A model generated the notes under the pieces. The model did no database searches and had not been told where the DNA came from. It saw only the letters and a list, made by a program, of their open reading frames with translations. The position numbers and the translations under genes are program-made. From positions 8,331 through 72,330 of the forward strand of contig JACAFD010000056.1 of the NCBI GenBank assembly GCA_013388555.1: a DNA stretch of 64,000 nucleotides. Direction: 5' to 3'. Within the stretch, counting starts at the first letter, position 1, and every line of letters starts with the position of its first letter. Positions 1 to 64,000 of the stretch are shown here, piece by piece. The DNA is from Nitrospirota bacterium (GTDB taxonomy: Bacteria; Nitrospirota; Nitrospiria; Nitrospirales; Nitrospiraceae).

Positions 1-273
1 AGAGGTCACGAATCGTATGGCGTCAACCTTCACCGAACCAAGTGAAGGGGCCCCGGTTTTCAGTTCATAGGTTTGAGACCGACCGGCGTCTTCAACTTTT
101 GTTAACGTACTGGTTCCAGAAAATGTCGCGCCCCAGGGGATTCCCTCGAATCCATTCGGATCGTTCTGCATTGGCACCGCGAAGACCGGGGCACCTTGAA
201 GGATAAACGAGAAGAAGGGGTAAAGGAAGAATAAGCGACAGATACAGTGGTCTGCGTGGAGTCGGCGAGGCAT
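1..273 (-). CDS. Exported hypothetical protein, C-terminal part cut by the window edge; paralog of the 275..808 gene
   Basis: Hand translation of the minus strand from ATG 273-271 gives MPRRLHADHCICRLFFLYPFFSFILQGAPVFAVPMQNDPNGFEGIPWGATFSGTSTLTKVEDAGRSQTYELKTGAPSLGSVKVDAIRFVTS and stays open to position 1. It has a hydrophobic N-terminus. The block AVPMQNDPNGF..W aligns with AVQMVNDPNGFQSLTW of the neighbouring ORF. It is absent from the ORF track because it is truncated. Confidence 0.5.
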   Translation of the reverse strand, partial: MPRRLHADHCICRLFFLYPFFSFILQGAPVFAVPMQNDPNGFEGIPWGATFSGTSTLTKVEDAGRSQTYELKTGAPSLGSVKVDAIRFVTS

Positions 274-274
274 G

Positions 275-808
275 CTACTCCGCGGAGTCAGTCATAAGGT
301 CGTTGAACCGAGGGGCCAGGGTACGGCTGTCGATAAAAATAAATCCACGCTCCGTGTTCGCGTGGTAGGTTACGCTAATTTCGGTTTCAGTCCCGCGCCA
401 AACATACTGTTGATTGAGACCCCGCATCATCTGTCCTGGGACGCGCTCAAGCGAACCAAACTGCTCCTCCAGATGGGTGAGAATTTGTTTGTGCCGATCG
501 TCACCCTGGTAGCGGATAGTCACACGTGCGAATTGTTCATCGACCGATAAGAATAGGAGGCTCTCAACCGGTATTCCGGCAAACAAAGGCTGACCATCCT
601 TCAATTTATATTCGCTCACATGCGGGCCTGCCTTCGCGACTTGTAAGTCCGGCCTCGTGGTGAGGGCTGTCCCCCACGTTAGGCTCTGAAATCCATTCGG
701 ATCGTTCACCATCTGCACCGCATGGGCAAGAAAGGGCTGGGTCATACAGAGGACTAGCCCCAGTAAGGCAAGGTATCGGCCTGCTTGATGGGTCTGCCGT
801 CCGATCAT
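275..808 (-). CDS. Exported hypothetical protein (signal-peptide-like N-terminus)
   Basis: 177-aa ORF. The N-terminal segment RYLALLGLVLCMTQPFLAHA-VQ looks like a Sec signal peptide. It is a tandem paralog of the truncated ORF at 1..273, with 1 nt between its stop and the next start. I recognise no family. Confidence 0.6.
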   Translation of the reverse strand: MIGRQTHQAGRYLALLGLVLCMTQPFLAHAVQMVNDPNGFQSLTWGTALTTRPDLQVAKAGPHVSEYKLKDGQPLFAGIPVESLLFLSVDEQFARVTIRYQGDDRHKQILTHLEEQFGSLERVPGQMMRGLNQQYVWRGTETEISVTYHANTERGFIFIDSRTLAPRFNDLMTDSAE

Positions 809-857
809 GTCGGAACGCTACCATGGACGATCCTATGGCGCAACTCCCTCCGTTTTG

Positions 858-886
858 TTGAGAATGTCTTTGGGCATAGCTATAAT
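858..886 (+). promoter_or_regulatory. Sigma70-like promoter candidate for the phosphonate-type cluster
   Basis: TTGAGA (858-863), 17-nt spacer, perfect TATAAT (881-886). It lies about 43 nt upstream of ATG 929, in the divergent gap between the 275..808 gene and the decarboxylase gene. Confidence 0.4.
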
Positions 887-928
887 GCGCGGGTTTTTCC
901 ACAGGCGTTGTGGCGAGGAACCGACACA

Positions 929-1426
929 ATGATTGAAAGCGATGCGTTCGTTCAAGCGTTACAAGATATCGGGGTAGATTTCTTTACGGGGGTTCCCGAT
1001 TCGATCTTGGGCGGCATCATCGCCGAGTTGATGGAACGGCGTCTCTACACCCCGGCCGTTCGGGAAGATGAAGCGGTCGCCATGGCTGCCGGGGCCTATA
1101 TGTCCGGCAAGGTTCCCGCCGTGCTCATGCAGAATTCAGGGTTGGGTACGTCCCTCAACACCCTCATTTCGTTGAACATGATCTATTGCCAGCCCTGTAT
1201 TTTGATTGTGTCCTGGCGCGGTTATCAAGGCAAAGATGCGCCGGAGCATCTAGTGATGGGCGAGGTGATGCCGCAGTTTCTGGACACGGTGAAAATCCCG
1301 CATCGAACCCTATCGGAAAAGACGGCGATTGACGACCTGAAATGGCTGGCGGAGACGTTCATGAAGCAGCGCATTCCTGTCGCTCTCTTGATGACGAAGG
1401 GTGTTGTGAGAGGGTTGCACCCATGA
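929..1426 (+). CDS. TPP-dependent 2-oxoacid decarboxylase, alpha (pyrimidine-binding) subunit; phosphonopyruvate / sulfopyruvate decarboxylase family
   Basis: From the internal ATG at 929 the product is MIESDAFVQALQDIGVDFFTGVPDSILGG...REDEAVAMAAGAYMSGK..VLMQNSGLG. This is typical of the N-terminal half of Ppd and of ComD. Its TGA overlaps the next ATG (ATGA at 1423-1426). The longer track ORF from 785 adds a non-homologous leader. Confidence 0.8.
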   Translation: MIESDAFVQALQDIGVDFFTGVPDSILGGIIAELMERRLYTPAVREDEAVAMAAGAYMSGKVPAVLMQNSGLGTSLNTLISLNMIYCQPCILIVSWRGYQGKDAPEHLVMGEVMPQFLDTVKIPHRTLSEKTAIDDLKWLAETFMKQRIPVALLMTKGVVRGLHP

Positions 1427-2001
1427 GGCCGGAGCAAGGAACGATGCAAAGTCGGGCGATGGCCATGGCGGCATTGCTGGAACTACTTACCGATCAACCT
1501 GTGATTATCTGCAACGGGTTTCCTTCTCGTGAAGCGTACAAAATAGCCGATCGCCCGACCCATTTCTATATGATCGGGTCCATGGGAAATGCCTCGGCCA
1601 TTGCGTTAGGCGTTGCGCTTGCCAAGCCGAACAAGCAGGTGGTTGTGTTCGATGGGGACGGCAACGTATTAATGGGCATGGGAACATTAGCGACGGTGGG
1701 CGCGTTGAAGCCGAAAAATTTCATCCACGTGGTTTTCGACAATGAAGTGTACGGCACGACAGGGAATCAACCGACGATTTCCAATGTAGTCCCGCTTGAG
1801 AAGATGGCGAAAGCAGCTGGGTATGTAAATGTCGAACGGGTGCGGGAACGCGAAGACCTCATTTACGAGTTTACAGACATGCTGAAGAAAGATGGGCCGA
1901 GCATGTTGCTGGTGAAAATCAATGAGATGGTGGAAGATGTCGGGCGGGTGATGATTGATCCGCAGGATATTACGAAGCGGTTCATGAAAGCGATACAATA
2001 A
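1423..2001 (+). CDS. TPP-dependent 2-oxoacid decarboxylase, beta (diphosphate-binding) subunit; phosphonopyruvate / sulfopyruvate decarboxylase family
   Basis: Contains the TPP motif GDG-x(24-27)-N in FDGDGNVLMGMGTLATVGALKPKNFIHVVFDNEVYGTTG. The start ATG at 1423 is translationally coupled to the alpha subunit. The track ORF start at 1342 is in a different frame context and overlaps the alpha gene. Confidence 0.8.
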   Translation: MRPEQGTMQSRAMAMAALLELLTDQPVIICNGFPSREAYKIADRPTHFYMIGSMGNASAIALGVALAKPNKQVVVFDGDGNVLMGMGTLATVGALKPKNFIHVVFDNEVYGTTGNQPTISNVVPLEKMAKAAGYVNVERVREREDLIYEFTDMLKKDGPSMLLVKINEMVEDVGRVMIDPQDITKRFMKAIQ

Positions 2002-2007
2002 GCGATC

Positions 2008-2055
2008 GAGCCGCTAGGCAAGCCCTCGTTGGACGCGCGCAGTCGGAGCGGTCTC
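2008..2055. repeat. Small hairpin carrying the right-half core of the REP-like family (CCTCGTTGGACGCGCGCAGT)
   Basis: The arms gagccgct / agcggtctc flank ccctcgttggacgcgcgcagt. The same core recurs at 50016-50035, and in reverse orientation at about 9003-9022. The hairpin sits directly after the decarboxylase stop codon. Confidence 0.5.
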
Positions 2056-2095
2056 AATCACTTAATCGGGGCGAGAGGAAGAGAAGAGAGACGAG

Positions 2096-3178
2096 ATGGT
2101 CTTACTGAATCCGGGGCCGGTAAATGTGTCGGAGCGGGTGCGACAGGCTCTGTTGCGTCCGGATGTCTGCCACCGGGAATCGGAATTCACCGAGCTCTTG
2201 CATGGGATTCAGGCGAAGCTGTTAAAGCTCTTTGTGCCGGGGGCGGAAGCCAATTATGCCGCTGTGGTGTTGACCGGATCGGGAACTGCGGCGGTGGAGT
2301 CGGCTGTCATGTCGGCGCTCCCGCACGGCAAACGGATGCTGGTGCTCAACAATGGGGTCTACGGCGAGCGCATCTCCCAGATGGTCGGCCTGTATCGCTT
2401 GGGCGTGTCCGAGCTGAAATACGATTGGACGACGAGGCCGGATCCTGAACGGTTGCGGCTGGCGTTGCGACAACATCCGGAAGCGCACGCGGTCGCCATG
2501 GTCCATCATGAGACGACCACCGGACTCATCAATCCGGTCAAGGAGATAGCAGATGTCGTCGACAGCCAGAATCGGGTGTTTATTCTGGACGCGGTCAGTG
2601 CATTGGCAGGGGAGCTACTGGATATCGCCGGGTCTCACATTTATATGGTGGCTGGCACATCCGGAAAATGTATTCAGGGATTCCCGGGGCTGTCCTTCGT
2701 GCTCGTCCGGAAAGGGTTTCTCGAACGGATGCGTGCTTACCCCAGACGGTCTATCTATCTCCACATCACGCAGTATGTGGATGACCAGGGTCGCGGAACG
2801 ATTCCCTTCACGCCGGCCGTACAGGTCTATTATGCGTTCGACGAAGCGTTGAATGAACTTATGGAGGAAGGGGTTGCCAAACGGATTCAGCGGTATAAGA
2901 AAGTTGCGGCTCTCATTCGAGACCGCATGGCAAAAGTCGGCGTGAAGCCGCTTCTGACTCCGGACAAATATTCCAACACGATTACGGCCTTTCATCTTCC
3001 CGAGGGTGTCACGTATCGGTCGTTGCACGATCGATTAAAAGAAGCGGGCTATGTGATCTATGCGGGCCAGGGTCAACTCGAAAGCAAGATTTTCCGTGTT
3101 GCGAACATGGGCGCCCTCACGGAGACACAGTTTGTCGGGTTCCTCGACGCATTTGAACGGATTTGCGGTACAACATGA
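2096..3178 (+). CDS. Class V aminotransferase, 2-aminoethylphosphonate:pyruvate aminotransferase (PhnW/AepZ)-like
   Basis: 360 aa. The N-terminus is LLNPGPVNVSERV. The PLP-lysine context TSGKCIQGFPGLSFVLV matches my recollection of the PhnW motif (S-x-N/G-K-C-I-x-G-x-P-G). It is adjacent to the Ppd-like decarboxylase. Confidence 0.8.
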   Translation: MVLLNPGPVNVSERVRQALLRPDVCHRESEFTELLHGIQAKLLKLFVPGAEANYAAVVLTGSGTAAVESAVMSALPHGKRMLVLNNGVYGERISQMVGLYRLGVSELKYDWTTRPDPERLRLALRQHPEAHAVAMVHHETTTGLINPVKEIADVVDSQNRVFILDAVSALAGELLDIAGSHIYMVAGTSGKCIQGFPGLSFVLVRKGFLERMRAYPRRSIYLHITQYVDDQGRGTIPFTPAVQVYYAFDEALNELMEEGVAKRIQRYKKVAALIRDRMAKVGVKPLLTPDKYSNTITAFHLPEGVTYRSLHDRLKEAGYVIYAGQGQLESKIFRVANMGALTETQFVGFLDAFERICGTT

Positions 3179-3894
3179 AAGCCATCATCCTCGCAGCTGG
3201 CGTGGGGAAGCGTCTGTGGCAGGTTACCCAACATCGCCCGAAGTGCCTCATTGAGATCGGCGGGAGGACCCTCTTGCATCGCTACCTCACATCGCTTCGG
3301 AGCGTCGGTATTCACAGTGCTGACGTGGTTGTGGGCTACAGGCAGGAGATGATTCGCGAGGCTGTGGCAGGGGACTCCTGTGGTGTGCGTGTGAATTTCC
3401 TCGTTAACGAGCAGTTCCATCGCGGCAGCATTTCCTCGCTCTGGATCGCACGCGATGCGTTGGATGATCATGCGATCGTCATGGATGCAGATGTGCTCTT
3501 CCATCAAGAAATCCTTCGTCGCTTGGTACAATCTCCCTATGAGAATGCGTTGCTCATGGACGAGACGGTCAAGCAGACAGGGGAAGAGTGCATGGTTGTG
3601 GTCGAAGGAGGGCGCGTGATTGCGCTGACCAAGACGATGCCGTTGCAGTATGATTATGCCGGAGAAGGCGTGGGGTTTCTCAAGATTCGGCATGCCGATG
3701 CACCGTATGTCGTGGCGTCGCTCAGGACCCATGTGGATCATGAGGCCTGGCAGATGGAGTACGAAGATGCACTTTTAGGATTTTTTCGCGAAGTGAAAGT
3801 CGGGCATGAGAAAATTGGAGGACTCCCCTGGACCGAAATCGACTTTATAGAGGATGTGTCGAAAGCGGAACGGGATGTGTTGCCGAAACTGTAG
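3175..3894 (+). CDS. LicC/PntC-like nucleotidyl(cytidylyl)transferase
   Basis: MKAIILAAGVGKRL..HRPKCLIEIGGRTLL carries the canonical LAAGxGxRL...PK signature. The later block VMDADVLF resembles LicC. ATG 3175 overlaps the aminotransferase stop (ATGA). The track start at 3163 is an upstream in-frame alternative. Confidence 0.8.
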   Translation: MKAIILAAGVGKRLWQVTQHRPKCLIEIGGRTLLHRYLTSLRSVGIHSADVVVGYRQEMIREAVAGDSCGVRVNFLVNEQFHRGSISSLWIARDALDDHAIVMDADVLFHQEILRRLVQSPYENALLMDETVKQTGEECMVVVEGGRVIALTKTMPLQYDYAGEGVGFLKIRHADAPYVVASLRTHVDHEAWQMEYEDALLGFFREVKVGHEKIGGLPWTEIDFIEDVSKAERDVLPKL

Positions 3895-3978
3895 TTGCGT
3901 CGTTGGCGAAGCATCCCTCGTAAAGCACTGATATAGGGATGCAAGATACGGACGACGAGATGCACGAGACGAAATAAT

Positions 3979-5406
3979 ATGAGCGAGAGCCTCATCCAAA
4001 AGCGTGCCGATGTGCAAGGGCTGAGCACAGCGATTCTCTTGCCGTCGATGAGTCTGTTCGGCGAGCCTGCCGGATTGTATGCAGATGAGGTGGGTCCGCT
4101 GACCAGCGTTGTCGGCATCGGCCTTTTTCAGCGGGCAGTGTTGACCCTGCAGCGAGCCGGTATCCGACAACTCATGGTGTTGGTCGGGCCAGAGGAGAAT
4201 CAACTCAGACAGGCGTTGAGCAAAGGGCCGCGTGTGACGGTTCCCGTGCGCTGGATGCCGATTCGTGAGTTTCCACTCGATGATCCCCGCACGTGGGAAT
4301 CGCTCGCTGCCGAAGTGCGGGGTTTCTGTCTTCTGTCCAGCGTGCAGGCTGTATTTGCGAGCCGCTTGATTGAGAGCCTGCGCCAAGAGGTGCAGGAGGG
4401 GCAGGCTCTTGTTGTGGCACGGGCGGATAGCGGGCGGGATCGACGGCCACGCCGCTCGAATTTGCGTGTGAAGGTGCGGTCTGGCCGGCTTGTCTCGATC
4501 ACATCCAGGCAGGATGACTCTACACTGGTGGTCACAGACCTCGTGGTGCTCCCAGCCAGTTTCATGAGTGTTGTCGGTCAAGCCGGTGTGGAAGCCGGCA
4601 CGGTGCCGATTCGTCGATGGCTTGAACGTGCCGCGGTGGACGGGTACGTGCGGGTGCTGTCTACGGAAGCGAACCGGTCCCACTGGTATCAGGACGTGCG
4701 CGATGCTGCAGATGTGCAGGCTGCTGAGAAAAAGCTCTTCAATTCCCTCAAGGGCGAGTTCGAAGGTATTGTCGACCGGTTTTTCAATCGGAAGGTTTCT
4801 CGCTGGTTCACACGTATATTCCTTGCCATAGGTCTCTCGCCGAACGCCATTACGATCCTGGCGAGCACAGTTGGCCTGGTCGCAGCCGCCGGCTTTGGCG
4901 TCGGGACATACAATGCCGGCATCGTAGCCGCGCTGTTGTTTCAACTGGCAGCGATCATCGATTGCTGCGATGGCGAAGTGGCCAGACTTACGTTTACCGA
5001 ATCGCCCTTCGGAGCCTGGCTTGATATCGCGATGGACAATGTAGTGCACATGGCGATCTTTGCCGGCATTGCCGTGGGCTCATACATGCACCTGGCCGGG
5101 AGCGACGGGGCCTGGGTTCCGCTCGCCCTTGGTGCGGCAGCAGTTCTCGGGAACGGGCTCTCGTTCTGGCTCGTCACCCGCGCGAAAAAAATTAAGTCTG
5201 CGAGCGGATGGAAAACACCGGTGCAGGCTGCCTGGTCCGATTTCATGCTGAAAAATGTCGCGAGCCGAGACTTCTCCGTCATCGTGCTGATTTTTGCGGC
5301 GATCGGCAAGCTCGATTGGTTCCTCTGGATGGCCGCGATCGGCTCCGTGGTGTTCTCGATCATCATGCTCTGGGTGATCAGGCCGTCCGCCACTACCCGT
5401 GCTTAA
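3979..5406 (+). CDS. Fusion protein: degenerate nucleotidyltransferase-like N-domain plus CDP-alcohol phosphatidyltransferase membrane domain (IPCT/DIPPS-like architecture)
   Basis: 475 aa. The C-terminal half carries the CDP-alcohol motif D-G-x2-A-R-x8-G-x3-D-x3-D as DCCDGEVARLTFTESPFGAWLDIAMDN, plus several hydrophobic helices. The N-terminal roughly 250 aa has a Rossmann-like layout (AILLPS...IRQLMVLVGP) but no GxGxR loop. Confidence 0.8.
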   Translation: MSESLIQKRADVQGLSTAILLPSMSLFGEPAGLYADEVGPLTSVVGIGLFQRAVLTLQRAGIRQLMVLVGPEENQLRQALSKGPRVTVPVRWMPIREFPLDDPRTWESLAAEVRGFCLLSSVQAVFASRLIESLRQEVQEGQALVVARADSGRDRRPRRSNLRVKVRSGRLVSITSRQDDSTLVVTDLVVLPASFMSVVGQAGVEAGTVPIRRWLERAAVDGYVRVLSTEANRSHWYQDVRDAADVQAAEKKLFNSLKGEFEGIVDRFFNRKVSRWFTRIFLAIGLSPNAITILASTVGLVAAAGFGVGTYNAGIVAALLFQLAAIIDCCDGEVARLTFTESPFGAWLDIAMDNVVHMAIFAGIAVGSYMHLAGSDGAWVPLALGAAAVLGNGLSFWLVTRAKKIKSASGWKTPVQAAWSDFMLKNVASRDFSVIVLIFAAIGKLDWFLWMAAIGSVVFSIIMLWVIRPSATTRA

Positions 5407-6418
5407 GATAGTCCTACTTCTTGCCGGCCTCATCACTCTCGGGTTCCTCGTCTGGCATATCGGCCCCGGGCGAATCTACGATGCGGCATCGCAACTTGGG
5501 CCGGTCGCACTCCTCGTCCTGCTGATTCCCTCCACCATCATGTACGTCATCGATGCGTACGGTTGGAAAATTACGCTTGGCCCTTCGGCGAAGCATATTC
5601 CGTTCTGGCGTGTGCTCGCGATTAGGACAGCCGGTGAAGTGGTGAACATGACCACACCGACCGCCTACGTTGGGGGCGAACCGCTCAAGGCCTATCTGCT
5701 CACGAAACACCATGTGCCGATGGTGGAAGGGCTTGCCTCGGTCGTCATTGCAAAAACGACGATGACGATTGCCGAGGTGGTCTTCATCCTCCTGGGCATT
5801 TCGCTCGCGTTCTGGAGTGTCGGTGCCGCCGGCTCATCCGGGCAGAACGTTGCAGCTGCGCTGGTGAGTGTGGGCCTGCTGGTGCTCGTAACCGCCGCCC
5901 TCGTGTTTGTGCAGCAGCAAGGGCTCTTTACATCGCTGTTGAAATTTGCCCGGAAGATCGGGCTCAAGATTCATTACTTCGAAGTGCGTGAGAAGAAACT
6001 ACTGTCGCTGGATCGAACGATCTTGGATTTTTACCGAGACAACCGCCTGACCTTTTGTTCTTCCATCGGGTTGTTCTTTGCCGGCTGGATGGCGGAGGCG
6101 GTGGAGGTCTATGTCATCATCTATTTTCTCGGTGGCCCGGCTATGGCGGTCTCCGCCATCGCCATCAGCGCTCTGTCCGTCTTCATCAAGAGCGGCACCT
6201 TCTTCATCCCCGGCAGTCTTGGCGCTCAAGACGGAGGCAATATGCTCTTGTTGAGAGCCTTTGGGTATTCCGATGTCACCGGCATCACCTTCGCGTTGCT
6301 CCGGCGGTTCCGTGAGTTGGTTTGGATCGGGGTGGGGTTGCTGTGCTTAACGCTCGCCGGCGGGAGGGCCGCAGTAATTCAAGAAAGTCGCGCCGACGAC
6401 TTAGAAAATCGTTTCTGA
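5399..6418 (+). CDS. UPF0104 / LPG-synthase-TM (MprF flippase-like) integral membrane protein, copy 1 of 3
   Basis: 339 aa and polytopic. The conserved blocks GPVALLVLLIPS, AYGWK.TLGPSAK.IPFWRVLAIRTAGEVVN, GGEPLKAYLL and FIPGSLGAQD are typical of the family as I recall it. The GTG start overlaps the transferase stop by 8 nt. Confidence 0.8.
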   Translation: MLKIVLLLAGLITLGFLVWHIGPGRIYDAASQLGPVALLVLLIPSTIMYVIDAYGWKITLGPSAKHIPFWRVLAIRTAGEVVNMTTPTAYVGGEPLKAYLLTKHHVPMVEGLASVVIAKTTMTIAEVVFILLGISLAFWSVGAAGSSGQNVAAALVSVGLLVLVTAALVFVQQQGLFTSLLKFARKIGLKIHYFEVREKKLLSLDRTILDFYRDNRLTFCSSIGLFFAGWMAEAVEVYVIIYFLGGPAMAVSAIAISALSVFIKSGTFFIPGSLGAQDGGNMLLLRAFGYSDVTGITFALLRRFRELVWIGVGLLCLTLAGGRAAVIQESRADDLENRF

Positions 6419-6420
6419 CG

Positions 6421-6461
6421 TCAGTCATTGTTCTGGGTAATCAGACCGTCCGTCGTGACCC
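6421..6461 (+). other. Relic of the 3' end of the CDP-alcohol transferase gene, duplicated together with UPF0104 copy 2
   Basis: ttctgggtaatcagaccgtccgtcgtgacccatgctcaag aligns without gaps to ctctgggtgatcaggccgtccgccactacccgtgcttaag (5369-5408). By hand count that is 31 of 40 identical. The relic encodes FWVIRPSVVTH, versus LWVIRPSATTRA-stop in the parent gene. Confidence 0.7.
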
Positions 6462-7481
6462 ATGCTCAAGCTCGCTCTCATCTTTGCCGGCCTCTTCGCA
6501 ATCGCCCTCATCGTCTGGCAGATTGGCCCCGAGCGCATCTACGATGCGGCGGTGCAACTCGGGCCGGTTGCGTTGGTCGTCCTGCTGATTCCCTCCACGA
6601 TCATGTATGTCATTGAAGCATACGGATGGAAGGCCACGCTTGGCCCATCAGCCAAGGATATTCCATTCTGGCGCGTACTCGCGATCAAGACCGCCGGAGA
6701 AGTGGTGAATCTGACTACGCCGGCCGGTTACATCGGTGGTGAGCCGGTCAAAGCCTATCTGCTCACGAAACATCATGTGCCGATGGTGGAAGGGGTTGCC
6801 TCGGTCGTGATTGCGAAAACGACGAAGACGATCGCCGAAGTGCTCTTCATCCTCCTGGGTATTACGCTCGCATTCTGGAGGGTTGACAACGACGGCTCAT
6901 TGGGACAGACCGTCGTAATGGCACTGGTCAGTGTCGCAGTGCTGTTCTTCGTGACCGCGTCGTTGGTGTTCGCGCAGCGGCGAGGATTCTTTACATGGTT
7001 ATTGGAAATTACTCGAACAATCGGACTGAAGATCGCGTTTCTCGAATCGCGCGAGGAACAAATACGATCGCTGGATCGAATGATTTTGGACTACTACCGC
7101 CATAATCGTACGGCTGTGTACTCATCGACCGGACTGTTCTTTCTGAGTTGGATGTCGGAAGCATTAGAAGTGTACCTCATCATCTGGTATCTGGGGGGGC
7201 CTGCAACGGTCCTTTCCGCCATTTCTATCAACGCCCTCTCTGTTTTTATCAAAGGCGGAAGCTTTTTCATTCCGGGCAGCCTTGGCGCACAAGACGTCGG
7301 GAATTTTTTCTTGCTGAAAGACTTCGGTTATTCCGATGTCGCCAGCGTCACCTTCGCGCTGGTGAGACGATATCGAGAGCTGGTCTGGATCGTAATCGGG
7401 TTACTCTGCCTGGCGACGTTGCGTGGGCGGGCGGCCGCAATTCCGAGCGAGACTACTCATGGTTCAGGACATGACTCCTGA
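6462..7481 (+). CDS. UPF0104 / MprF flippase-like integral membrane protein, copy 2 of 3
   Basis: 339 aa and collinear with copies 1 and 3 over the full length. Identity is roughly two-thirds to three-quarters by eye. Confidence 0.8.
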   Translation: MLKLALIFAGLFAIALIVWQIGPERIYDAAVQLGPVALVVLLIPSTIMYVIEAYGWKATLGPSAKDIPFWRVLAIKTAGEVVNLTTPAGYIGGEPVKAYLLTKHHVPMVEGVASVVIAKTTKTIAEVLFILLGITLAFWRVDNDGSLGQTVVMALVSVAVLFFVTASLVFAQRRGFFTWLLEITRTIGLKIAFLESREEQIRSLDRMILDYYRHNRTAVYSSTGLFFLSWMSEALEVYLIIWYLGGPATVLSAISINALSVFIKGGSFFIPGSLGAQDVGNFFLLKDFGYSDVASVTFALVRRYRELVWIVIGLLCLATLRGRAAAIPSETTHGSGHDS

Positions 7482-7550
7482 CGACTGGATCGCAAGCTCG
7501 GCCGATTTGTCTGGATACCGGAGCACATATGTGTGGTATGCTCAAATTTT

Positions 7551-7587
7551 ATGCTCTGCGTGATGAGACCTTCCACCACGATCCACC
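7551..7587 (+). other. Second relic of the CDP-alcohol transferase 3' end, preceding UPF0104 copy 3
   Basis: atgctctgcgtgatgagaccttccaccacgatccaccatgcttaag aligns to atgctctgggtgatcaggccgtccgccactacccgtgcttaag (5366-5408) with one 3-nt indel. Confidence 0.65.
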
Positions 7588-8607
7588 ATGCTTAAGATTT
7601 CCCTCCTCTCTATCGGTCTCTTGACCCTTGGGATCATCGTCTGGCATGTCGGCCCAGGGCGTATCTACGACGTGACTGCGCAACTCGGGCCGGTGGCGCT
7701 CCTTCTCATGCTGATTCCGTCCGTCATCATGTACATCGTCGAAGCATACGGATGGAAAGTGACGCTTGGCCCCTCGGCGAAGCATATTCCATTCTGGCGT
7801 GTGCTTGCGATCCGGACTGCGGGGGAAGTCGTGAACATGACCACGCCGGCCGCTTACTCCGGGGGTGAGCCGCTCAAGGCTCATCTATTGAAGAATCGCA
7901 ACGTACCGATGGTAGACGGGGTCACCTCGGTCGTCATTGCGAAAACGACGATGACCGTTGCCGAAGTGCTGTTCATCCTCCTCGGCATCGGACTCGGTAT
8001 GTGGCTCTTAGGCGGGAACGATTCATCCGGCCAGACTCTGGCTGCGGCACTCTTCAGCGTAGGCCTGCTGGCCTTCGGGACTGCCGCGTTTGTCTTCGTG
8101 CAGCGGCAAGGACTCTTTACCTGGTCGTTGCAGTTTCTGCGGAAGGTCGGACTGAAGATTCATTATCTTGAAACCCGCGAGGAAAAATTGCGATCGCTGG
8201 ATCGCACGATCTTGGATTTCTACCGCCATCACCGTCCGGCTTTTTGCGCCTCCACCGGGTTGTTCTTTCTCGGGTGGATGGCAGAAGCGTTGGAAGTGTA
8301 TGTCATCATCTATTTTCTCGGTGGCCCTGCCATAGCCCTGTCCGCGATCTCCATCGGGGCCCTTTCCGTCTTCATCAAAGGAGGCACTTTCTTTATTCCT
8401 GGTAGCCTGGGCGCACAGGACGCGGGGAATTTGTTTTTGTTGAATGCTTTCGGTTACTCCGATGTCGCCGGCATCACCTTCGCGTTGCTGAGGCGATTTC
8501 GAGAGCTGACCTGGATCGGCATCGGGCTTCTCTGTCTCGCGCTGCTGCGCGGGCATATCGCGAAAATCCCTGAAATCCGCCTTCTCGACCCAGAAGTTGG
8601 GCCCTAA
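7588..8607 (+). CDS. UPF0104 / MprF flippase-like integral membrane protein, copy 3 of 3
   Basis: 339 aa, with the same conserved blocks as copies 1 and 2. About 72 percent identity to copy 1 over the first 60 residues by hand count. Confidence 0.8.
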   Translation: MLKISLLSIGLLTLGIIVWHVGPGRIYDVTAQLGPVALLLMLIPSVIMYIVEAYGWKVTLGPSAKHIPFWRVLAIRTAGEVVNMTTPAAYSGGEPLKAHLLKNRNVPMVDGVTSVVIAKTTMTVAEVLFILLGIGLGMWLLGGNDSSGQTLAAALFSVGLLAFGTAAFVFVQRQGLFTWSLQFLRKVGLKIHYLETREEKLRSLDRTILDFYRHHRPAFCASTGLFFLGWMAEALEVYVIIYFLGGPAIALSAISIGALSVFIKGGTFFIPGSLGAQDAGNLFLLNAFGYSDVAGITFALLRRFRELTWIGIGLLCLALLRGHIAKIPEIRLLDPEVGP

Positions 8608-8665
8608 TATCTGATCTCTTTTCCCATCCACTGTTCGAGAAGGTAGGCAAGGGCGGCCTGGTTGT

Positions 8666-9205
8666 CCTCCTGCTCGCGGAACGCGCACGCTCAGAAGGTG
8701 AGGCGCGAGGGTGTGAGGAGCTTTCTTTGCTCCCGGAGCGCGCGCCCTAGGAAGGGCCTCCCTCGAGGTTGCACTCGGATCAACACGGTTGTCCTTACTT
8801 GATGGTTTGGCCACGGTTAAGCCACACGAATGTATTTTGTCACTAAAGGACGCTTACTCCACAACAAACGTGGGAACGCTAGGCACATAACCATCTAAAG
8901 ATTGCTTTTCTGTCGGTCAGACTACGGCCGTCGAACAAGATATAAATACCCTTTCCGAGCGTCTCGTTGGTGTTTTTCAAGCGGCAGTCTGGTCGATCTC
9001 TCACTGCGTGCGTCCAACGAGGAACTCTGGCTATCTCTTCCCAACATCACACTATCTCTTCGCAAGGGAGTCGCCGGACTGTCCTTCACTGCGCGCATCG
9101 GACGAGCACCGTTTCATCGTGCGCGTTCTGCGAGCAAGAAGGATGGTCTGGCGGCTCCCTTCAGATCCTTCTCAGGCCGCGCGTTGCGCGAGCACAAGAG
9201 ATTAA
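8666..9205. repeat. Cluster of REP-like palindromic units in the 637-bp gap upstream of cstA
   Basis: Four units are visible. 8666-8720 (cctcctgctcgcggaacgcgcacg...cgcgagggtgtgaggag) is a core-type hairpin. 8958-9025 has ctcgttgg / ccaacgag arms with an inverted right-half core. 9098-9150 is a reverse-oriented full core (actgcgcgcatcggacgagcaccgtttcatcgtgcgcgttctgcgagcaagaagg). 9177-9205 is a reverse-oriented left-half core (gccgcgcgttgcgcgagcacaagag). Confidence 0.6.
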
Positions 9206-9244
9206 CCAGGTTGCCCCCTTCCCTGTTTGTGCTAGGATGCCCGC

Positions 9245-11251
9245 ATGCCCGCATTAAAGCTGGTCCTGTGGGGCTTCCTTGCAATCCTCGGTGCTGTTGC
9301 GCTCGCCTTTGTTGTCGGTTTTGTCAATCCACAGGAAAAAGTGAATGGTCTTTGGCTCGTCGTTGCGGCGGCTTGTATTTATGTGCTGGCCTTTCGATTC
9401 TATGGCCGCTGGATTTCTCAGCGTGTGGTCGAACTGAACGATCAGCGTGTGACTCCGGCAGTGCGGTTGAATGACGGCGTCAATTTTCATCCCACTAATA
9501 AATATGTGTTGTTTGGCCATCACTTCGCGGCAATTGCCGGGGCAGGCCCGCTGCTTGGGCCGGTTCTGGCAGCGCAGTTCGGATTTCTTCCCGGATTTCT
9601 CTGGCTGGTGATCGGTGCAGTGTTGGCGGGCGCGGTGCAGGACTTCGTCATTCTGGTTGCGTCCATGCGGAGGAATGGCCGCTCACTTCCTGAAATTGCA
9701 CGCGATGAACTGGGCCTTGTTACCGGAACTGCGACGGCGGTGGCGGTGCTCTTTATCGTGGTGGTGGCTTTGGCAGGGCTGGGCTTTGCCGTTGTGAATG
9801 CGCTCTACTTCAATGCCTGGGGCACCTTCACGATTGCGATGACGATTCCTATCGGCCTCTTTATGGGCTTCTATCTTCAAAAGTTCCGGCCAGGCCAGGT
9901 GGCGGAAGTTTCCCTGCTCGGTGTGGTGATGTTGGTCGCAGCCGTAATCCTCGGGCGGGTGGTTGCTCAGTCTTCAATTGCCGGATGGTTTGAGTTCGAG
10001 CGAACGACGCTGGTCTGGGGACTGGCTTGCTACGGGTTTCTCGCGTCTGTCTTGCCGGGCTGGATGTTGCTAGTGCCACGTGGGTATCTCTCCACCTTTA
10101 TGAAGCTCGGCGTGGTGGCATTGCTGGGGGGGGGGGTGATTCTCATGGCGCCGACGATCGAGATGCCGCGCGTCACGATATTTGCCGGCGGAGGCGGACC
10201 GATCATTCCCGGGACGCTCTTTCCCTTCCTCTTCATCACCATTGCCTGTGGAGCTATCTCTGGTTTTCACTCGCTGGTCTCTTCTGGGACGACGCCGAAA
10301 ATGATCGAGCAGGAATCCCAGGCTACGGTCGGCTATGGGGCGATGTTGCTTGAAAGTTTTGTCGGTGTGATGGCGCTCATTGCCGCCTCGGTGTTGATTC
10401 CCGGTGATTATCTGGCGATCAATACTATGCTCTCGCCCGAAGCGCTGGCTGCGATGGGCTTTCCTGTCTCGCGGATTCAGGAACTCTCGCACCTCGTCGA
10501 GACGGATGTAGCTGGCAGGCCTGGAGGAGCTGTTTCGTTGGCGGTCGGCATGGCCTCTATTTTTTCCGCGCTCCCCGGTATGGCCGGCTTGATGGCTTAC
10601 TGGTATCAATTCGCGCTGGTGTTCGAGGCCCTGTTCATTCTGACAACGATCGATACTGGCACGCGTGTGGGGCGCTATCTCATTCAGGAGATGGGCGGGC
10701 GGTTGTACGCTCCATTACGCAGGATAAATTGGTGGCCCGGTGTAGCGGTGAGCAGCGTCCTGGTTGTGGGAGCCTGGAGTTACCTCATCGGCACCGGCAG
10801 CATCTCGACGCTCTGGCCGATGTTCGGCGCAGCGAATCAGTTGCTCGGCACCTTGGCGCTCTGCATCGGGACAACGGTGCTCATCAAAATGCGGAAGGCG
10901 CAATATCTCTGGATTACGGCAGCACCAATGCTGTTTGTCGGCAGCATTACCTTGATAGGGTCCTACGAGATGTTCGGCATGTTCGTGAGCAGGGCCTCGT
11001 CCCTTGCCGACGGCGGGCAGGCCTTTGCCCTGTATCTTGATGCGGGGTTGGTGGCGGTGGTGGCCTTGCTCGCGGTGATCGTCTTGGGCGATAGTATCAG
11101 GCAGTGGTACGGCTATCTTGTCTTGAAGCGGCCCTTCACCAGCAGCGAAGTGGTGGTGATGGCCGGTGGGAGTTCGCCTGGAAGATTGCGGACAACGATT
11201 CATTCTGATGAGGAGCAGCGGTTGCAGCTGCCAGGAGGAGGGTGCTGCTAG
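9245..11251 (+). CDS. cstA: Carbon starvation protein A (CstA family peptide/pyruvate transporter)
   Basis: 668 aa and polytopic. The N-terminal region RFYGRWISQRV...PTNKYVLFGHHFAAIAGAGPLLGPVLAAQFG is the hallmark CstA block. Confidence 0.9.
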   Translation: MPALKLVLWGFLAILGAVALAFVVGFVNPQEKVNGLWLVVAAACIYVLAFRFYGRWISQRVVELNDQRVTPAVRLNDGVNFHPTNKYVLFGHHFAAIAGAGPLLGPVLAAQFGFLPGFLWLVIGAVLAGAVQDFVILVASMRRNGRSLPEIARDELGLVTGTATAVAVLFIVVVALAGLGFAVVNALYFNAWGTFTIAMTIPIGLFMGFYLQKFRPGQVAEVSLLGVVMLVAAVILGRVVAQSSIAGWFEFERTTLVWGLACYGFLASVLPGWMLLVPRGYLSTFMKLGVVALLGGGVILMAPTIEMPRVTIFAGGGGPIIPGTLFPFLFITIACGAISGFHSLVSSGTTPKMIEQESQATVGYGAMLLESFVGVMALIAASVLIPGDYLAINTMLSPEALAAMGFPVSRIQELSHLVETDVAGRPGGAVSLAVGMASIFSALPGMAGLMAYWYQFALVFEALFILTTIDTGTRVGRYLIQEMGGRLYAPLRRINWWPGVAVSSVLVVGAWSYLIGTGSISTLWPMFGAANQLLGTLALCIGTTVLIKMRKAQYLWITAAPMLFVGSITLIGSYEMFGMFVSRASSLADGGQAFALYLDAGLVAVVALLAVIVLGDSIRQWYGYLVLKRPFTSSEVVVMAGGSSPGRLRTTIHSDEEQRLQLPGGGCC

Positions 11252-11264
11252 GAGTGACCTGCTC

Positions 11265-11379
11265 AATCTCCTGTGCTCGCGCAACGCGCGGTCTCGGAAG
11301 ACCCTCGCCCGGGCTACTGGCACGTCTCGGCGTGCCAGTGGGTGGGCGGGTCAGAAAGCTGTGCGCAGTGGGAGATCAA
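11265..11379 (+). repeat. 115-nt REP-like element, long form (family B), copy 1
   Basis: Aligns without gaps to 46696-46810, with about 14 mismatches in 115 nt by hand. The outer parts equal the short core family. The inner module contains the perfect hairpin ggcacg-tctcgg-cgtgcc. Confidence 0.75.
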
Positions 11380-11453
11380 GCAGGCCGCTCTTTGAGATAT
11401 CGAAGAGTGTTTCTGGAGAACATAGATGAGTGAAGTGACGAGAGGAGGGGATT

Positions 11454-11951
11454 GTGGCTGAGCAGTTTTCATTTGATGTCGTCTCAGAAGTGAACATGCA
11501 AGAGATGAAGAATGTCGTCGATCAAGCGACGAAGGAGATCAAACAGCGCTTCGACTTCAAAGACTCGAAGACAGAGATTACGTTGAAGGAGAAGGAAAAG
11601 GAACTGGTCTTGGTGTCCGACGATGAATATAAACTCAATGCGGTGAACGATATTATCAAGACCAAGTGTGTGAAGCGCGGGGTCTCGCTGAAGGCGTTTG
11701 CCTATGGGAATATAGAGCCGGCGCTGAGCGGGACGGTGCGCCAGGTGGCGAAGATTCAAAGCGGGATCGCGGCGGACAAGGCGAAAGAGGTGACGAAGGC
11801 CATCAAGGAGTCCAAGCTGAAAGTGCAGGCGCAAATTCAAAGTGAACAGGTGCGTGTGCTGAGCAAGAGCAAGGATGATCTCCAGGCGGCTATGGCGTTT
11901 CTCAGGGGCAAAGATTTTGGGATTGATCTGCAGTTCACCAACTACCGCTAA
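11454..11951 (+). CDS. yajQ: YajQ-family nucleotide-binding protein (UPF0234)
   Basis: 165 aa. SFDVVSEVNMQEMKNVVDQATKEIKQRFDFKDSKTEI is the characteristic YajQ N-terminus. GTG start. Confidence 0.9.
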   Translation: MAEQFSFDVVSEVNMQEMKNVVDQATKEIKQRFDFKDSKTEITLKEKEKELVLVSDDEYKLNAVNDIIKTKCVKRGVSLKAFAYGNIEPALSGTVRQVAKIQSGIAADKAKEVTKAIKESKLKVQAQIQSEQVRVLSKSKDDLQAAMAFLRGKDFGIDLQFTNYR

Positions 11952-11954
11952 TCC

Positions 11955-12077
11955 AGGATGCTGAAACAGGTCCCCAACTTCGTTCTCGGATCGAAATAAT
12001 CCTCAACGTACCCAGAGGGTACGCCTCCGGTTATTTCTCTCCTGCGGCCTCGTTGGGTGACCTGTTTGAGCATCCTG
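11955..12077. repeat. About 125-nt long-hairpin repeat (family A), copy 1
   Basis: The termini caggatgctgaaacaggtccccaac and gttgggtgacctgtttgagcatcctg are near-perfect inverted repeats. The centre contains the gtaccc-aga-gggtac hairpin. It is homologous throughout to 63204-63328. Confidence 0.75.
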
Positions 12078-12091
12078 TGGGATTTTGTCTT

Positions 12092-13114
12092 GTGCATGCT
12101 AGAATTCTTATCCTCGTTTTTCTCCTGCTAGCTTCCCTCTTTGGCTGTAATCGCGGCGATCCCATTGTTGTTATCCAGCTCAATCCGAAGAATCCTGACA
12201 TCATCTACGTCGCGACAAACGACTATATCTATAAGACGCGAGATGGGGGCCAGACCTGGACCAATCTGTCACATGGGATGAGCCACTCGCGCGTGATTTC
12301 GATGGCGATCGATCCGGTATATCCGGCCACGGTGTATGTGGGTACGAAGGGTGATGCTGTCTTTAAGAGTCACGATGGCGGGCAGCACTGGGTTTCGATG
12401 CGTTCGGGGTTAGACGATGCAACGATCTCGTCGGTGGTGAATCAATTCGTCTTCGATCCGACAGACAGCAACCATATCTTTCTTGCTACAACGATGGGTG
12501 TCTCCGAGACGAAAGACGGCGGCGAGCATTGGGTGAAGAAAATGGAAGGGATGAAGGAAGTGCTGATGGTGGTCGCGCTGGGTATGGATCCGACGAGGCC
12601 GGCGATTATATATGCGGGCACGAGCGGCGGAGTATACAAAACGATCGACGAGGCCACCCATTGGGAGAAGGTGAACAACGGCCTCGTGTCGCCCGACATT
12701 ATTAAGTCGTCGCGGGCACTCAGCGTGACGTCGGTGCTGGTCGACCCGTTTGAGCCGGAAACGGTGTACGCATCCACACTGTCCGGACTCTATAAGACGA
12801 CGGATGGCGGGAAGGTCTGGGTGCGGATCGGGCAATCGCTCCAAGATCAGATGTTGTTTTCGATGATTTTGGATCGGACGAAGAAGGGCGTCATTTATCT
12901 GGGCGGTCGGGAAGGCGTCCATCGGAGCGAAGATGGCGGGGCGACGTGGAGCACGCTGAATTCTGGCCTTGCAACGCTTAACATCCGATCACTCGTGCAG
13001 AGTCCGACCGATCCGGAAGTGTTCTATGTAGGGACAAACGGGAGTGGCTTATATAGGAGTAAAAATCGAGGAGAGACCTGGGAATCGGTACCGACTGCGC
13101 TTTCAAAGCAGTGA
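12092..13114 (+). CDS. Lipoprotein with BNR/Asp-box repeats (Ycf48-like / sialidase-like beta-propeller)
   Basis: I chose the GTG at 12092 as start because the longer ORF start at 12053 lies inside repeat A1. The lipobox is LLLASLFGC. There are about seven Asp-box units: TRDGGQTW, SHDGGQHW, TKDGGEHW, TIDEATHW, TTDGGKVW, SEDGGATW, SKNRGETW. Confidence 0.7.
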   Translation: MHARILILVFLLLASLFGCNRGDPIVVIQLNPKNPDIIYVATNDYIYKTRDGGQTWTNLSHGMSHSRVISMAIDPVYPATVYVGTKGDAVFKSHDGGQHWVSMRSGLDDATISSVVNQFVFDPTDSNHIFLATTMGVSETKDGGEHWVKKMEGMKEVLMVVALGMDPTRPAIIYAGTSGGVYKTIDEATHWEKVNNGLVSPDIIKSSRALSVTSVLVDPFEPETVYASTLSGLYKTTDGGKVWVRIGQSLQDQMLFSMILDRTKKGVIYLGGREGVHRSEDGGATWSTLNSGLATLNIRSLVQSPTDPEVFYVGTNGSGLYRSKNRGETWESVPTALSKQ

Positions 13115-13120
13115 GGGAGA

Positions 13121-14179
13121 TTACTGCCGCGGGGCGGTGCCTCGTTCTTGGATGGTCGAACCGACAGAGGACGACCCGAACGACGAGCCAACGCCAGACT
13201 CTCCAAGGCTCGAGCCAACGCTAGAGCCGCCGAAGCTCGATCCCACCGTCGAGTCCGATAGACTTGATCCTACTGTCGAAGGTTGCAGTGAAGAGCCGAC
13301 TGCCGAAGACGATTCGTTGTTGAAGGTGGACTGGCCGATTGAAGGGCCCGCACGGCCTGTGGCTCCGATCCCAAACCCTGCGGGGCCTGAGCTGCCGATG
13401 TCATGGCTATTTTTCGATGAGGCCCCTATGTCTTGGCCGGTCACGCCTTCCGCTCCGATGGTGTTGCCGGTCTTTGGAGTTTTTCCGATATTCGGTCCTG
13501 CGGCCGGTGTTGCGCCAATATTGGCACCTGTCCGTGGGCCTATCGAGAGCTTCGGCGCGCGGATATCTTTCTCAATCGACTCTTCCATATCACGAATCGC
13601 ATTTGCCTCCCGACCTGAGTTCTCAAAACTCCCTGAGTCACGAGCCTTGGTCGAGGTGCTGATGCGTTCGAGCGTCGCACGCAGCTTCTTCAGATCAGCG
13701 CGGGCTTTGGCGACAGTCGGGATCATCTCGCGGAGCATGATGCCGCGCGAAGCCATAGAGTGATTTGACATATTGGTTTGGGTGGATTTGAGGAGATCTC
13801 CGACCTCGTCCGCCATTTCTTCGACCTGTTGAAGTTCTGAAAGGTCGGTTTTGCAGCAATCGAGGAAGTTACGATACTTGTCCAGGAAAGACGATACGTC
13901 ACTCTGCAGATTTTCGACCTTGAAGTCTCGTAGCGGTTTGTCCTCCGCGGGTATTCTCGCCTCTTCTTCTACTGTCTTGACATTTTCCTTGTCAGCAATC
14001 GGTACGCATCCTGGCCCTTGCTTTGCCGAATACTGCCGATCAGACTTCTGATCGGGGCACCAATAGAGAGATGATGCCGCTGACGCCGCGGTGGCTGTTA
14101 TTCCGTTGAACGTGAAGGCGCCCCCTCCGATCACAACAATAATCAGGCGGAGTGCTTTCGCGGTGATGAATGATCGCAT
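13121..14179 (-). CDS. Exported protein with a DUF4124-like N-domain, a coiled-coil middle and periodic Gly/Ser-rich C-terminal repeats
   Basis: 352 aa. The signal-like N-terminus is LRLIIVVIGGGAFTFNGITATAASAAS. LYWCPDQKSDRQYSAKQGPGCVPI resembles DUF4124, from memory. The C-terminus has 10-residue IGxxxxxGxx units followed by 9-residue VGSSxxxSx units. The plus-strand ORF 13044..13763 is the low-complexity shadow. Confidence 0.7.
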   Translation of the reverse strand: MRSFITAKALRLIIVVIGGGAFTFNGITATAASAASSLYWCPDQKSDRQYSAKQGPGCVPIADKENVKTVEEEARIPAEDKPLRDFKVENLQSDVSSFLDKYRNFLDCCKTDLSELQQVEEMADEVGDLLKSTQTNMSNHSMASRGIMLREMIPTVAKARADLKKLRATLERISTSTKARDSGSFENSGREANAIRDMEESIEKDIRAPKLSIGPRTGANIGATPAAGPNIGKTPKTGNTIGAEGVTGQDIGASSKNSHDIGSSGPAGFGIGATGRAGPSIGQSTFNNESSSAVGSSLQPSTVGSSLSDSTVGSSFGGSSVGSSLGESGVGSSFGSSSVGSTIQERGTAPRQ

Positions 14180-14318
14180 GAAACCATTCTCAGTCCGACT
14201 CGAATTCTTGTCAATGAAACACTCAACTTCGTGATCTTGACGGATTATTCAGCGGCCATGAGCCCATGGCTATGCCCCTGCCGATTTCTCACCGGACATA
14301 TATTCACGTGGCGATTAA

Positions 14319-14495
14319 GGGGGATGGTGGGGCTCACTGTGTTCCCAAGAGGTGATGTAGCTTCACTAGCGATGGCCTGGCGGAGCGAATAGCACACAGC
14401 CAACAGCTTGGCTGTGTGCCGTTACCATCGTGCATGGTGCACTCCAGTGAGCCTAGACAAGATGAGCGAAATCCCGACACCCCACGATTTCCCCA
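14319..14495. ncRNA. Candidate structured RNA or unique hairpin element (strand undetermined)
   Basis: The helices are nested. gcacacagcc (14392-14401) pairs with ggctgtgtgc (14410-14419), 10 bp. cgatgg (14370-14375) pairs with ccatcg (14425-14430). ggctcactg (14331-14339) pairs with cagtgagcc (14445-14453), 9 bp. There is a weaker outer pairing of 14319-14330 with 14482-14493. Small hairpins gtga..tcac and gtgca-tgg-tgcac lie in the two strands between helices. No credible ORF is present. Confidence 0.25.
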
Positions 14496-14573
14496 CAGCC
14501 TTCCACATGGCGCACATGTTTCCTCCGTCGAAGACCACAGACTTTCAGACTTCATAAGTCCATGTATTTCCTG

Positions 14574-14601
14574 TTGACAAGTCTTTTTTGCGGTGTATAC
14601 T
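14574..14601 (+). promoter_or_regulatory. Sigma70-like promoter candidate for the dcw cluster
   Basis: Perfect TTGACA (14574-14579), 16-nt spacer, TATACT (14596-14601). It lies about 48 nt upstream of the rsmH ATG at 14649. Confidence 0.45.
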
Positions 14602-14648
14602 GCCTGCGCTGGTGGGAGAAAGTGGGTGGATCTGGCCGTAAATAATTT

Positions 14649-15569
14649 ATGGAGGTTCCTCTGCATATTCCAGTTATGGCAGAGGAAGTCCTATTTTGGC
14701 TCGTTCGAGAGGATGCTCGAATCTATCTTGACTGCACAGTGGGATACAGTGGGCATGCTGAAAAAATTCTTGAGGCAACACAGGGTTCTGACAGTAGGCT
14801 TATCGGGCTTGATCGCGATGCGGTGGCCATAGCAGCTAGTCGAGACAGGCTTGCCCGGTTCGGCGACCGCGTGGTCCTTCTGCATGGTCACTTTGTAGAT
14901 CTGAAGCAGCACCTTGCTGGCAGGGGTATTGGGCAGGTCGATGGAATCTTGTTTGATCTTGGAGTCTCGTCCGCGCAGTTGGATGAGCCTACTCGAGGGT
15001 TCAGCTTTCAGGGGGATAGTCCGTTGGACATGCGTATGGATCAATCGATGAGCGGGACTGCCGCCGACCTGATCAATCGATGGCCGGAGGCACAGTTGGC
15101 CGACACGATTTTTCAGTTCGGCGAAGAACGGTTTTCTCGGAGGATTGCTCGCGCCATTGTTCATGCGCGTGAACGCCGTCCGTTGGCAACGACGAAAGAG
15201 TTAGTCTCAGTAATTGAAGGGGCCGTTCCGGCAAGTTATCGGCATGGCCGTATCCACTGTGCCACGAGAACGTTCCAAGCCTTTCGCATTGCAGTGAATC
15301 AAGAGCTCGACTGTCTCGAACCGGCCTTGCGCGATGCGGTAGATGCGCTGTCTCCCGGCGGCCGTCTCTGTGTGATTTCATTCCATTCGCTCGAAGATCG
15401 GATTGTCAAACACACGTTTCGAGCGCTCTCCGGCAAGAACAATCCTGCACTGCTGGTGCTTACCAAGAAGCCGCAGGTCCCCACCAGGGAGGAGTCGGAC
15501 CGGAATCCTCGATCCCGCAGCGCCAAGTTGCGGGCTGCTCAACGGGTATCCAGGGAGGGTCAATTATGA
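14649..15569 (+). CDS. rsmH: 16S rRNA (cytosine1402-N4)-methyltransferase RsmH (MraW)
   Basis: 306 aa. HIPVMAEEVL...DCTVGYSGHAEKIL...GILFDLGVSSAQLD is the RsmH signature. It is the first gene of the dcw cluster. Confidence 0.95.
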   Translation: MEVPLHIPVMAEEVLFWLVREDARIYLDCTVGYSGHAEKILEATQGSDSRLIGLDRDAVAIAASRDRLARFGDRVVLLHGHFVDLKQHLAGRGIGQVDGILFDLGVSSAQLDEPTRGFSFQGDSPLDMRMDQSMSGTAADLINRWPEAQLADTIFQFGEERFSRRIARAIVHARERRPLATTKELVSVIEGAVPASYRHGRIHCATRTFQAFRIAVNQELDCLEPALRDAVDALSPGGRLCVISFHSLEDRIVKHTFRALSGKNNPALLVLTKKPQVPTREESDRNPRSRSAKLRAAQRVSREGQL

Positions 15570-15901
15570 AGGCACTGACGATTGTGGCCGGCGTGATGTT
15601 GGTCTTCGTCTTTGTGTGGGAACGTGTCGATGTCGTCCGGTTGGGTTATCAGATCGAGCGACTGAAGACCCAGAAAGTATTGCTGGAGCGGGAGCGGGAT
15701 CAATTGCAAGTCAAATTTTCCGCGCTGACGGCTCCGGAGCGAATCGCGAAGGTGGCGACTGAAAAATTCGGGCTCGTTCCGCCGCTGCAGGGCCAAGTGC
15801 TGATGGTGCGTGCGCCGGAAGAGGTTCCAAGTCCGCCGCTCCCGTCCGTGGAGCAAGTCCGTCTGGCGAGACATATCTCAGGCGGGAGGGTAGGCGAGTG
15901 A
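15566..15901 (+). CDS. ftsL: Cell division protein FtsL
   Basis: 111 aa, with a single N-terminal TM segment (LTIVAGVMLVFVFVW) followed by a coiled coil. ATGA overlap with rsmH. Canonical position between rsmH and ftsI. Confidence 0.8.
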   Translation: MKALTIVAGVMLVFVFVWERVDVVRLGYQIERLKTQKVLLERERDQLQVKFSALTAPERIAKVATEKFGLVPPLQGQVLMVRAPEEVPSPPLPSVEQVRLARHISGGRVGE

Positions 15902-17616
15902 CTGCCGGCCCTTCTCGCGGTCGCCGCTACGTGATGCTGCTTCTACTCCTCTGTGGGTTCGGCATCATTCTGTTTCGGCTGGTTACGCTTCAAGTGCTTC
16001 AAGCTGCAGAACTCACGGCTCGAGCTGATCGGCAACATCAAAAGACTGTGTCCTTCGAAGGGGCCAGAGGCATGGTGTCTGATCGCCACGGCAAAGTGCT
16101 TGCGATGAATGTGGAGGTGCCGTCCGTGTTCGGCGTACCGACGTCGTTGGAGAGTCCGTCGACGGTCGCCCGGACTCTTTCGCCGGTGCTCAATGTTCGA
16201 AGCGCTGAGCTTGAGAGAAAGCTCCGGCAAGACAAGAGCTTCGTGTGGTTGGCGCGAAAGGTCGAGCCTGAGCAAGGTCGCCGGCTGGAGCAATTGTCCT
16301 TGGATGGCATCGGTGTGGTGATGGAGGGAAGGCGGTTTTATCCCAAAGGTCCGTTGCTGGCTCATGTCCTCGGATTTTCCGGGATGGACGGCCAAGGGCT
16401 TGAGGGGCTCGAGCGCCGGTACGATTCGCATCTGCATGGAGAAAAACGCGTCACTGTGTTGCAGCGCGATGCATTAGGTCGAACGGTTTTTCCTAAAGGT
16501 TTGGCGGAACAAGTGCCTACGCCCGGACATTCTTTGACGCTGACCGTGGATGAGGTCATCCAATACATTGCAGAAAAAGAACTTGAGGAGGCTGTTACTC
16601 ATTCCCGCGCCAAGTCCGGGACTGTCATCGTCATGGAGCCACGCTCCGGAGCGATTCTTGCGCTCGCCATCAGCCCAAGATTCGATCCGAACGTTGTCGC
16701 TGCGTTGACACCCGATCGGTGGCGCAATCGCGCACTCACAGATACGTACGAGCCCGGGTCAACCATGAAAATAGTGGTTGCGGCCGCGGCACTTGAAGAA
16801 AAAGTGATGACGCCAGACTCTTTGGTCTTCGGTGAAAACGGCCGCATGGTGATTGCAAATACAACTATTCACGATCATGAAAAACAGGGATGGATGACGT
16901 TCTCTGAAGTGATCCAAAAATCCAGCAACATCGGCACTGCCAAAGCCGGAATGGCTCTGGGAGAGCAGCGGCTCTATCGCTACCTCCAAGCATTTGGATT
17001 CGGTCAACGCACTGAGATCGACTTGCCGGGTGAAGTAAGCGGACTTTTGAAGGGCCCAAAAGACTGGGGCCGCCGGTCACTGGCATCCATTTCGATGGGG
17101 CAGGAAGTCGGGGTGACACCTCTCCAGATGGTGGCGGCGGTGGCGACCCTCGCCAATGGGGGAGTGATGATGAAGCCCTATGTGGTGTCCGAGGTTCGGG
17201 ATGAGAAAGGCCGCTTGCTCAAAGAAGTTCTCCCGCAAGTAAAGCGGCGTGTCGTGTCACCGGACACGGCCAGGATGATGACGACGATGTTGGAAGGCGT
17301 CGTGACGAATGGGACCGGGGCGAAGGGGGCTATTCCTGGATTTCGCGTGGCAGGTAAAACCGGGACCGCGCAAAAGATCGATCCGCGAACCGGCGCCTAT
17401 TCCTCCACGCAGTTCGTCGGATCATTTGTCGGGTTTGTGCCGGCAGAAGCTCCGCGGTTGGCGATGATCGTGATTCTTGATGAACCCCAGGGCGAAGCTT
17501 GGGGTGGGACCGTGGCAGCACCCGTCTTTAGTCGGGTTGGGGAACAGGTGCTTAACTATCTCGGCGTGTCCAGGGAAGACACTGTGAAAATCGCACTGGC
17601 GATGAAGGACAACTAG
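15898..17616 (+). CDS. ftsI: Peptidoglycan D,D-transpeptidase FtsI (PBP3)
   Basis: 572 aa, with the STMK, SSN (KSSNIG) and KTGT (AGKTGTAQ) motifs. The GTG start overlaps the ftsL stop. Confidence 0.95.
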   Translation: MTAGPSRGRRYVMLLLLLCGFGIILFRLVTLQVLQAAELTARADRQHQKTVSFEGARGMVSDRHGKVLAMNVEVPSVFGVPTSLESPSTVARTLSPVLNVRSAELERKLRQDKSFVWLARKVEPEQGRRLEQLSLDGIGVVMEGRRFYPKGPLLAHVLGFSGMDGQGLEGLERRYDSHLHGEKRVTVLQRDALGRTVFPKGLAEQVPTPGHSLTLTVDEVIQYIAEKELEEAVTHSRAKSGTVIVMEPRSGAILALAISPRFDPNVVAALTPDRWRNRALTDTYEPGSTMKIVVAAAALEEKVMTPDSLVFGENGRMVIANTTIHDHEKQGWMTFSEVIQKSSNIGTAKAGMALGEQRLYRYLQAFGFGQRTEIDLPGEVSGLLKGPKDWGRRSLASISMGQEVGVTPLQMVAAVATLANGGVMMKPYVVSEVRDEKGRLLKEVLPQVKRRVVSPDTARMMTTMLEGVVTNGTGAKGAIPGFRVAGKTGTAQKIDPRTGAYSSTQFVGSFVGFVPAEAPRLAMIVILDEPQGEAWGGTVAAPVFSRVGEQVLNYLGVSREDTVKIALAMKDN

Positions 17617-17622
17617 GAGACC

Positions 17623-19140
17623 ATGGCCCGCGCACCCATCACCATCAAGCAGTTGCTCACGGCGCTCCGTGGACAGGTCGAGGTGTTGGAGCAGCGAGGC
17701 GATACGAATCGTCTCGTGCATGCAATTACCGATGATTCGCGGGCTGTGACGGACGGGAGCCTTTTTGTTGCCGTCAAGGGTGAGCGTGTCGATGGTCATG
17801 GATTTGTCGCGCAGGCCATCAAGGCAAGAGCCGTTGCGGTGGTTGCGCAAGCGCCTGTGCCTTCAGAGACGTTACCCTTCGTGCTGGTGGCTGATTCGCG
17901 CAAGGCGCTCGGTCTTCTCGGCAGCCGGTTTTACGGAGACCCATCCGCTAGTCTGAAAATGATTGGTGTAACGGGCACGAATGGGAAGACGACAACGACG
18001 TATCTCTGCAAAGCGTTACTGGAAGGGATTGGCCAACGGGTGGGGTTGATCGGCACGGTGGGGCACCAGATCGGCCAGGAGACACTTCCGGCTTCTCACA
18101 CGACGCCAGGTGCGCTCGACCTTCAAGAACTCTTGGCAAAGATGGTCGAAAGCAGACTTACCGCCGCAGTGATGGAAGTGTCGTCCCATGCCCTCGCATT
18201 AGACCGGACCCTGGGCTGCGAGTATGACATGGCGGTCTTCACGAACCTCACGCAGGATCATCTCGATTTTCATCGCACGATGGATGAGTACTTTGCGGCG
18301 AAGTTGCGTCTATTTACCGGATTGGCCGGGGGGAAGAAGGCTGGGAAACGCGCCTTCGTCAATATAGACGATCCACGTGGGGCTGCGGTTCTGGCAGCCT
18401 GTCCTGTGCCGGTCTGGAGGTATGCCATTCAGAACCAGGCCGATCTCAGGGCAGAACGAGTGCGTCTATCGCTTGCCGGGACCACCTTCTCTGCGGCGAC
18501 TCCCGCAGGCACGTTTACCGTCGAGAGTCGATTGGTCGGGGAGCACAACGTCTACAACTTGCTGGGGGCGATTGGGGTGGCACTACAGGAAGGCGCCACA
18601 CCCGATCAGATCTGCGAAGCAACCGCCCATATCACCAATGTTCCGGGTCGCTTCGAGAGGGTCTCTTCCGGACAAGATTTTACAGTCGTCGTCGATTATG
18701 CCCATACAGAAGATGCACTCCTCAGATTGCTGACGGCAGCACAAACGTTGAAGGCCGGGCGGATCATTACCGTCTTCGGCTGTGGAGGTGACCGGGATCG
18801 GGGGAAGCGGCCCAAGATGGGTCGCACCGCCGTGGAGTACAGCGACGTGGTGGTCTTGACTTCTGATAATCCTCGAACCGAGGACCCGATGGCCATTCTC
18901 CGCGAGGTAGAAGTCGGCGTGCGCGATGCGCTAGCGCGACGAGGCCATGTGCAGTATCACTTGGTACCGGACCGGCGTGAGGCGATCAGCGCCGCCATCC
19001 GCGAGGCGCACGGCGGCGATATGGTGCTCATTGCCGGTAAGGGCCATGAAGACTATCAGATCATCGGAACCAAGAAGTTTCATTTTGACGATCGTGAGGT
19101 GGCTCGCGAAGCGATTCAGCAATTGCGGGATTGCGCGTGA
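17623..19140 (+). CDS. murE: UDP-N-acetylmuramoyl-L-alanyl-D-glutamate--2,6-diaminopimelate ligase MurE
   Basis: 505 aa. Mur ligase P-loop VTGTNGKTTTTYL. Has the DNPR motif (TSDNPRTEDP) typical of mDAP-adding MurE. Confidence 0.95.
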   Translation: MARAPITIKQLLTALRGQVEVLEQRGDTNRLVHAITDDSRAVTDGSLFVAVKGERVDGHGFVAQAIKARAVAVVAQAPVPSETLPFVLVADSRKALGLLGSRFYGDPSASLKMIGVTGTNGKTTTTYLCKALLEGIGQRVGLIGTVGHQIGQETLPASHTTPGALDLQELLAKMVESRLTAAVMEVSSHALALDRTLGCEYDMAVFTNLTQDHLDFHRTMDEYFAAKLRLFTGLAGGKKAGKRAFVNIDDPRGAAVLAACPVPVWRYAIQNQADLRAERVRLSLAGTTFSAATPAGTFTVESRLVGEHNVYNLLGAIGVALQEGATPDQICEATAHITNVPGRFERVSSGQDFTVVVDYAHTEDALLRLLTAAQTLKAGRIITVFGCGGDRDRGKRPKMGRTAVEYSDVVVLTSDNPRTEDPMAILREVEVGVRDALARRGHVQYHLVPDRREAISAAIREAHGGDMVLIAGKGHEDYQIIGTKKFHFDDREVAREAIQQLRDCA

Positions 19141-19181
19141 AAGGCCAAGCCACGGTCGGGATCGCACAGGATGAGGAATCG

Positions 19182-20636
19182 ATGGGACTCTTTACGGTCG
19201 AGGAAATACGAGAAGTCATCAGCGTGAAGGTCCTCGCGGGGCAGGACTCCTTATCGGGGAAACACCTGATCAGACAGATCAGTACAGATTCCCGGTCGGT
19301 TCGGCGCGGCGATTTATTTGTAGCGCTCAGGGGCGAACACTACGACGGTCATGAGTTTGTGCCTGCCGTCCTCGCTCAGGGCGCAGCCGGAGCCATCGTT
19401 CACGATCAATACCGCCTTCCTCCAAGCTCTGCAGCAGTACGCCGGGTCGACAGCCGACCTCTGCCCTTTCTTTTCGGCGTGCGCGATCCCCTGTTTGCCT
19501 ACCAACAATTGGCGACCCATCACCGCAGCCGGTTCCATATCCCTATCGTGGCGGTGACCGGGAGCAACGGCAAAACGACGACGAAAGACATGGTGGCGGC
19601 TGTGCTGGCCCAGCGGTGGCCGGTGTTGAAGACTGAGGGAAATTTCAACAATCGGATCGGCGTGCCGGCTACCCTTTTTCGGCTCACGACTCGCCATCAT
19701 GCGGCCGTCATTGAGATGGGGGTGGATCAGCAGGGGCAGACGACCAGACTCTGTGAGATTGTGAAGCCTACGGTCGGGTTGATTACCAATATTGGCCCCG
19801 ATCATCTCGAATTCTTCGGAAGCATGGAAGGGTCGGCACAGGCCAAGGCCGAATTGTTGGACATGCTTCCGACCGATGGCACGGCGATTCTCAACGCCGA
19901 CGATCACTACTTTGACTACCTCGCTGCGCGTGCACGATGCCGTGTTATATCGTTCGGTTTTTCCGAGATGGCTGATGTCCGAGCGAGCGGGGTCACGTCC
20001 GATGTCCGCCAGGGAACGACCTTTCGCTTGCACCTTCCCGGAAGGAGCCGCCCCACCACTATTCGAATCAAGGTCCATGGGACCCACAACGTCACCAACG
20101 CGCTCGCCGCGGCGGCGGCGGGTGCTGCATTGAGCTTGTCCGGTTCGATGATCGCCCAAGGACTAGGCCGTTTCCGTCCTGCTGCGATGCGGTCGCAGGT
20201 CGTGACCCATCATGGCGTCCATATCATCAACGATTGCTACAACGCCAACCCTGCTTCGATGAGAGCGGCGCTCCAATTGCTGGCCGAGTGGAGTCCCGCA
20301 CGCGAACGGATTGCCGTGTTGGGAGACATGTTGGAACTTGGTCCTGAGACCAAGCAGATGCACCGAGACGTCGGACAGTTTCTCGCCACGCAGGGGCTGT
20401 CGCGGTTGCTTGTCTGCGGGACGCTGGGTCGGGATATTGCGGAGGGGGCCCGGAGGGGCGGTATGGCCGGTTCGCAGATCGACGAAGTCGTCGATGCAGC
20501 CGCCGCGGCCGATCACCTCAAGAAGATCGTACGGCAAGGTGATGTCGTGTTGGTGAAAGCCTCCCGCGGTTTGAAAATGGAGCAGGTTGTACAGGTTCTC
20601 ACGGGGATGAGGGCAGTCATCAAACGGGCCTCGTAA
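19182..20636 (+). CDS. murF: UDP-N-acetylmuramoyl-tripeptide--D-alanyl-D-alanine ligase MurF
   Basis: Mur ligase P-loop VTGSNGKTTTKDM. I prefer ATG 19182, which has GAGGA 4 nt upstream, over the TTG at 19131 offered by the track. Confidence 0.9.
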   Translation: MGLFTVEEIREVISVKVLAGQDSLSGKHLIRQISTDSRSVRRGDLFVALRGEHYDGHEFVPAVLAQGAAGAIVHDQYRLPPSSAAVRRVDSRPLPFLFGVRDPLFAYQQLATHHRSRFHIPIVAVTGSNGKTTTKDMVAAVLAQRWPVLKTEGNFNNRIGVPATLFRLTTRHHAAVIEMGVDQQGQTTRLCEIVKPTVGLITNIGPDHLEFFGSMEGSAQAKAELLDMLPTDGTAILNADDHYFDYLAARARCRVISFGFSEMADVRASGVTSDVRQGTTFRLHLPGRSRPTTIRIKVHGTHNVTNALAAAAAGAALSLSGSMIAQGLGRFRPAAMRSQVVTHHGVHIINDCYNANPASMRAALQLLAEWSPARERIAVLGDMLELGPETKQMHRDVGQFLATQGLSRLLVCGTLGRDIAEGARRGGMAGSQIDEVVDAAAAADHLKKIVRQGDVVLVKASRGLKMEQVVQVLTGMRAVIKRAS

Positions 20637-20702
20637 GGAGCGGAGCCAATTCCACGCAAAAGTCGGCCGGGCGGACAGGCTCATTCTTAAGGTAAAGGCG
20701 GC

Positions 20703-21779
20703 ATGCTCTACAACTGGCTATACCCGTTTCATACGGATTATTCGTTTCTGAACGTCTTCCGGTATTTGAGTTTCCGGATTATCTATGCGGCGGTGACAGC
20801 GTTCTTGATCGCCTTTGTGCTGGCCCCACAGGTGATCAAGAAGTTGCAAAGCATGAAGCTGGGTCAGCAGATTCGCGACGATGGTCCTAAGAGTCATATG
20901 GCGAAGAGTGGTACACCTACCATGGGCGGGATTCTCATTCTGTTCGCCGTGGTCCTTTCGACGCTTCTCTGGGCAGACATTGCGAAGCCGTATGTCTGGC
21001 TTGTGCTCACCGCCATCCTGGGGTTCGGAGCGATCGGATTTGCCGATGACTATCTCAAGTTCATCAAGGCTCAATCGAAGGGATTGTCGCCGTGGCAGAA
21101 ATTTACGGCGCAAGTGGCTCTGGCCTTGGCGATTGCGTTGGTTCTCTACTTCCTACCCGGCTATTCGACCAAACTCAGTATCCCATTTTTCAAGAATTTC
21201 GTTCCGGATCTCGGCTGGTTCTACGTTGTCTTTGCCGTAGTGGTAATTGTCGGGAGTTCCAATGCTGTCAATTTGACCGATGGCCTCGATGGATTGGCGA
21301 TCGGACCGGTCATGATCACGGCCTTGGCCTATACCATCGTGGCTTATGTCGCCGGTCATCGACTCATGTCGGACTATCTGCTCATTCAGCACATAGAAGG
21401 CGCGGGTGAACTTGCGGTGTTCACCGCCGCCATCCTGGGAGCGAGTCTAGGGTTTCTGTGGTTCAACACCTATCCGGCTTCCGTGTTTATGGGAGATGTA
21501 GGATCACTTCCGCTGGGAGCTGCGCTGGGCACGGTTGCGGTAATCAGCAAGCACGAGTTGCTGCTCCTGATGGTCGGTGGGGTGTTTGTGATTGAAGCGG
21601 TCTCGGTCATTTTTCAGGTGATCTCATTCAAGTCGCGCGGGAAACGTATTTTTCTCATGGCGCCCATCCATCATCACTTTGAGATGAAAGGGTGGGAGGA
21701 GCCGAAGGTCGTCGTGCGCTTGTGGATCATCGCCATCCTGCTGGCGTTATTGAGTCTGAGTACCTTAAAGCTTCGGTGA
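20703..21779 (+). CDS. mraY: Phospho-N-acetylmuramoyl-pentapeptide transferase MraY
   Basis: 358 aa and polytopic. Motifs [22 protein letters not shown] and PIHHHFE are present. Confidence 0.95.
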
Positions 21780-21783
21780 TGAC

Positions 21784-23193
21784 ATGGTGGGAGCAGCATC
21801 TGTGGAACTTGCGGGCGCGCGCGTTACGGTATTGGGACTTGCCAGGAGCGGTGTGGCAGCTTGCCGGCTGCTTCAGGCAGCGGGAGCACGTGTCACGGTA
21901 GCCGATCGAAAGGAATCAGAGGAGTTGGCATCGGTCCTCGGCGCCATCGACCGCGATCACGTCGGTGTGAGCGTCGGGGCGCGTTACGAATCGTCGCTCG
22001 ATGAAGCGGACCTGGTGGTCATCAGCCCCGGAATACCTTATCGGCTGGGCCCGCTCGAAGCGGTGCGTCGGCGTGGCGTGAAGGTGATCAGTGAATTGGA
22101 GTTGGCCTCGCAGTTCATCCGAAGCCCGCTCCTTGCTATTACCGGTACCAATGGCAAGAGCACAACTGTGACTTTGATCGGAAAGTTTCTCACAGAAGGC
22201 GGTCAGCGGGCATTTGTCGGCGGTAATTTGGGCATTGCCTTGAGCGAAGCGGTGGTGGAAGACCTTCGCGCCAGCCAGTCAGGGAAGTCGAGCCCGTACG
22301 ACTATCTCGTCGTGGAGGTCTCCAGTTTTCAGCTTGAAACAATTGACCGGTTCCACCCCTGGATCGCTGCCTTGCTCAACGTGACAGTTGATCACCAGGA
22401 CCGTTATGAGTCGTTGGATGAATACGTCATGGCGAAACAACGGATCTTCGAGAATCAAACCGCGTCTGATTTCGCGCTGTTCAACCTGGACGATGATCGT
22501 GTGGCCGGGCTGCGACATCGCGTCCGTGCGAAGCGCCTTGGGTTTGCGACCGCGTCGACGATCGGCGCTGATTTGTCGGGGGGGACCTACCTCGAAGGAG
22601 ACCGGATCGTGACGACGGTTACCGGCGTACGGCAAGAGATTTGTTGCCGAAGCGAGATCCGCATCATCGGCAACCACAACGTGGGCAATGTCATGGCGGC
22701 CGCGACCTATGCCGTGCTGTGCGGATGTCCTCTCGACGCGATTCGTCGCGTGCTCGCGACCTTTCCCGGGCTCGAACATGCCCTAGAGATCGTCCGCGAG
22801 CGTCGAGGGGTTCGGTTTGTGAATGATTCGAAGGGTACGAATGTCGATGCCACGCTCAAAGCGCTGGAGAGCATCGATACACCGATTTGGCTCATTGCCG
22901 GTGGACGAGATAAGGGTGGCGATTTTTCGCGACTTGCCCAGGCGGTCAGCCGGCGGGTCACGCACGTGATTCTGATCGGAGAAGCGGCGCCTCTGTTGCG
23001 ACAGGCTTGGGAGGGTATCGCCACGATGACTGAGGCGGCCACCTTGCGGGATGCTGTGGATCTTGCGGCACAGGGGGCATCGCCGGGTGAGGTCGTATTG
23101 TTGTCCCCGGCCTGTGCCAGCTTCGACATGTTTGCGGACTATCAAGACCGTGGTCGTCAATTCAAGGCATTGGTCCATGCCTTACCGGCGTGA
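21784..23193 (+). CDS. murD: UDP-N-acetylmuramoylalanine--D-glutamate ligase MurD
   Basis: 469 aa. N-terminal Rossmann segment [11 protein letters not shown]-loop [15 protein letters not shown]. Confidence 0.95.
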
Positions 23194-23225
23194 AGTGCAA
23201 GGCAAGGGAGGGGCAGCTCTGAGCA

Positions 23226-24422
23226 ATGGCGCATCGATCAGAGGGGACTCTGGCGCTTCCATGGTCCCAAACCAATCAGCGATCGGGCAAGCAGCGGGTG
23301 GCGGCAGACCATACGCTGCTGGCGATCACCATGATCCTGGCGGTGGTAGGACTTGTCATGGTGTTCAGCGCGAGTGCCGTTGTGGCAGGCAACCGGTTCC
23401 AGGATCCAGGATTTTTTCTGAAGCGACAAGTCGCCTGGCTCGCGTTCGGCCTTCTGTTGATGCAACTCACGTCGCGTATCGATTACACGTTGTGGAAGAA
23501 GCTCTCTGTTCCGATGCTGGCATGCATGTTGCTCCTTCTCGTCTTGGTGCTGGTGCCGTCGCTCGGTGTGTCAGCAAAGGGGGCGCGGCGATGGTTGCGG
23601 GTGGGGCCTCTGTCGGTTCAACCGGCGGAAATGGTCAAGCTCGTGGCGGTCATCTTCATGGCGGCGTATCTGACCAGAAAAGGAGACAAGATTACACTGT
23701 TTCGCGATGGTCTTCTGCCGGCCCTGATCGTGATCGGCCTGCTGAGCGGGCTGGTGCTGCTCGAGCCGGACTTGGGGACGGTCGTGGTACTTGGACTGGT
23801 GACGGTCGGGATGTGTTTTCTCGCTGGAGCGCGTATGTCCCATCTCCTGGCCTTAGGCTTTTGCGCAATTCCGATCGTGCTCGTGCTGGTCCTTGGTTCG
23901 AGTTATCGGCGCCAACGGCTCATGACGTTTTTGGCTCCATGGAAGGATGCATCGGATGCCGGCTTCCAAATCACGCAATCCTTCTTGGCCTTCGGCAGCG
24001 GCGGTCCGTTCGGAGTGGGTTTGGGAGAGGGCAAACAGAAACTCTACTTTCTCCCCGAGGCGCATACAGACTTTGTTCTGGCGCTGGTCGGCGAAGAACT
24101 GGGGTTTATCGGGACCGCCATCGTGACCCTGCTATTTGCATTTTTTGTGTGGCGGGGGTTTCAGATCGCCGCACGCGCCCGGGTGCCGTTCGGCCGTTAC
24201 CTGGGCATGGGCATTACTCTATTGATCGGGGGTCAAGCGCTGGTGAACGCAGCGGTAGTGACGGGGCTTTTGCCGACCAAAGGGCTCACCCTGCCGTTTG
24301 TCAGCTACGGAGGGTCGTCGTTGGTGGTCAGTCTGATGGGGGTGGGGATCCTACTGAGTATCTCCCGCGACCGGCATGCCGGTGGGTCCCGAGGTGGACG
24401 TGGTGGGTTGGATCACGAATGA
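23226..24422 (+). CDS. ftsW: SEDS-family peptidoglycan glycosyltransferase FtsW
   Basis: 398 aa and polytopic. LPEAHTDFV and GLLPTKGLTLPFVSYGGSS are SEDS hallmarks. Located between murD and murG. Confidence 0.93.
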   Translation: MAHRSEGTLALPWSQTNQRSGKQRVAADHTLLAITMILAVVGLVMVFSASAVVAGNRFQDPGFFLKRQVAWLAFGLLLMQLTSRIDYTLWKKLSVPMLACMLLLLVLVLVPSLGVSAKGARRWLRVGPLSVQPAEMVKLVAVIFMAAYLTRKGDKITLFRDGLLPALIVIGLLSGLVLLEPDLGTVVVLGLVTVGMCFLAGARMSHLLALGFCAIPIVLVLVLGSSYRRQRLMTFLAPWKDASDAGFQITQSFLAFGSGGPFGVGLGEGKQKLYFLPEAHTDFVLALVGEELGFIGTAIVTLLFAFFVWRGFQIAARARVPFGRYLGMGITLLIGGQALVNAAVVTGLLPTKGLTLPFVSYGGSSLVVSLMGVGILLSISRDRHAGGSRGGRGGLDHE

Positions 24423-25543
24423 CGATCGTCATTGCAGCAGGAGGAACTGGTGGCCATCTCTATCCGGCTGTGGACTTGGCGCGAGAATTTCTCCGGCGCG
24501 ATCCCACGACAACGGTGCTCTTTGTGGGAACCGCTCGCGGGCTTGAATCGAATGTGCTCAACCACGAGGGATTTGACCTGGCCTTGATCAGTGCCAAGCC
24601 GGTAATGGGCAAGGGGCTGTGGGGGGTAGTGACCGGCTTGTGCGCGATGCCGGTCAGTTTAGGGCAGTGTCTACGGATACTGAAAGTGAGACGGGCTGAT
24701 CTGGTGATCGGGGTCGGCGGGTATACGAGTCCCATGATGATTCTCGCTGCCGCATTGAGGGGGGTGGTGCGTGTGATTCTTGAGCCAAATTCAAGTCCCG
24801 GCATGGCCAACAAAGCGGTAGGACTGCTCGCGCATCGAGTCTTTCTCGCGTTCGAATCGGCGGCTGACTCGTTCGATCCTTCGAAGGTACGTGTAGTAGG
24901 GACACCGATTCGCAAGGCGTTCCTAGAGGGTAGTCACAGGGGCCGAGAGAAGTCGGAGCCGTTCCATCTCTTGGTGTTCGGCGGGAGCCAGGGGGCGAAG
25001 GCGGTGAATACGGCGGTGATGGGAGCGTTGTCCGAACTGATGACGCAACTGCCACAGTTTACCGCAACTCATCAGACCGGCGGGTCTGATCATGCGCGGG
25101 TGGCTGGGGCCTATCGTCTCGCAGGCATTGAGTCACGAGTCGAAGCCGTGCCATTCCTCTACGATATGCCCGCGGCATTGCGGGAAGCGGATCTGGTCAT
25201 TGCGAGGGCCGGGGCTATGACAGTGGCCGAGCTCTCAGCCTGTGGAAAGCCGGCTATCCTGATTCCGCTGCCGTCGGCTATCTATGACCACCAGACAAAG
25301 AATGCCAAGGTGATGGAGGCGGCAGGTGGCGCCGTGGTGCTCCCGCAATCTACGCTCACGGGACCCGCGTTGGCTCGCACAGTGGTGGGCATTCTTGGGA
25401 ACCCCCAGCGATTGCAAGAGATGGGGGCGGCCAGTCTGTCGATGAGGCGAATAGATGCGGCCGAGGCGATCGTTCATGAATGTTACCTACTCATGGGGGG
25501 CCATCATGATGTCAACCACTCTGTTGGAGCGGCAGGGATCTAA
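24419..25543 (+). CDS. murG: UDP-N-acetylglucosamine--N-acetylmuramyl-(pentapeptide) pyrophosphoryl-undecaprenol GlcNAc transferase MurG
   Basis: MTIVIAAGGTGGHLYPA is the N-terminal G-loop. ATG 24419 overlaps the ftsW stop (ATGA). The 830-aa track ORF 23051..25543 is this gene plus an out-of-frame shadow over ftsW. Confidence 0.93.
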   Translation: MTIVIAAGGTGGHLYPAVDLAREFLRRDPTTTVLFVGTARGLESNVLNHEGFDLALISAKPVMGKGLWGVVTGLCAMPVSLGQCLRILKVRRADLVIGVGGYTSPMMILAAALRGVVRVILEPNSSPGMANKAVGLLAHRVFLAFESAADSFDPSKVRVVGTPIRKAFLEGSHRGREKSEPFHLLVFGGSQGAKAVNTAVMGALSELMTQLPQFTATHQTGGSDHARVAGAYRLAGIESRVEAVPFLYDMPAALREADLVIARAGAMTVAELSACGKPAILIPLPSAIYDHQTKNAKVMEAAGGAVVLPQSTLTGPALARTVVGILGNPQRLQEMGAASLSMRRIDAAEAIVHECYLLMGGHHDVNHSVGAAGI

Positions 25544-25610
25544 TGAGATTGGGCAACGCGGACAGGGTTCACAGTCGCGGTCCCTGGTCGGTGGAGTAAG
25601 GCGCGTGTCG

Positions 25611-27002
25611 ATGTTTCGCAAGACGCAACAGATTCACTTGGTCGGAATCGGAGGGTCTGGGATGAGCGGCATCGCCGAGGTGTTGCTCACGATGGGGTAC
25701 AAAGTGACTGGTTCGGACCTGCAGGCCTCCGATACGACGCGGAGGTTGGAAGAGCTCGGCGGCCGCATCTTTGTTGGCCATCAGGAGTCCAATGTGGGAG
25801 AGGCGCAGGTGGTGGTCATTTCCTCTGCCGTGTCGGCACAGAACCCCGAGGTTGTGGCGGCCAAAGCGAAACAGATTCCCGTGATTCCTCGGGCCGAGAT
25901 GCTCGCGGAATTGATGCGGCTAAAATTTGGAGTCGCCATTGCCGGTGCGCACGGAAAGACCACGACGACGTCGATGGTGGCCAATGTGCTGGCACAGGGC
26001 GGGTTGGATCCGACGATGGTGATCGGAGGTAAAGTGAATGCGCTGGGGAGTCATGCCCGCCTTGGGCGTGGAGAACTCCTCGTGGCGGAAGCCGATGAGA
26101 GCGACGGGTCGTTTCTGCGCCTGTCTCCGACTATTGTTGCGGTGACGAATCTCGATCGGGAGCATCTTGATCACTATGGCAGCATGGAGCGCATCAACGA
26201 GTGCTTTCTCGAGTTTATCAATAAGGTGCCCTTCTATGGATTAGCCGTGTTGTGTGCCGACGATGATCGGCTCAGGGCGCTCTTCCCGAACATCGTGAAG
26301 CGCTATCAAACCTACGGGCTTAGTGAGCGTGAGGGCATTGTGCCGGACTTTTTTGCCACAGAGATCAACTTGAACCAATGGGGCGCCGAGTTTCGTGCAC
26401 AGTACCGTGGGCGCAATTTAGGCCCGTTCCGTCTGGCGGTACCTGGCCGGCACAATGTTTCCAATGCACTTGTGGCAATCGCGATCGGCATCGAATTGGA
26501 TGTGCCGGTAGACCTCATCAGAAAAGCGTTGGCAGCCTATAGCGGGGTAGAGCGCCGCTTTCATCTCCGAGGTGAAGCCAATGGGATCATGGTCGTGGAC
26601 GACTATGGACATCATCCGACTGAAATAAAGGCCACCTTGGCTGCAGCAAAGCAAGGGTGGGGAGACCGGCGGTTGGTGGTGCTATTTCAGCCGCATCGCT
26701 ATACCAGAACGCGAGACCTGCTGGAGGATTTTGCGAGGGCCTTCGACCAGTCAGACGTCTTGTTCCTGGCGGATATCTATGCGGCTGGAGAGCAGCCGAT
26801 TCCCGGAGTGTCAGGAGCCAAGCTGGCCGACATTGTTCGTGCAGCCGGCCATCCTTCTGTGACCTTTGTGGAACAAAAAGATCAGTTGGTGGATCAGGTG
26901 TTGCCCCATCTGAAACCGGGGGACATCATCATCACATTGGGGGCGGGGGATATTTGGAAGGCAGGGGTTGGGCTGTTGGCTCGATTGAACCCCGTTACGT
27001 GA
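25611..27002 (+). CDS. murC: UDP-N-acetylmuramate--L-alanine ligase MurC
   Basis: MFRKTQQIHLVGIGGSGMSGIAEVL is a typical MurC N-terminus. P-loop AGAHGKTTTTSM. The track ORF start at 25455 overlaps murG and adds a non-homologous leader. Confidence 0.93.
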   Translation: MFRKTQQIHLVGIGGSGMSGIAEVLLTMGYKVTGSDLQASDTTRRLEELGGRIFVGHQESNVGEAQVVVISSAVSAQNPEVVAAKAKQIPVIPRAEMLAELMRLKFGVAIAGAHGKTTTTSMVANVLAQGGLDPTMVIGGKVNALGSHARLGRGELLVAEADESDGSFLRLSPTIVAVTNLDREHLDHYGSMERINECFLEFINKVPFYGLAVLCADDDRLRALFPNIVKRYQTYGLSEREGIVPDFFATEINLNQWGAEFRAQYRGRNLGPFRLAVPGRHNVSNALVAIAIGIELDVPVDLIRKALAAYSGVERRFHLRGEANGIMVVDDYGHHPTEIKATLAAAKQGWGDRRLVVLFQPHRYTRTRDLLEDFARAFDQSDVLFLADIYAAGEQPIPGVSGAKLADIVRAAGHPSVTFVEQKDQLVDQVLPHLKPGDIIITLGAGDIWKAGVGLLARLNPVT

Positions 27003-27006
27003 TGTC

Positions 27007-27957
27007 ATGAAGCGAGGTGGTCGACGTGTCAGGGCAGTCGCGAACGTTCATACGCAAGTTATGCAAGCAGGCATACGGGCTGCTGTGGCAGGACTCCGGG
27101 GGACCGTGTCCTTCCAGGCCCCGTTGCGAAACTACACCTCGTTCAAGATTGGAGGACCGGCGGATGTCTTGGTTGAGCCGGCTGATATTGAGGAGGTCTG
27201 TCTGGTGGTCCAGCAGGCGCGCGCCCGCAAGGTTCCGTTCTTCGTTCTGGGCGGGACGAATCTGCTCGTCCGGGATGGGGGAATCCGCGGCATTGTGATC
27301 AGCTTAGCGAGGTTGCGAGGGATCAAAGAAGAACCGGGGTCCGTTCTCTATGCCGAAGGGGGAGTCGGAATGCCGACGGTGATCGGCTATGCCATCCGCC
27401 ACTCCCTGACGGGACTGGAATGGGCGGCGGGAATTCCAGGAACTGTGGCCGGCGGTGTGGTGATGAACGCCGGTACGAAGCTCGGAGAAATGAAGGATTC
27501 GGTCAAGGCTGTTCGCATGGTGAATATGAAAGGCCAAATCGTAGATCTGGAGGCAGCCCGGGTGAGGTTCGAATATCGACGAGCCTTGCTGCCCCGCGGC
27601 ATCGTCGTGGGGGCCTGGCTTCAATTGAAGCCAGGGGTCCGATCGGAAATTGAGCGAATGGTCAAGGACTACCTCCGCTATCGACGGGATACGCAACCAC
27701 TCGCGCTGCCGAGCGCCGGTTGTGTATTTAAGAACCCGCCAGGCGACTCCGCGGGCCGATTGATCGAGGTAGCCGGCCTCAAGGGGGCACGCGTCGGCGA
27801 TGCAGAAGTTTCAATGAAACATGGCAACTTCATCGTGAATCGGGGACACGCGTGCGCGGCGGACGTGGTGGCGCTGATTGGGAAGGTCCGCAGCTCTATT
27901 CGTCGTCGAACCGGGGTGCGGTTAGGTCTTGAACTAAAAATCGTAGGGAAGGCCTAG
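27007..27957 (+). CDS. murB: UDP-N-acetylenolpyruvoylglucosamine reductase MurB
   Basis: 316 aa. Contains LRNYTSFKIGGPADVLVEP, GGTNLLVRDGG and GCVFKNP. The true start may be an internal Met. Confidence 0.92.
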   Translation: MKRGGRRVRAVANVHTQVMQAGIRAAVAGLRGTVSFQAPLRNYTSFKIGGPADVLVEPADIEEVCLVVQQARARKVPFFVLGGTNLLVRDGGIRGIVISLARLRGIKEEPGSVLYAEGGVGMPTVIGYAIRHSLTGLEWAAGIPGTVAGGVVMNAGTKLGEMKDSVKAVRMVNMKGQIVDLEAARVRFEYRRALLPRGIVVGAWLQLKPGVRSEIERMVKDYLRYRRDTQPLALPSAGCVFKNPPGDSAGRLIEVAGLKGARVGDAEVSMKHGNFIVNRGHACAADVVALIGKVRSSIRRRTGVRLGLELKIVGKA

Positions 27958-27961
27958 CGGT

Positions 27962-28972
27962 ATGAGCGAGCCTTGTTCGACAGAGCGATCCCTTCTGACC
28001 CGAGCCCGGATCGGGGTCTTGATGGGTGGGCAATCGGCCGAGCGCGATGTGTCGCTCCGGACAGGGGGCGCGGTGCTTCGGTCGCTGGTCCGTCGTGGCT
28101 ACAACGCAGTGGCGATCGATGTCGGGCCGACGCTTTTTCAGGATTTGCAGGACCAGAAGATCGAATTGGCGTTTCTCGCGTTACACGGACCAGGCGGTGA
28201 AGATGGCACGATTCAAGGATTCCTTGAGACCCTGGGAATTCCCTATACAGGATCCGGTATCCAAGCCAGTGCGATCGGCATGCATAAAGTTACCACGAAA
28301 ATGCTCTTGATCTCGGCGGGCATTCCTGTGCCCGCGGGCACGGTTGTGAAGCGCGGGACCAAAGTCTCACAGGCTACCGTGATGCGGGCGGCGAAATTGC
28401 GCTTGCCCGTCGTCGTGAAACCTGCATCGCAGGGGTCCACGATCGGCGTCACCATCGTGCGGAAGCCGGCACAATGGCGTGACGCCTTGGCCCTGGCCCA
28501 TCGCTACGATGTGGATGCGATGGTCGAGGCCTATATCCCGGGGCATGAAGTCACGGTGCCGATTATTGAGGGGCGTCATACTTCTCCATTAGCACTCCCA
28601 GCCGTGGAAGTTATCGCTCCGGGAGGCTTTTACGATTTTGCAGCGAAGTATGAGTCAGGGAAAACTCAGTATCTCTGTCCTGCGCCATTGACTGCGGGGG
28701 TGACTCGGCAGATTCGGGCCTTGGCCCTGCGCACCTATGAGGTGCTGGGCTGTGAAGGTGCAGCCCGGGTCGATTTTCGTATCACCCCGCGCGGCCGCCC
28801 TGTTGTGCTGGAGATTAATACGGTGCCGGGCATGACTGAAACGAGTTTGTTGCCGATGGCGGCGGCACAGGCCGAGATTGACTATGATGAACTGACAGAA
28901 CGGATTCTCGAGTCCGCACTCGCTCGCGCAGCCCGCTTCGATCGTTCGTCAGGCGGAGGGAGCATGCGATGA
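27962..28972 (+). CDS. ddl: D-alanine--D-alanine ligase
   Basis: 336 aa. Contains IGVLMGGQSAEREVSL, LHGPGGEDGTIQGFLE and an ATP-grasp C-terminal half (EINTVPGMTETSLLP). Confidence 0.95.
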   Translation: MSEPCSTERSLLTRARIGVLMGGQSAERDVSLRTGGAVLRSLVRRGYNAVAIDVGPTLFQDLQDQKIELAFLALHGPGGEDGTIQGFLETLGIPYTGSGIQASAIGMHKVTTKMLLISAGIPVPAGTVVKRGTKVSQATVMRAAKLRLPVVVKPASQGSTIGVTIVRKPAQWRDALALAHRYDVDAMVEAYIPGHEVTVPIIEGRHTSPLALPAVEVIAPGGFYDFAAKYESGKTQYLCPAPLTAGVTRQIRALALRTYEVLGCEGAARVDFRITPRGRPVVLEINTVPGMTETSLLPMAAAQAEIDYDELTERILESALARAARFDRSSGGGSMR

Positions 28973-29838
28973 AGTTGTTGTTCCGGAGGCGAGCGGTGAG
29001 AGAAGTCGGCCCTCGGCTGAACCAATGGAAGGGCGCGCGTGCCAGTCAGGTTTCGGATCTGCGGCAACAGGTGCGTTGGAAGAGACTCGTCTCGCAGGGG
29101 CGCTGTGCGTTGCGCGTGGGGCGATGGATCGTCGGTCTCGCGGCATTGGTTTGGTCTTTGACCATCGTCACGCAGGAGATGGGGCCGGTTGTTCAGAGCT
29201 GGCTGGAAATCCGGGAGGTAGAGGTGAAGGGTATTCACCGCGTGACAAAAGGGGAAGTATTGGAGCGGCTGGTCTTGAAGCCCGGTATGGGGCTTCATCA
29301 AGTCAGCACATCGTTTCTAGCTGAGCGAGTGCGAACGCATGCCTGGATCAAAGAGGCGACGGTCGAACGCAGGCCGCCGCATCTCCTGTATGTCACCATA
29401 GTAGAGCGTACACCTGCTGTCATCGTTCGGAGCGGTGCGGACCATTGGTTGAGCGATGAGAGCGGATACCTTCTTGCTAAATTTGGCAGGCAGGATGACC
29501 GGACGCTCCCGTTATTGACCGGGTTGGATCTCCAGTCTCTCCAGCGTGGGGAGGCAGGGGCCCGCAATGCAGTTCAGTCCGGGGTCGTGCTGGCGAAGCT
29601 CATCGCCAATACCTTCGACGGGCGGGTTGAAATTGACCTCACGAATTCCTCGAATGTGCTGGCGTCAGCCAATGGGGTGAGGTTTCAGTTCGGTGACGAT
29701 TCCTTGGTTGGCCAATGGGACCGGTTCAGAAAAGTGAAGCCATCATTCAAAGCTGCCGCGCTCGATGGCCGGAAACGTGAAGTGAGCGAGATCGATCTGC
29801 GTTATGACAATCGCGTCATTGTGCGGGAAGGGGTGTGA
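28969..29838 (+). CDS. ftsQ: Cell division protein FtsQ (POTRA domain)
   Basis: 289 aa, with a single TM segment (IVGLAALVWSLTIV) and a POTRA-like IREVEVKGIHRVTKGEVL. ATGA overlap with ddl. Canonical position. Confidence 0.85.
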   Translation: MKLLFRRRAVREVGPRLNQWKGARASQVSDLRQQVRWKRLVSQGRCALRVGRWIVGLAALVWSLTIVTQEMGPVVQSWLEIREVEVKGIHRVTKGEVLERLVLKPGMGLHQVSTSFLAERVRTHAWIKEATVERRPPHLLYVTIVERTPAVIVRSGADHWLSDESGYLLAKFGRQDDRTLPLLTGLDLQSLQRGEAGARNAVQSGVVLAKLIANTFDGRVEIDLTNSSNVLASANGVRFQFGDDSLVGQWDRFRKVKPSFKAAALDGRKREVSEIDLRYDNRVIVREGV

Positions 29839-31079
29839 GAGCTGTGCCGAAGCGTGATCACATTCTCGTGGGGTTGGATATCGGGACCACGAAGATTTGC
29901 GCCATAGTTTCAGAAATCACCGATGGAGGGGCGCTCAGCATCATCGGGGTCGGATCCAGCCCGTCGCGAGGGCTTCGAAAAGGCGTTGTGGTCGATATCG
30001 AGAGTACCGTGGAATCCATCAAGAAGGCAGTCGAGGAAGCAGAGCTGATGGCGGCGGTCCAGATCAATTCTGTCTATACCGGCATCGCCGGCAGCCATAT
30101 CTCTGCGGAGAATTGTAAGGGGGTCGTGGCGCTCAAAAAGGCAGAAGTCACGCGTGAAGATATCCACCGTGCGATCGAGAGCGCGAGGACTCTGGCGGTC
30201 ATCCCCCATGAACGACGGATTCTTCACGTGCTGCCCCGTGAATTCATGGTGGACGGGCAGGAGGGGGTTCGGGAGCCGCTGGGTCTGTCCGGAAACCGTC
30301 TCGAAGTCAACGTGCATGTGATCACCGGCGCCGTGACGTCAGCGCAGAATATCATCAAGTGCGTGAACCGCGCGGGGCTCGATGTCGTGGATATGGTCCT
30401 GCAGCCGCTGGCTTCCAGTGAGGCTGTCCTCAGCCTGGAGGAGCGTGACTTGGGAGTCGTCATGGTTGATCTCGGGGGTGGAACGACGGACCTTGCGATT
30501 TTCCTCGACGGGAGTATCAGGCACTCGGCTGTCTTGCCGATTGGTGGGCAGAACCTTACGAAGGATCTCGCTATCGGGTTGCTGACCTCTCAGACCGAAG
30601 CCGAAAAGATCAAGTTGCAGCGCGGAATCGCCCGAACAGGATTGGTGCAGGGCCATGAAACGGTGGAGGTCCCGTCTGTCGGGGACCGTCCGGCACGCAC
30701 GTTTTCTCGTCGTGACATTGCTGAGATTCTTGAGCCGCGTGTCGAAGAGATATTCGAGCTGGTGCGTCGGGAAATCACGCGCGCCGGCTACGAGGGCATG
30801 TTGGGGGCGGGGGTGGTGGTTACAGGCGGAACGTCGTTGTTGGAAGGGATGCCTGATGCGGCTGAGCAGGTCTTGAATCTTCCGGCACGCCGCGGTGCGC
30901 CCAGTGGGATCGGAGGGCTTCGCGACATCGTCAGTAATCCCATGCATGCCACAGGTGTCGGTCTGCTGCTCCACGCCCGGCACCATGCTGAGGAGATGGC
31001 GACGGCTGGTCTGCGGAGCGGACGGCCCATGTATAAAGTCTTCGATCGTATGAAGTCGTGGATGTTCGAGTTCTTTTAA
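29835..31079 (+). CDS. ftsA: Cell division protein FtsA
   Basis: 414 aa. Actin-fold motifs LVGLDIGTTKICAIV and VMVDLGGGTTDLAIF. GTG start overlaps the ftsQ stop. Confidence 0.95.
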   Translation: MRAVPKRDHILVGLDIGTTKICAIVSEITDGGALSIIGVGSSPSRGLRKGVVVDIESTVESIKKAVEEAELMAAVQINSVYTGIAGSHISAENCKGVVALKKAEVTREDIHRAIESARTLAVIPHERRILHVLPREFMVDGQEGVREPLGLSGNRLEVNVHVITGAVTSAQNIIKCVNRAGLDVVDMVLQPLASSEAVLSLEERDLGVVMVDLGGGTTDLAIFLDGSIRHSAVLPIGGQNLTKDLAIGLLTSQTEAEKIKLQRGIARTGLVQGHETVEVPSVGDRPARTFSRRDIAEILEPRVEEIFELVRREITRAGYEGMLGAGVVVTGGTSLLEGMPDAAEQVLNLPARRGAPSGIGGLRDIVSNPMHATGVGLLLHARHHAEEMATAGLRSGRPMYKVFDRMKSWMFEFF

Positions 31080-31130
31080 CCACTCTGCGAGGCGGATGGC
31101 CGTGACGCGGATTCTATCAAGGGAGGTGTC

Positions 31131-32330
31131 TTGATGTTTTCATTCGAAGAGGATGTCGTGTCCCCTGTGCGGATCAAAGTGATCGGTGTCGGAGGCGCCG
31201 GGTGCAACGCACTGAACACCATGATCATGTCCGGATTGGCGCGGGTCGATTTTATTGCCGCGAATACTGATCTGCAAGCGTTGGATCGGTCGCAGGCGTC
31301 GTATAAAGTTCAACTGGGGCCTGAGAGGACCAGGGGGCTCGGCGCTGGGGCAAAGCCGGAAGTCGGGAAAGACTCTGCGCTAGAAAGCAAAGATCAGATT
31401 CGGGAATGTCTTGAGGGTGCAGACATGGTGTTTGTGACTGCGGGGATGGGCGGTGGGACTGGGACTGGTGCCGCGCCGATCGTGGCGAGCATCGCACGCG
31501 AACTCGGTATCTTGACGGTCGGGGTCGTGACGAAGCCTTTTTCATACGAAGGTCATCGCCGGATGATTCATGCGGATGAAGGGATTCGTGATCTCCGTCG
31601 CCATGTGGATACCTTGCTCGTAATTCCAAATCAGCGGTTGCTCGGCATCGTCGACAAAGCGACACCGTTGCTCGAAGCCTTCAAGGTGGCCGATGATGTC
31701 CTCCGACAGGCCATTCAAGGGATTGCGGATGTGATTACGACCACAGGCCATGTGAACGTGGATTTCGCTGATGTCCGCACCGTGATGTCGCATACGGGTC
31801 GCGCCGTGATGGGCATGGGGGTGGCGTGCGGGACGAATCGGGCGATCGAAGCGGCGCAAAAGGCGATATGCAGTCCGTTGTTGGAGGAAGGTAGTGTGGA
31901 GGGTGCGCGCGGTGTGTTGCTGAATATTACCGGTGGTCCCAACATGTCGCTGCATGAGATCGAGGAAGCGGCCACGATTGTCCAACAGACAGCCGATCCT
32001 GAAGCCAATATCATTGTCGGACAGGTGATCAACCCAGATATGGGCGATGACCTGGTCGTGACGGTAATTGCCACAGGATTTGAACCGAAGGAGCAATCTT
32101 CTCAGATTCCCGTGGCTGCGGCTCGGGCTTCCCGTGCCGGGCAACAGACGATGAACGGCGCTGGACAGACAATGGGAGAACGATCGTACGGGGAACGACC
32201 CCTCAAAGATCTCGACCGTCCAACCTTCCTGAGGCGGATGGGGGATGCAAGAGAGTCGATGGAGCGCACTGCGGCGGTTGTTGATGATGAGTGGGATGTG
32301 CCCACGTTCCTACGCAAGCAGGCAGACTGA
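31131..32330 (+). CDS. ftsZ: Cell division GTPase FtsZ
   Basis: 399 aa. Contains [13 protein letters not shown], the tubulin signature [12 protein letters not shown], and the C-terminal peptide [14 protein letters not shown] 31134 is an alternative to TTG 31131. Confidence 0.97.
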
Positions 32331-32374
32331 GCCGCTAGGACTGTAGGCGTAAGTCATTCCGGTGAGGCAAGGTC

Positions 32375-33109
32375 ATGGGTACAGCGGTGATCACAGTTCC
32401 TGCTTTCTCCTCTGCGCGCGACGGTGTCCGACATTTCTTCGGCACGCGCAGCCATGCGGACTCTCTGGCGCTTGATATAGGAGTACCCGTTCGTCGGTCT
32501 AGAGTGCAGGGGAGTGGCTGGCTCCTGTCCGTCAAACAGGTACATGGCACTGATGCCTTGGTGGTGGATCGTCCGCTCACTGAATCGGATCAGTTCCTCG
32601 GCGGGTGGGACGCCTTGGTGACCGATCAACCCGGCGTGACGGTGGCGGTGCGTACGGCGGATTGTGTCCCTGTGCTCGTGCATGACTCGCGGCGGCGTGT
32701 TGTAGCGGCGATTCATGCCGGGTGGAGGGGCGCAGTTGCAGGGGTCGTTTTGAGGACGATCACCCTGATGGCAACCAGATTTGGGTCGACGCAGTCTGAT
32801 CTACGGGTCAGTATTGGCCCCTCGGCCGGTCCCTGCTGCTATGAAGTAGACGCTCCGGTGCTCGACCAGCTTCGAAAGGGATTGCCTGAGTGGCAGTCGG
32901 TCGTACGGGGCTATCGAGGGCACAGGGCTCGATTGGACCTCAAGGCCTTGATCCGACGGCAAGTGGAGAGGCAGGGTGTGCCTGCACCCTCTGTCTCCGT
33001 CGTGAATCTCTGTACAATCTGCCATGATCAGCTCTTTTATTCCTATCGACGAGAAGGCCGCGTGAACGGGACGATGGTCAGCGGCATTACGCTGCTCTCT
33101 CATCGATAG
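32375..33109 (+). CDS. pgeF: Peptidoglycan editing factor PgeF (YfiH/DUF152, YlmD-like)
   Basis: 244 aa. KQVHGTDALVV, TADCVPVLV, IHAGWRG and CTICHDQLFYSYRR match the DUF152 His/Cys motifs. Immediately downstream of ftsZ, as in ylm clusters. Confidence 0.85.
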   Translation: MGTAVITVPAFSSARDGVRHFFGTRSHADSLALDIGVPVRRSRVQGSGWLLSVKQVHGTDALVVDRPLTESDQFLGGWDALVTDQPGVTVAVRTADCVPVLVHDSRRRVVAAIHAGWRGAVAGVVLRTITLMATRFGSTQSDLRVSIGPSAGPCCYEVDAPVLDQLRKGLPEWQSVVRGYRGHRARLDLKALIRRQVERQGVPAPSVSVVNLCTICHDQLFYSYRREGRVNGTMVSGITLLSHR

Positions 33110-33130
33110 GAATGCGTCCGGGTGTGCGCG

Positions 33131-33160
33131 CTGACATTTGCGGAACGGTTTCGGTACAAT
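33131..33160 (+). promoter_or_regulatory. Sigma70-like promoter candidate upstream of proC-yggT-divIVA
   Basis: CTGACA (33131-33136), 18-nt spacer, TACAAT (33155-33160). Confidence 0.3.
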
Positions 33161-33230
33161 ATTTTCTGAGCTTCCGAGAGATGACGGCCGAATGGACCAC
33201 TGATTTTAGGTGTACGATGAGTCTAGCGCA

Positions 33231-34082
33231 ATGATTACAAACAAGATTACGTTCATCGGGGGTGGCCAGATGGCTGAGGCCATGATCAGCGGCCTCCTCT
33301 CGGGACAGGTTTGTTCTGCTGAGTCAATATCGGCGACGGACCCCGTTGCTGAGCGCCGTGATCGCCTAAAAAGTCAGTTCGGTATTCGAATCGGTTCCGC
33401 CAACCGTGAGGCTGCCGCCTGGGCTGATGTCGTTGTCTTGGCGGTAAAACCTCAGAATCTTCCTGCCGTGCTCAGCGAGCTTGGTCCGACCCTGGCCCAT
33501 GCACTTGTGATTTCGATTGTGGCAGGGGTGACGATTCGGACCATTGCAGAACAGGCGGGCGGGGCAACGAGAGTGGTCCGTGCGATGCCAAATACTCCGG
33601 CATTGGTCCGGGAGGGTATGACGGCACTTGCAATGGGTGCCGGGGTATCTGACGATGATGCCGGCCTGGTTCGAACGATATTCGAAACCGTCGGCCGCGT
33701 GGTTGCAGTTGAAGAACGACTCATGGATGCGGTGACGGGGTTGAGCGGGAGTGGGCCGGCCTATGTATTTCAGGCCATCGAGGCGTTGGCAGACGGGGGG
33801 GTTATGATGGGCCTGCCACGGCAGACCGCCGAACTCCTGGCTGCACAAACTGTGTTCGGCTCGGCTCGTTTGGTGCTTGAGTCAGGAGTGCACCCCGCTC
33901 AACTGAAAGATCGGGTGGCCTATCCCGGAGGCACGACTATCGCCGGGCTTCATCAGCTCGAACAGAGAGGATTCCGCGCTGCGCTGATGGCGGCGGTCGA
34001 AGCGGCCACCACACGGTCGAGGAGTTGGGGCGCTGATGTTTGTCGCGGGCAATGCTCTTTCGGCAGTGGCGACCATCCTTGA
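33231..34082 (+). CDS. proC: Pyrroline-5-carboxylate reductase
   Basis: MITNKITFIGGGQMAEAMISGLL is the NADP Rossmann N-terminus. RAMPNTPALV and YPGGTTIAGL are ProC motifs. The 3' end overlaps yggT by 47 nt. The track start at 33210 is an in-frame alternative. Confidence 0.9.
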   Translation: MITNKITFIGGGQMAEAMISGLLSGQVCSAESISATDPVAERRDRLKSQFGIRIGSANREAAAWADVVVLAVKPQNLPAVLSELGPTLAHALVISIVAGVTIRTIAEQAGGATRVVRAMPNTPALVREGMTALAMGAGVSDDDAGLVRTIFETVGRVVAVEERLMDAVTGLSGSGPAYVFQAIEALADGGVMMGLPRQTAELLAAQTVFGSARLVLESGVHPAQLKDRVAYPGGTTIAGLHQLEQRGFRAALMAAVEAATTRSRSWGADVCRGQCSFGSGDHP

Positions 34083-34332
34083 CTATGTGCTATGGCTCTA
34101 CATGTGGGTGATCATCGCTCGAGCCCTGATCTCGTGGGTTAACCCGGACCCATGGAATCCAATTGTGCAATTTCTGAATAGAGCGACTGAACCAGTGTTG
34201 GCGCCGATTCGTCGGATGATTGGGCTGCGGATAGGTATGGATGTGTCACCAATCATTGCGATACTGGTCATTACCTTCCTGCAAATCGCGGTTGTGCAGT
34301 CACTCAAAGAATTGGCTATGAGGATGAACTGA
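34036..34332 (+). CDS. yggT: YggT-family membrane protein (YlmG-like)
   Basis: 98 aa with two hydrophobic helices. IIARALISWVNPDPWNPIVQFLNRATEPVLAPIRR is the YggT signature. Confidence 0.85.
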   Translation: MFVAGNALSAVATILDYVLWLYMWVIIARALISWVNPDPWNPIVQFLNRATEPVLAPIRRMIGLRIGMDVSPIIAILVITFLQIAVVQSLKELAMRMN

Positions 34333-34333
34333 G

Positions 34334-34864
34334 ATGACCATGGGGGATGCCATGAAAATTACACCACTTGATATCCAGCAAATGGTGTTCAAGGTCAGCA
34401 TGCGCGGGTATGACAAACAAGAGGTCAATCGCTTCCTTGAAGAGTTGGCGCAGACTATCGAATCGTTGAATCGAGACAACGCGGTTCAGCGAGAAAAGAT
34501 CATATTTTTGGAACAGCAGCTCGCTGAAATGAAGCGGACGGAAGCGACATTGTCGAGCACCCTCTTGTCTGCTCAATCGCTGGCCGATGATGTAAAACGG
34601 AATGCTCAGCGGGAGGCGGATCTCGTCATCAAGGAGGCTGAACTGAAGGCAGGAGAACTGATCCATCGGGCCAGGGTCGAGCTGACCGATATGCAGAGCG
34701 ACATCTCGTCGCTCCAGAAACAGCGGTTGCTCATGATTGAACGACTGCGCGCGTCGTTACGGATGTTCGAGCGTCTGTTTGAAGTGGAAGAACGGGAAGC
34801 GTTACATGACGCCGCGACCGCATCGGAAGAAAAGCTCGAAGGAGAATCGAGCCCGGCGTTGTGA
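34334..34864 (+). CDS. divIVA: DivIVA-domain protein
   Basis: MKITPLDIQQMVFKVSMRGYDKQEVNRFLEEL is the DivIVA N-terminal lipid-binding domain, followed by a coiled coil. The likely start is the Met at 34352. Confidence 0.85.
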   Translation: MTMGDAMKITPLDIQQMVFKVSMRGYDKQEVNRFLEELAQTIESLNRDNAVQREKIIFLEQQLAEMKRTEATLSSTLLSAQSLADDVKRNAQREADLVIKEAELKAGELIHRARVELTDMQSDISSLQKQRLLMIERLRASLRMFERLFEVEEREALHDAATASEEKLEGESSPAL

Positions 34865-34885
34865 GCTGTTAGACCTGACTGGTTC

Positions 34886-36100
34886 TTGTTCGAGGATTCG
34901 GTCCGTGGTTTGGTTCTCGCCACCCTGCAGCAGATTCCCGCACCCATGACAGATGTCTCCCCTATGGCTACCCCTCGCGTCATTCAGGACGCACTGCAAT
35001 CGGCTATTGACGACAGTGTCTTTCCCGGTGCCCAGTTGGCGGTGCGCCTGGGAGGCGAGTTGCAATGTGTGGCTGTGGCCGGGCGGTTGTCTTCAGAGCC
35101 TCCCGGGGTTCCCGTACAGTCCTCAACAATCTATGACCTCGCCTCGCTCACGAAACCGCTGGCAACGGTTACGTCCGTCCTGCTCCTGATTCAGGCCGCC
35201 AAAGTTGCTCTTGAGGATTCTGTTCAACAGATATTAGCCGAACTTGAAGGGACCCCGATCGGTCAGGCAACAGTGCGGGACCTCTTAACCCATCGTTCAG
35301 GTCTGCCAGGATGGCGACCGTTCTATGAGTGGCTTGACGGACGGGGAATTACCCCCGGGCTCTCTAGCCTGGATCAGCCCTTCAAGCAACGAGTATTGCA
35401 AATGATTCGCAATGAACCGTTGATCTATGCGCGCGGGGAGCGAAGCATTTACAGCGATCTTGGATTCATGTTGTTAGGATTTGTGGTGGAGCGTCTCAGT
35501 GGAGTTGCGCTGGATCTTTGGTGCGAAGAAGCCATCTTCCGACCGCTACGGGCCGATCCACTGGTGTTTTGCCCTACGGCAGAGCGGCCGCAACTCGGAG
35601 TCGGATCCCCAACCGTTGATGTATCAGGCATCGCGCCGACCGAATGGGATGAGTGGCGCAACCGATTACTCTGCGGGGAAGTGCACGACGAGAACGCCGC
35701 GGCTATGGGTGGCATTGCGGGTCATGCCGGGTTATTCGGGACTGCTGAATCGGTGCTGGCTGTCTCCGGAGCCTGGCTCTGTGGTTACCATGAAAGAGAC
35801 TCGATGCTGGACGGAAGACTTGTCAGGCAGTTCACGGCCCGCCAAGAACTGCCTACTCGATCGAGTTGGGCGTTGGGATGGGACACTCCGTCAGTGCCCT
35901 CCTCTTCGGGGTCATTTTTTTCCGAGAAGTCGTTCGGGCATCTAGGATACACCGGGACGTCACTCTGGATTGATCCCCTGTGCGAGTTAGAAGTGGTGCT
36001 GTTGTCCAACCGCGTGCATCCGAGCCGGAGGAACGAGAAGATCAAGACCTTTCGCCCCTATATCCACGATCTGGTATATCGGGAGTTTGTATCTGCGTGA
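34886..36100 (+). CDS. Serine hydrolase, beta-lactamase (class C) / PBP-like family
   Basis: 404-aa ORF. The S-x-x-K motif occurs in YDLASLTKPLATV, followed by YSDLGFMLLG (YxN-like region) and HLGYTGTSLWIDP (KTG-like HxG). The start is probably an internal Met. Confidence 0.75.
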   Translation: MFEDSVRGLVLATLQQIPAPMTDVSPMATPRVIQDALQSAIDDSVFPGAQLAVRLGGELQCVAVAGRLSSEPPGVPVQSSTIYDLASLTKPLATVTSVLLLIQAAKVALEDSVQQILAELEGTPIGQATVRDLLTHRSGLPGWRPFYEWLDGRGITPGLSSLDQPFKQRVLQMIRNEPLIYARGERSIYSDLGFMLLGFVVERLSGVALDLWCEEAIFRPLRADPLVFCPTAERPQLGVGSPTVDVSGIAPTEWDEWRNRLLCGEVHDENAAAMGGIAGHAGLFGTAESVLAVSGAWLCGYHERDSMLDGRLVRQFTARQELPTRSSWALGWDTPSVPSSSGSFFSEKSFGHLGYTGTSLWIDPLCELEVVLLSNRVHPSRRNEKIKTFRPYIHDLVYREFVSA

Positions 36101-36109
36101 TAGTCTAGG

Positions 36110-36439
36110 CTACGCTGGGTCCAGGTAATCGATCCAGGTTTCTTTTTCGGCGAGATATTTTGCGCCTTTGAAATTCGCGCGGGTTCTCATCTTGCTGAAG
36201 CCCAATCCCTGCATCGATTCGACCAGTTCTTGAACCGCAGCGGTGATGGTCGGATGGGAGTGCCCCTCGACGATCAGGGCTTCATACATGACCTTGGCGG
36301 CGTACCCTGAAGGGGTTCGATTGACGAGGACTGTTCGATTGAAATACCGATCACTCGGGTCGACTCCTTCAAGCTGGTGCTTTTCAACCAGCCCTTCTCT
36401 TTTAAAGAGCAGAGGAAGAGAACTCATCACGACCTCCAT
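36110..36439 (-). CDS. Hypothetical protein
   Basis: 109-aa ORF. The internal start MSSLPLLF (36427) has GGAGG 6 nt upstream. I recognise no motif. It converges on the hydrolase gene with only 9 nt between the stops. Confidence 0.45.
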   Translation of the reverse strand: MEVVMSSLPLLFKREGLVEKHQLEGVDPSDRYFNRTVLVNRTPSGYAAKVMYEALIVEGHSHPTITAAVQELVESMQGLGFSKMRTRANFKGAKYLAEKETWIDYLDPA

Positions 36440-36572
36440 AGCGACCCAACCGGAATGAACCGAGGCTTTGAATTATAGGGTGAGGCTTCGCTGACTGCAA
36501 GCCGTTGACAACTACATAAACGCCCTCCTATCATTTCCCCCCGCCGTGGTGGGCTTCTGTGTTCCAGATGAT

Positions 36573-37109
36573 ATGAATATCCCCAACAGCTTGACCATCC
36601 TCCGTATTCTCCTCATTCCCTGCTACATCGGGCTGCTGATATACGGGAGATTTACTGAAGCGCTGATCGTATTACTCGTGGCTGGGATTACTGATGCGCT
36701 CGATGGGGCGATCGCACGTATGAAGAATCAGCATACAAGGTTCGGGGCAGTGTTGGACCCTCTGGCTGATAAATTGCTCCTGACCTCGGGGTTCATCACG
36801 CTCTCAATGATTCATTTGATTCCTTTGTGGGTGACCATCCTCGTGGTCAGCCGGGACGTGATACTGTTGCTGGGAACTGCGGTGGCGCATTTCACAGATT
36901 CTCGTATCGATATTACCCCCACCTTCTTGGGCAAGGGTACAACGTTTCTCCAGTTGTCCTATGTTGTAGTCGTGATATTCTTGACCTCCCGTCACATCGA
37001 TCTCACCGTCATATTGCCTCTCTTGCTCGGCATGGTTTCCTTTACCCTGTTGTCCGGGTTGCACTATCTCTACCGGGGCTTTCGGCACATGGGTGCGATC
37101 GGCGGCTAA
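36573..37109 (+). CDS. pgsA: CDP-diacylglycerol--glycerol-3-phosphate 3-phosphatidyltransferase
   Basis: MNIPNSLTILRILLIP is the typical PgsA start. The CDP-alcohol motif is DALDGAIARMKNQHTRFGAVLDPLADKLL. The track ORF start at 36546 is an in-frame alternative. Confidence 0.88.
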   Translation: MNIPNSLTILRILLIPCYIGLLIYGRFTEALIVLLVAGITDALDGAIARMKNQHTRFGAVLDPLADKLLLTSGFITLSMIHLIPLWVTILVVSRDVILLLGTAVAHFTDSRIDITPTFLGKGTTFLQLSYVVVVIFLTSRHIDLTVILPLLLGMVSFTLLSGLHYLYRGFRHMGAIGG

Positions 37110-37167
37110 GGGGTTGCATTCTTTGGCCTTACCTGCCTCGCACCCTGCGCGGAGATTCTGCATTTGT

Positions 37168-37196
37168 TTGACAGGTTTTGAGGTGGCCAGTAGACT
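37168..37196 (+). promoter_or_regulatory. Sigma70-like promoter candidate upstream of pilC
   Basis: Perfect TTGACA (37168-37173), 17-nt spacer, TAGACT (37191-37196). It lies about 72 nt upstream of ATG 37268. Confidence 0.4.
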
Positions 37197-37267
37197 CGCC
37201 GTGTAGATATTCCTCTCGGTTTACAACCGGCCAGTGCTGTGGCCACATCGAAGGGTGAGAGTTGCGC

Positions 37268-38485
37268 ATGGCTACCTTTGCGTATGTCGGACGAACCAGA
37301 GGGGGTACCGTAAAGAAGGGCGAGTTGAGCGCGAAAACCCGTGATGAGGCGGTGGATCAACTCCGCAAGCAAAGCGTCGTCGTCACTAGCCTCGAAGAAA
37401 AAAAGAGTGGCGCGGGTGGATTTAAGATAAACCTCGGCTCCGGCCTCACCGATAAAGATCTGGTTGTATTTACGCGACAATTTGGCACGATGATCAATGC
37501 GGGTCTGCCGTTGGTGCAGTGCCTAGAAATCCTCTCGACACAGTCTGAGAATAAGGTGCTGCGAGAGACGATTGGTGAAGTGAAGGTTCAGGTTGAGGCA
37601 GGTTCGACTTTTTCGGATGCCTTGCGGCGCTTTCCCAAAGTCTTCGACGATCTCTATGTGAACCTGGTCCATGCGGGTGAAGTGGGGGGCCTGCTCGATA
37701 CGATCCTGACACGTCTCGCCGTATACATTGAGAAAGCGATGAAGCTCAAAGGGCAGATCAAGTCTGCCATGGTATATCCCATAACGATCATGGGCGTCGC
37801 AGTTGCTGTTATTACTATCCTCATGCTCTTTGTCATTCCAATCTTTGCAAAGATGTTTCTTGACCTGTCAGGTGGGAGAGTGGCGTTGCCGGGCCCTACG
37901 CAAATTGTTATCGACACGAGCAACTTCTTTATAGCCTACTGGTACATCATTCTTGGCGGTATTGTGGGGGGCATCTTTGGTATTAAGAAATATTATGGGA
38001 CGGTTCAAGGTCGGAAGTTTATTGATAAGTTGCTTCTCAAGCTTCCAGTGGTGGGAGACCTCATCAGAAAATCTTCGGTTGCCAAGTTTACCCGTACGCT
38101 CGGTACTTTGCTCGCGAGCGGGGTTCCTTTACTCGATGGAATGTCCATCTGCGCAAAGACATCGGGTAATAAGGTTGTTGAAGAAACGTTGCTCGACGCT
38201 CGCCTCAGTATCAGTGGCGGAAAGACTATCGCGGATCCCTTGGCGTCAAGCGGGGTGTTTCCCAAGATGGTGACGCATATGATTGCCGTCGGTGAATCAA
38301 CTGGCGCGCTGGACGCCATGTTGGGGAAAATTGCAGACTTTTACGAAGAAGAAGTCGATCAAGCGGTTGCCTCGTTGACGGCGTTGCTTGAGCCAGCGAT
38401 GATGGTGTTCCTGGGGGTTGTGATTGGGTTTATCGTGATTGCAATGTACCTTCCGATATTCAAAATGGCGTCCGCGATCGGATAA
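37268..38485 (+). CDS. pilC: Type IV pilus assembly platform protein PilC (GspF family)
   Basis: Starts MATFAYVGRTRGG. Has two GspF repeats (FTRQFGTMINAGLPLVQCLE and FTRTLGTLLASGVPLLDGM) and three TM helices. Confidence 0.9.
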   Translation: MATFAYVGRTRGGTVKKGELSAKTRDEAVDQLRKQSVVVTSLEEKKSGAGGFKINLGSGLTDKDLVVFTRQFGTMINAGLPLVQCLEILSTQSENKVLRETIGEVKVQVEAGSTFSDALRRFPKVFDDLYVNLVHAGEVGGLLDTILTRLAVYIEKAMKLKGQIKSAMVYPITIMGVAVAVITILMLFVIPIFAKMFLDLSGGRVALPGPTQIVIDTSNFFIAYWYIILGGIVGGIFGIKKYYGTVQGRKFIDKLLLKLPVVGDLIRKSSVAKFTRTLGTLLASGVPLLDGMSICAKTSGNKVVEETLLDARLSISGGKTIADPLASSGVFPKMVTHMIAVGESTGALDAMLGKIADFYEEEVDQAVASLTALLEPAMMVFLGVVIGFIVIAMYLPIFKMASAIG

Positions 38486-38684
38486 CATTTGTGTTCCACC
38501 TAATTCTTCTCACAAAGCCGGGTTCAATTCCCGGCATGAAGGCGCTAAGCCTTTCCGCCCACATCGTTTGGCGCCCGTCACATGGGCGATGACAGGGTTC
38601 CTGGCCGCTATCCGAGGGGAAGGAACAAGGCACATCTCTCTTCATGTTCCGACGAACTCCTTTTCACCCGGCGGTTTTCCACCC

Positions 38685-40382
38685 ATGAGTAATCTTCGCA
38701 CAAGACTCTATTGGATCATGGGGCTTCGGATGGCCCTTGTGACCCTGCTGCTCGGTCTGTCTCTCGCGTTTCAAGTCGGGAAGGGCGGGTGGGTTGAAAC
38801 GTTCTACACCTTGATTATTGTCACCTGCGTTCTGACGATCCCTTCCGCTATTCTGCTCCGGGTGCTCACCTCGCAAGCAGCTCTCACGATACTTTTTTGG
38901 GCTCAAGTGGCGATCGACTTCCTCCTTGAAACGGTGTTGGTTACTAGGACGGGAGGAATCGAGAGCCCTTTCGCAGTGCTGTATGTGATGACGGTGGCGG
39001 TCGCTAGCCTCGTTCCGCGTCGGCGGGTGGGGCTTCTTACCGCCTGTTTCTGCATTATTTTTTTTGGAGTCTTAACGAATATTCAACTGTATGGTCTTGT
39101 CGAAGGGTGGGGGTGGATGCCGCCGAGTCGGCTGACTCTGCCTGAAACATTTCAAACATTCGGGGTCTATGCCCTTGCCCTTCTTGTCGTCGGGATATTG
39201 GGTGGGACCTTGGCGGAACAACTTCAGCTGGCAGATCGATCGTTGCGCGAGAAGGAGCAGGGACTGACCCGTCTCCAAGTTTTTCATGAGAATATCGTTC
39301 ATAGCATCAGCAGCGGAGTCTTTACTGCGGATGTCATGGGGTGCATCACCTCATTCAACCCAGCGGCACAGGAAGCGACCGGGTATACCATCGCTGACGT
39401 GGCCGGGCGTCCCTGGCGCGAAGTTTTCAACTGGCATCCTAGCGAACGATCAGACGAACAACTTAATAGCTCGGTGTCCGCGACGACGAGATTCGAAGTG
39501 GAATGTAAGCGTGCTGATGGCAACCGCCTGATTCTGGGAATGACCCTTTCTCCATTACATGAGCAGGGGAAGCAGACAGGCTTGGTCGGTGTGTTCAAAG
39601 ATCTGACACAGATTCGGGATCTTGAAGAGGAGATGCGTCGAAAGGAGTGGCTGGCAAGTTTGGGCGAAATGTCTGCCGGGATGGCCCACGAGATTCGGAA
39701 TCCGCTTGGCGCATTGGCAGGCGCAATGCAAATGCTCCGGAAAGATGCCATAGAAGATGAAACCAATCGCCGGTTGATGGACATCGCGATTCGGGAGGCC
39801 ACGCGACTCGACAACATCATCACCGAATTTCTCCAGTACGCACGTCCGCCGGCACTCGATCTCGCGGAGCGTGATCTCAACAAAGTACTTGCTGAGACAC
39901 TCGATCTCGTTCAACATGAAGCGCGGACACGTTCCAAGATCAAAATCGTCACGTCCCTGGCTGCCGGGCCGCTTACGGCCATGGTTGATCAGGATCAGTT
40001 CCGGCAAGTCTTCTGGAATATGGCGACGAATGCATTTGAAGCGATGCCGGATGGCGGTCAGCTGACGATCTCGACGAGCTGCCGCCGCGTCGAAGCTGGT
40101 GAACGTAAGGGGGACATCGTTGAAATTGCGTTTCAAGACACTGGGGAAGGCATTCCGCGGCAGAATCTCGACAAGATCTTTCTACCGTTCTTCACGACGA
40201 AGAAAGAAGGATCGGGACTGGGTCTCGCTGCGGTGCATCGAATCGTCGATCTGCACGGCGGGTGGATTAAGGTCGAAAGTCAGGAACGCCAAGGGTCGCG
40301 GTTTGTCGTATGTATGCCGCGTTCTGGGGAAGCCGGCGTGCGCTTATGGCATGAAGGAAGGACACCGTGGAAAAGATCTTAG
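38685..40382 (+). CDS. pilS: PilS-like sensor histidine kinase (multi-TM, PAS, HisKA, HATPase)
   Basis: From ATG 38685 there are about six TM helices, then a PAS domain (IVHSISSGVFTADVMGCITSFNPAAQEATGY), an H-box (MSAGMAHEIRNPL), and N/G boxes (FTTKKEGSGLGLA). The track ORF start at 38439 overlaps pilC. Confidence 0.8.
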   Translation: MSNLRTRLYWIMGLRMALVTLLLGLSLAFQVGKGGWVETFYTLIIVTCVLTIPSAILLRVLTSQAALTILFWAQVAIDFLLETVLVTRTGGIESPFAVLYVMTVAVASLVPRRRVGLLTACFCIIFFGVLTNIQLYGLVEGWGWMPPSRLTLPETFQTFGVYALALLVVGILGGTLAEQLQLADRSLREKEQGLTRLQVFHENIVHSISSGVFTADVMGCITSFNPAAQEATGYTIADVAGRPWREVFNWHPSERSDEQLNSSVSATTRFEVECKRADGNRLILGMTLSPLHEQGKQTGLVGVFKDLTQIRDLEEEMRRKEWLASLGEMSAGMAHEIRNPLGALAGAMQMLRKDAIEDETNRRLMDIAIREATRLDNIITEFLQYARPPALDLAERDLNKVLAETLDLVQHEARTRSKIKIVTSLAAGPLTAMVDQDQFRQVFWNMATNAFEAMPDGGQLTISTSCRRVEAGERKGDIVEIAFQDTGEGIPRQNLDKIFLPFFTTKKEGSGLGLAAVHRIVDLHGGWIKVESQERQGSRFVVCMPRSGEAGVRLWHEGRTPWKRS

Positions 40383-41749
40383 TTGTTGATGATGAGAGAG
40401 GGCTACGCGAAGTCCTGAGCATTATGCTCAAACGCGCGGGCTATGCCGTGATCGAGGCCTCCGATGGCGAAGAGGCCATGGGGCATATCAACAAGGAGAT
40501 ATTCGATCTCGTCATTACGGACCTCCGTATGCCGAAGGCCGATGGCATGGAGGTCTTGAAAGCGGTGAAGTCTTCGTCTCCTGAAACCGTGGTCCTCGTC
40601 GTTACGGCATTTGCGACGGCGGACTCGGCCGTCGATGCGATGAAACAGGGTGCGTACGACTACCTGACCAAGCCGTTCCAGGTTGATGAAGTTCAGCTGA
40701 TCATCCGCAACGCCCTGGAGAAGCGGCGTCTCTCGGCGGAAAACATTCTCTTGAAGCGTGAAATGGCGAGTCAGTCGTCTTTCGCGCAGCTTGTCGGCCA
40801 AAGCGAGAGCATGCAGAAGGTATTTGACGTGGTGCGCCAAGTCGCGGACGCTAAGAGCAATGTGCTGATTTGCGGGGAGAGCGGAACGGGAAAAGAATTA
40901 GTGGCTCGCGCGATTCATTACAACAGTGTCCGAAGCTCGATGCCCTTTGTAGCGGTGAATTGCAGCGCCGTGCCGGAGACGTTGCTTGAAAGCGAACTCT
41001 TCGGGCATATGAAGGGGTCCTTTACCGGCGCGATGGCCAATAAGGCGGGGTTGTTCGAAGTCGCCAACGGCGGGACGATTTTTTTGGATGAAATCGGCGA
41101 TACGACTCCGGCGATCCAAGTCAAGCTGCTGCGCGTCATTCAGGAACGAGAGTTCCGGCGCGTAGGAGGCAACCAGGATGTCAAAGTCGATGTGCGTGTT
41201 GTGGCGGCGACCAATAGGGATCTTGAAAAGGCTGTAGCAGACGGCTCATTTCGCGAAGATTTGTACTACCGATTGGATGTGATTCCGATTCGGCTCCCGC
41301 CGTTGCGGCTTCGAACGGGAGACATTCCGATTCTTGCGAACCATTTCCTGGGGAAGTTTTCACAAGAGAGCGGCAAGCCGGTTCCCGTATTGACCTCAGG
41401 GGCGATGCAGGTGTTGCTGAGTCATGAGTGGCGCGGCAATGTGCGCGAGCTTGAGAATCTCATCGAGCGCGTGGTGACGTTTTCCTCGGGTGCGCCTGTG
41501 TCAGATGAGGACATCCGTGGCTGGCTTCACCGTGCTGTGACTCCGCAGCAACAGGGCGTGCCCACCGACTTGCCGGAAGACGGATTGGACTTGGAGGGGC
41601 TTATCAATGGCATAGAGAAAGATTTGCTCCTGAAAGCGCTCGAACGGACCATGTGGGTGAAGAAGAAGGCTGCACGGCTCCTAAGGCTCAACACACGGTC
41701 CTTTCGCTATCGACTAGAGAAGTATGCTATCAAGGGGGGTCGTGATTAG
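40367..41749 (+). CDS. pilR: Sigma-54-dependent response regulator (PilR/NtrC family)
   Basis: 460 aa. Receiver domain (ILVVDDE...DLVITDLRMP), AAA+ core (GESGTGKELVARAIH, ESELFGH, GSFTGA) and a C-terminal HTH. The start overlaps the kinase gene. Confidence 0.85.
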   Translation: MEKILVVDDERGLREVLSIMLKRAGYAVIEASDGEEAMGHINKEIFDLVITDLRMPKADGMEVLKAVKSSSPETVVLVVTAFATADSAVDAMKQGAYDYLTKPFQVDEVQLIIRNALEKRRLSAENILLKREMASQSSFAQLVGQSESMQKVFDVVRQVADAKSNVLICGESGTGKELVARAIHYNSVRSSMPFVAVNCSAVPETLLESELFGHMKGSFTGAMANKAGLFEVANGGTIFLDEIGDTTPAIQVKLLRVIQEREFRRVGGNQDVKVDVRVVAATNRDLEKAVADGSFREDLYYRLDVIPIRLPPLRLRTGDIPILANHFLGKFSQESGKPVPVLTSGAMQVLLSHEWRGNVRELENLIERVVTFSSGAPVSDEDIRGWLHRAVTPQQQGVPTDLPEDGLDLEGLINGIEKDLLLKALERTMWVKKKAARLLRLNTRSFRYRLEKYAIKGGRD

Positions 41750-42665
41750 CCCCCAGCCAAGTCCAGCCGCGCTCACCGTCTTTGCCCCTGCCAAAATCAA
41801 CTTGATCCTGCGTATCTTGGACCGTCGTCCCGACGGATTCCACAATCTCTGGTCGATCATGCAGACGGCTGCTCTCGAGGACGAGGTGCAGATCAAGTTA
41901 CGTGACGACCGACAGGAGATCCAGCTGACGTGTGATGCGATGCAACTGGGTGCGGATAAGAGTAACCTCGTCTATCGTGCAGCAGCCGCGGTGTTGGCGC
42001 GAGCCCAGCGATCGATTGGGCTCGACATTGAGTTGCGTAAGCGAATTCCAATGGGAGCAGGCCTCGGTGGTGGGAGCAGTGATGCCGCAGCCACCATTAT
42101 AGGTTTGAACATTCTTTTACAGCTGGAGTGGTCTCCGACGCAGATGGCTGATATCGGACATTCGTTAGGTAGCGATGTGCCATTTTTTTTCTTTGCCCCT
42201 TCATCGTGTGTGGCAGGTCGAGGAGAAACGGTTCGACCTGTCGTTGTTGAAGGGGCTCGATGGGTTGTGCTCGTCAATCCTGGTTTTGGAGTCGATACGA
42301 AGTGGGCATATCAGACATTGGCTGCAACCAGGACCGCTGTGACGCCGCTCTCGCCGGCCCAGCGAGAAATCGATCGGCAATTGCGGGTGAGTTGGTCCCA
42401 ATTGGTTGCTGCGGCAGAGAACGATTTCGAGGAGCCGGTCTTCGCCGCATATGAACAGCTTCGAGAGATCAAACGGAGTTTACAGGCTCACGGAGCCGAG
42501 CTCGCGCTACTGTCCGGAAGTGGGGCAACGGTATTCGGCATATTTACGGACGAGGGGCGCGCCCGCCTGGCACAGGCACAATTTATGGGAGAGAACATGA
42601 TGAAGGTGTTTGTCGTTCCCACCTGCTCCAGCCCACTCGCCTGGCGATATGAACAGCTACGATAA
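41724..42665 (+). CDS. ispE: 4-diphosphocytidyl-2-C-methyl-D-erythritol kinase
   Basis: Contains APAKINLILRI, a GHMP motif (IPMGAGLGGGSSDAAA) and SGSGATVFG. The true start is probably the GTG at 41741. Confidence 0.9.
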   Translation: MLSRGVVISPQPSPAALTVFAPAKINLILRILDRRPDGFHNLWSIMQTAALEDEVQIKLRDDRQEIQLTCDAMQLGADKSNLVYRAAAAVLARAQRSIGLDIELRKRIPMGAGLGGGSSDAAATIIGLNILLQLEWSPTQMADIGHSLGSDVPFFFFAPSSCVAGRGETVRPVVVEGARWVVLVNPGFGVDTKWAYQTLAATRTAVTPLSPAQREIDRQLRVSWSQLVAAAENDFEEPVFAAYEQLREIKRSLQAHGAELALLSGSGATVFGIFTDEGRARLAQAQFMGENMMKVFVVPTCSSPLAWRYEQLR

Positions 42666-42677
42666 GGCGTGGTTCGG

Positions 42678-42707
42678 TTGACAACTCCCCGTACATTCCG
42701 TTAGAGT
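42678..42707 (+). promoter_or_regulatory. Sigma70-like promoter candidate upstream of prs-rplY-pth
   Basis: Perfect TTGACA (42678-42683), 18-nt spacer, TAGAGT (42702-42707). Confidence 0.3.
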
Positions 42708-42858
42708 TTGCCGCCTTAATTGGCTTCCTCAACAGCGCGCAGTGAATGATAGGTAGGCGGGTTACGACAACGCCCACCGACGCCCGCCGTCGAGACGACC
42801 ATAAATACGATACGAAATCAGACGGTGATGCAGTTGCGTCCAAGGACCCTCTGAGAAA

Positions 42859-43803
42859 TTGATGAGCGGAGAGCTAAAGATATTCTCTGGCAACGCGAAT
42901 CCGGCCTTGGCACACGAGATTTGTGCCTACCTTGGGACCAAGCTCGGCGAGGCTACGGTCGGGTCCTTCAGCGATGGTGAGATCCGCGTCAAGATTGAGG
43001 AAAATGTTCGTGGCGGCGACGTGTTCGTCGTGCAGTCGAGTTGCCAGCCGGTCAACGACTCCCTTATGGAGTTGCTGATCATTATCGACGCGCTCAAGCG
43101 GTCCTCCGCGAATCGCATCACCGCGGTCATCCCTTATTTCGGCTATGCCCGCCAGGATCGGAAGGATCAGCCTCGTGTGCCGATTTCAGCAAAACTTGTG
43201 GCCGATCTTATCAGTACAGCAGGCACCGATCGGGTGCTGACGATGGACCTCCATGCAGGGAAGATCCAGGGGTTCTTCAATGTGCCAGTAGACCACCTCT
43301 ATGCATTGCCCGTATTATTGGATTACATCACGAAAAGGAAGGTAATCGACCTGGTGGTTGTCTCGCCAGACGCAGGCGGAGTAGAGCGGGCCCGGGCCTT
43401 TGCGAAGCGGCTCGAAGCGAATCTGGCGATTATCGACAAGCGGCGTGAAGGACCGAATCAGACGGCGATTATGAACATCATCGGCGACGTCGCAGGCAAG
43501 AGTGCGCTTTTGCTGGACGACATGATCGACACGGCCGGCACCATTGTGAAGGGAGCGCAGGCCTGCATGGATCGCGGCGCTCGGGAAGTGTGGACCGCCT
43601 GTACCCACGCGGTGCTCACGGGGCCGGCCTTAGAACGGATTCAGCAATCCTGTCTGAAGCAAGTCATCGTAACCAATTCGATCCCCTTACGGGGTAAAGA
43701 GCTGATCTGCCCGAAGTTACATCAATTATCGATCGCTCCACTGTTGGGTGAAGCAATCAGGCGAATCCATGAAGATGAGTCGGTGAGTTCACTGTTCTTA
43801 TAA
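42859..43803 (+). CDS. prs: Ribose-phosphate pyrophosphokinase
   Basis: 314 aa. Contains [22 protein letters not shown] and the PRPP loop [15 protein letters not shown] 42862 is an alternative start. Confidence 0.95.
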
Positions 43804-43854
43804 CCTGAAATTGAGGGCATCTGAAGAGAGGCAAGAAGGGGACGGAGGCGTATC

Positions 43855-44640
43855 ATGAAGTTCGAACTAGCAGTTTCAGTGAGAGAGAAATCAGGAAAGG
43901 GTGCAGCACGCCAGCTTCGGCGGGAGGGCAAGGTTCCGGGTGTGTTGTATGGCCAAGGTGAATGTCTGCTCTTGACCATTGAACCAGATAGCCTGGTCAA
44001 AATCTTGAAGGCGCAGGCGGGCGGTGCTGCGCTCGTGTCCCTCACCCTGGCTGGCGCGAAGTCGAAACCGAACCGGACCGCACTCTTGCGGGATTTCCAG
44101 GTCGATCCGGTCGAAGGGAATGTGCTGCATGCGGATCTGTTCGAAATTTCGATGGACAAGCCGATTCGCGTAAAGGTGCCTCTGCATTTGACCGGCGGAG
44201 TGCCTGCCGGCGTCAAGGAAGGAGGCATCCTCCACCACAATATGCGTGAGTTGCATATTGAGTGTCTGCCGGCTTTGTTGCCAGACTTCATTGAAGTCGA
44301 TGCCTCAGGGCTCGCCATTGCGCAGGGTCTTCACCTGAAAGACCTGGCTGCGCGCGAAGGGATTCGCTATCTGGATGATCCTGAGCAGATGGTTGTGAGT
44401 GTCGCGGCGCCGATGACGGAAGCCAAGCTCGAATCGCTCCTCGCGAGCGGCGCGGTTGCACCGGGGGAAGCGAAAGAGCCTGAGGTGGTTGCGAAGGGCA
44501 AGGTAGCAGGTGAGGCCCCTGAGGGCGGTGAACCAGCGAAAGCTGGCGCGGCTGCTGTGGCTGCTGATGCAAAAGGCGGCGAGAAGAAAGGCGCTGCAGC
44601 GCCAAAAGCTGAAAAGAAAGAAGCCGAAAAGAAGAAGTAA
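43855..44640 (+). CDS. rplY: 50S ribosomal protein L25 (Ctc form) with a Lys/Ala/Glu-rich C-terminal tail
   Basis: 261 aa. Contains GKGAARQLRREGKVPGVLYG and a Ctc-type C-domain, then about 60 aa of low-complexity tail ending KAEKKEAEKKK. Confidence 0.9.
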   Translation: MKFELAVSVREKSGKGAARQLRREGKVPGVLYGQGECLLLTIEPDSLVKILKAQAGGAALVSLTLAGAKSKPNRTALLRDFQVDPVEGNVLHADLFEISMDKPIRVKVPLHLTGGVPAGVKEGGILHHNMRELHIECLPALLPDFIEVDASGLAIAQGLHLKDLAAREGIRYLDDPEQMVVSVAAPMTEAKLESLLASGAVAPGEAKEPEVVAKGKVAGEAPEGGEPAKAGAAAVAADAKGGEKKGAAAPKAEKKEAEKKK

Positions 44641-44642
44641 CC

Positions 44643-45239
44643 TTGCACCTCATCATTGGGCTTGGCAACCCGGGGGCTGCCTATGCCCAAACCCGCCACA
44701 ATGTCGGCATGTGGGTCATCGAACGGGCCGCGGCTCGGTGGTCCATCCGTCTCACCAAGCGTGGGACGGCTCATCGTGGAGCGGGACGACTTGGATCAGA
44801 ACTCTTCGAACTCGCCGGTACCCTGGACTGGATGAACGTCACCGGTCCTCCGCTCAAAGGTCTCCTGCGTGAATGTTCGCTGACTGCCGGCGATCTAATT
44901 TTAGTCCACGACGATCTCGACCTTGATCTGGGGCGTCTCCGGATTAAACGGGCCGGTGGGCATGGGGGCCACAACGGGATCAAGTCGGTCATCGATGCGA
45001 TCGGGACATCCCAGTTTGTGCGGGTCAAGATTGGAATCGGCCGACCGGCGCCGCGCCAGGATTCGGCAGACTATGTGTTACAGGCATTTACGAAAGAAGA
45101 ACTCGAGGTGTTGAACCCCTGTCTCGACCGCGCGGTCGAGGCGTTGGAATGTCTCATGCATCGAGGAGTAGCGGTGGCCATGAATCAATTTAATGTGCGT
45201 GAGAAGCTGGGAGAAGATGAGGGGGCGCAGCCAGGCTGA
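44643..45239 (+). CDS. pth: Peptidyl-tRNA hydrolase
   Basis: 198 aa. Contains LIIGLGNPGAAYAQTRHNVG and GGHGGHNGIKS. TTG start. Confidence 0.93.
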   Translation: MHLIIGLGNPGAAYAQTRHNVGMWVIERAAARWSIRLTKRGTAHRGAGRLGSELFELAGTLDWMNVTGPPLKGLLRECSLTAGDLILVHDDLDLDLGRLRIKRAGGHGGHNGIKSVIDAIGTSQFVRVKIGIGRPAPRQDSADYVLQAFTKEELEVLNPCLDRAVEALECLMHRGVAVAMNQFNVREKLGEDEGAQPG

Positions 45240-45307
45240 CTCCTTGCTCGCGCACCGCGCACGATCGGAATGTGCTCGGTGGACGCGCGCAGTCAGAGTC
45301 AACCTGG
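45231..45307. repeat. REP-like palindromic unit (short core family C), copy at the pth 3' end
   Basis: The arms ccaggctgactcc / agagtcaacctgg flank ttgctcgcgcaccgcgcacgatcggaatgtgctcggtggacgcgcgcagtc. It overlaps the last 9 nt of pth. Confidence 0.75.
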
Positions 45308-45361
45308 CTGCGACCCTGTGAGTAAGGTTCTCAGCATGGTAGAGGAGTGAGGTGAGGAACA

Positions 45362-46453
45362 ATGGGACTCTGTTGTGGAATGATCGGGTTGCCGAACGTA
45401 GGGAAGACCACCGTCTTCAACGCGCTCACTGGCAGTGGCGCATTGGCTGCCAACTATCCCTTCGCGACCGTCGATCCCAATACCGGCATTGCGCTGGTGC
45501 CGGACCCGCGGCTCGGAGTCTTGACCGAACTCTTCAAGTCGAAGAAGACGACATACAGCACGCTTGAGGTTCGCGATATTGCCGGTTTGGTGGAAGGGGC
45601 GAGCAAGGGTGAGGGGCTCGGCAATCAGTTTCTCGGCCACATCCGAGAAGTCGATGCGCTGCTCCATGTCGTCCGCTGTTTTCAAGGAACGGATGTGGTG
45701 CATGTCAGCGGCGGCATCAACCCGCTCAGTGACATCGGTGTGATCGAGACCGAGCTCATGTTGGCCGACCTCGAGACACTCGATCGGCGAAAGCAAAAGA
45801 CCGAAAAGAAAGTCCGGGCAGGCGACAAGAAGGCCGCATTTGAGGTGGCGTTTATCGACAAACTGATCGGATTACTGGACAAGGGCGAATGGCTGGGCAA
45901 TCTGACATACACTCCTGAAGAACGCATCGTGCTCGATGAATGTCAATTGTTGGCAGCGAAGCCGGTTCTCTTTGTGGCGAATGTGTCGGAACAGGCTGGG
46001 GCCGACGAGGCAATGGTCAAGTCGGTCCGTGAGTTTGCTGACAGACGGGGCGCACGGGTGGTGACGATCTGCGGCCAACTCGAAGCGGAGCTTTCCACTC
46101 TTCCTGAGAGTGAGCGGATAGACTTTCTCAAGGGAATGGGGCTCACGGAATCGGGCCTTGTCCGGTTGACCCGTGAAGCCTACACGTTGCTGAACATCAT
46201 TACCTTCTTCACTGCCGGCGAAATCGAATCGCGTGCCTGGCCGATTCCGAAAGGCATGAAGGCTCCCCAGGCGGCGGGCAAGATCCACTCCGACATGGAG
46301 CGTGGATTCATTCGTGCCGAGATCTATCACTATGACGATCTTTTGGCCTGCGGGTCGGAGGCGAAGGTGAAGGAGAAGGGGTTGTTCCGCCTCGAAGGCA
46401 AAGATTACATCATCAAAGAAGCCGACATTGTGTATTTCCGCTTCAACGTCTAG
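45362..46453 (+). CDS. ychF: Ribosome-binding ATPase YchF
   Basis: 363 aa. Contains GLPNVGKTTVFNALT and a C-terminal TGS-like domain ending DIVYFRFNV. Confidence 0.95.
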   Translation: MGLCCGMIGLPNVGKTTVFNALTGSGALAANYPFATVDPNTGIALVPDPRLGVLTELFKSKKTTYSTLEVRDIAGLVEGASKGEGLGNQFLGHIREVDALLHVVRCFQGTDVVHVSGGINPLSDIGVIETELMLADLETLDRRKQKTEKKVRAGDKKAAFEVAFIDKLIGLLDKGEWLGNLTYTPEERIVLDECQLLAAKPVLFVANVSEQAGADEAMVKSVREFADRRGARVVTICGQLEAELSTLPESERIDFLKGMGLTESGLVRLTREAYTLLNIITFFTAGEIESRAWPIPKGMKAPQAAGKIHSDMERGFIRAEIYHYDDLLACGSEAKVKEKGLFRLEGKDYIIKEADIVYFRFNV

Positions 46454-46503
46454 TTTCCGTTTATTCTCTTATTACCTCTTGTATCCGTCACCGCCTAGAG
46501 TCA

Positions 46504-46678
46504 GGGTGTGCTAAGGCCCTTCGCTCCCGTGCCTCCCGAAGCGACCCAGCGGACCCTGCCGGGCGGAAACCTTCGGAAATTCCTTCACGGACTCAGTCAG
46601 TTCCCGCTTTCCTCCCCGGCAGAGTCTCGCTGGGTCCCCGCTTCTCCTGCAACGTCCGCTCTGAGCCTTAGCACACCC
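46504..46678. repeat. 175-nt long imperfect hairpin element (family D, single copy in the window)
   Basis: The termini gggtgtgctaaggc and gccttagcacaccc are perfect inverted repeats. Internal pairings are gacccagcg / cgctgggtc and ctgccggg / ccccggcag. Confidence 0.55.
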
Positions 46679-46695
46679 AATTGCGCACTCACCGT

Positions 46696-46810
46696 AATCT
46701 CCTTTGCTCGAGCAACGCGCGGTCGCGGACTCCCCTCGCTCGGGCTAATGGCACGTCATGGCGTGCCAGTGGGTGGGCGGGTGAGAAAGTTGCGCGCAGT
46801 GGAAGATCAA
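46696..46810 (+). repeat. 115-nt REP-like element, long form (family B), copy 2
   Basis: Gap-free alignment to 11265-11379, with about 14 mismatches by hand. It directly abuts element D. Confidence 0.75.
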
Positions 46811-47026
46811 TCATCCCCCATCCCTGAAGAGATAACAAGCGAGCTTGGAAGGAGAAAGAAAGGCACCTCGCCGCTTCCTCCACCATCTGCTTCAGAGCGC
46901 CGTGGATGGGGTGTCGCGGGAGGTGAGGGAGCGAAGAACCTCAGGCCGCCGGCGTCCCGCTCCGAAGGCAAGGGAGCGGTTGAGCCCAGGCCGGCCGGCC
47001 GGCGTGACAGTTATCTCCTGGCTGTT

Positions 47027-47554
47027 TCATTGGGGAAGCCAAAGGGTTTTCTTATCGGCATTCACTTCTGCTTTAAACTGACGGATCGTGGACAGTTTAA
47101 ATGGCCATAAGAACGGAGAATAAGACACCGCAATGGTGACAGTTCCGCTTTCCAGGGGAGCCTTAATATCGAACCCTCTATGACAAGGTGCAGTAGTCTT
47201 CCTGTGCGGAGCCATAATGGGAAGTGTTTCTTCAGAACCATCAGTCTGGTTGTCGAATGTCCCCCCTCCTTCAAATTTCCCTTCCTCTCTGCACACAACG
47301 GTCACTCCAAACAATGGCACGAACATATTGTTACTTACGATGAAGGGGTAAGAGAATGGATTATTGGGATCTTGTGGGGTGCCAATATCTATAGTCAGGA
47401 CGGGGGCAAATGCCATAAGACCGGAGAGAGCAGCGCATATGAGTATGGTGACGGATATCCACTTCACGGCTCGCTTAAGAGATGAAGGAGGTTGGTTTAT
47501 GGTGATGGGAGGGGTGGACTCGCCCGCTGGTGTCTTTTTTTTCTTTTTTGACAT
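47027..47554 (-). CDS. Hypothetical single-pass membrane protein (orphan in an AT-richer patch)
   Basis: 175 aa. N-terminus is MSKKKKKTPAGE, followed by a TM helix (WISVTILICAALSGLMAFAPVL) and a soluble C-domain with no motif I recognise. The local sequence is visibly more AT-rich than its neighbours. Confidence 0.5.
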   Translation of the reverse strand: MSKKKKKTPAGESTPPITINQPPSSLKRAVKWISVTILICAALSGLMAFAPVLTIDIGTPQDPNNPFSYPFIVSNNMFVPLFGVTVVCREEGKFEGGGTFDNQTDGSEETLPIMAPHRKTTAPCHRGFDIKAPLESGTVTIAVSYSPFLWPFKLSTIRQFKAEVNADKKTLWLPQ

Positions 47555-47925
47555 GCTGGGGTATTGGATTATTACAGAGCGGCCTTCGGTCAGAGGTTAC
47601 GCTGTGGAAAGTATAGCCCAGGTCCCGTTCATTTTTCTCCAATTAATCGACAGCGTCATAATAGTTCTCAAAGTGGATGTCAGACATGCAGCCTCAATAT
47701 ATTGAAGCTGCCGCTACGACAGGCAGGGCATATCCTCCTCACGATTCTGAGACGTCCAGAATCTATGGGCTTCGGCAAGCTCTGTCCCGTACGGCCTGAG
47801 TCTCAATAAATTGACAGTTTCTCCGTGGCTGTGATACCGTCCACCCTTCTTTATGCCTCATATGGAGGCGCCTACACCTCGCTCCGGACAATTGATCCGG
47901 GGCCTTTGTCCAGGAGGATCGCTGC

Positions 47926-48273
47926 ATGGAGCTCTACGAGTCTCTGTTCATAATTCGTGCGTCTGTATCCGACCAAGAAACCACTGCCTTGATCGAGAAG
48001 ATGAAGGCGGTGGCAGAGAAGACCGGCGCGCAGTTCATCAAGTCAGAAAACTGGGGCAAGAAGAAACTCGCGTACGAGGTGAAGCGGGAGCGCAAGGGCA
48101 CCTACGTCTACTTCTATTTCAGAGCGCCCAATATCACGGTCGGTGAATTAGAGCGGTCCTATCGCTTGGAAGACTCCATTATCAAGTTCTTGACCGTCCA
48201 TCTCAAGAAAGAACTGGTGCCGCCACGGCCGCGTGAGGCGTTATCAGAGGAGTTTGCCGGTGGCAGGATTTAA
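47926..48273 (+). CDS. rpsF: 30S ribosomal protein S6
   Basis: 115 aa. MELYESLFIIRASV...WGKKKLAYEV is the S6 signature. AGGAGG lies upstream of the ATG. Confidence 0.95.
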   Translation: MELYESLFIIRASVSDQETTALIEKMKAVAEKTGAQFIKSENWGKKKLAYEVKRERKGTYVYFYFRAPNITVGELERSYRLEDSIIKFLTVHLKKELVPPRPREALSEEFAGGRI

Positions 48274-48658
48274 TAAAGTCATTCTCCTCGGGAACCTTAC
48301 GAGGAATCCTGAGCTGCGGTACACGCCGAATGGGACCCCTGTAGCCAGTTTGGGTCTCGCGGTCAGCAGACGATACAAACAGGGTGAAGAATTGAAAGAA
48401 GAAGTCTGTTTTGTCGATATTGTCGTGTTCGGCAAGCAGGCAGAACATTGTGGACAGTACCTGAGCAAGGGGAGTGGGATCATCGTCGATGGGCGCCTGC
48501 AGCAGCGCCGGTGGGAAACAGAGGACGGCCAGAAGCGCAGCAAGCACGAGGTGGTGGCTCAAACGGTGACATTTATGCCGAAACGTCATGACGGTGGTGT
48601 CGGGGCTGAGGCGCCGGCGCATGATGATGTCGGATATGAACCAGAAGAACACGTCTGA
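48260..48658 (+). CDS. ssb: Single-stranded DNA-binding protein
   Basis: From GTG 48260 the product is VAGFNKVILLGNLTRNPELRYTPNGTPVASLGLAV, the canonical SSB OB-fold start. The track start at 48233 is an in-frame alternative. It overlaps the rpsF end. Confidence 0.9.
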   Translation: MAGFNKVILLGNLTRNPELRYTPNGTPVASLGLAVSRRYKQGEELKEEVCFVDIVVFGKQAEHCGQYLSKGSGIIVDGRLQQRRWETEDGQKRSKHEVVAQTVTFMPKRHDGGVGAEAPAHDDVGYEPEEHV

Positions 48659-48667
48659 GCGAAGCCC

Positions 48668-48755
48668 AGTCTATCTGGTCCATTCGGTCTGTCTCGTTAT
48701 TGGTTGAGCGAAACTAACCAGATCAATCAGACAGACTAGATAGACCAGACAGACC
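48668..48755. repeat. Inverted arrays of 9-nt units (consensus rGTCTrTCT) between ssb and rpsR
   Basis: There are three direct 9-mers, agtctatct ggtccattc ggtctgtct (48668-48694). A 25-nt spacer with a tggtt/aacca mini-hairpin follows. Then come four contiguous 9-mers in inverted orientation (48720-48755), whose reverse complement reads ggtctgtct ggtctatct agtctgtct gattgatct. Confidence 0.6.
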
Positions 48756-48817
48756 ACACGAACAAAACAAGCTGGCGGACTTTTCTCACAGCCTGCTAGC
48801 ACATAGGGAGAGGGTTT

Positions 48818-49075
48818 ATGGAGCGTGAACAACAAGGCGGAGATCGAGACGGTGGCGGGCGCTTTTTCCAACGTCGCCGGCCGTGTCGATTTTGTATCGA
48901 CCAGGGATCAATCGATTTCAAAGATGTCGGGCTGCTGAGGAATTTTCTCACTGAGCGGGGTCGGATAGTCCCAAGGCGCATTTCCGGCAATTGTATGAGG
49001 CACCAGCGCGAGCTGACCGCTGCCGTCAAACGGGCTCGGCACATCGCTCTCATCAGTTTTGCGGAAGAGCGATAA
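48818..49075 (+). CDS. rpsR: 30S ribosomal protein S18
   Basis: 85 aa. [56 protein letters not shown] is the S18 signature. Confidence 0.95.
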
Positions 49076-49090
49076 CCGGTCACGTAGGGG

Positions 49091-49705
49091 ATGGGAATGC
49101 AGGTAGGTGCCGTGATGGAACTCCTCAGGCCGCTGCTGGCTGACATAACTGTCGATGGGCTTTCGCTGGTCGGCGAGGCGACGGCTGAAGATCTCGGCCT
49201 CACCGAGGATGAGGCCGTAGTCCTGGGTCCGCTGGCCGTGAGTCTTGAGCTGACCAATGTTGAAGGGCTTGTCGCTGTGACCGGTGTGTTGGAGGGTACG
49301 GTTGTCCGTGAATGTGTGCGCTGCCTCAAGGAGTATGAGGATCCGTTGGCTTTCTCTGTACGGGCGGCCTTTGTCCCGGAACCTAAGTCAGTACCGCGTC
49401 ATCCGAAGCGAGTCGATTCCCGAACAACGAATACAAAGCTTGTAGAGGCCGAACAAGTAGAGGAGCCGGACGATCAGTATCAATATCAAGGCAATCAGCT
49501 GGAACTGGCTCCTATGTTGCGTGAACACATAATCCTGTCCGCGCCGATGCGGCCTCTCTGCAGCGACGACTGTTTGGGGCTCTGTCCGCGGTGTAAGAAG
49601 AATCTGAATGAAGGCCCCTGTCAGTGTTCCGAAGAACCGCCGATTCCGACAGTTCGAGTCATCCAGGTCACGAACCGCAAGGCCGGAGGATCGTCAGCGT
49701 CCTAG
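49091..49705 (+). CDS. yceD: YceD (DUF177) family protein
   Basis: 204-aa ORF. The paired C-x2-C motifs (CVRCLKEY ... CSDDCLGLCPRCKKNLNEGPCQC) and the position directly upstream of rpmF are typical of YceD. Confidence 0.85.
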   Translation: MGMQVGAVMELLRPLLADITVDGLSLVGEATAEDLGLTEDEAVVLGPLAVSLELTNVEGLVAVTGVLEGTVVRECVRCLKEYEDPLAFSVRAAFVPEPKSVPRHPKRVDSRTTNTKLVEAEQVEEPDDQYQYQGNQLELAPMLREHIILSAPMRPLCSDDCLGLCPRCKKNLNEGPCQCSEEPPIPTVRVIQVTNRKAGGSSAS

Positions 49706-49742
49706 CGTGACCGCCGGCCATTGAAAGTGAGAAAGAGTCGCC

Positions 49743-49928
49743 ATGCCAAATCCGAAACATAAACATTCACGGGAACGACGCGACAAGCGGCGCACACAAA
49801 AACTGCGTATCACACCGCCGGGCATGTCCGTCTGTCCGCAGTGCCACGAGCTTAAGCTGCCGCATTATACTTGTTTGAATTGTGGAACGTATAAGGGCAA
49901 AGCGGTGATCCAGGTCGAAGAGTCCTAG
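49743..49928 (+). CDS. rpmF: 50S ribosomal protein L32
   Basis: 61 aa. Starts MPNPKHKHSRERRDKRR and has a zinc ribbon CPQCHE...CLNCG. Confidence 0.95.
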   Translation: MPNPKHKHSRERRDKRRTQKLRITPPGMSVCPQCHELKLPHYTCLNCGTYKGKAVIQVEES

Positions 49929-49932
49929 CTCG

Positions 49933-50156
49933 CAGGCTGCTGAAAAAGTCCGCCAGCAGGGGAGGGATGGCTCGGTGAGTCCCCTGTGCTCGCGCAACGC
50001 GCGGTCTCAGAAGACCCTCGTTGGACGCGCGCAATGGGGGACTCATCCAAGCCATCTCTTAGAAGTGATCGTTTGCTGCGGCCTTGCTTGGGGCAAGGCG
50101 CGTTTCGGTGCGCCAGGGCTGGGCGGGTGAGAAGTCTGGCCTTTTTGAGCATCCTG
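49933..50156. repeat. Composite nested repeat: family-A terminal arms enclosing a core-type unit and family-B inner modules
   Basis: The outer arms caggctgctgaaaaagtccgcc (49933-) and ggcctttttgagcatcctg (-50156) match the ends of 63204-63328. Inside, 49965-50057 is a core unit (tgctcgcgcaacgcgcgg...ttggacgcgcgcaatg) with arms gatggctcggtgagtcccc / ggggactcatccaagccatc. Segment 50098-50135 (ggcgcgtttcggtgcgccagggctgggcgggtgagaag) matches the inner module of family B. Confidence 0.7.
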
Positions 50157-50353
50157 CTAGATAGCTTCGTAATGGGCTCCTTTGGCCATACTTGCAGGTT
50201 TCATGGCCCGAGGGAGCACAACGGGATTGTGCTTGTTTGCCTGTTGCGTCGAGCAACTTACTGCTCTACACTCCAGCCGCATGTCGCGTGGTGACGTGCT
50301 ACTCTTCTTGTGTAATTACCGACACGTCATCTTTCACGAAACACTCAGTCGCT

Positions 50354-51379
50354 ATGAAGATTGCGCTTGATGCCATGGGCTCTGACCATGGACCGGCCCC
50401 GGCCATAGAAGGGGCTCTCCAGGCTGCCCGGGAATGTGATGTTGAGGTGCTATTGGTCGGTGATGAGACCATTCTCACCGCTGAATGTCGCCGCCTTGGT
50501 TGCACAGACTCTCGTTTGTCTATTCGGCATGCCTCGCAGGTCGTCGAAATGCACGAGTCGCCGGCTGCCGTAGCCCGCAAGAAGCGGGATTCCTCCATCT
50601 GGATTGCCACGGAATTGGTCAAGAGCGGTGAGGCGAGTGCCGTGGTCAGTCCTGGGAACACCGGCGCCAGTATGGTGGCGTCATTCTTTCTGCTTGGGCT
50701 GACAAAGGGTGTCGAGCGCCCGGCGATCGCGACAAGCTTGCCCACTCTGACCGGTACTGCGATTATGTTGGATGTGGGGGCGAATGTGGACTGTACAGCT
50801 CAGCACCTGACTCAATTCGCCATTATGGGGAATGAGTACGGCAAATACCTCTTTGGGAAGCCCAATCCCCGTGTCGGGCTGTTGAGTATTGGGGAGGAAG
50901 ACAGTAAAGGAAATGAGGTCACGAAGGAGGCATTCAAGCTCCTCAAAGCGAGTACACTCAACTTCATCGGCAATGTCGAGGGCCGTGATGTGTATAGTGG
51001 GGGTACCGATGTAGTGGTGTGCGATGGTTTTATCGGGAACGTCGCCCTGAAGATCTCCGAGGGGGTAGCTGATACGATCAAGAAGTTGTTGATCAAGGAG
51101 ATCTCCGGATCCTTCTTTGGTCGGTTAGCCTATCCCCTTATTGCCACGCCACTCCTAAACTTGAAGAAGAAAATCGATTATGCGGAGTTCGGAGGGGCGC
51201 CGCTTCTGGGCGTCAACGGCATCACCATGATCTGCCATGGTCGTTCATCCGCCAAGGCGATCAAAAATGCCATCCGCCGGGCGAAGGGGCTGGCCGAGCA
51301 TCGCGTCGATGAGTTGATTCGACGCGATATTGAAGAGAGCCTCTCGCAGGCCAAGCCCACCGAGGATGCATCGGCATGA
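50354..51379 (+). CDS. plsX: Phosphate acyltransferase PlsX
   Basis: MKIALDAMGSDHGPAP is the canonical PlsX start. GFIGNVALK is present. The longer track ORF from 50192 runs out of the composite repeat. Confidence 0.93.
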   Translation: MKIALDAMGSDHGPAPAIEGALQAARECDVEVLLVGDETILTAECRRLGCTDSRLSIRHASQVVEMHESPAAVARKKRDSSIWIATELVKSGEASAVVSPGNTGASMVASFFLLGLTKGVERPAIATSLPTLTGTAIMLDVGANVDCTAQHLTQFAIMGNEYGKYLFGKPNPRVGLLSIGEEDSKGNEVTKEAFKLLKASTLNFIGNVEGRDVYSGGTDVVVCDGFIGNVALKISEGVADTIKKLLIKEISGSFFGRLAYPLIATPLLNLKKKIDYAEFGGAPLLGVNGITMICHGRSSAKAIKNAIRRAKGLAEHRVDELIRRDIEESLSQAKPTEDASA

Positions 51380-52350
51380 GAGCCCGCATTGCAGGGACCG
51401 GATCGTATGTGCCGGCTAAGGTGCTGACCAATGCCGATCTTGAACGGATGGTGGCCACATCGGACGAATGGATAGTCGAACGGACCGGGATCCGCGAGCG
51501 ACATGTGGCCGGTCCCGGTGAAGCCTGTTCTGATCTGGGGGTAAAGGCGGCGGAGCGGGCTCTGACGGCTGCGGGGGTGAGTGCGGCCGATCTTGATCTG
51601 ATTCTATTGGCCACCTGCACAGGTGATTATCCGCTTCCTGCCACCGCCTGTCTGATTCAACATCAGCTGGGAGCCACACGTGCGGCGGCCTGTGACTTGT
51701 CGGCTGCCTGTTGCGGGTTCGTCTATGCGTTATCGTTGGCGGATGCCTATGTGAGAACCGGCATGCGCCATGTATTGATTATCGGGTCGGAAGTGATGTC
51801 GGCAATTACCGACTGGACCGATCGCAATACCTGTATTTTGTTCGGCGATGGGGCTGGAGCAGCGGTCGTCAGTGCGAGTGAGAATGATCGGGGTATCCTT
51901 TCGACACATCTTCGTTCTGATGGTGCGCTCTGCGAATTGATTGCAGTGCCGGGGGGAGGATCGCGTTTGCCGCCTTCTGACAAGGTTGTGGCGGAACGGA
52001 TGCAATATATCAAGATGAGGGGGAACGAGACCTTTAAGGTGGCGGTTCGGACCTTGGAAGAAGTCGCGCGGGAAACCCTGGCTGCGAATCATCTCCGTGT
52101 CGAGGATCTCGACCTCTATGTGCCACACCAGGCGAATGTGCGTATTCTCAAGGCAGTGGCTGAGCGTCTGGGACTCCCGCCAGAAAAAGTGATGTTGAAT
52201 CTTGATCGATATGGCAACACGTCCGCAGCATCGATTCCCATTGCCTTGGATGAAGCCCTGCAGCAGGGGCTGATCAAAGAAGGAAGCTTGGTGATGTTAG
52301 GGGCCTTCGGCGCCGGACTGACCTGGGCATCTGCGCTCATCAGATGGTAG
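51376..52350 (+). CDS. fabH: 3-oxoacyl-ACP synthase III
   Basis: 324 aa. The active-site Cys context is AACCGFVYAL, and HQAN and GNTSAASIP are present. ATGA overlap with plsX. Confidence 0.95.
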   Translation: MRARIAGTGSYVPAKVLTNADLERMVATSDEWIVERTGIRERHVAGPGEACSDLGVKAAERALTAAGVSAADLDLILLATCTGDYPLPATACLIQHQLGATRAAACDLSAACCGFVYALSLADAYVRTGMRHVLIIGSEVMSAITDWTDRNTCILFGDGAGAAVVSASENDRGILSTHLRSDGALCELIAVPGGGSRLPPSDKVVAERMQYIKMRGNETFKVAVRTLEEVARETLAANHLRVEDLDLYVPHQANVRILKAVAERLGLPPEKVMLNLDRYGNTSAASIPIALDEALQQGLIKEGSLVMLGAFGAGLTWASALIRW

Positions 52351-52560
52351 GGGGAGAGCCGAACAGCGGCAGCGATCACCCCGGAATCAGGAGCCGAAAC
52401 TGATTGTTGATGGCTGATAGCTCCCCTTGAACTTTTCCCGTTGACATTCAAAGGGGATTCGACGATATCTAACGCCATGGGAGCGGCGCGATGTGCTGCT
52501 CCAATTTGATTCTTTAAATGGTAAGAGTAACCAGTAGCCTCGTGCAATCACTCCAGTAGT

Positions 52561-53520
52561 ATGGCGACTCTCCAATCAACAAGATCATCCGGTATTGGGC
52601 TGGTCTTTCCAGGACAGGGGTCTCAATCGGTCGGGATGGGAAAAGCGCTGTTTGCCGTCGATTCGAGCAGTAAGGGTCTCTATGAAGAGGCCTCCTCGGT
52701 GCTGGGATATGACATCGCCGCACTCTGTTTTGAGGGGCCTGCAGAACGGTTGAATCTCACGGAATATACCCAGCCTGCCTTGCTGGTGAGCAGTATGGCC
52801 GCGCTCCATGCCTTCAAGTCGTTGGGCATTTCGCCGGTTGCAGTGGCCGGTCACAGCCTTGGTGAATACTCGGCTCTTGTCGCAGCGGAGGGCATGACCT
52901 ATCGTGAGGCGGTGGGGATCGTGCAGAAGCGAGGCCGCTATATGGCCGAAGCGGTCCCGCCAGGAACAGGGCTTGTCGCTGCGCTGCTTGGTCTCGCAGC
53001 TGACGTGGTGAAAGAGGTCTGCCGGGAGGCCTCATCTGCTGGAGTCGTGGCTGCGGCGAACTTCAACTCGCCTGGCCAGATCGTCATTGCCGGGGAAAAG
53101 GTTGCGGTAGAACGGGCGATTGAACTGGCAAAGGCCAAAGGATGTAAGAAGGCGATCCCCCTCCCCGTCAGTGTGCCGGTACATACGCCCCTCATGCAGC
53201 AGGCAGCCGATCGACTCGCCGGAGATTTGGCAGCGATCAACTGGTCCGATCTCAAGATGCCTTTGGTGAATAATGCGGAAGCGAGAGCGATCACCAAAGC
53301 CGGTGATATCCGGGCGTCGTTGGTACGACAGCTTCCTTCCTCAGTGCTCTGGGAGGATACGGTGAAGGCCATGGCTGCTATGGGTGTGATGACGTTTGTC
53401 GAGGTCGGGCCGGGAACAGTGTTGAGCGGCTTGATCAAACGGATTCTTCCGGAAGCCGTGACACTGAATGTCAACGATCCGAAGTCGCTTGAGGCGACCC
53501 GCGCTGCGTTCAGCGCGTGA
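52561..53520 (+). CDS. fabD: Malonyl-CoA:ACP transacylase
   Basis: 319 aa. Contains FPGQGSQSVGMG and the active-site GHSLGEYSALV. Confidence 0.95.
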   Translation: MATLQSTRSSGIGLVFPGQGSQSVGMGKALFAVDSSSKGLYEEASSVLGYDIAALCFEGPAERLNLTEYTQPALLVSSMAALHAFKSLGISPVAVAGHSLGEYSALVAAEGMTYREAVGIVQKRGRYMAEAVPPGTGLVAALLGLAADVVKEVCREASSAGVVAAANFNSPGQIVIAGEKVAVERAIELAKAKGCKKAIPLPVSVPVHTPLMQQAADRLAGDLAAINWSDLKMPLVNNAEARAITKAGDIRASLVRQLPSSVLWEDTVKAMAAMGVMTFVEVGPGTVLSGLIKRILPEAVTLNVNDPKSLEATRAAFSA

Positions 53521-53539
53521 AGATGTGAGGAGCGAGCGG

Positions 53540-54283
53540 ATGTCACTGCAAGGCAGGGTTGCGATTGTTACGGGAGCGGCGCAGGGAATTGGGCGGGCGA
53601 TAGCGGAAGTGCTGGCTCAAGCCGGGGCCGATATTGTGGTGGCTGATCTCGACCCGAGCCGGTCAAAGGACACGGTTGCGGCGGTGGAGCAGTTGGGGCA
53701 TAGGGCATTGAACGTCAAAGTCAACGTGGCGGACGTCGCCGACACCAAAGCCATGGTCGATCACGTGCTCAAGGAATGGGGCAAGGTCGATATTTTGGTG
53801 AACAATGCCGGGATTACACGTGATGGGCTATTATTGCGGATGAAGGAGGAGGACTGGAACCTGGTGCTGCAAGTCAATTTGAACGGGACGTTCAATTGCA
53901 TCAAGGCGGTCTTGCTCTCGATGACCAAGCAGCGGTATGGTCGTATCGTCAATATTGCCTCGATCGTCGGGGTGATGGGTAACGTGGGACAGGCTAATTA
54001 CGCCGCATCGAAGGCGGCGGTGATTGGATTGACCAAGACGGTTGCACGTGAATATGCCAGCCGCTCGGTCACGGTGAATGCAGTCGCGCCCGGCTTTATC
54101 GACACGGCCATGACACAGGGATTATCGACAGAAGTGAAAGACACGCTCCAGAAGCAAATTCCCTTGGGGCGGCTGGGTACTCCGGCTGATATTGCGGCGG
54201 CGGTGCGTTTTCTCGTGTCGGACGAAGCGGCCTATATCACGGGGCATGTCTTGCATGTGAACGGGGGGATGTTGATGGTGTAA
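53540..54283 (+). CDS. fabG: 3-oxoacyl-ACP reductase
   Basis: MSLQGRVAIVTGAAQGIGRAIA is the TGxxxGIG motif. NNAGIT and YAASKAAVIG are the SDR catalytic motifs. GAGGAG lies 8 nt upstream of ATG 53540. Confidence 0.95.
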   Translation: MSLQGRVAIVTGAAQGIGRAIAEVLAQAGADIVVADLDPSRSKDTVAAVEQLGHRALNVKVNVADVADTKAMVDHVLKEWGKVDILVNNAGITRDGLLLRMKEEDWNLVLQVNLNGTFNCIKAVLLSMTKQRYGRIVNIASIVGVMGNVGQANYAASKAAVIGLTKTVAREYASRSVTVNAVAPGFIDTAMTQGLSTEVKDTLQKQIPLGRLGTPADIAAAVRFLVSDEAAYITGHVLHVNGGMLMV

Positions 54284-54344
54284 CGACTCTATGATCAGAA
54301 TATTGTATGATGCTGCGGGTTCGCAGTGACAAGGAGGATACAGG

Positions 54345-54602
54345 ATGGGAAAGGAGGCAGGAAAAGCAATGGGTACTGTGGATGAACGGGTAAAAAAAAT
54401 TATCGGTGAGCAGTTAGGAGTTGAAGAGGATGAGGTGACGCCGGAGGCCAGTTTCGTGGAAGACCTTGGCGCCGATTCGCTCGATACGGTTGAGCTGGTC
54501 ATGGCCCTTGAAGAAGAATTCGGCATTGAGATTCCCGACGAAGATGCAGAGAAGATTCTGACGGTCGGGAAAGCGCTGGACTATATAAAGGAAAAAGCGT
54601 AG
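54345..54602 (+). CDS. acpP: Acyl carrier protein
   Basis: The phosphopantetheine site is [19 protein letters not shown]. Two plausible starts exist: 54345 with AGGAGG 7 nt upstream, and 54369, which would give a canonical 77-aa ACP. Confidence 0.93.
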
Positions 54603-54614
54603 CGGTCGTAGGAT

Positions 54615-55868
54615 GTGATGAGTCCTCGCTCGACCAGGCGGATTGTGGTGACCGGTCTGGGGCTGATTACGCCTCTGGGAACTGGTGTCGACAAGACGTG
54701 GAAGGGCATCTGTGCCGGCGAGTCCGGCATCAGTCGAATCACAAGATTCGATCCCGCAGCCTACGATGCCCAAATCGCCGGCGAAGTGAAAGACTTCGAT
54801 CCGGCCGACTACATCGAGAAAAAAGAAATCAAAAAGATGGATGCGTTCATCCATTATGCCGTGGGGGCCGCCCTTATGGCAGTGGATGATGCGGGGTTTA
54901 CCGTGGCGCCGGAAGAGGCCACAAAAGTCGGGGTGTATATCGGGTCTGGTATCGGGGGGCTTGGGTCGATCGAGCACTATCACAAGATTCTGCAGGAAAA
55001 AGGCCCCGGGCGTGTCTCGCCATTTTTCATCCCCATGACCATCATCAATCTGGCCTCCGGGCAGGTGGCGATCAGGCTGGGCGCCAAGGGGCCGAACTCC
55101 TGTGCGGTGACCGCCTGTGCGACGGGTAATCATTGCATCGGCGACGCGTACCGGCTGATTCAGGCCGGTGATGCTGATGTCATGATCGCTGGCGGGGCGG
55201 AAGCTGCCATCACGCCGTTGGGGGTCGCAGGGTTTGCGGCGGCGAAAGCCTTGTCATTTCGCAACGACGATCCGGTGAAAGCGAGCCGGCCATTCGAGAA
55301 AGACCGCGACGGGTTCGTGCTCGGCGAAGGCGCTGGAGTCGTGGTGTTGGAAGAATTAGAGCACGCGCGTCGGCGTGGCGTTCGCATCTATGCCGAATTG
55401 ATCGGCTACGGCATGAACAGCGACGCCTACCATATTACTGCCCCGTCTGAAGAGGGCGAAGGCGCAGTCCGGTGCATGGAGTTGGCGCTCAAGGATGCCG
55501 GTATCCGTAGGGACCAGGTCGGGTATATCAACGCGCATGGCACGTCGACGATGGCGGATGCCATTGAAACCAAGGCCATTAAGCAGGTGTTCAGTGAGCA
55601 GGCCTACCACATACCGGTCAGTTCGACCAAGTCGATGACCGGCCACCTACTCGGGGCGGCTGGCGGGATTGAAGCGGTGTTTACGGTTCTGGCGCTTCAC
55701 CACGGGATCCTTCCTCCGACGATCAACCTGGATCATCCGGACCCTGCCTGCGACCTGGACTATGTTCCGCATAGGGCTAGACCGGCTACGGTAACGGTGG
55801 CGCTGTCGAATTCTTTTGGATTCGGAGGGGTCAATGCCTGCCTGCTCTTCAGAAAGCCTGATGTCTAA
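54615..55868 (+). CDS. fabF: 3-oxoacyl-ACP synthase II
   Basis: 417 aa. Contains the active-site Cys ([13 protein letters not shown]), HGTSTMADA and GHLLGAAG. Confidence 0.95.
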
Positions 55869-56017
55869 CCGGCATCATTCATGAGCGCTTCAGCTACAAC
55901 CGCCGATCCGCTGCTATCACAAATCTCCGGCCGGCAGGCTCATCTCTCTGACGGGGGCAGGCACCGTCGCAGGCGACGGAGAGAGTTCCCTGGGCTCCGT
56001 GCGCAGGTCTCACCACT

Positions 56018-56725
56018 ATGACTTCGGCTAGTTCTGCCGACTTGCTTCAATCCTCGTTGGGTTACCGATTCAAGGCGCTTGCCTTGCTCGAGGAGGCCTT
56101 GACCCATTCCTCTCTCGTCAACGAACAGAAAACAGCGTCGCCTCCACATAACGAGCGGCTTGAATTCCTCGGCGATGCCGTGTTGTCGCTCGCGATCAGT
56201 GAGTATCTCGCGTCTGTGTTGCCCCAGTCTTCAGAGGGGGCACTCTCGAAGGTGAAAGCACAGTTGGTCAGTGAGGCCTCATTGGCGCAGGCGGCCCGCA
56301 GGCTCGGACTCGGGGAGCATCTCAAGCTCGGGCGCGGGGAGGACCGTTCGAAGGGGCGTGAGAAAGATTCGTTGTTGGCCGATGCGCTGGAGGCGGTGCT
56401 TGCGGCGGTTCATCTTGACGGAGGATTCGAGGCAAGCCGCAGCGTGACGCGCCGGATTTTTGCAGAGGAACTCACACATGTTGCCTCGCAACAGGAGCAG
56501 CCTGGGGCGGGCGACTACAAAACTCAGTTTCAAGAGTGGTGCCAAAAGCGGCATGACACGTTGCCGCGCTATGCGACGGTTCGAGAAACAGGGCCAGACC
56601 ACCAGAAGTTATTCGAGGTGGAACTGTCCATTCAGGGCCAGGTCGTGGGTAGAGGGTCCGGACGAAGTAAAAAGGAAGCAGAGCAACAGGCGGCGAAGCA
56701 GGCTCTCCAACAGTTACAGGCCTGA
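56018..56725 (+). CDS. rnc: Ribonuclease III
   Basis: 235 aa. Contains the RNase III signature NERLEFLGDAVL and a C-terminal dsRBD (GSGRSKKEAEQQAAKQAL). Confidence 0.95.
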   Translation: MTSASSADLLQSSLGYRFKALALLEEALTHSSLVNEQKTASPPHNERLEFLGDAVLSLAISEYLASVLPQSSEGALSKVKAQLVSEASLAQAARRLGLGEHLKLGRGEDRSKGREKDSLLADALEAVLAAVHLDGGFEASRSVTRRIFAEELTHVASQQEQPGAGDYKTQFQEWCQKRHDTLPRYATVRETGPDHQKLFEVELSIQGQVVGRGSGRSKKEAEQQAAKQALQQLQA

Positions 56726-56784
56726 TCGGCTCGCCATGGTAAGGTGACCTCGCAGTGAAATCAGATATCATTTCAGGGAGGCTC

Positions 56785-57393
56785 ATGATGCGGAGACGAA
56801 TTATCGTGAGGATGGCGGTGGTGGCGCTCGTGCTGGGAGGGAGTCTGTTGCTGGGGATGGGTACCCTCTTTGCGGCTGACAAGTCTCCGGCAGGAACTGC
56901 AGAAGGCGTGAAAGGCCCCAAGGCCACGCTCAAAACAAAGTTTGGCGATATGGAAATTGTCTTCTTTCCGGAGAAGGCTCCCAAGCATGTTGAAAATTTC
57001 TTCGCATTGGCGAAATCGGGTTTCTATAACGGCACGATCTTTCATCGGGTGATTCCAGGGTTCATGATCCAGGGCGGCGATCCCAATACCAAGGATCTGA
57101 ACAAGCCGGAGACCTATGGCCAGGGGGGACCGAGCCAGAAGCTCAAAGCCGAGTTCAACGACATCCCCCATAGGCGAGGGATTGTCTCCATGGCACGCAC
57201 GAACGATCCCAACAGCGCCGGTTCGCAGTTCTTCATTGTCGTGAAGGATTCGAATTTTCTCGATGGGCAATATACGGTCTTTGGCGAGGTGGTGAAAGGG
57301 ATGGATGTGGCGGATAAGATTGTCAGCTTGCCAAGGAACAGCCGCGATCTTCCCACAGAGCGCGTCGAGATCACAGTCGTGGCGGGCGAGTAA
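56785..57393 (+). CDS. Cyclophilin-type peptidyl-prolyl cis-trans isomerase, exported
   Basis: From ATG 56785 (GGGAGG upstream) the signal peptide is MMRRRIIVRMAVVALVLGGSLLLGMGTLFA. Cyclophilin blocks FHRVIPGFMIQGGDP and GSQFFIV are present. Confidence 0.9.
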   Translation: MMRRRIIVRMAVVALVLGGSLLLGMGTLFAADKSPAGTAEGVKGPKATLKTKFGDMEIVFFPEKAPKHVENFFALAKSGFYNGTIFHRVIPGFMIQGGDPNTKDLNKPETYGQGGPSQKLKAEFNDIPHRRGIVSMARTNDPNSAGSQFFIVVKDSNFLDGQYTVFGEVVKGMDVADKIVSLPRNSRDLPTERVEITVVAGE

Positions 57394-57396
57394 GCG

Positions 57397-58035
57397 ATGC
57401 GAGGTTGGCGGACTATGACGCATGATGCTGCTGTCATAAGAAGTCTTGTGCTGGGCGGCCTACTGTTGGGGATTGGCCTTCTCACTGGCTGTGGAGGAAA
57501 GGCCGAGGTGGTACCGGTTACGCCTCCGTCTAGCCCTGGCCCAAGAGCTATCATCAAGACGAAGTTCGGAGACATGCATCTCAAATTCTATCCGGATGTG
57601 GCTCCGAATCATGTTGGAAACTTCATCAAGCTGGCCAAATCAGGCTTTTACGATGGGACGATCTTTCATCGGGTGATTCCAGGATTCATGATCCAGGGTG
57701 GTGATCCCAATACCAAGAGCTCGCTGCGCAAGGACACCTATGGGCAGGGCGGACCCAAAGATGAAAAGGGCAATCCCATCCTCCTCAAGGCGGAATTCAG
57801 TGACATTCCACACAAGCGCGGCATTGTGTCGATGGCGCGAGCGAACGAGCCGGACACCGCTGGGTCGCAGTTCTTCATTGTCGTCGAGCCGTCTCCCTTC
57901 CTCGATGGAAAATATACGGCGTTTGGCGAAGTGGTTAGAGGGCTTGGAGTCGCCGACAAGATCGTGGCTGTCCCAAGAAACGCTCAGGACCTTCCGAACG
58001 AGCGAATTGAGATGATGGTGACGATTGTTGAGTAG
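57397..58035 (+). CDS. Cyclophilin-type peptidyl-prolyl cis-trans isomerase, lipoprotein
   Basis: Lipobox LLTGCGG. It has the same cyclophilin blocks as its upstream paralog (FHRVIPGFMIQGGDP, GSQFFIVV). Confidence 0.9.
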   Translation: MRGWRTMTHDAAVIRSLVLGGLLLGIGLLTGCGGKAEVVPVTPPSSPGPRAIIKTKFGDMHLKFYPDVAPNHVGNFIKLAKSGFYDGTIFHRVIPGFMIQGGDPNTKSSLRKDTYGQGGPKDEKGNPILLKAEFSDIPHKRGIVSMARANEPDTAGSQFFIVVEPSPFLDGKYTAFGEVVRGLGVADKIVAVPRNAQDLPNERIEMMVTIVE

Positions 58036-58040
58036 CCGTG

Positions 58041-58124
58041 CGGTCTCACGGACTCCCGTGCACCCAGAGCGCGCACAATAAGAATGTGCTCGCTCGATGT
58101 GCGCAGTTGGAGTCCATGAGACCG
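58041..58124. repeat. REP-like palindromic unit (core family C) between convergent genes
   Basis: The arms cggtctcacggactcc / ggagtccatgagaccg (15 of 16 complementary) flank cgtgcacccagagcgcgcacaataagaatgtgctcgctcgatgtgcgcagtt. Confidence 0.7.
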
Positions 58125-58161
58125 TGCTGCTTGTGGAGTGTACAAAGTAGAAGAACGGATG

Positions 58162-58491
58162 CTATTTGATGGTATCGATGAACGCACGGAGGCGGGCTCG
58201 TTCGGACGGGAAGAACAGAATGAAGCTCAGGCCGAACGCACGACCTGAGACCCAACGTACAGAGGCTCGTTCGACTTTGACCGGAGGCGACTGGTCGGGA
58301 AGGTAAATTGCGAGCTCGACGTCGAGCCCTTCCGCCATATTGATGTCGGATTCGGCTCGACAGCCGGACGTTGAGATGTTTGTGACTGTCGCATCGCCTT
58401 CAATCTCTCCGGAAGCAAATCCCAGGATGCAGCGTAACTCCACTCGGCGCGCTTTTCTGATCTTTTGCTCTCTCCCAGCGCTCATGGTCAA
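58162..58491 (-). CDS. PilZ-domain protein (putative c-di-GMP receptor)
   Basis: 109 aa. Both canonical PilZ motifs are present: RxxxR (RKARR) and N-x-S-x-x-G (NISTSG). Confidence 0.8.
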   Translation of the reverse strand: MTMSAGREQKIRKARRVELRCILGFASGEIEGDATVTNISTSGCRAESDINMAEGLDVELAIYLPDQSPPVKVERASVRWVSGRAFGLSFILFFPSERARLRAFIDTIK

Positions 58492-58521
58492 TGTCCTACC
58501 GTACTGGGCAGTGGTTCCCCG

Positions 58522-59217
58522 TCAGTGGTGATGACAGCCAGGTCCATGGGTATGGGGTTCAGGCGCCGGTGGTGGCATGAACTGCTGTCCTGGCAAAATG
58601 ATGTGGCCCGGTTCGCGTTGCTTGGTCAGGTGTTCGGCAATGTCAGGATGGTAGGCTCGCACATACCCGATGAGTCCACTGAGGAACCGTTGTGATTGGA
58701 GGTCCGTGCCGGAAAAGCGCGAGATGAAGGTGATCGCACGGTCCAATATTTCCGGTGCGGAGGACATGTCGGCGATCTGCTGAGGATTCTGTTTTTTGAA
58801 CGTGTCGTATTCCTTCTTGAGATATTCCGCGAATACCGGCATCGGTGCAGCAGGTATATGAAGGGGGCTGAGCGTCCGTCGCAAGGCCTGCAGCGCTGCC
58901 ACGACTTCCGCATCTTGCCCGTCGCGGCGCCCTTGGAAGTATCCGAAAATCACCACTTCAACGAGATTGAACAGCGCGACGGACTTTTCACCGCCCAGAT
59001 CAGTCAACTCGCGATAAAAGTCGCGGCGTATCGGCATAAATTGCACAGCCAGTCGTTTCTGCTGGTAGTCGCTCCCGGATTCGAGATACATGCAATCAAC
59101 CGGGCATCCGACCCGCACGATCCGGTGTTCGCCGCAACATTGGCTGCAGATCAGCCCCCCCAGGGCGGGGCATGGCCGCTTGCCTTTCCGCTGTGAACAA
59201 TAGGCGCAGTGGCTCAT
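58522..59217 (-). CDS. Cys-rich hypothetical protein (putative metal-binding N-terminus, His-rich C-terminus)
   Basis: 231 aa with eight Cys in the first 42 residues (C4, C7, C16, C24, C27, C28, C38, C42). The C-terminus is HTHGPGCHHH. Its start overlaps the stop of the upstream propeller gene by 4 nt. Confidence 0.6.
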   Translation of the reverse strand: MSHCAYCSQRKGKRPCPALGGLICSQCCGEHRIVRVGCPVDCMYLESGSDYQQKRLAVQFMPIRRDFYRELTDLGGEKSVALFNLVEVVIFGYFQGRRDGQDAEVVAALQALRRTLSPLHIPAAPMPVFAEYLKKEYDTFKKQNPQQIADMSSAPEILDRAITFISRFSGTDLQSQRFLSGLIGYVRAYHPDIAEHLTKQREPGHIILPGQQFMPPPAPEPHTHGPGCHHH

Positions 59218-60248
59218 TTTTTTATTGGTCCTTCTGCTTCCGGCTTCGGCGGAGGGGGAATAAATCCGTAGTCTGCCAATGTCCGTTTCTCTTGTTTGGA
59301 CTTTGCGCTGCTGGGGGTTTCAAGTCCGTTCATTTCAGCCGCATGGGCCGACTCAAACGGGACAAGGATGAGGTTGTTCGCACGGTCGATGCTCAGGTCT
59401 CCCGGCGAGGGGAGAAACTCGGCGATGACTTGAAACCGTTTGTCCCAGGTCATGCGCCACACCTTTCCCGTCGTGAAATCCGAGACGTACATATTTCCCC
59501 ACCGGTCGAAATCCACTCCACGTAGATTCTGGAAGCGGTTGGAAAAGAATCCGTTGGAGAAGAGTTCCGTCACCACACCTTCTGGAGAGACCTCGAAGAT
59601 TTTGCCCTTGTCCCAGCTCACTGCAATGATCTGGCCGGACTTGGGATGGACAACAAGGCCCGAGGGACCGGCCAGGGCCAGGTCTGTGACTAGCACCGAC
59701 AGTGTCTGGGTGGCCAGATCGACTCGATAGATCGTGTTGGCCTTCTGATCGGAGCAGTACAAGTGCCCCTTGCCATCGAAGGCCACGTCGCTCAAAGAGG
59801 CTTGTGGCATCTCAGATTGTGAGGGAGGCGGTGATCGGACGGTGAGCGTCATGACCGGCTCGCCAGTGGCAGTGTTAAAACCCCGTAGAGTATTGAGGTC
59901 CGCCACGTAGAGCACGTGTTCCACCACGGCCATGCCTTTGGGGGCATGAAGGGTCACGTCACCCTTTCCGCCCTGGATGAATTTGAGATTCAGGAGCTTG
60001 CCATGAGGATCCAGCTTGGTGATGAATCCGTTGTTATCGGCGGTTTCCGCCTCGCCGTTCACGCTCGAAATAAAATAGCCCTTCTCGATGGGATCATTCA
60101 CAAAGCTATAGGGAGACTGGAGTTCCGTCATGGTAATCTGGGCGCTGAGCGGGCTGACGATCGCAACGGATGCGATCATGATGAGCAAGGCCGCAGGATG
60201 GCGGATGACGCGTGTCAGAAGGGACATCACGGAGGAGGTTCTGTTCAC
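59214..60248 (-). CDS. Exported beta-propeller protein (NHL / SMP-30-like repeat, tentative)
   Basis: 344 aa. The signal-like N-terminus is AALLIMIASVAIVSPLSAQ. Repeated segments of the type G.A.D..G.LYV.D recur (GMAVVEHVLYVAD, AFDGKGHLYCSD, GVDFDRWGNMYVSD). Confidence 0.6.
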   Translation of the reverse strand: MNRTSSVMSLLTRVIRHPAALLIMIASVAIVSPLSAQITMTELQSPYSFVNDPIEKGYFISSVNGEAETADNNGFITKLDPHGKLLNLKFIQGGKGDVTLHAPKGMAVVEHVLYVADLNTLRGFNTATGEPVMTLTVRSPPPSQSEMPQASLSDVAFDGKGHLYCSDQKANTIYRVDLATQTLSVLVTDLALAGPSGLVVHPKSGQIIAVSWDKGKIFEVSPEGVVTELFSNGFFSNRFQNLRGVDFDRWGNMYVSDFTTGKVWRMTWDKRFQVIAEFLPSPGDLSIDRANNLILVPFESAHAAEMNGLETPSSAKSKQEKRTLADYGFIPPPPKPEAEGPIKK

Positions 60249-60322
60249 AAGGTCGATGGCTGTTGATCTTGGTTGCCGAATCCATCGTAGCTGTCAAGCG
60301 AAGAACCTGTCAAGAAACGGAC

Positions 60323-60434
60323 GTAAGGCGAACGGGCGTAAGGTGTGAGGTGTAAGGGGTAAGTAGCCAGTGATCGATCGCATAACTCTCTCGTCCCTCG
60401 CGTCACCCCTCACGTTTCGCGCCTGACGCCTCAC
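60323..60434. repeat. Inverted arrays of 7-nt units (GTRAGGN) in the divergent region upstream of folD
   Basis: On the left, gtaaggc lies at 60323-60329. Four contiguous heptads follow: gtaaggt gtgaggt gtaaggg gtaagta (60338-60365). On the right there are six contiguous heptads in inverted orientation (60393-60434), whose reverse complement reads gtgaggc gtcaggc gcgaaac gtgaggg gtgacgc gagggac. The spacer contains the palindrome gatcgatc. Confidence 0.6.
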
Positions 60435-60449
60435 GGCTTAGGCGGGTCG

Positions 60450-60479
60450 TTGACTTGATCAAAAATGCCCTGGTATGGT
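60450..60479 (+). promoter_or_regulatory. Sigma70-like promoter candidate for folD
   Basis: TTGACT (60450-60455), 18-nt spacer, TATGGT (60474-60479). Confidence 0.3.
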
Positions 60480-60522
60480 GCCTTGCTTTTTTCCTGAAGC
60501 TCACTCAAGGGAGGTGGAATCC

Positions 60523-61383
60523 GTGGCAGCACGATTGATTGATGGCAAAGCGTTGGCATTGCAAATCCGTGAGGGGCTCGTAACTGAATCGGCGGCGGTC
60601 TTGGCTAAGACAGGGGTGAAACCTGGCCTGGCGACGATTCTGGTGGGCGACGATCCCGCCTCGCATCTCTATGTGAAGAGCAAACAAAAAGCCTGTGATG
60701 CGGCGGGCATCTATATCGATGATCACAAATTGCCGGCGAGTACAACGCAAGCAGAGCTGTTGGCCCTGATTGAAAGGGAAAATGCGGACTCCAGGATCCA
60801 CGGGATATTGGTTCAATTGCCGCTCCCGAAGCATATCGACAGCAAAGTCGTACTCGAAGCTGTGTCCCCTGACAAGGACGCAGACGGGTTTCATCCGTAC
60901 AATTTCGGTCGACTTGTTGAGGGGCATCCCGTGTTTGAGGCCTGCACACCGAAGGGCGTCATTAAGATGATCGAATCCACCGGCGTGAAGATCGAGGGGA
61001 AGCGCGCCGTCGTATTGGGACGGAGCAATATCGTCGGCAAGCCCTTGGCGCTCATGTTGCTCCAGCGCAATGCCACAGTGACGATCTGTCACTCCAAGAC
61101 CAAGGATTTGCCGGCGGTGTGCCGCGAAGCCGAGCTGTTGCTGGTGGCGATTGGGAAGGCCAAATTTGTCACGGCCGACATGGTGCGCGAAGGGGCGGTT
61201 GTCATCGATGTGGGAACGAACCGGCTCCCCGATGGAAAAGTGGTGGGAGACGTTGACTTTGAACCGGTCAGCCAAAAGGCGGGCTGGATCAGTCCTGTGC
61301 CGGGTGGTGTGGGGCCGATGACGATCGCGATGTTGCTGGACAACACGGTGGAGTCTGCGAAGAGAATGGCGAAGATGTTGTAG
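60523..61383 (+). CDS. folD: Bifunctional methylenetetrahydrofolate dehydrogenase / methenyltetrahydrofolate cyclohydrolase
   Basis: From GTG 60523 (GGAGG 8 nt upstream) the product is VAARLIDGKALA..., the canonical FolD start. GILVQLPLP, GRSNIVGKP and PGGVGPMT are present. The track start at 60475 is an in-frame alternative. Confidence 0.93.
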   Translation: MAARLIDGKALALQIREGLVTESAAVLAKTGVKPGLATILVGDDPASHLYVKSKQKACDAAGIYIDDHKLPASTTQAELLALIERENADSRIHGILVQLPLPKHIDSKVVLEAVSPDKDADGFHPYNFGRLVEGHPVFEACTPKGVIKMIESTGVKIEGKRAVVLGRSNIVGKPLALMLLQRNATVTICHSKTKDLPAVCREAELLLVAIGKAKFVTADMVREGAVVIDVGTNRLPDGKVVGDVDFEPVSQKAGWISPVPGGVGPMTIAMLLDNTVESAKRMAKML

Positions 61384-61389
61384 AAGGAT

Positions 61390-61460
61390 GGGGGCTCCCT
61401 TGCTCGCTGCCCGCGCACGATCAGAATGTGCTCGGTCAATGCGCGCAGTAGGGAGCCCCC
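61390..61460. repeat. REP-like palindromic unit (core family C) at the folD 3' end
   Basis: Perfect 11-nt arms gggggctccct / agggagccccc flank tgctcgctgcccgcgcacgatcagaatgtgctcggtcaatgcgcgcagt. Confidence 0.75.
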
Positions 61461-61507
61461 AATCCTCCTACAACAGTGGGTGAAGTGTAAGGGGGTACGG
61501 AAAGAAG

Positions 61508-62398
61508 ATGAGCCAAGAACCGCGGCGGTTGAAGGAAGTGCTCGATAGCGGACAGTTTGCTGTTACGATTGAGTACAACCCTCCCAAAGGCACCAACATT
61601 TCTGGTGTGTTGGAAAATGCCAAACAGCTGGTAGGACGTGTGCATGGGGTCAACGTGACGGACAACACGGCTGCCATCGTGCGGGCCGGTTCCCTTCCCG
61701 TGTGCCGACTCCTCTATGAACTCGGCCATGATCCGGTCATGCAGATGACCTGCCGTGATCGGAATCGAATCGCGATGCAGTCGGACCTCATGGGTGCCTC
61801 CATGCTCGGCATCCGCAATATTCTCTGTCTCACCGGAGACTATCCGACGGTTGGGGACCATAAAGAGGCAAAACCCGTCTATGATCTGGACTCAGTTCAA
61901 GTCATGCAGCTCGTGCAGGGACTCAACAACGGGCAGGATTTTGTAGGAAACAAGCTAGATGGCGCCACGCAGTTTACCATCGGGGCTGCGGTAACTCCGG
62001 AGGCAGATCCGCTTGGCCCGATGCTCGCCAAGTTCGAAGTGAAGGTAAAAGCTGGCGCTCAGTTTTTCCAGACGCAGGCAATATACCATCCGGAGCAATT
62101 TGCCTCCTTTATGAAGGCGGTGCGCCCTTTTAAGGTCAAGGTGCTGGCGGGAATTCTTGTCCTCCGGAACGCCAAGATGGCGGAGTTCATGAATGCCAAT
62201 ATTCCTGGCGTGTCAGTTCCCCAGGAGATGATCGATGAACTCAGGGCTGCCGGCCCCGAGCGGGCCGAGGATGTGGGGGTGGACATCGCGGTGCGGACGA
62301 TCAAGGCGGTGCAGCCATACTGCGATGGAGTGCATATCATGGCGATTAAGGCGACCCATCGGCTGGCTGACATTATCACCAAAGCAGAAGTGGGTTGA
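61508..62398 (+). CDS. metF: Methylenetetrahydrofolate reductase (MetF family)
   Basis: 296 aa. FAVTIEYNPPKG, NVTDN, MTCRDRNR, LCLTGD and FFQTQ match the MTHFR TIM-barrel blocks as I recall them. Confidence 0.8.
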   Translation: MSQEPRRLKEVLDSGQFAVTIEYNPPKGTNISGVLENAKQLVGRVHGVNVTDNTAAIVRAGSLPVCRLLYELGHDPVMQMTCRDRNRIAMQSDLMGASMLGIRNILCLTGDYPTVGDHKEAKPVYDLDSVQVMQLVQGLNNGQDFVGNKLDGATQFTIGAAVTPEADPLGPMLAKFEVKVKAGAQFFQTQAIYHPEQFASFMKAVRPFKVKVLAGILVLRNAKMAEFMNANIPGVSVPQEMIDELRAAGPERAEDVGVDIAVRTIKAVQPYCDGVHIMAIKATHRLADIITKAEVG

Positions 62399-63186
62399 TG
62401 ACGATTCCAGAGTTTCAGCGGCACAAACGGGACAAGAAGAAGATCATCGTCGTTACGGCTTACGACGCGCTGTTCACGCGCATTGTCGAACAGGCTGGCA
62501 TTGAAGCAATCCTGGTCGGGGATTCACTGGGTATCGTCGTACAGGGGAAGGCCAACACGTTATCTGTGACGATGGACGATATGCTCTATCACACCAAACT
62601 TGTGGCTGGAGCGGCCCAACGAGCGCTCGTCATCGGCGATATGCCCTTCATGTCCTATCAAGCCAGCCAGGAAGACGCGCTTCGCAATGCGGGACGGTTT
62701 CTACAGGTTGGGGCTCAGGCAGTCAAGTTGGAAGGCGGCATGGCTGTGGTAGATCAGGTGGCTGCGATGACCGAGATCGGAATTCCGGTGATGGGGCATC
62801 TTGGTATGACTCCCCAATCTGTGCATCGATTTGGCGGCCACAAAGTACAAGGGAAGGAATCGGATCATGCGCATGCAATGCTGAATGATGCCAAAGCTCT
62901 TGAAGCAGCCGGCGCCTTTGGGATCGTGCTCGAAGCGATTCCTGCCGAGTTAGCCAAGACAATTACAGAACAGGTGTCCATTCCTACCATCGGGATCGGC
63001 GCCGGCCCACACTGTGATGGACAGGTCCTTGTGCTCTATGATCTTCTCGGATTATTCGACGATTTCGTACCAAAATTTGTGAAGCCCTACGCGCACCTCA
63101 AGGCGGATGCGTTACAAGCCCTTTGCCGTTACAAAGAAGAAGTCGAGCAGGGCAAGTTTCCAAGCGATTCCGAGTCCTACCACTAA
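62395..63186 (+). CDS. panB: 3-methyl-2-oxobutanoate hydroxymethyltransferase
   Basis: 263 aa. Contains VVTAYDA, LVGDSLG, KLEGG, GHLGMTPQS and GIGAGPHCDGQVLV. ATG 62398 is the likelier start (TGATG junction with metF). Confidence 0.93.
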   Translation: MMTIPEFQRHKRDKKKIIVVTAYDALFTRIVEQAGIEAILVGDSLGIVVQGKANTLSVTMDDMLYHTKLVAGAAQRALVIGDMPFMSYQASQEDALRNAGRFLQVGAQAVKLEGGMAVVDQVAAMTEIGIPVMGHLGMTPQSVHRFGGHKVQGKESDHAHAMLNDAKALEAAGAFGIVLEAIPAELAKTITEQVSIPTIGIGAGPHCDGQVLVLYDLLGLFDDFVPKFVKPYAHLKADALQALCRYKEEVEQGKFPSDSESYH

Positions 63187-63203
63187 CAAGCTGCTGAAAA
63201 TAA

Positions 63204-63328
63204 CAGGCTGCTGAAAAAGGCCTCCAACTTCGTTCTCGGGTCGAAAGAATCCTCAACGTACCCCAGAGGGTACGCCTCCGGTTCTTTCTCGCCTGCGGCC
63301 TCGTTGGATGACCTTTTTGAGCAGCCTG
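63204..63328. repeat. About 125-nt long-hairpin repeat (family A), copy 2
   Basis: The inverted termini are caggctgctgaaaaaggcctccaac and gttggatgacctttttgagcagcctg. The central gtacccc-aga-gggtac hairpin is present. It is collinear with 11955-12077. A partial extra left arm gctgctgaaaataa lies at 63190-63203. Confidence 0.75.
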
Positions 63329-63345
63329 ACCGACTGCATCCGCAA

Positions 63346-63888
63346 CTAGATCTTCGAGGCTTTAAGCGAAGAAGGGGGTTCAAGCGCAAGGCGAATTTGA
63401 TAGGGCGTAGAATTCGCAAGCGGTGTGGAGATAACCCTGTACGCTTCAGAAAAAGCGATGACGTCGATTCCCATATAATGTTGGGGCAGATTTTGAAGAC
63501 GAGCGAGCCCGCTGCGCGTGAGTTTTTGCGCGGCTTGTTCGTTGCCGAGGAATCGCTTGAGGTTTGCGGCAGCGAACTGGATGAAGGCCTGGAGGAAGTT
63601 TCCCTGCTCGCTGTTGCGTCCCATCGTGTGCCACAGCCCCTCGAAGACCTCGTGACATTCCCACCAATAGGCGAAATTGTAGAGGTCAATTCCATACAGA
63701 TAGTCCTCAGAAGTTTGCCAGCGGTCGGCAGGGAATGGCGTGGGTTTCGGCTCCGGCAGTCCATAGGAATGCCCGCGTGGATCACGGCGCGGATGTGGGC
63801 CTCTTCCGGGCACGAAATGGTATGAGGGGAAGGGACGGGTTGAGTAGCGGGGCCAGTGCGGGTCGGGCGGTTCAGGCTCAGTCACCAC
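63346..63888 (-). CDS. DUF309-domain protein
   Basis: 180 aa. [21 protein letters not shown] matches the DUF309 core (LFN..yyWEaHE.lE..W), from memory. The competing ORF 63183..63785 runs into repeat A2 and is rejected. Confidence 0.65.
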
Positions 63889-64000
63889 GGCACCCGAAGT
63901 TGCTGCAGTCGACTTGAAATACCATCCGGTCTTCTAATCTCATGGCTGTGAGCTGTCGCCCCCATACACACCCGCTGTCGATGGCTATGAGATGTTCCTC
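63878..64000 (-). CDS. C-terminal fragment of an ApaH-like metallophosphoesterase (N-terminus outside the window)
   Basis: Hand translation of the minus strand from 64000 gives [40 protein letters not shown]-stop (TGA at 63880-63878). This resembles the ApaH C-terminus (DTGCvWGG.LTalRlED). It overlaps the DUF309 gene start by 11 nt. Confidence 0.5.

Follow-up and report, generated by a model that had tools for sequence, protein, structure and literature searches.

A Nitrospira operon predicted to make and export a membrane-anchored molecule with an aminoethylphosphonate head group

An operon of eight genes (g1-g8, Table 1), located in a 64-kb window of the chromosome of a Nitrospira (Nitrospirota) nitrifier (the window being the whole stretch of DNA analysed), probably serves to synthesise and export either a lipid or some other membrane-anchored molecule with a 2-aminoethylphosphonate (AEP) head group, a reading to which we give a probability of about 0.6. 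It would be the Nitrospira version of the 'Group 1 phosphonolipid' pathway. In the route that we infer, substrates and acceptor included, g1 and g2, which form a split, RhiEF-like decarboxylase dependent on thiamine, would convert phosphonopyruvate to phosphonoacetaldehyde, which g3 would transaminate to AEP. The PntC-type cytidylyltransferase g4 would combine CTP and AEP into CMP-AEP, from which g5 would transfer the aminoethylphosphonyl group onto a lipid hydroxyl with release of CMP, diacylglycerol being the most likely acceptor. Lastly, g6-g8, which resemble the flippase domain of MprF, may carry the product across to the outer leaflet. This five-step route, already proposed in the first-pass annotation, is well supported by the relatives of g3 and g4, by counterparts in Mycetohabitans and by a PEP-mutase-like gene adjacent to the operon in N. 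moscoviensis and about 17 other genomes.

Table 1. Features of the operon and of its upstream flank
Feature	Position	Strand	Assignment	Basis or remark
EXP paralog 2	1..273	-	Second EXP paralog, N-terminal 91 codons, cut by the window edge	Translation aligned to EXP gene 2 of both L086 and N. moscoviensis
EXP	275..808	-	Conserved 177-aa protein with signal-peptide-like N-terminus; membership of the system uncertain	Divergent from the operon
Promoter	858..886	+	Sigma-70-type, TTGAGA-17-TATAAT	11/12 consensus positions matched
g1	929..1426	+	Alpha subunit (PYR domain) of a split TPP-dependent 2-oxoacid decarboxylase, predicted to act on phosphonopyruvate	Pfam TPP_enzyme_N
g2	1444..2001	+	Beta subunit (PP domain) of that decarboxylase	Pfam TPP_enzyme_C, 78 bits; GDG...DN thiamine motif
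g3	2096..3178	+	Class V aminotransferase; predicted AEP transaminase (AepZ/AEPT type)	Pfam Aminotran_5; SGKCIQGFPG
g4	3175..3894	+	PntC-like nucleotidyltransferase; predicted CTP:AEP cytidylyltransferase	Pfam NTP_transf_3; AAGVGKRL...RPK
g5	3979..5406	+	Membrane CDP-alcohol phosphotransferase; predicted AEP head-group transfer from CMP-AEP to a lipid alcohol	Pfam CDP-OH_P_transf, residues 287-432
g6	5399..6418	+	LPG_synthase_TM/HpnL-like (MprF flippase-domain-like) membrane protein, paralog 1	Pfam 107 bits
g7	6462..7481	+	LPG_synthase_TM/HpnL-like, paralog 2, clade-specific tandem duplicate	68% identical to g6
g8	7588..8607	+	LPG_synthase_TM/HpnL-like, paralog 3	74% identical to g6; Pfam 109.8 bits

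All eight co-directional genes of the first-pass annotation were recovered as + strand ORFs with identical coordinates, and Pfam and NCBIfam HMMs returned the domain families that it had named; the translations carry the motifs that it had read. The near-consensus promoter also stood: both hexamers are kept across diverged Nitrospira lineages, in which the rest of the intergenic region has diverged. A GAGGA ribosome-binding site (~914-918) lies ~10 nt 5' of the g1 ATG (929). The description of the genes as mostly overlapping or tightly spaced is only partly true, as the successive distances are +17 nt, +94 nt, an overlap of 4 or 16 nt (the g4 start overlaps the g3 stop codon, with an alternative TTG start at 3163), +84 nt, an overlap of 8 nt, +43 nt and +106 nt.

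The operon matches gene for gene the predicted and uncharacterised 'Group 1 phosphonolipid' or 'Burkholderiales_CDP-OH' cluster, which contains a Ppm-NTase fusion, Ppd, an AEP transaminase, PntC, a CDP-alcohol transferase and an HpnL-like membrane protein. The pairing of CDP-alcohol transferase and flippase-like protein was previously presented as an uncharacterised route; this holds for experiments, but such a route has already been predicted in print, as a core of seven genes (Li & Horsman 2022, PMC8942020). The literature contains no report of a phosphonolipid in a Nitrospira, nor has one been characterised for the Burkholderia clusters, which counts against the AEP-lipid reading. The cluster on pBRH01 of Mycetohabitans rhizoxinica encodes a CDP-OH transferase, a 2OG oxygenase, an LPG-synthase-TM protein, PntC, aepX (with the canonical motif EDKQFPKTNS), aepY and AEPT. 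All eight window proteins have a counterpart in this aepX-aepY cluster, at 29-41% identity.

Of the two enzymes that would make and activate AEP, g3 reaches 341.9 bits on TIGR03301 (PhnW-AepZ), nearly the equivalog cut-off of 360.8 (the AEPT of the canonical cluster scores 370.5), and its best score on any family other than AEP transaminases is 177 bits; this lead of 165 bits over every other family places it among the AEP transaminases, in agreement with its initial description as PhnW-like. It shares 41.5% identity with the Mycetohabitans AEPT over its full length (359 aa). The best PDB match of g4 is the AEP cytidylyltransferase PntC Tde1415 (6PD1, E = 1.5e-14), with LicC (1JYK) and IPCT (2XME) ranking below it, and g4 is 34% identical to the Mycetohabitans PntC. 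In g4, as in PntC Tde1415, a MEYE motif holds the equivalent of Glu196, the glutamate that contacts the AEP amine; g4 lacks the aromatic choline box of LicC.

The motif D-x2-DG-x2-AR-x8-G-x3-D-x3-D of g5 is complete and invariant in 16 relatives, and the protein shares 31% identity with its Mycetohabitans counterpart, the CDP-OH transferase. Its N-terminal cytosolic domain (~250 aa) has a degenerate NTase fold devoid of the AAGxGxR loop, which distant relatives retain. The flippase-like proteins g6-g8 share 68-74% identity with each other and score 107-110 bits on LPG_synthase_TM (formerly UPF0104), far above the Pfam cut-off of 33; g6 is 29% identical to the Mycetohabitans protein at the equivalent position and scores 156 bits on TIGR03476, under the cut-off of 195.65. 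Three paralogs are present, as first described, but the trio is a recent tandem expansion: the copy number is 1-3 in the clade of the window and 1 elsewhere, and one LPG_synthase_TM gene follows g5 in ~70 genomes.

It is rather unlikely that AEP is activated to CMP-AEP in the same way but delivered to an acceptor other than diacylglycerol, such as a soluble polyol (giving a DIPP-like solute), a polyprenyl- or lipid-A-linked glycan or a hopanoid polyol, with export of the product by g6-g8. MprF-type TM domains are known to flip head-group-modified glycerolipids, and neither in nor beside the operon, in all mapped Nitrospira loci, was a glycosyltransferase, LicD, inositol-phosphate synthase or hopanoid gene present. 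The homologous Burkholderia core has, furthermore, been assigned to phospholipid biosynthesis and predicted to make a phosphonolipid (Li & Horsman 2022, PMC8942020). A different acceptor would nevertheless suit the best NCBIfam and PDB relatives of g5, i.e. IPCT/DIPPS (4MND) and AF2299 (4O6M), as well as its IPCT-like N-terminal domain; AF2299 and DIPPS, the nearest solved relatives, use soluble acceptors, which counts against an AEP lipid. It would also suit the canonical cluster, whose membrane partner is a full member of TIGR03476 'HpnL' (329.8 bits) and which continues with dxs and an MMPL transporter, and the decoration of glycans by most Pnt clusters (Rice 2019).

For the decarboxylase, g1 scores higher on Ppd (TIGR03297, 128.6 bits) than on ComD (109.8 bits), whereas g2 scores slightly higher on ComE (195.2 bits) than on Ppd (179.2 bits), and neither reaches the ComD or ComE cut-off. 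The first-pass annotation regarded the split into two subunits as foreign to a textbook phosphonate cluster. It is not anomalous: g1 and g2 match RhiE (9IZ3_A, E = 8.6e-28) and RhiF (9IZ3_B, E = 4.4e-29), the subunits of a proven split Ppd of solved structure (9IZ3), and they are 37% and 40% identical to the N- and C-terminal halves of aepY, respectively. As RhiEF itself yields the same mixed ComDE/Ppd scores, a split Ppd and ComDE are not separable by HMM scores, which counts against the AEP-lipid reading.

The absence of a PEP mutase gene from the window was borne out, since the motif EDK-x5-NS was not found in any of its six frames and tblastn with a related PEP-mutase-like protein matched only the NTase g4. 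It was previously taken as a misfit, but in ~1/4 of related genomes, N. moscoviensis among them, a divergently transcribed PEP-mutase-like (Ppm-like)/NTase fusion lies just upstream of the operon (0.5-4 kb in 17 Nitrospira-group loci and N. moscoviensis) and presumably supplies phosphonopyruvate from PEP. In diverse other lineages too, the fusion adjoins g1/g2, at 0.5-10 kb. The upstream neighbours were correctly described as divergent genes of exported type. EXP matched no family of Pfam or NCBIfam; it is missing from non-Nitrospira versions of the cluster and holds its position between the operon and either the fusion or PilZ genes in 49 Nitrospira loci. In N. moscoviensis the gene beyond the second EXP is the fusion, and the left edge of the window falls ~0.3 kb short of this slot. 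In L001 and L086, the closest relatives of the window, the slot is occupied by PilZ genes abutting EXP, and the 10 kb on the upstream side of the operon hold no PEP mutase; this absence, together with that from the window, counts against the AEP-lipid reading. It is a property of the clade of the window and of the window's cut, not of the system; in this clade the fusion must therefore be elsewhere in the genome or have been replaced. The fusion always carries EDN-x3-PKRCS in place of the diagnostic EDK-x5-NS (K116 to N, N122 to C), and published pepM surveys therefore filter it out. As it also scores 274 bits on the PEP_mutase equivalog, under the cut-off of 319.6, its mutase activity is only putative, which also counts against the AEP-lipid reading.

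A non-phosphonate pathway, at least in the clade devoid of the fusion, is improbable. In such a pathway g1/g2 would act on another 3-substituted pyruvate, either 3-phosphohydroxypyruvate, leading through phosphoethanolamine and CDP-ethanolamine to a PE-like lipid, or sulfopyruvate, leading to taurine. PntC/LicC-type enzymes do accept phosphate esters; to our knowledge, however, sulfonates cannot be nucleotidylated. The lack of a PEP mutase at or near the locus in this clade, the lyase-like loop of the relatives' enzyme (N for Q/K, plus KRC), the slight preference of g2 for ComE and the label 'comDE' given to g1/g2 by the N. moscoviensis annotators would all agree with it. Against it stand the ComD and ComE scores below cut-off, the identical behaviour of RhiEF and the margin of g3. 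Moreover, the set accompanies the fusion across several phyla-level lineages, and no residue of g1-g4 distinguishes the 26 genomes that have the fusion next to the operon from the 28 that do not.

A survey of related neighbourhoods, as suggested in the first-pass annotation, found g1-g5, together with one or more flippase-like genes, in conserved order in ~75 Nitrospirales genomes. The g1-g5 core is under strong purifying selection, with dN/dS of 0.03-0.11 in the clade without an adjacent fusion (g1 0.03-0.06; g2 0.03-0.04). In N. moscoviensis, the orthologs NITMOv2_0598, 0602, 0603, 0604 and 0605 were detected by 8-31 peptides each (25 for that of g3), with transcripts above the median (Lawson 2021 Table S1). 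A partly orphaned remnant that, after loss of the Ppm-like gene, activates and installs scavenged AEP with g1-g3 dispensable or re-used is very improbable: the fusion's slot is empty of it in L001 and L086 and AEP is common among environmental phosphonates, but in this clade no genes of the operon are under tighter constraint than g1-g3 (dN/dS 0.03-0.07), the surroundings of the operon showed no recognisable phosphonate transporter, and relocation of the fusion is plausible because it is uncoupled from the cluster in some other Nitrospira (L114).

Globally, the AEP head-group pathway favoured here has an architecture known as a prediction; this Nitrospira lacks a PEP mutase at the usual position, and relatives carry an unusual form of the enzyme.

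The eight co-directional genes that the first-pass annotation had placed in one cluster (g1 to g8) are all found by the ORF listing, between positions 929 and 8607. Their products belong to the Pfam families expected for a two-subunit TPP decarboxylase (g1, TPP_enzyme_N; g2, TPP_enzyme_C), a class V aminotransferase (g3, Aminotran_5), a nucleotidyltransferase (NTase; g4, NTP_transf_3), a membrane CDP-alcohol phosphotransferase (g5, CDP-OH_P_transf) and three flippase-like proteins (g6 to g8, LPG_synthase_TM). All the motifs quoted at that stage can be read in the translations, i.e. GDG...DN in g2, SGKCIQGFPG in g3, AAGVGKRL...PK in g4 and DGEVAR-x8-G-x3-D-x3-D in g5. The proposal that these genes build a lipid head group from 2-aminoethylphosphonate (AEP) is largely right, as g1 to g8 have counterparts at 29-41.5% identity in a cluster of Mycetohabitans and g4 is nearest to PntC. 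We therefore favour, with a probability of about 0.6, a five-step pathway whose substrates and acceptor are predicted. The g1/g2 enzyme would decarboxylate phosphonopyruvate to the aldehyde, g3 would transaminate this aldehyde to AEP and g4 would cytidylylate AEP to CMP-AEP. The g5 protein would then use CMP-AEP as donor and place its aminoethylphosphonyl group on a lipid alcohol, most simply diacylglycerol, and g6 to g8 would flip the lipid product.

The near-consensus promoter noticed upstream of g1 (TTGAGA-17-TATAAT) matches 11 of the 12 consensus positions, and a GAGGA ribosome-binding site lies downstream of it. Both hexamers are kept across diverged Nitrospira lineages while the neighbouring intergenic sequence is not, which argues that this promoter is real. 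The divergent intergenic region that separates g1 from EXP, a gene encoding a protein with a signal-peptide-like N-terminus, also retains a box, ACGCTA[CA]CATG, upstream of the -35/-10 hexamers in the alignment of 16 related loci; it could be an operator or the EXP promoter. An Rfam search of the window gave zero matches, hence neither riboswitch nor RNA gene, and a tandem-repeat search of the window gave nothing relevant. The operon is followed by cstA and, ~6 kb downstream, by the start of the division and cell-wall (dcw) cluster (see table), neighbours that indicate a locus of the core chromosome rather than an island. A tblastn search of plasmids with g5 returned zero matches.

Coordinates of the features discussed and expression of the Nitrospira moscoviensis orthologues (window, the analysed stretch; L numbers, loci of relatives; fusion, PEP-mutase-like/NTase gene)
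Feature	Location	Strand	Peptides	RPKM
Second EXP paralog, first 91 codons	window 1-273	-		
EXP	window 275-808	-		
Box ACGCTA[CA]CATG	window ~817-828			
Promoter TTGAGA-17-TATAAT	window 858-886			
cstA	window 9245-11251			
dcw cluster (mraW, ftsI, murE, murF, mraY, murD, ftsW/murG, murC)	window 14649-27002	+		
Fusion	L042:4318-6030	-		
Fusion	L084:10001-11680	+		
Fusion	L082:12738-14414	-		
Fusion	also L087-L166			
Second CDP-alcohol-transferase-like gene, ~3-5 kb downstream of fusion	L159:13059			
Second CDP-alcohol-transferase-like gene, ~3-5 kb downstream of fusion	L162:14831			
Second CDP-alcohol-transferase-like gene, ~3-5 kb downstream of fusion	L132:7974			
LPG-synthase-TM protein of Mycetohabitans rhizoxinica pBRH01	L167:7080-8081			
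'pepM' (fusion)	NITMOv2_0598		31	558
'comE'	NITMOv2_0602		16	203
'phnW'	NITMOv2_0603		25	263
NTase	NITMOv2_0604		18	178
CDP-OH transferase	NITMOv2_0605		8	457

The closest known counterpart of the operon is the 'Burkholderiales_CDP-OH' group, which corresponds to the Group 1 phosphonolipids of Yu et al. 2013 and comprises 318 neighbourhoods (Li & Horsman 2022, PMC8942020). Its seven-gene core encodes a PEP mutase (Ppm)-PntC fusion, a phosphonopyruvate decarboxylase (Ppd), an AEP transaminase (AEPT), a 2OG oxygenase, a second PntC and two phospholipid-biosynthesis proteins; the product of this core, the commonest predicted bacterial phosphonolipid cluster, has never been characterised (PMC8942020). 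In Mycetohabitans rhizoxinica pBRH01 (RBRH_RS14475-14505), the two 'phospholipid' genes encode a CDP-alcohol phosphatidyltransferase and a membrane protein with an LPG-synthase domain. The window operon, together with the Ppm-NTase fusion of its relatives, matches this gene set with pairwise identities of 29-41%. Several differences separate the two. The Ppd is a single chain in the Burkholderiales and split here, the flippase-like gene is triplicated only in the window's clade, and the Burkholderiales Ppm carries EDK-x5-NS whereas the Ppm partner of the Nitrospira relatives carries EDN-x3-PKRCS and is absent from the locus in the window's clade. Furthermore, a 2OG-Fe(II) oxygenase, present in Mycetohabitans, is found neither in the operon nor in the mapped Nitrospira neighbourhoods, so that unmodified AEP, and not 1-hydroxy-AEP, would form the head group. 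The operon is thus a Nitrospirales variant of a predicted phosphonolipid cluster and is not categorically new.

The Pnt pathway (Rice et al. 2019, PMC6697681) offers a second comparison. There, a LicC-like NTP_transf_3 enzyme converts AEP to CMP-AEP, as predicted for g4; NTase and AEP transaminase are closely linked, by fusion in Tde1415 and by the g3/g4 overlap in the window; and Ppm has a second NTase as its fusion partner, as in the window's relatives. The characterised Pnt neighbourhoods, however, carry LicD-type phosphotransferases or glycosyltransferases and have glycan targets, whereas the window encodes a transferase of the CDP-alcohol family and flippase-like proteins.

The Ppd homolog expected in a Group 1 phosphonolipid cluster is probably supplied by g1 and g2, the former matching the N-terminal half of Mycetohabitans aepY at 37% identity and the latter its C-terminal half at 40%. 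The division of this decarboxylase into two subunits had been regarded as an oddity, but it is not one, since RhiEF is a proven split Ppd whose structure has been solved (Nakamura 2024; PDB 9IZ3). RhiE/RhiF and ComD/ComE share with g1/g2 the same two-subunit PYR + PP architecture, and the E-values of g1 to RhiE and of g2 to RhiF are 1e-27 and 4e-29. Sorting g1/g2 into Ppd or ComDE by NCBIfam scores was uninformative. Their summed score on the Ppd model TIGR03297 is 307.8 bits (cut-off 312.5), and they also stay below the ComDE cut-offs (g1, 109.8 bits on TIGR03845, cut-off 147.95; g2, 195.2 bits on TIGR03846, cut-off 221.5). This mixed ComDE/Ppd pattern is shared by RhiE and RhiF, so that these HMMs cannot decide the substrate and genomic context must. 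No coenzyme M genes are found near g1/g2.

The predicted AEP transaminase g3 is 41.5% identical over its full length to the Mycetohabitans AEPT, and scores 341.9 bits on TIGR03301 (cut-off 360.8) against 370.5 for the latter. The predicted stand-alone PntC-type cytidylyltransferase of the Group 1 cluster would be g4. Its best PDB match is the PntC of Tde1415 (6PD1/6PD2), ahead of LicC and IPCT, and it is 34% identical to the Mycetohabitans PntC. It shares with PntC an MEYE segment that includes the glutamate contacting the AEP amine (Glu196 equivalent), but not the aromatic choline box of LicC.

The pair formed by a CDP-alcohol transferase and an LPG_synthase_TM protein, also typical of the Group 1 cluster, is present, with Pfam scores above gathering and a complete catalytic motif. 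The TM domain of g5 is 31% identical to the Mycetohabitans CDP-OH transferase, but the latter has 231 aa and g5 has 475, the surplus being a degenerate NTase domain of ~250 aa. The best solved relatives of g5 are IPCT/DIPPS (PDB 4MND) and AF2299 (4O6M), which display the same layout, a cytosolic domain of NTase fold followed by a CDP-alcohol phosphotransferase TM domain. The N-terminal domain of g5 is homologous to the IPCT domain of both, but its nucleotide-binding loop has degenerated: the cytidylyltransferase signature is not intact, LLPSMSLFG standing in place of the G-x-G-x-R loop, and g5 reaches only 98 bits on NF041135 (IPCT/DIPPS; cut-off 580). By comparison with IPCT/DIPPS, the cytidylyltransferase role would fall to the separate g4, and the predicted donor is CMP-AEP instead of CDP-inositol. 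In distant relatives of g5 (the proteins P0170 and P0180 in our alignment A2; ~28% identity), the N-terminal domain retains an intact AAGxGxR...KPL loop; the Nitrospira g5 proteins lack the AAGxGxR loop and have the separate NTase g4 encoded immediately upstream. From these alignments, g5 looks like a once-bifunctional protein that has lost one of its functions.

Three paralogous flippase-like proteins are present, as first described, with a mutual identity of 68-74%, but the trio is not a constant feature. Most genomes carry a single gene, and two or three copies occur only in the closest clade of the window, where the number varies from 1 to 3; the trio is thus a recent tandem expansion. The g6 to g8 proteins (339 aa) are 29-30% identical to the LPG-synthase-TM protein of Mycetohabitans and consist of the TM domain only, without the aminoacyl-PG synthase domain of MprF (NF033480, at most 15.8 bits; cut-off 600). 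On TIGR03476 ('HpnL', hopanoid-associated; cut-off 195.65), they score 140-156 bits and the Mycetohabitans protein 329.8. The latter score, together with the dxs and MMPL transporter genes that follow the Mycetohabitans cluster, hints at a link of 'HpnL' proteins and phosphonate head groups to hopanoid or isoprenoid lipids. This bears on the leading alternative, an improbable one in our view, in which g5 would act on an acceptor that is not a glycerolipid. The affinity of g5 to DIPPS/AF2299 hints at such an acceptor, as does the canonical cluster, whose membrane protein is a full 'HpnL' member and which is followed in Mycetohabitans by dxs and an MMPL transporter gene. Diacylglycerol is the simpler acceptor, and we retain it in the five-step AEP-lipid pathway.

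The neighbourhood conservation check suggested at the outset was carried out on one genome per species with an alignment of diverse g5 relatives, which returned 80 loci. The order g1-g2-g3-g4-g5-flippase is kept in ~75 Nitrospirales genomes, and every g5 homolog at 83-97% identity comes from a Nitrospira or Nitrospirota assembly. Inside the closest clade of the window, dN/dS is 0.03-0.07 for g1 to g3, 0.06-0.08 for g4, 0.08-0.11 for g5 and 0.10-0.27 for g6.

The absence of a PEP mutase gene, also reported at first, holds for the window, in which the six-frame translation contains no EDK-x5-NS and tblastn finds no PEP-mutase-like sequence. In 17 Nitrospira-group loci and one unrelated bacterium (L082), a divergent gene located 0.5-4 kb upstream of g1 encodes a 559-aa fusion of an N-terminal PEP_mutase domain (PF13714) with a C-terminal NTP_transf_3 domain, one or two EXP copies lying between this gene and g1. 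In N. moscoviensis, the flippase gene, g5, g4, g3, g2 and g1 are on one strand, and two EXP genes, the fusion, PilZ, TetR, MFP and RND genes on the other. The left edge of the window cuts through the second EXP paralog, which places the fusion slot ~0.3 kb outside the window. In the relatives L086 and L001, whose g5 is 97% and 90% identical, respectively, the EXP pair is immediately followed by four PilZ genes, then by a TetR gene and, in L001, by MFP and RND genes. The fusion is therefore absent from its syntenic place in the window's clade, and likewise in about half of the Nitrospira loci with enough flanking sequence.

The EXP proteins (~170-185 aa, two paralogs) have no Pfam or NCBIfam match; in Nitrospira, their genes always lie between the operon and the fusion or PilZ genes, and they are absent from the cluster versions outside Nitrospira. 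Upstream of EXP, an RND pump-MFP-TetR flank with one to four tandem PilZ genes is conserved (L001, L086, L084 and ~35 other loci). As PilZ gene number and the occurrence of the fusion differ between lineages, this junction is prone to rearrangement.

The fusion is not bound to the slot. L162 and L134 carry it 4.6-9.7 kb away from g1, and its surroundings differ in L114; a copy elsewhere in the genome of the window's clade is therefore plausible. L114 was considered as such a relocated copy and rejected, since its DNA is only ~72% identical to L001 and it thus belongs to another lineage; when metagenomes were scanned with the fusion, none of the contigs recovered came from the window's clade. 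In other Nitrospirales families, the genes that precede the operon were also rejected as Ppm candidates, as they are QueF-like and DegT-like by inspection of their sequences. A lineage with a fusion 65-69% identical to that of Nitrospira (query L019) encodes a second, more distant CDP-alcohol-transferase-like protein, 29-38% identical to g5 (see table), and in the two loci showing g1/g2 these lie 5-10 kb off.

The missing fusion could also mean that the operon makes a non-phosphonate head group in the clades concerned. This is less probable than an unusual acceptor: no residue of g1 to g4 separates the 26 genomes with an adjacent fusion from the 28 without, and 32-45% of the positions are invariant across all 54, so the lack of the fusion has not been accompanied by a retooling of the enzymes. 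That the operon is a remnant kept for AEP salvage is very improbable given the dN/dS values, and a catabolic reading (PhnW + PPH) fails because the phosphonatase is absent and the decarboxylase would have no role in AEP breakdown.

The fusion departs from a typical PEP mutase. In the PDB, its N-terminal domain ranks PEP phosphomutase 5UNC first (E = 1e-84), then the phosphonopyruvate hydrolase (PPH) 2DUA, then the Mytilus mutase; among the three structures compared (5UNC, 1M1B and 2DUA), the identity is 51% to the Ppm 5UNC and 46% to PPH. It remains below the equivalog cut-offs for both PEP mutase (TIGR02320, 274.1 bits; cut-off 319.55) and PPH (TIGR02321, 274.3 bits). In a small neighbour-joining tree, the fusion subfamily is monophyletic, within the Ppm/PPH radiation and next to PPH. 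The fusion retains every Mg2+ and substrate ligand of the Mytilus mutase (W44, S46, G47, D58, D85, D87, E114, K120, S123, R159 and H190). EDK-x5-NS is not found in the fusion, which carries the loop [IL]EDN[VIL][YF]PKRCSF, in which K116 has become N and N122 has become C. Its EDN..PKRCS is similar to EDQ..KRCGH, the loop found in C-C lyases from the PEP mutase superfamily. The EDN/Cys loop is invariant in >90 fusion sequences, among them L082 and those of 77 metagenome contigs, the most divergent being 51% identical. The conserved catalytic ligands, the aepX-like Ppm-NTase order (35% identity over the full length) and the homologs of Ppd, AEPT and PntC that constantly accompany it in several lineages all suggest that the fusion would be a working mutase. 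Published inventories kept only those PF13714 hits that carry EDK-x5-NS (Rice et al. 2019, PMC6697681; Li & Horsman 2022, PMC8942020), and 22 fused sequences without the motif were discarded (Rice et al. 2019, PMC6697681); this filter leaves the fusion subfamily, and the Nitrospira that carry it, out of these inventories.

Expression was assessed in N. moscoviensis from published proteome and transcriptome data (Lawson et al. 2021 Table S1), locus tags being paired to genes by size and order. Peptides were detected for the five proteins and all five transcripts (NITMOv2_0598 and 0602-0605) are above the median (see table). The pathway is thus made in a growing nitrite oxidiser, the evidence coming from orthologues and not from the window's organism.

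Phosphonolipids are known from few organisms. Our literature search found no experimentally demonstrated bacterial route with a CDP-alcohol transferase and, for Nitrospira combined with phosphonate, pepM, Ppd or phosphonolipid, no paper discussing this cluster. The system is testable: Nitrospira, a nitrifier of global importance that can be cultivated, both conserves and expresses the cluster. It is possible, and we propose it more tentatively than the pathway itself, that Nitrospira and other Nitrospirales make an unrecognised phosphonolipid whose C-P bond comes from a Cys-loop PEP mutase subfamily (EDN-x3-PKRCS) missed by all published pepM surveys. Two points make the system worth pursuing, this PEP-mutase-like subfamily overlooked by standard surveys and, in the window's clade, an operon that is constrained without the fusion at its locus. 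If the fusion is active, the potential for phosphonate biosynthesis in the environment is being underestimated, and the mutase-defining positions K116 and N122 need revision, the loop of the fusion being a mutase/lyase hybrid. If the tentative proposal is true, the strong selection on the operon in the window's clade would point to a relocated copy of the fusion or to a source of phosphonopyruvate independent of PEP mutase, and the phosphonate made by soil, freshwater and wastewater nitrifiers would so far have gone uncounted. As its C-P head group is resistant to phosphatases and phospholipases, such a lipid could matter to organisms that live in biofilms and where phosphorus is scarce.
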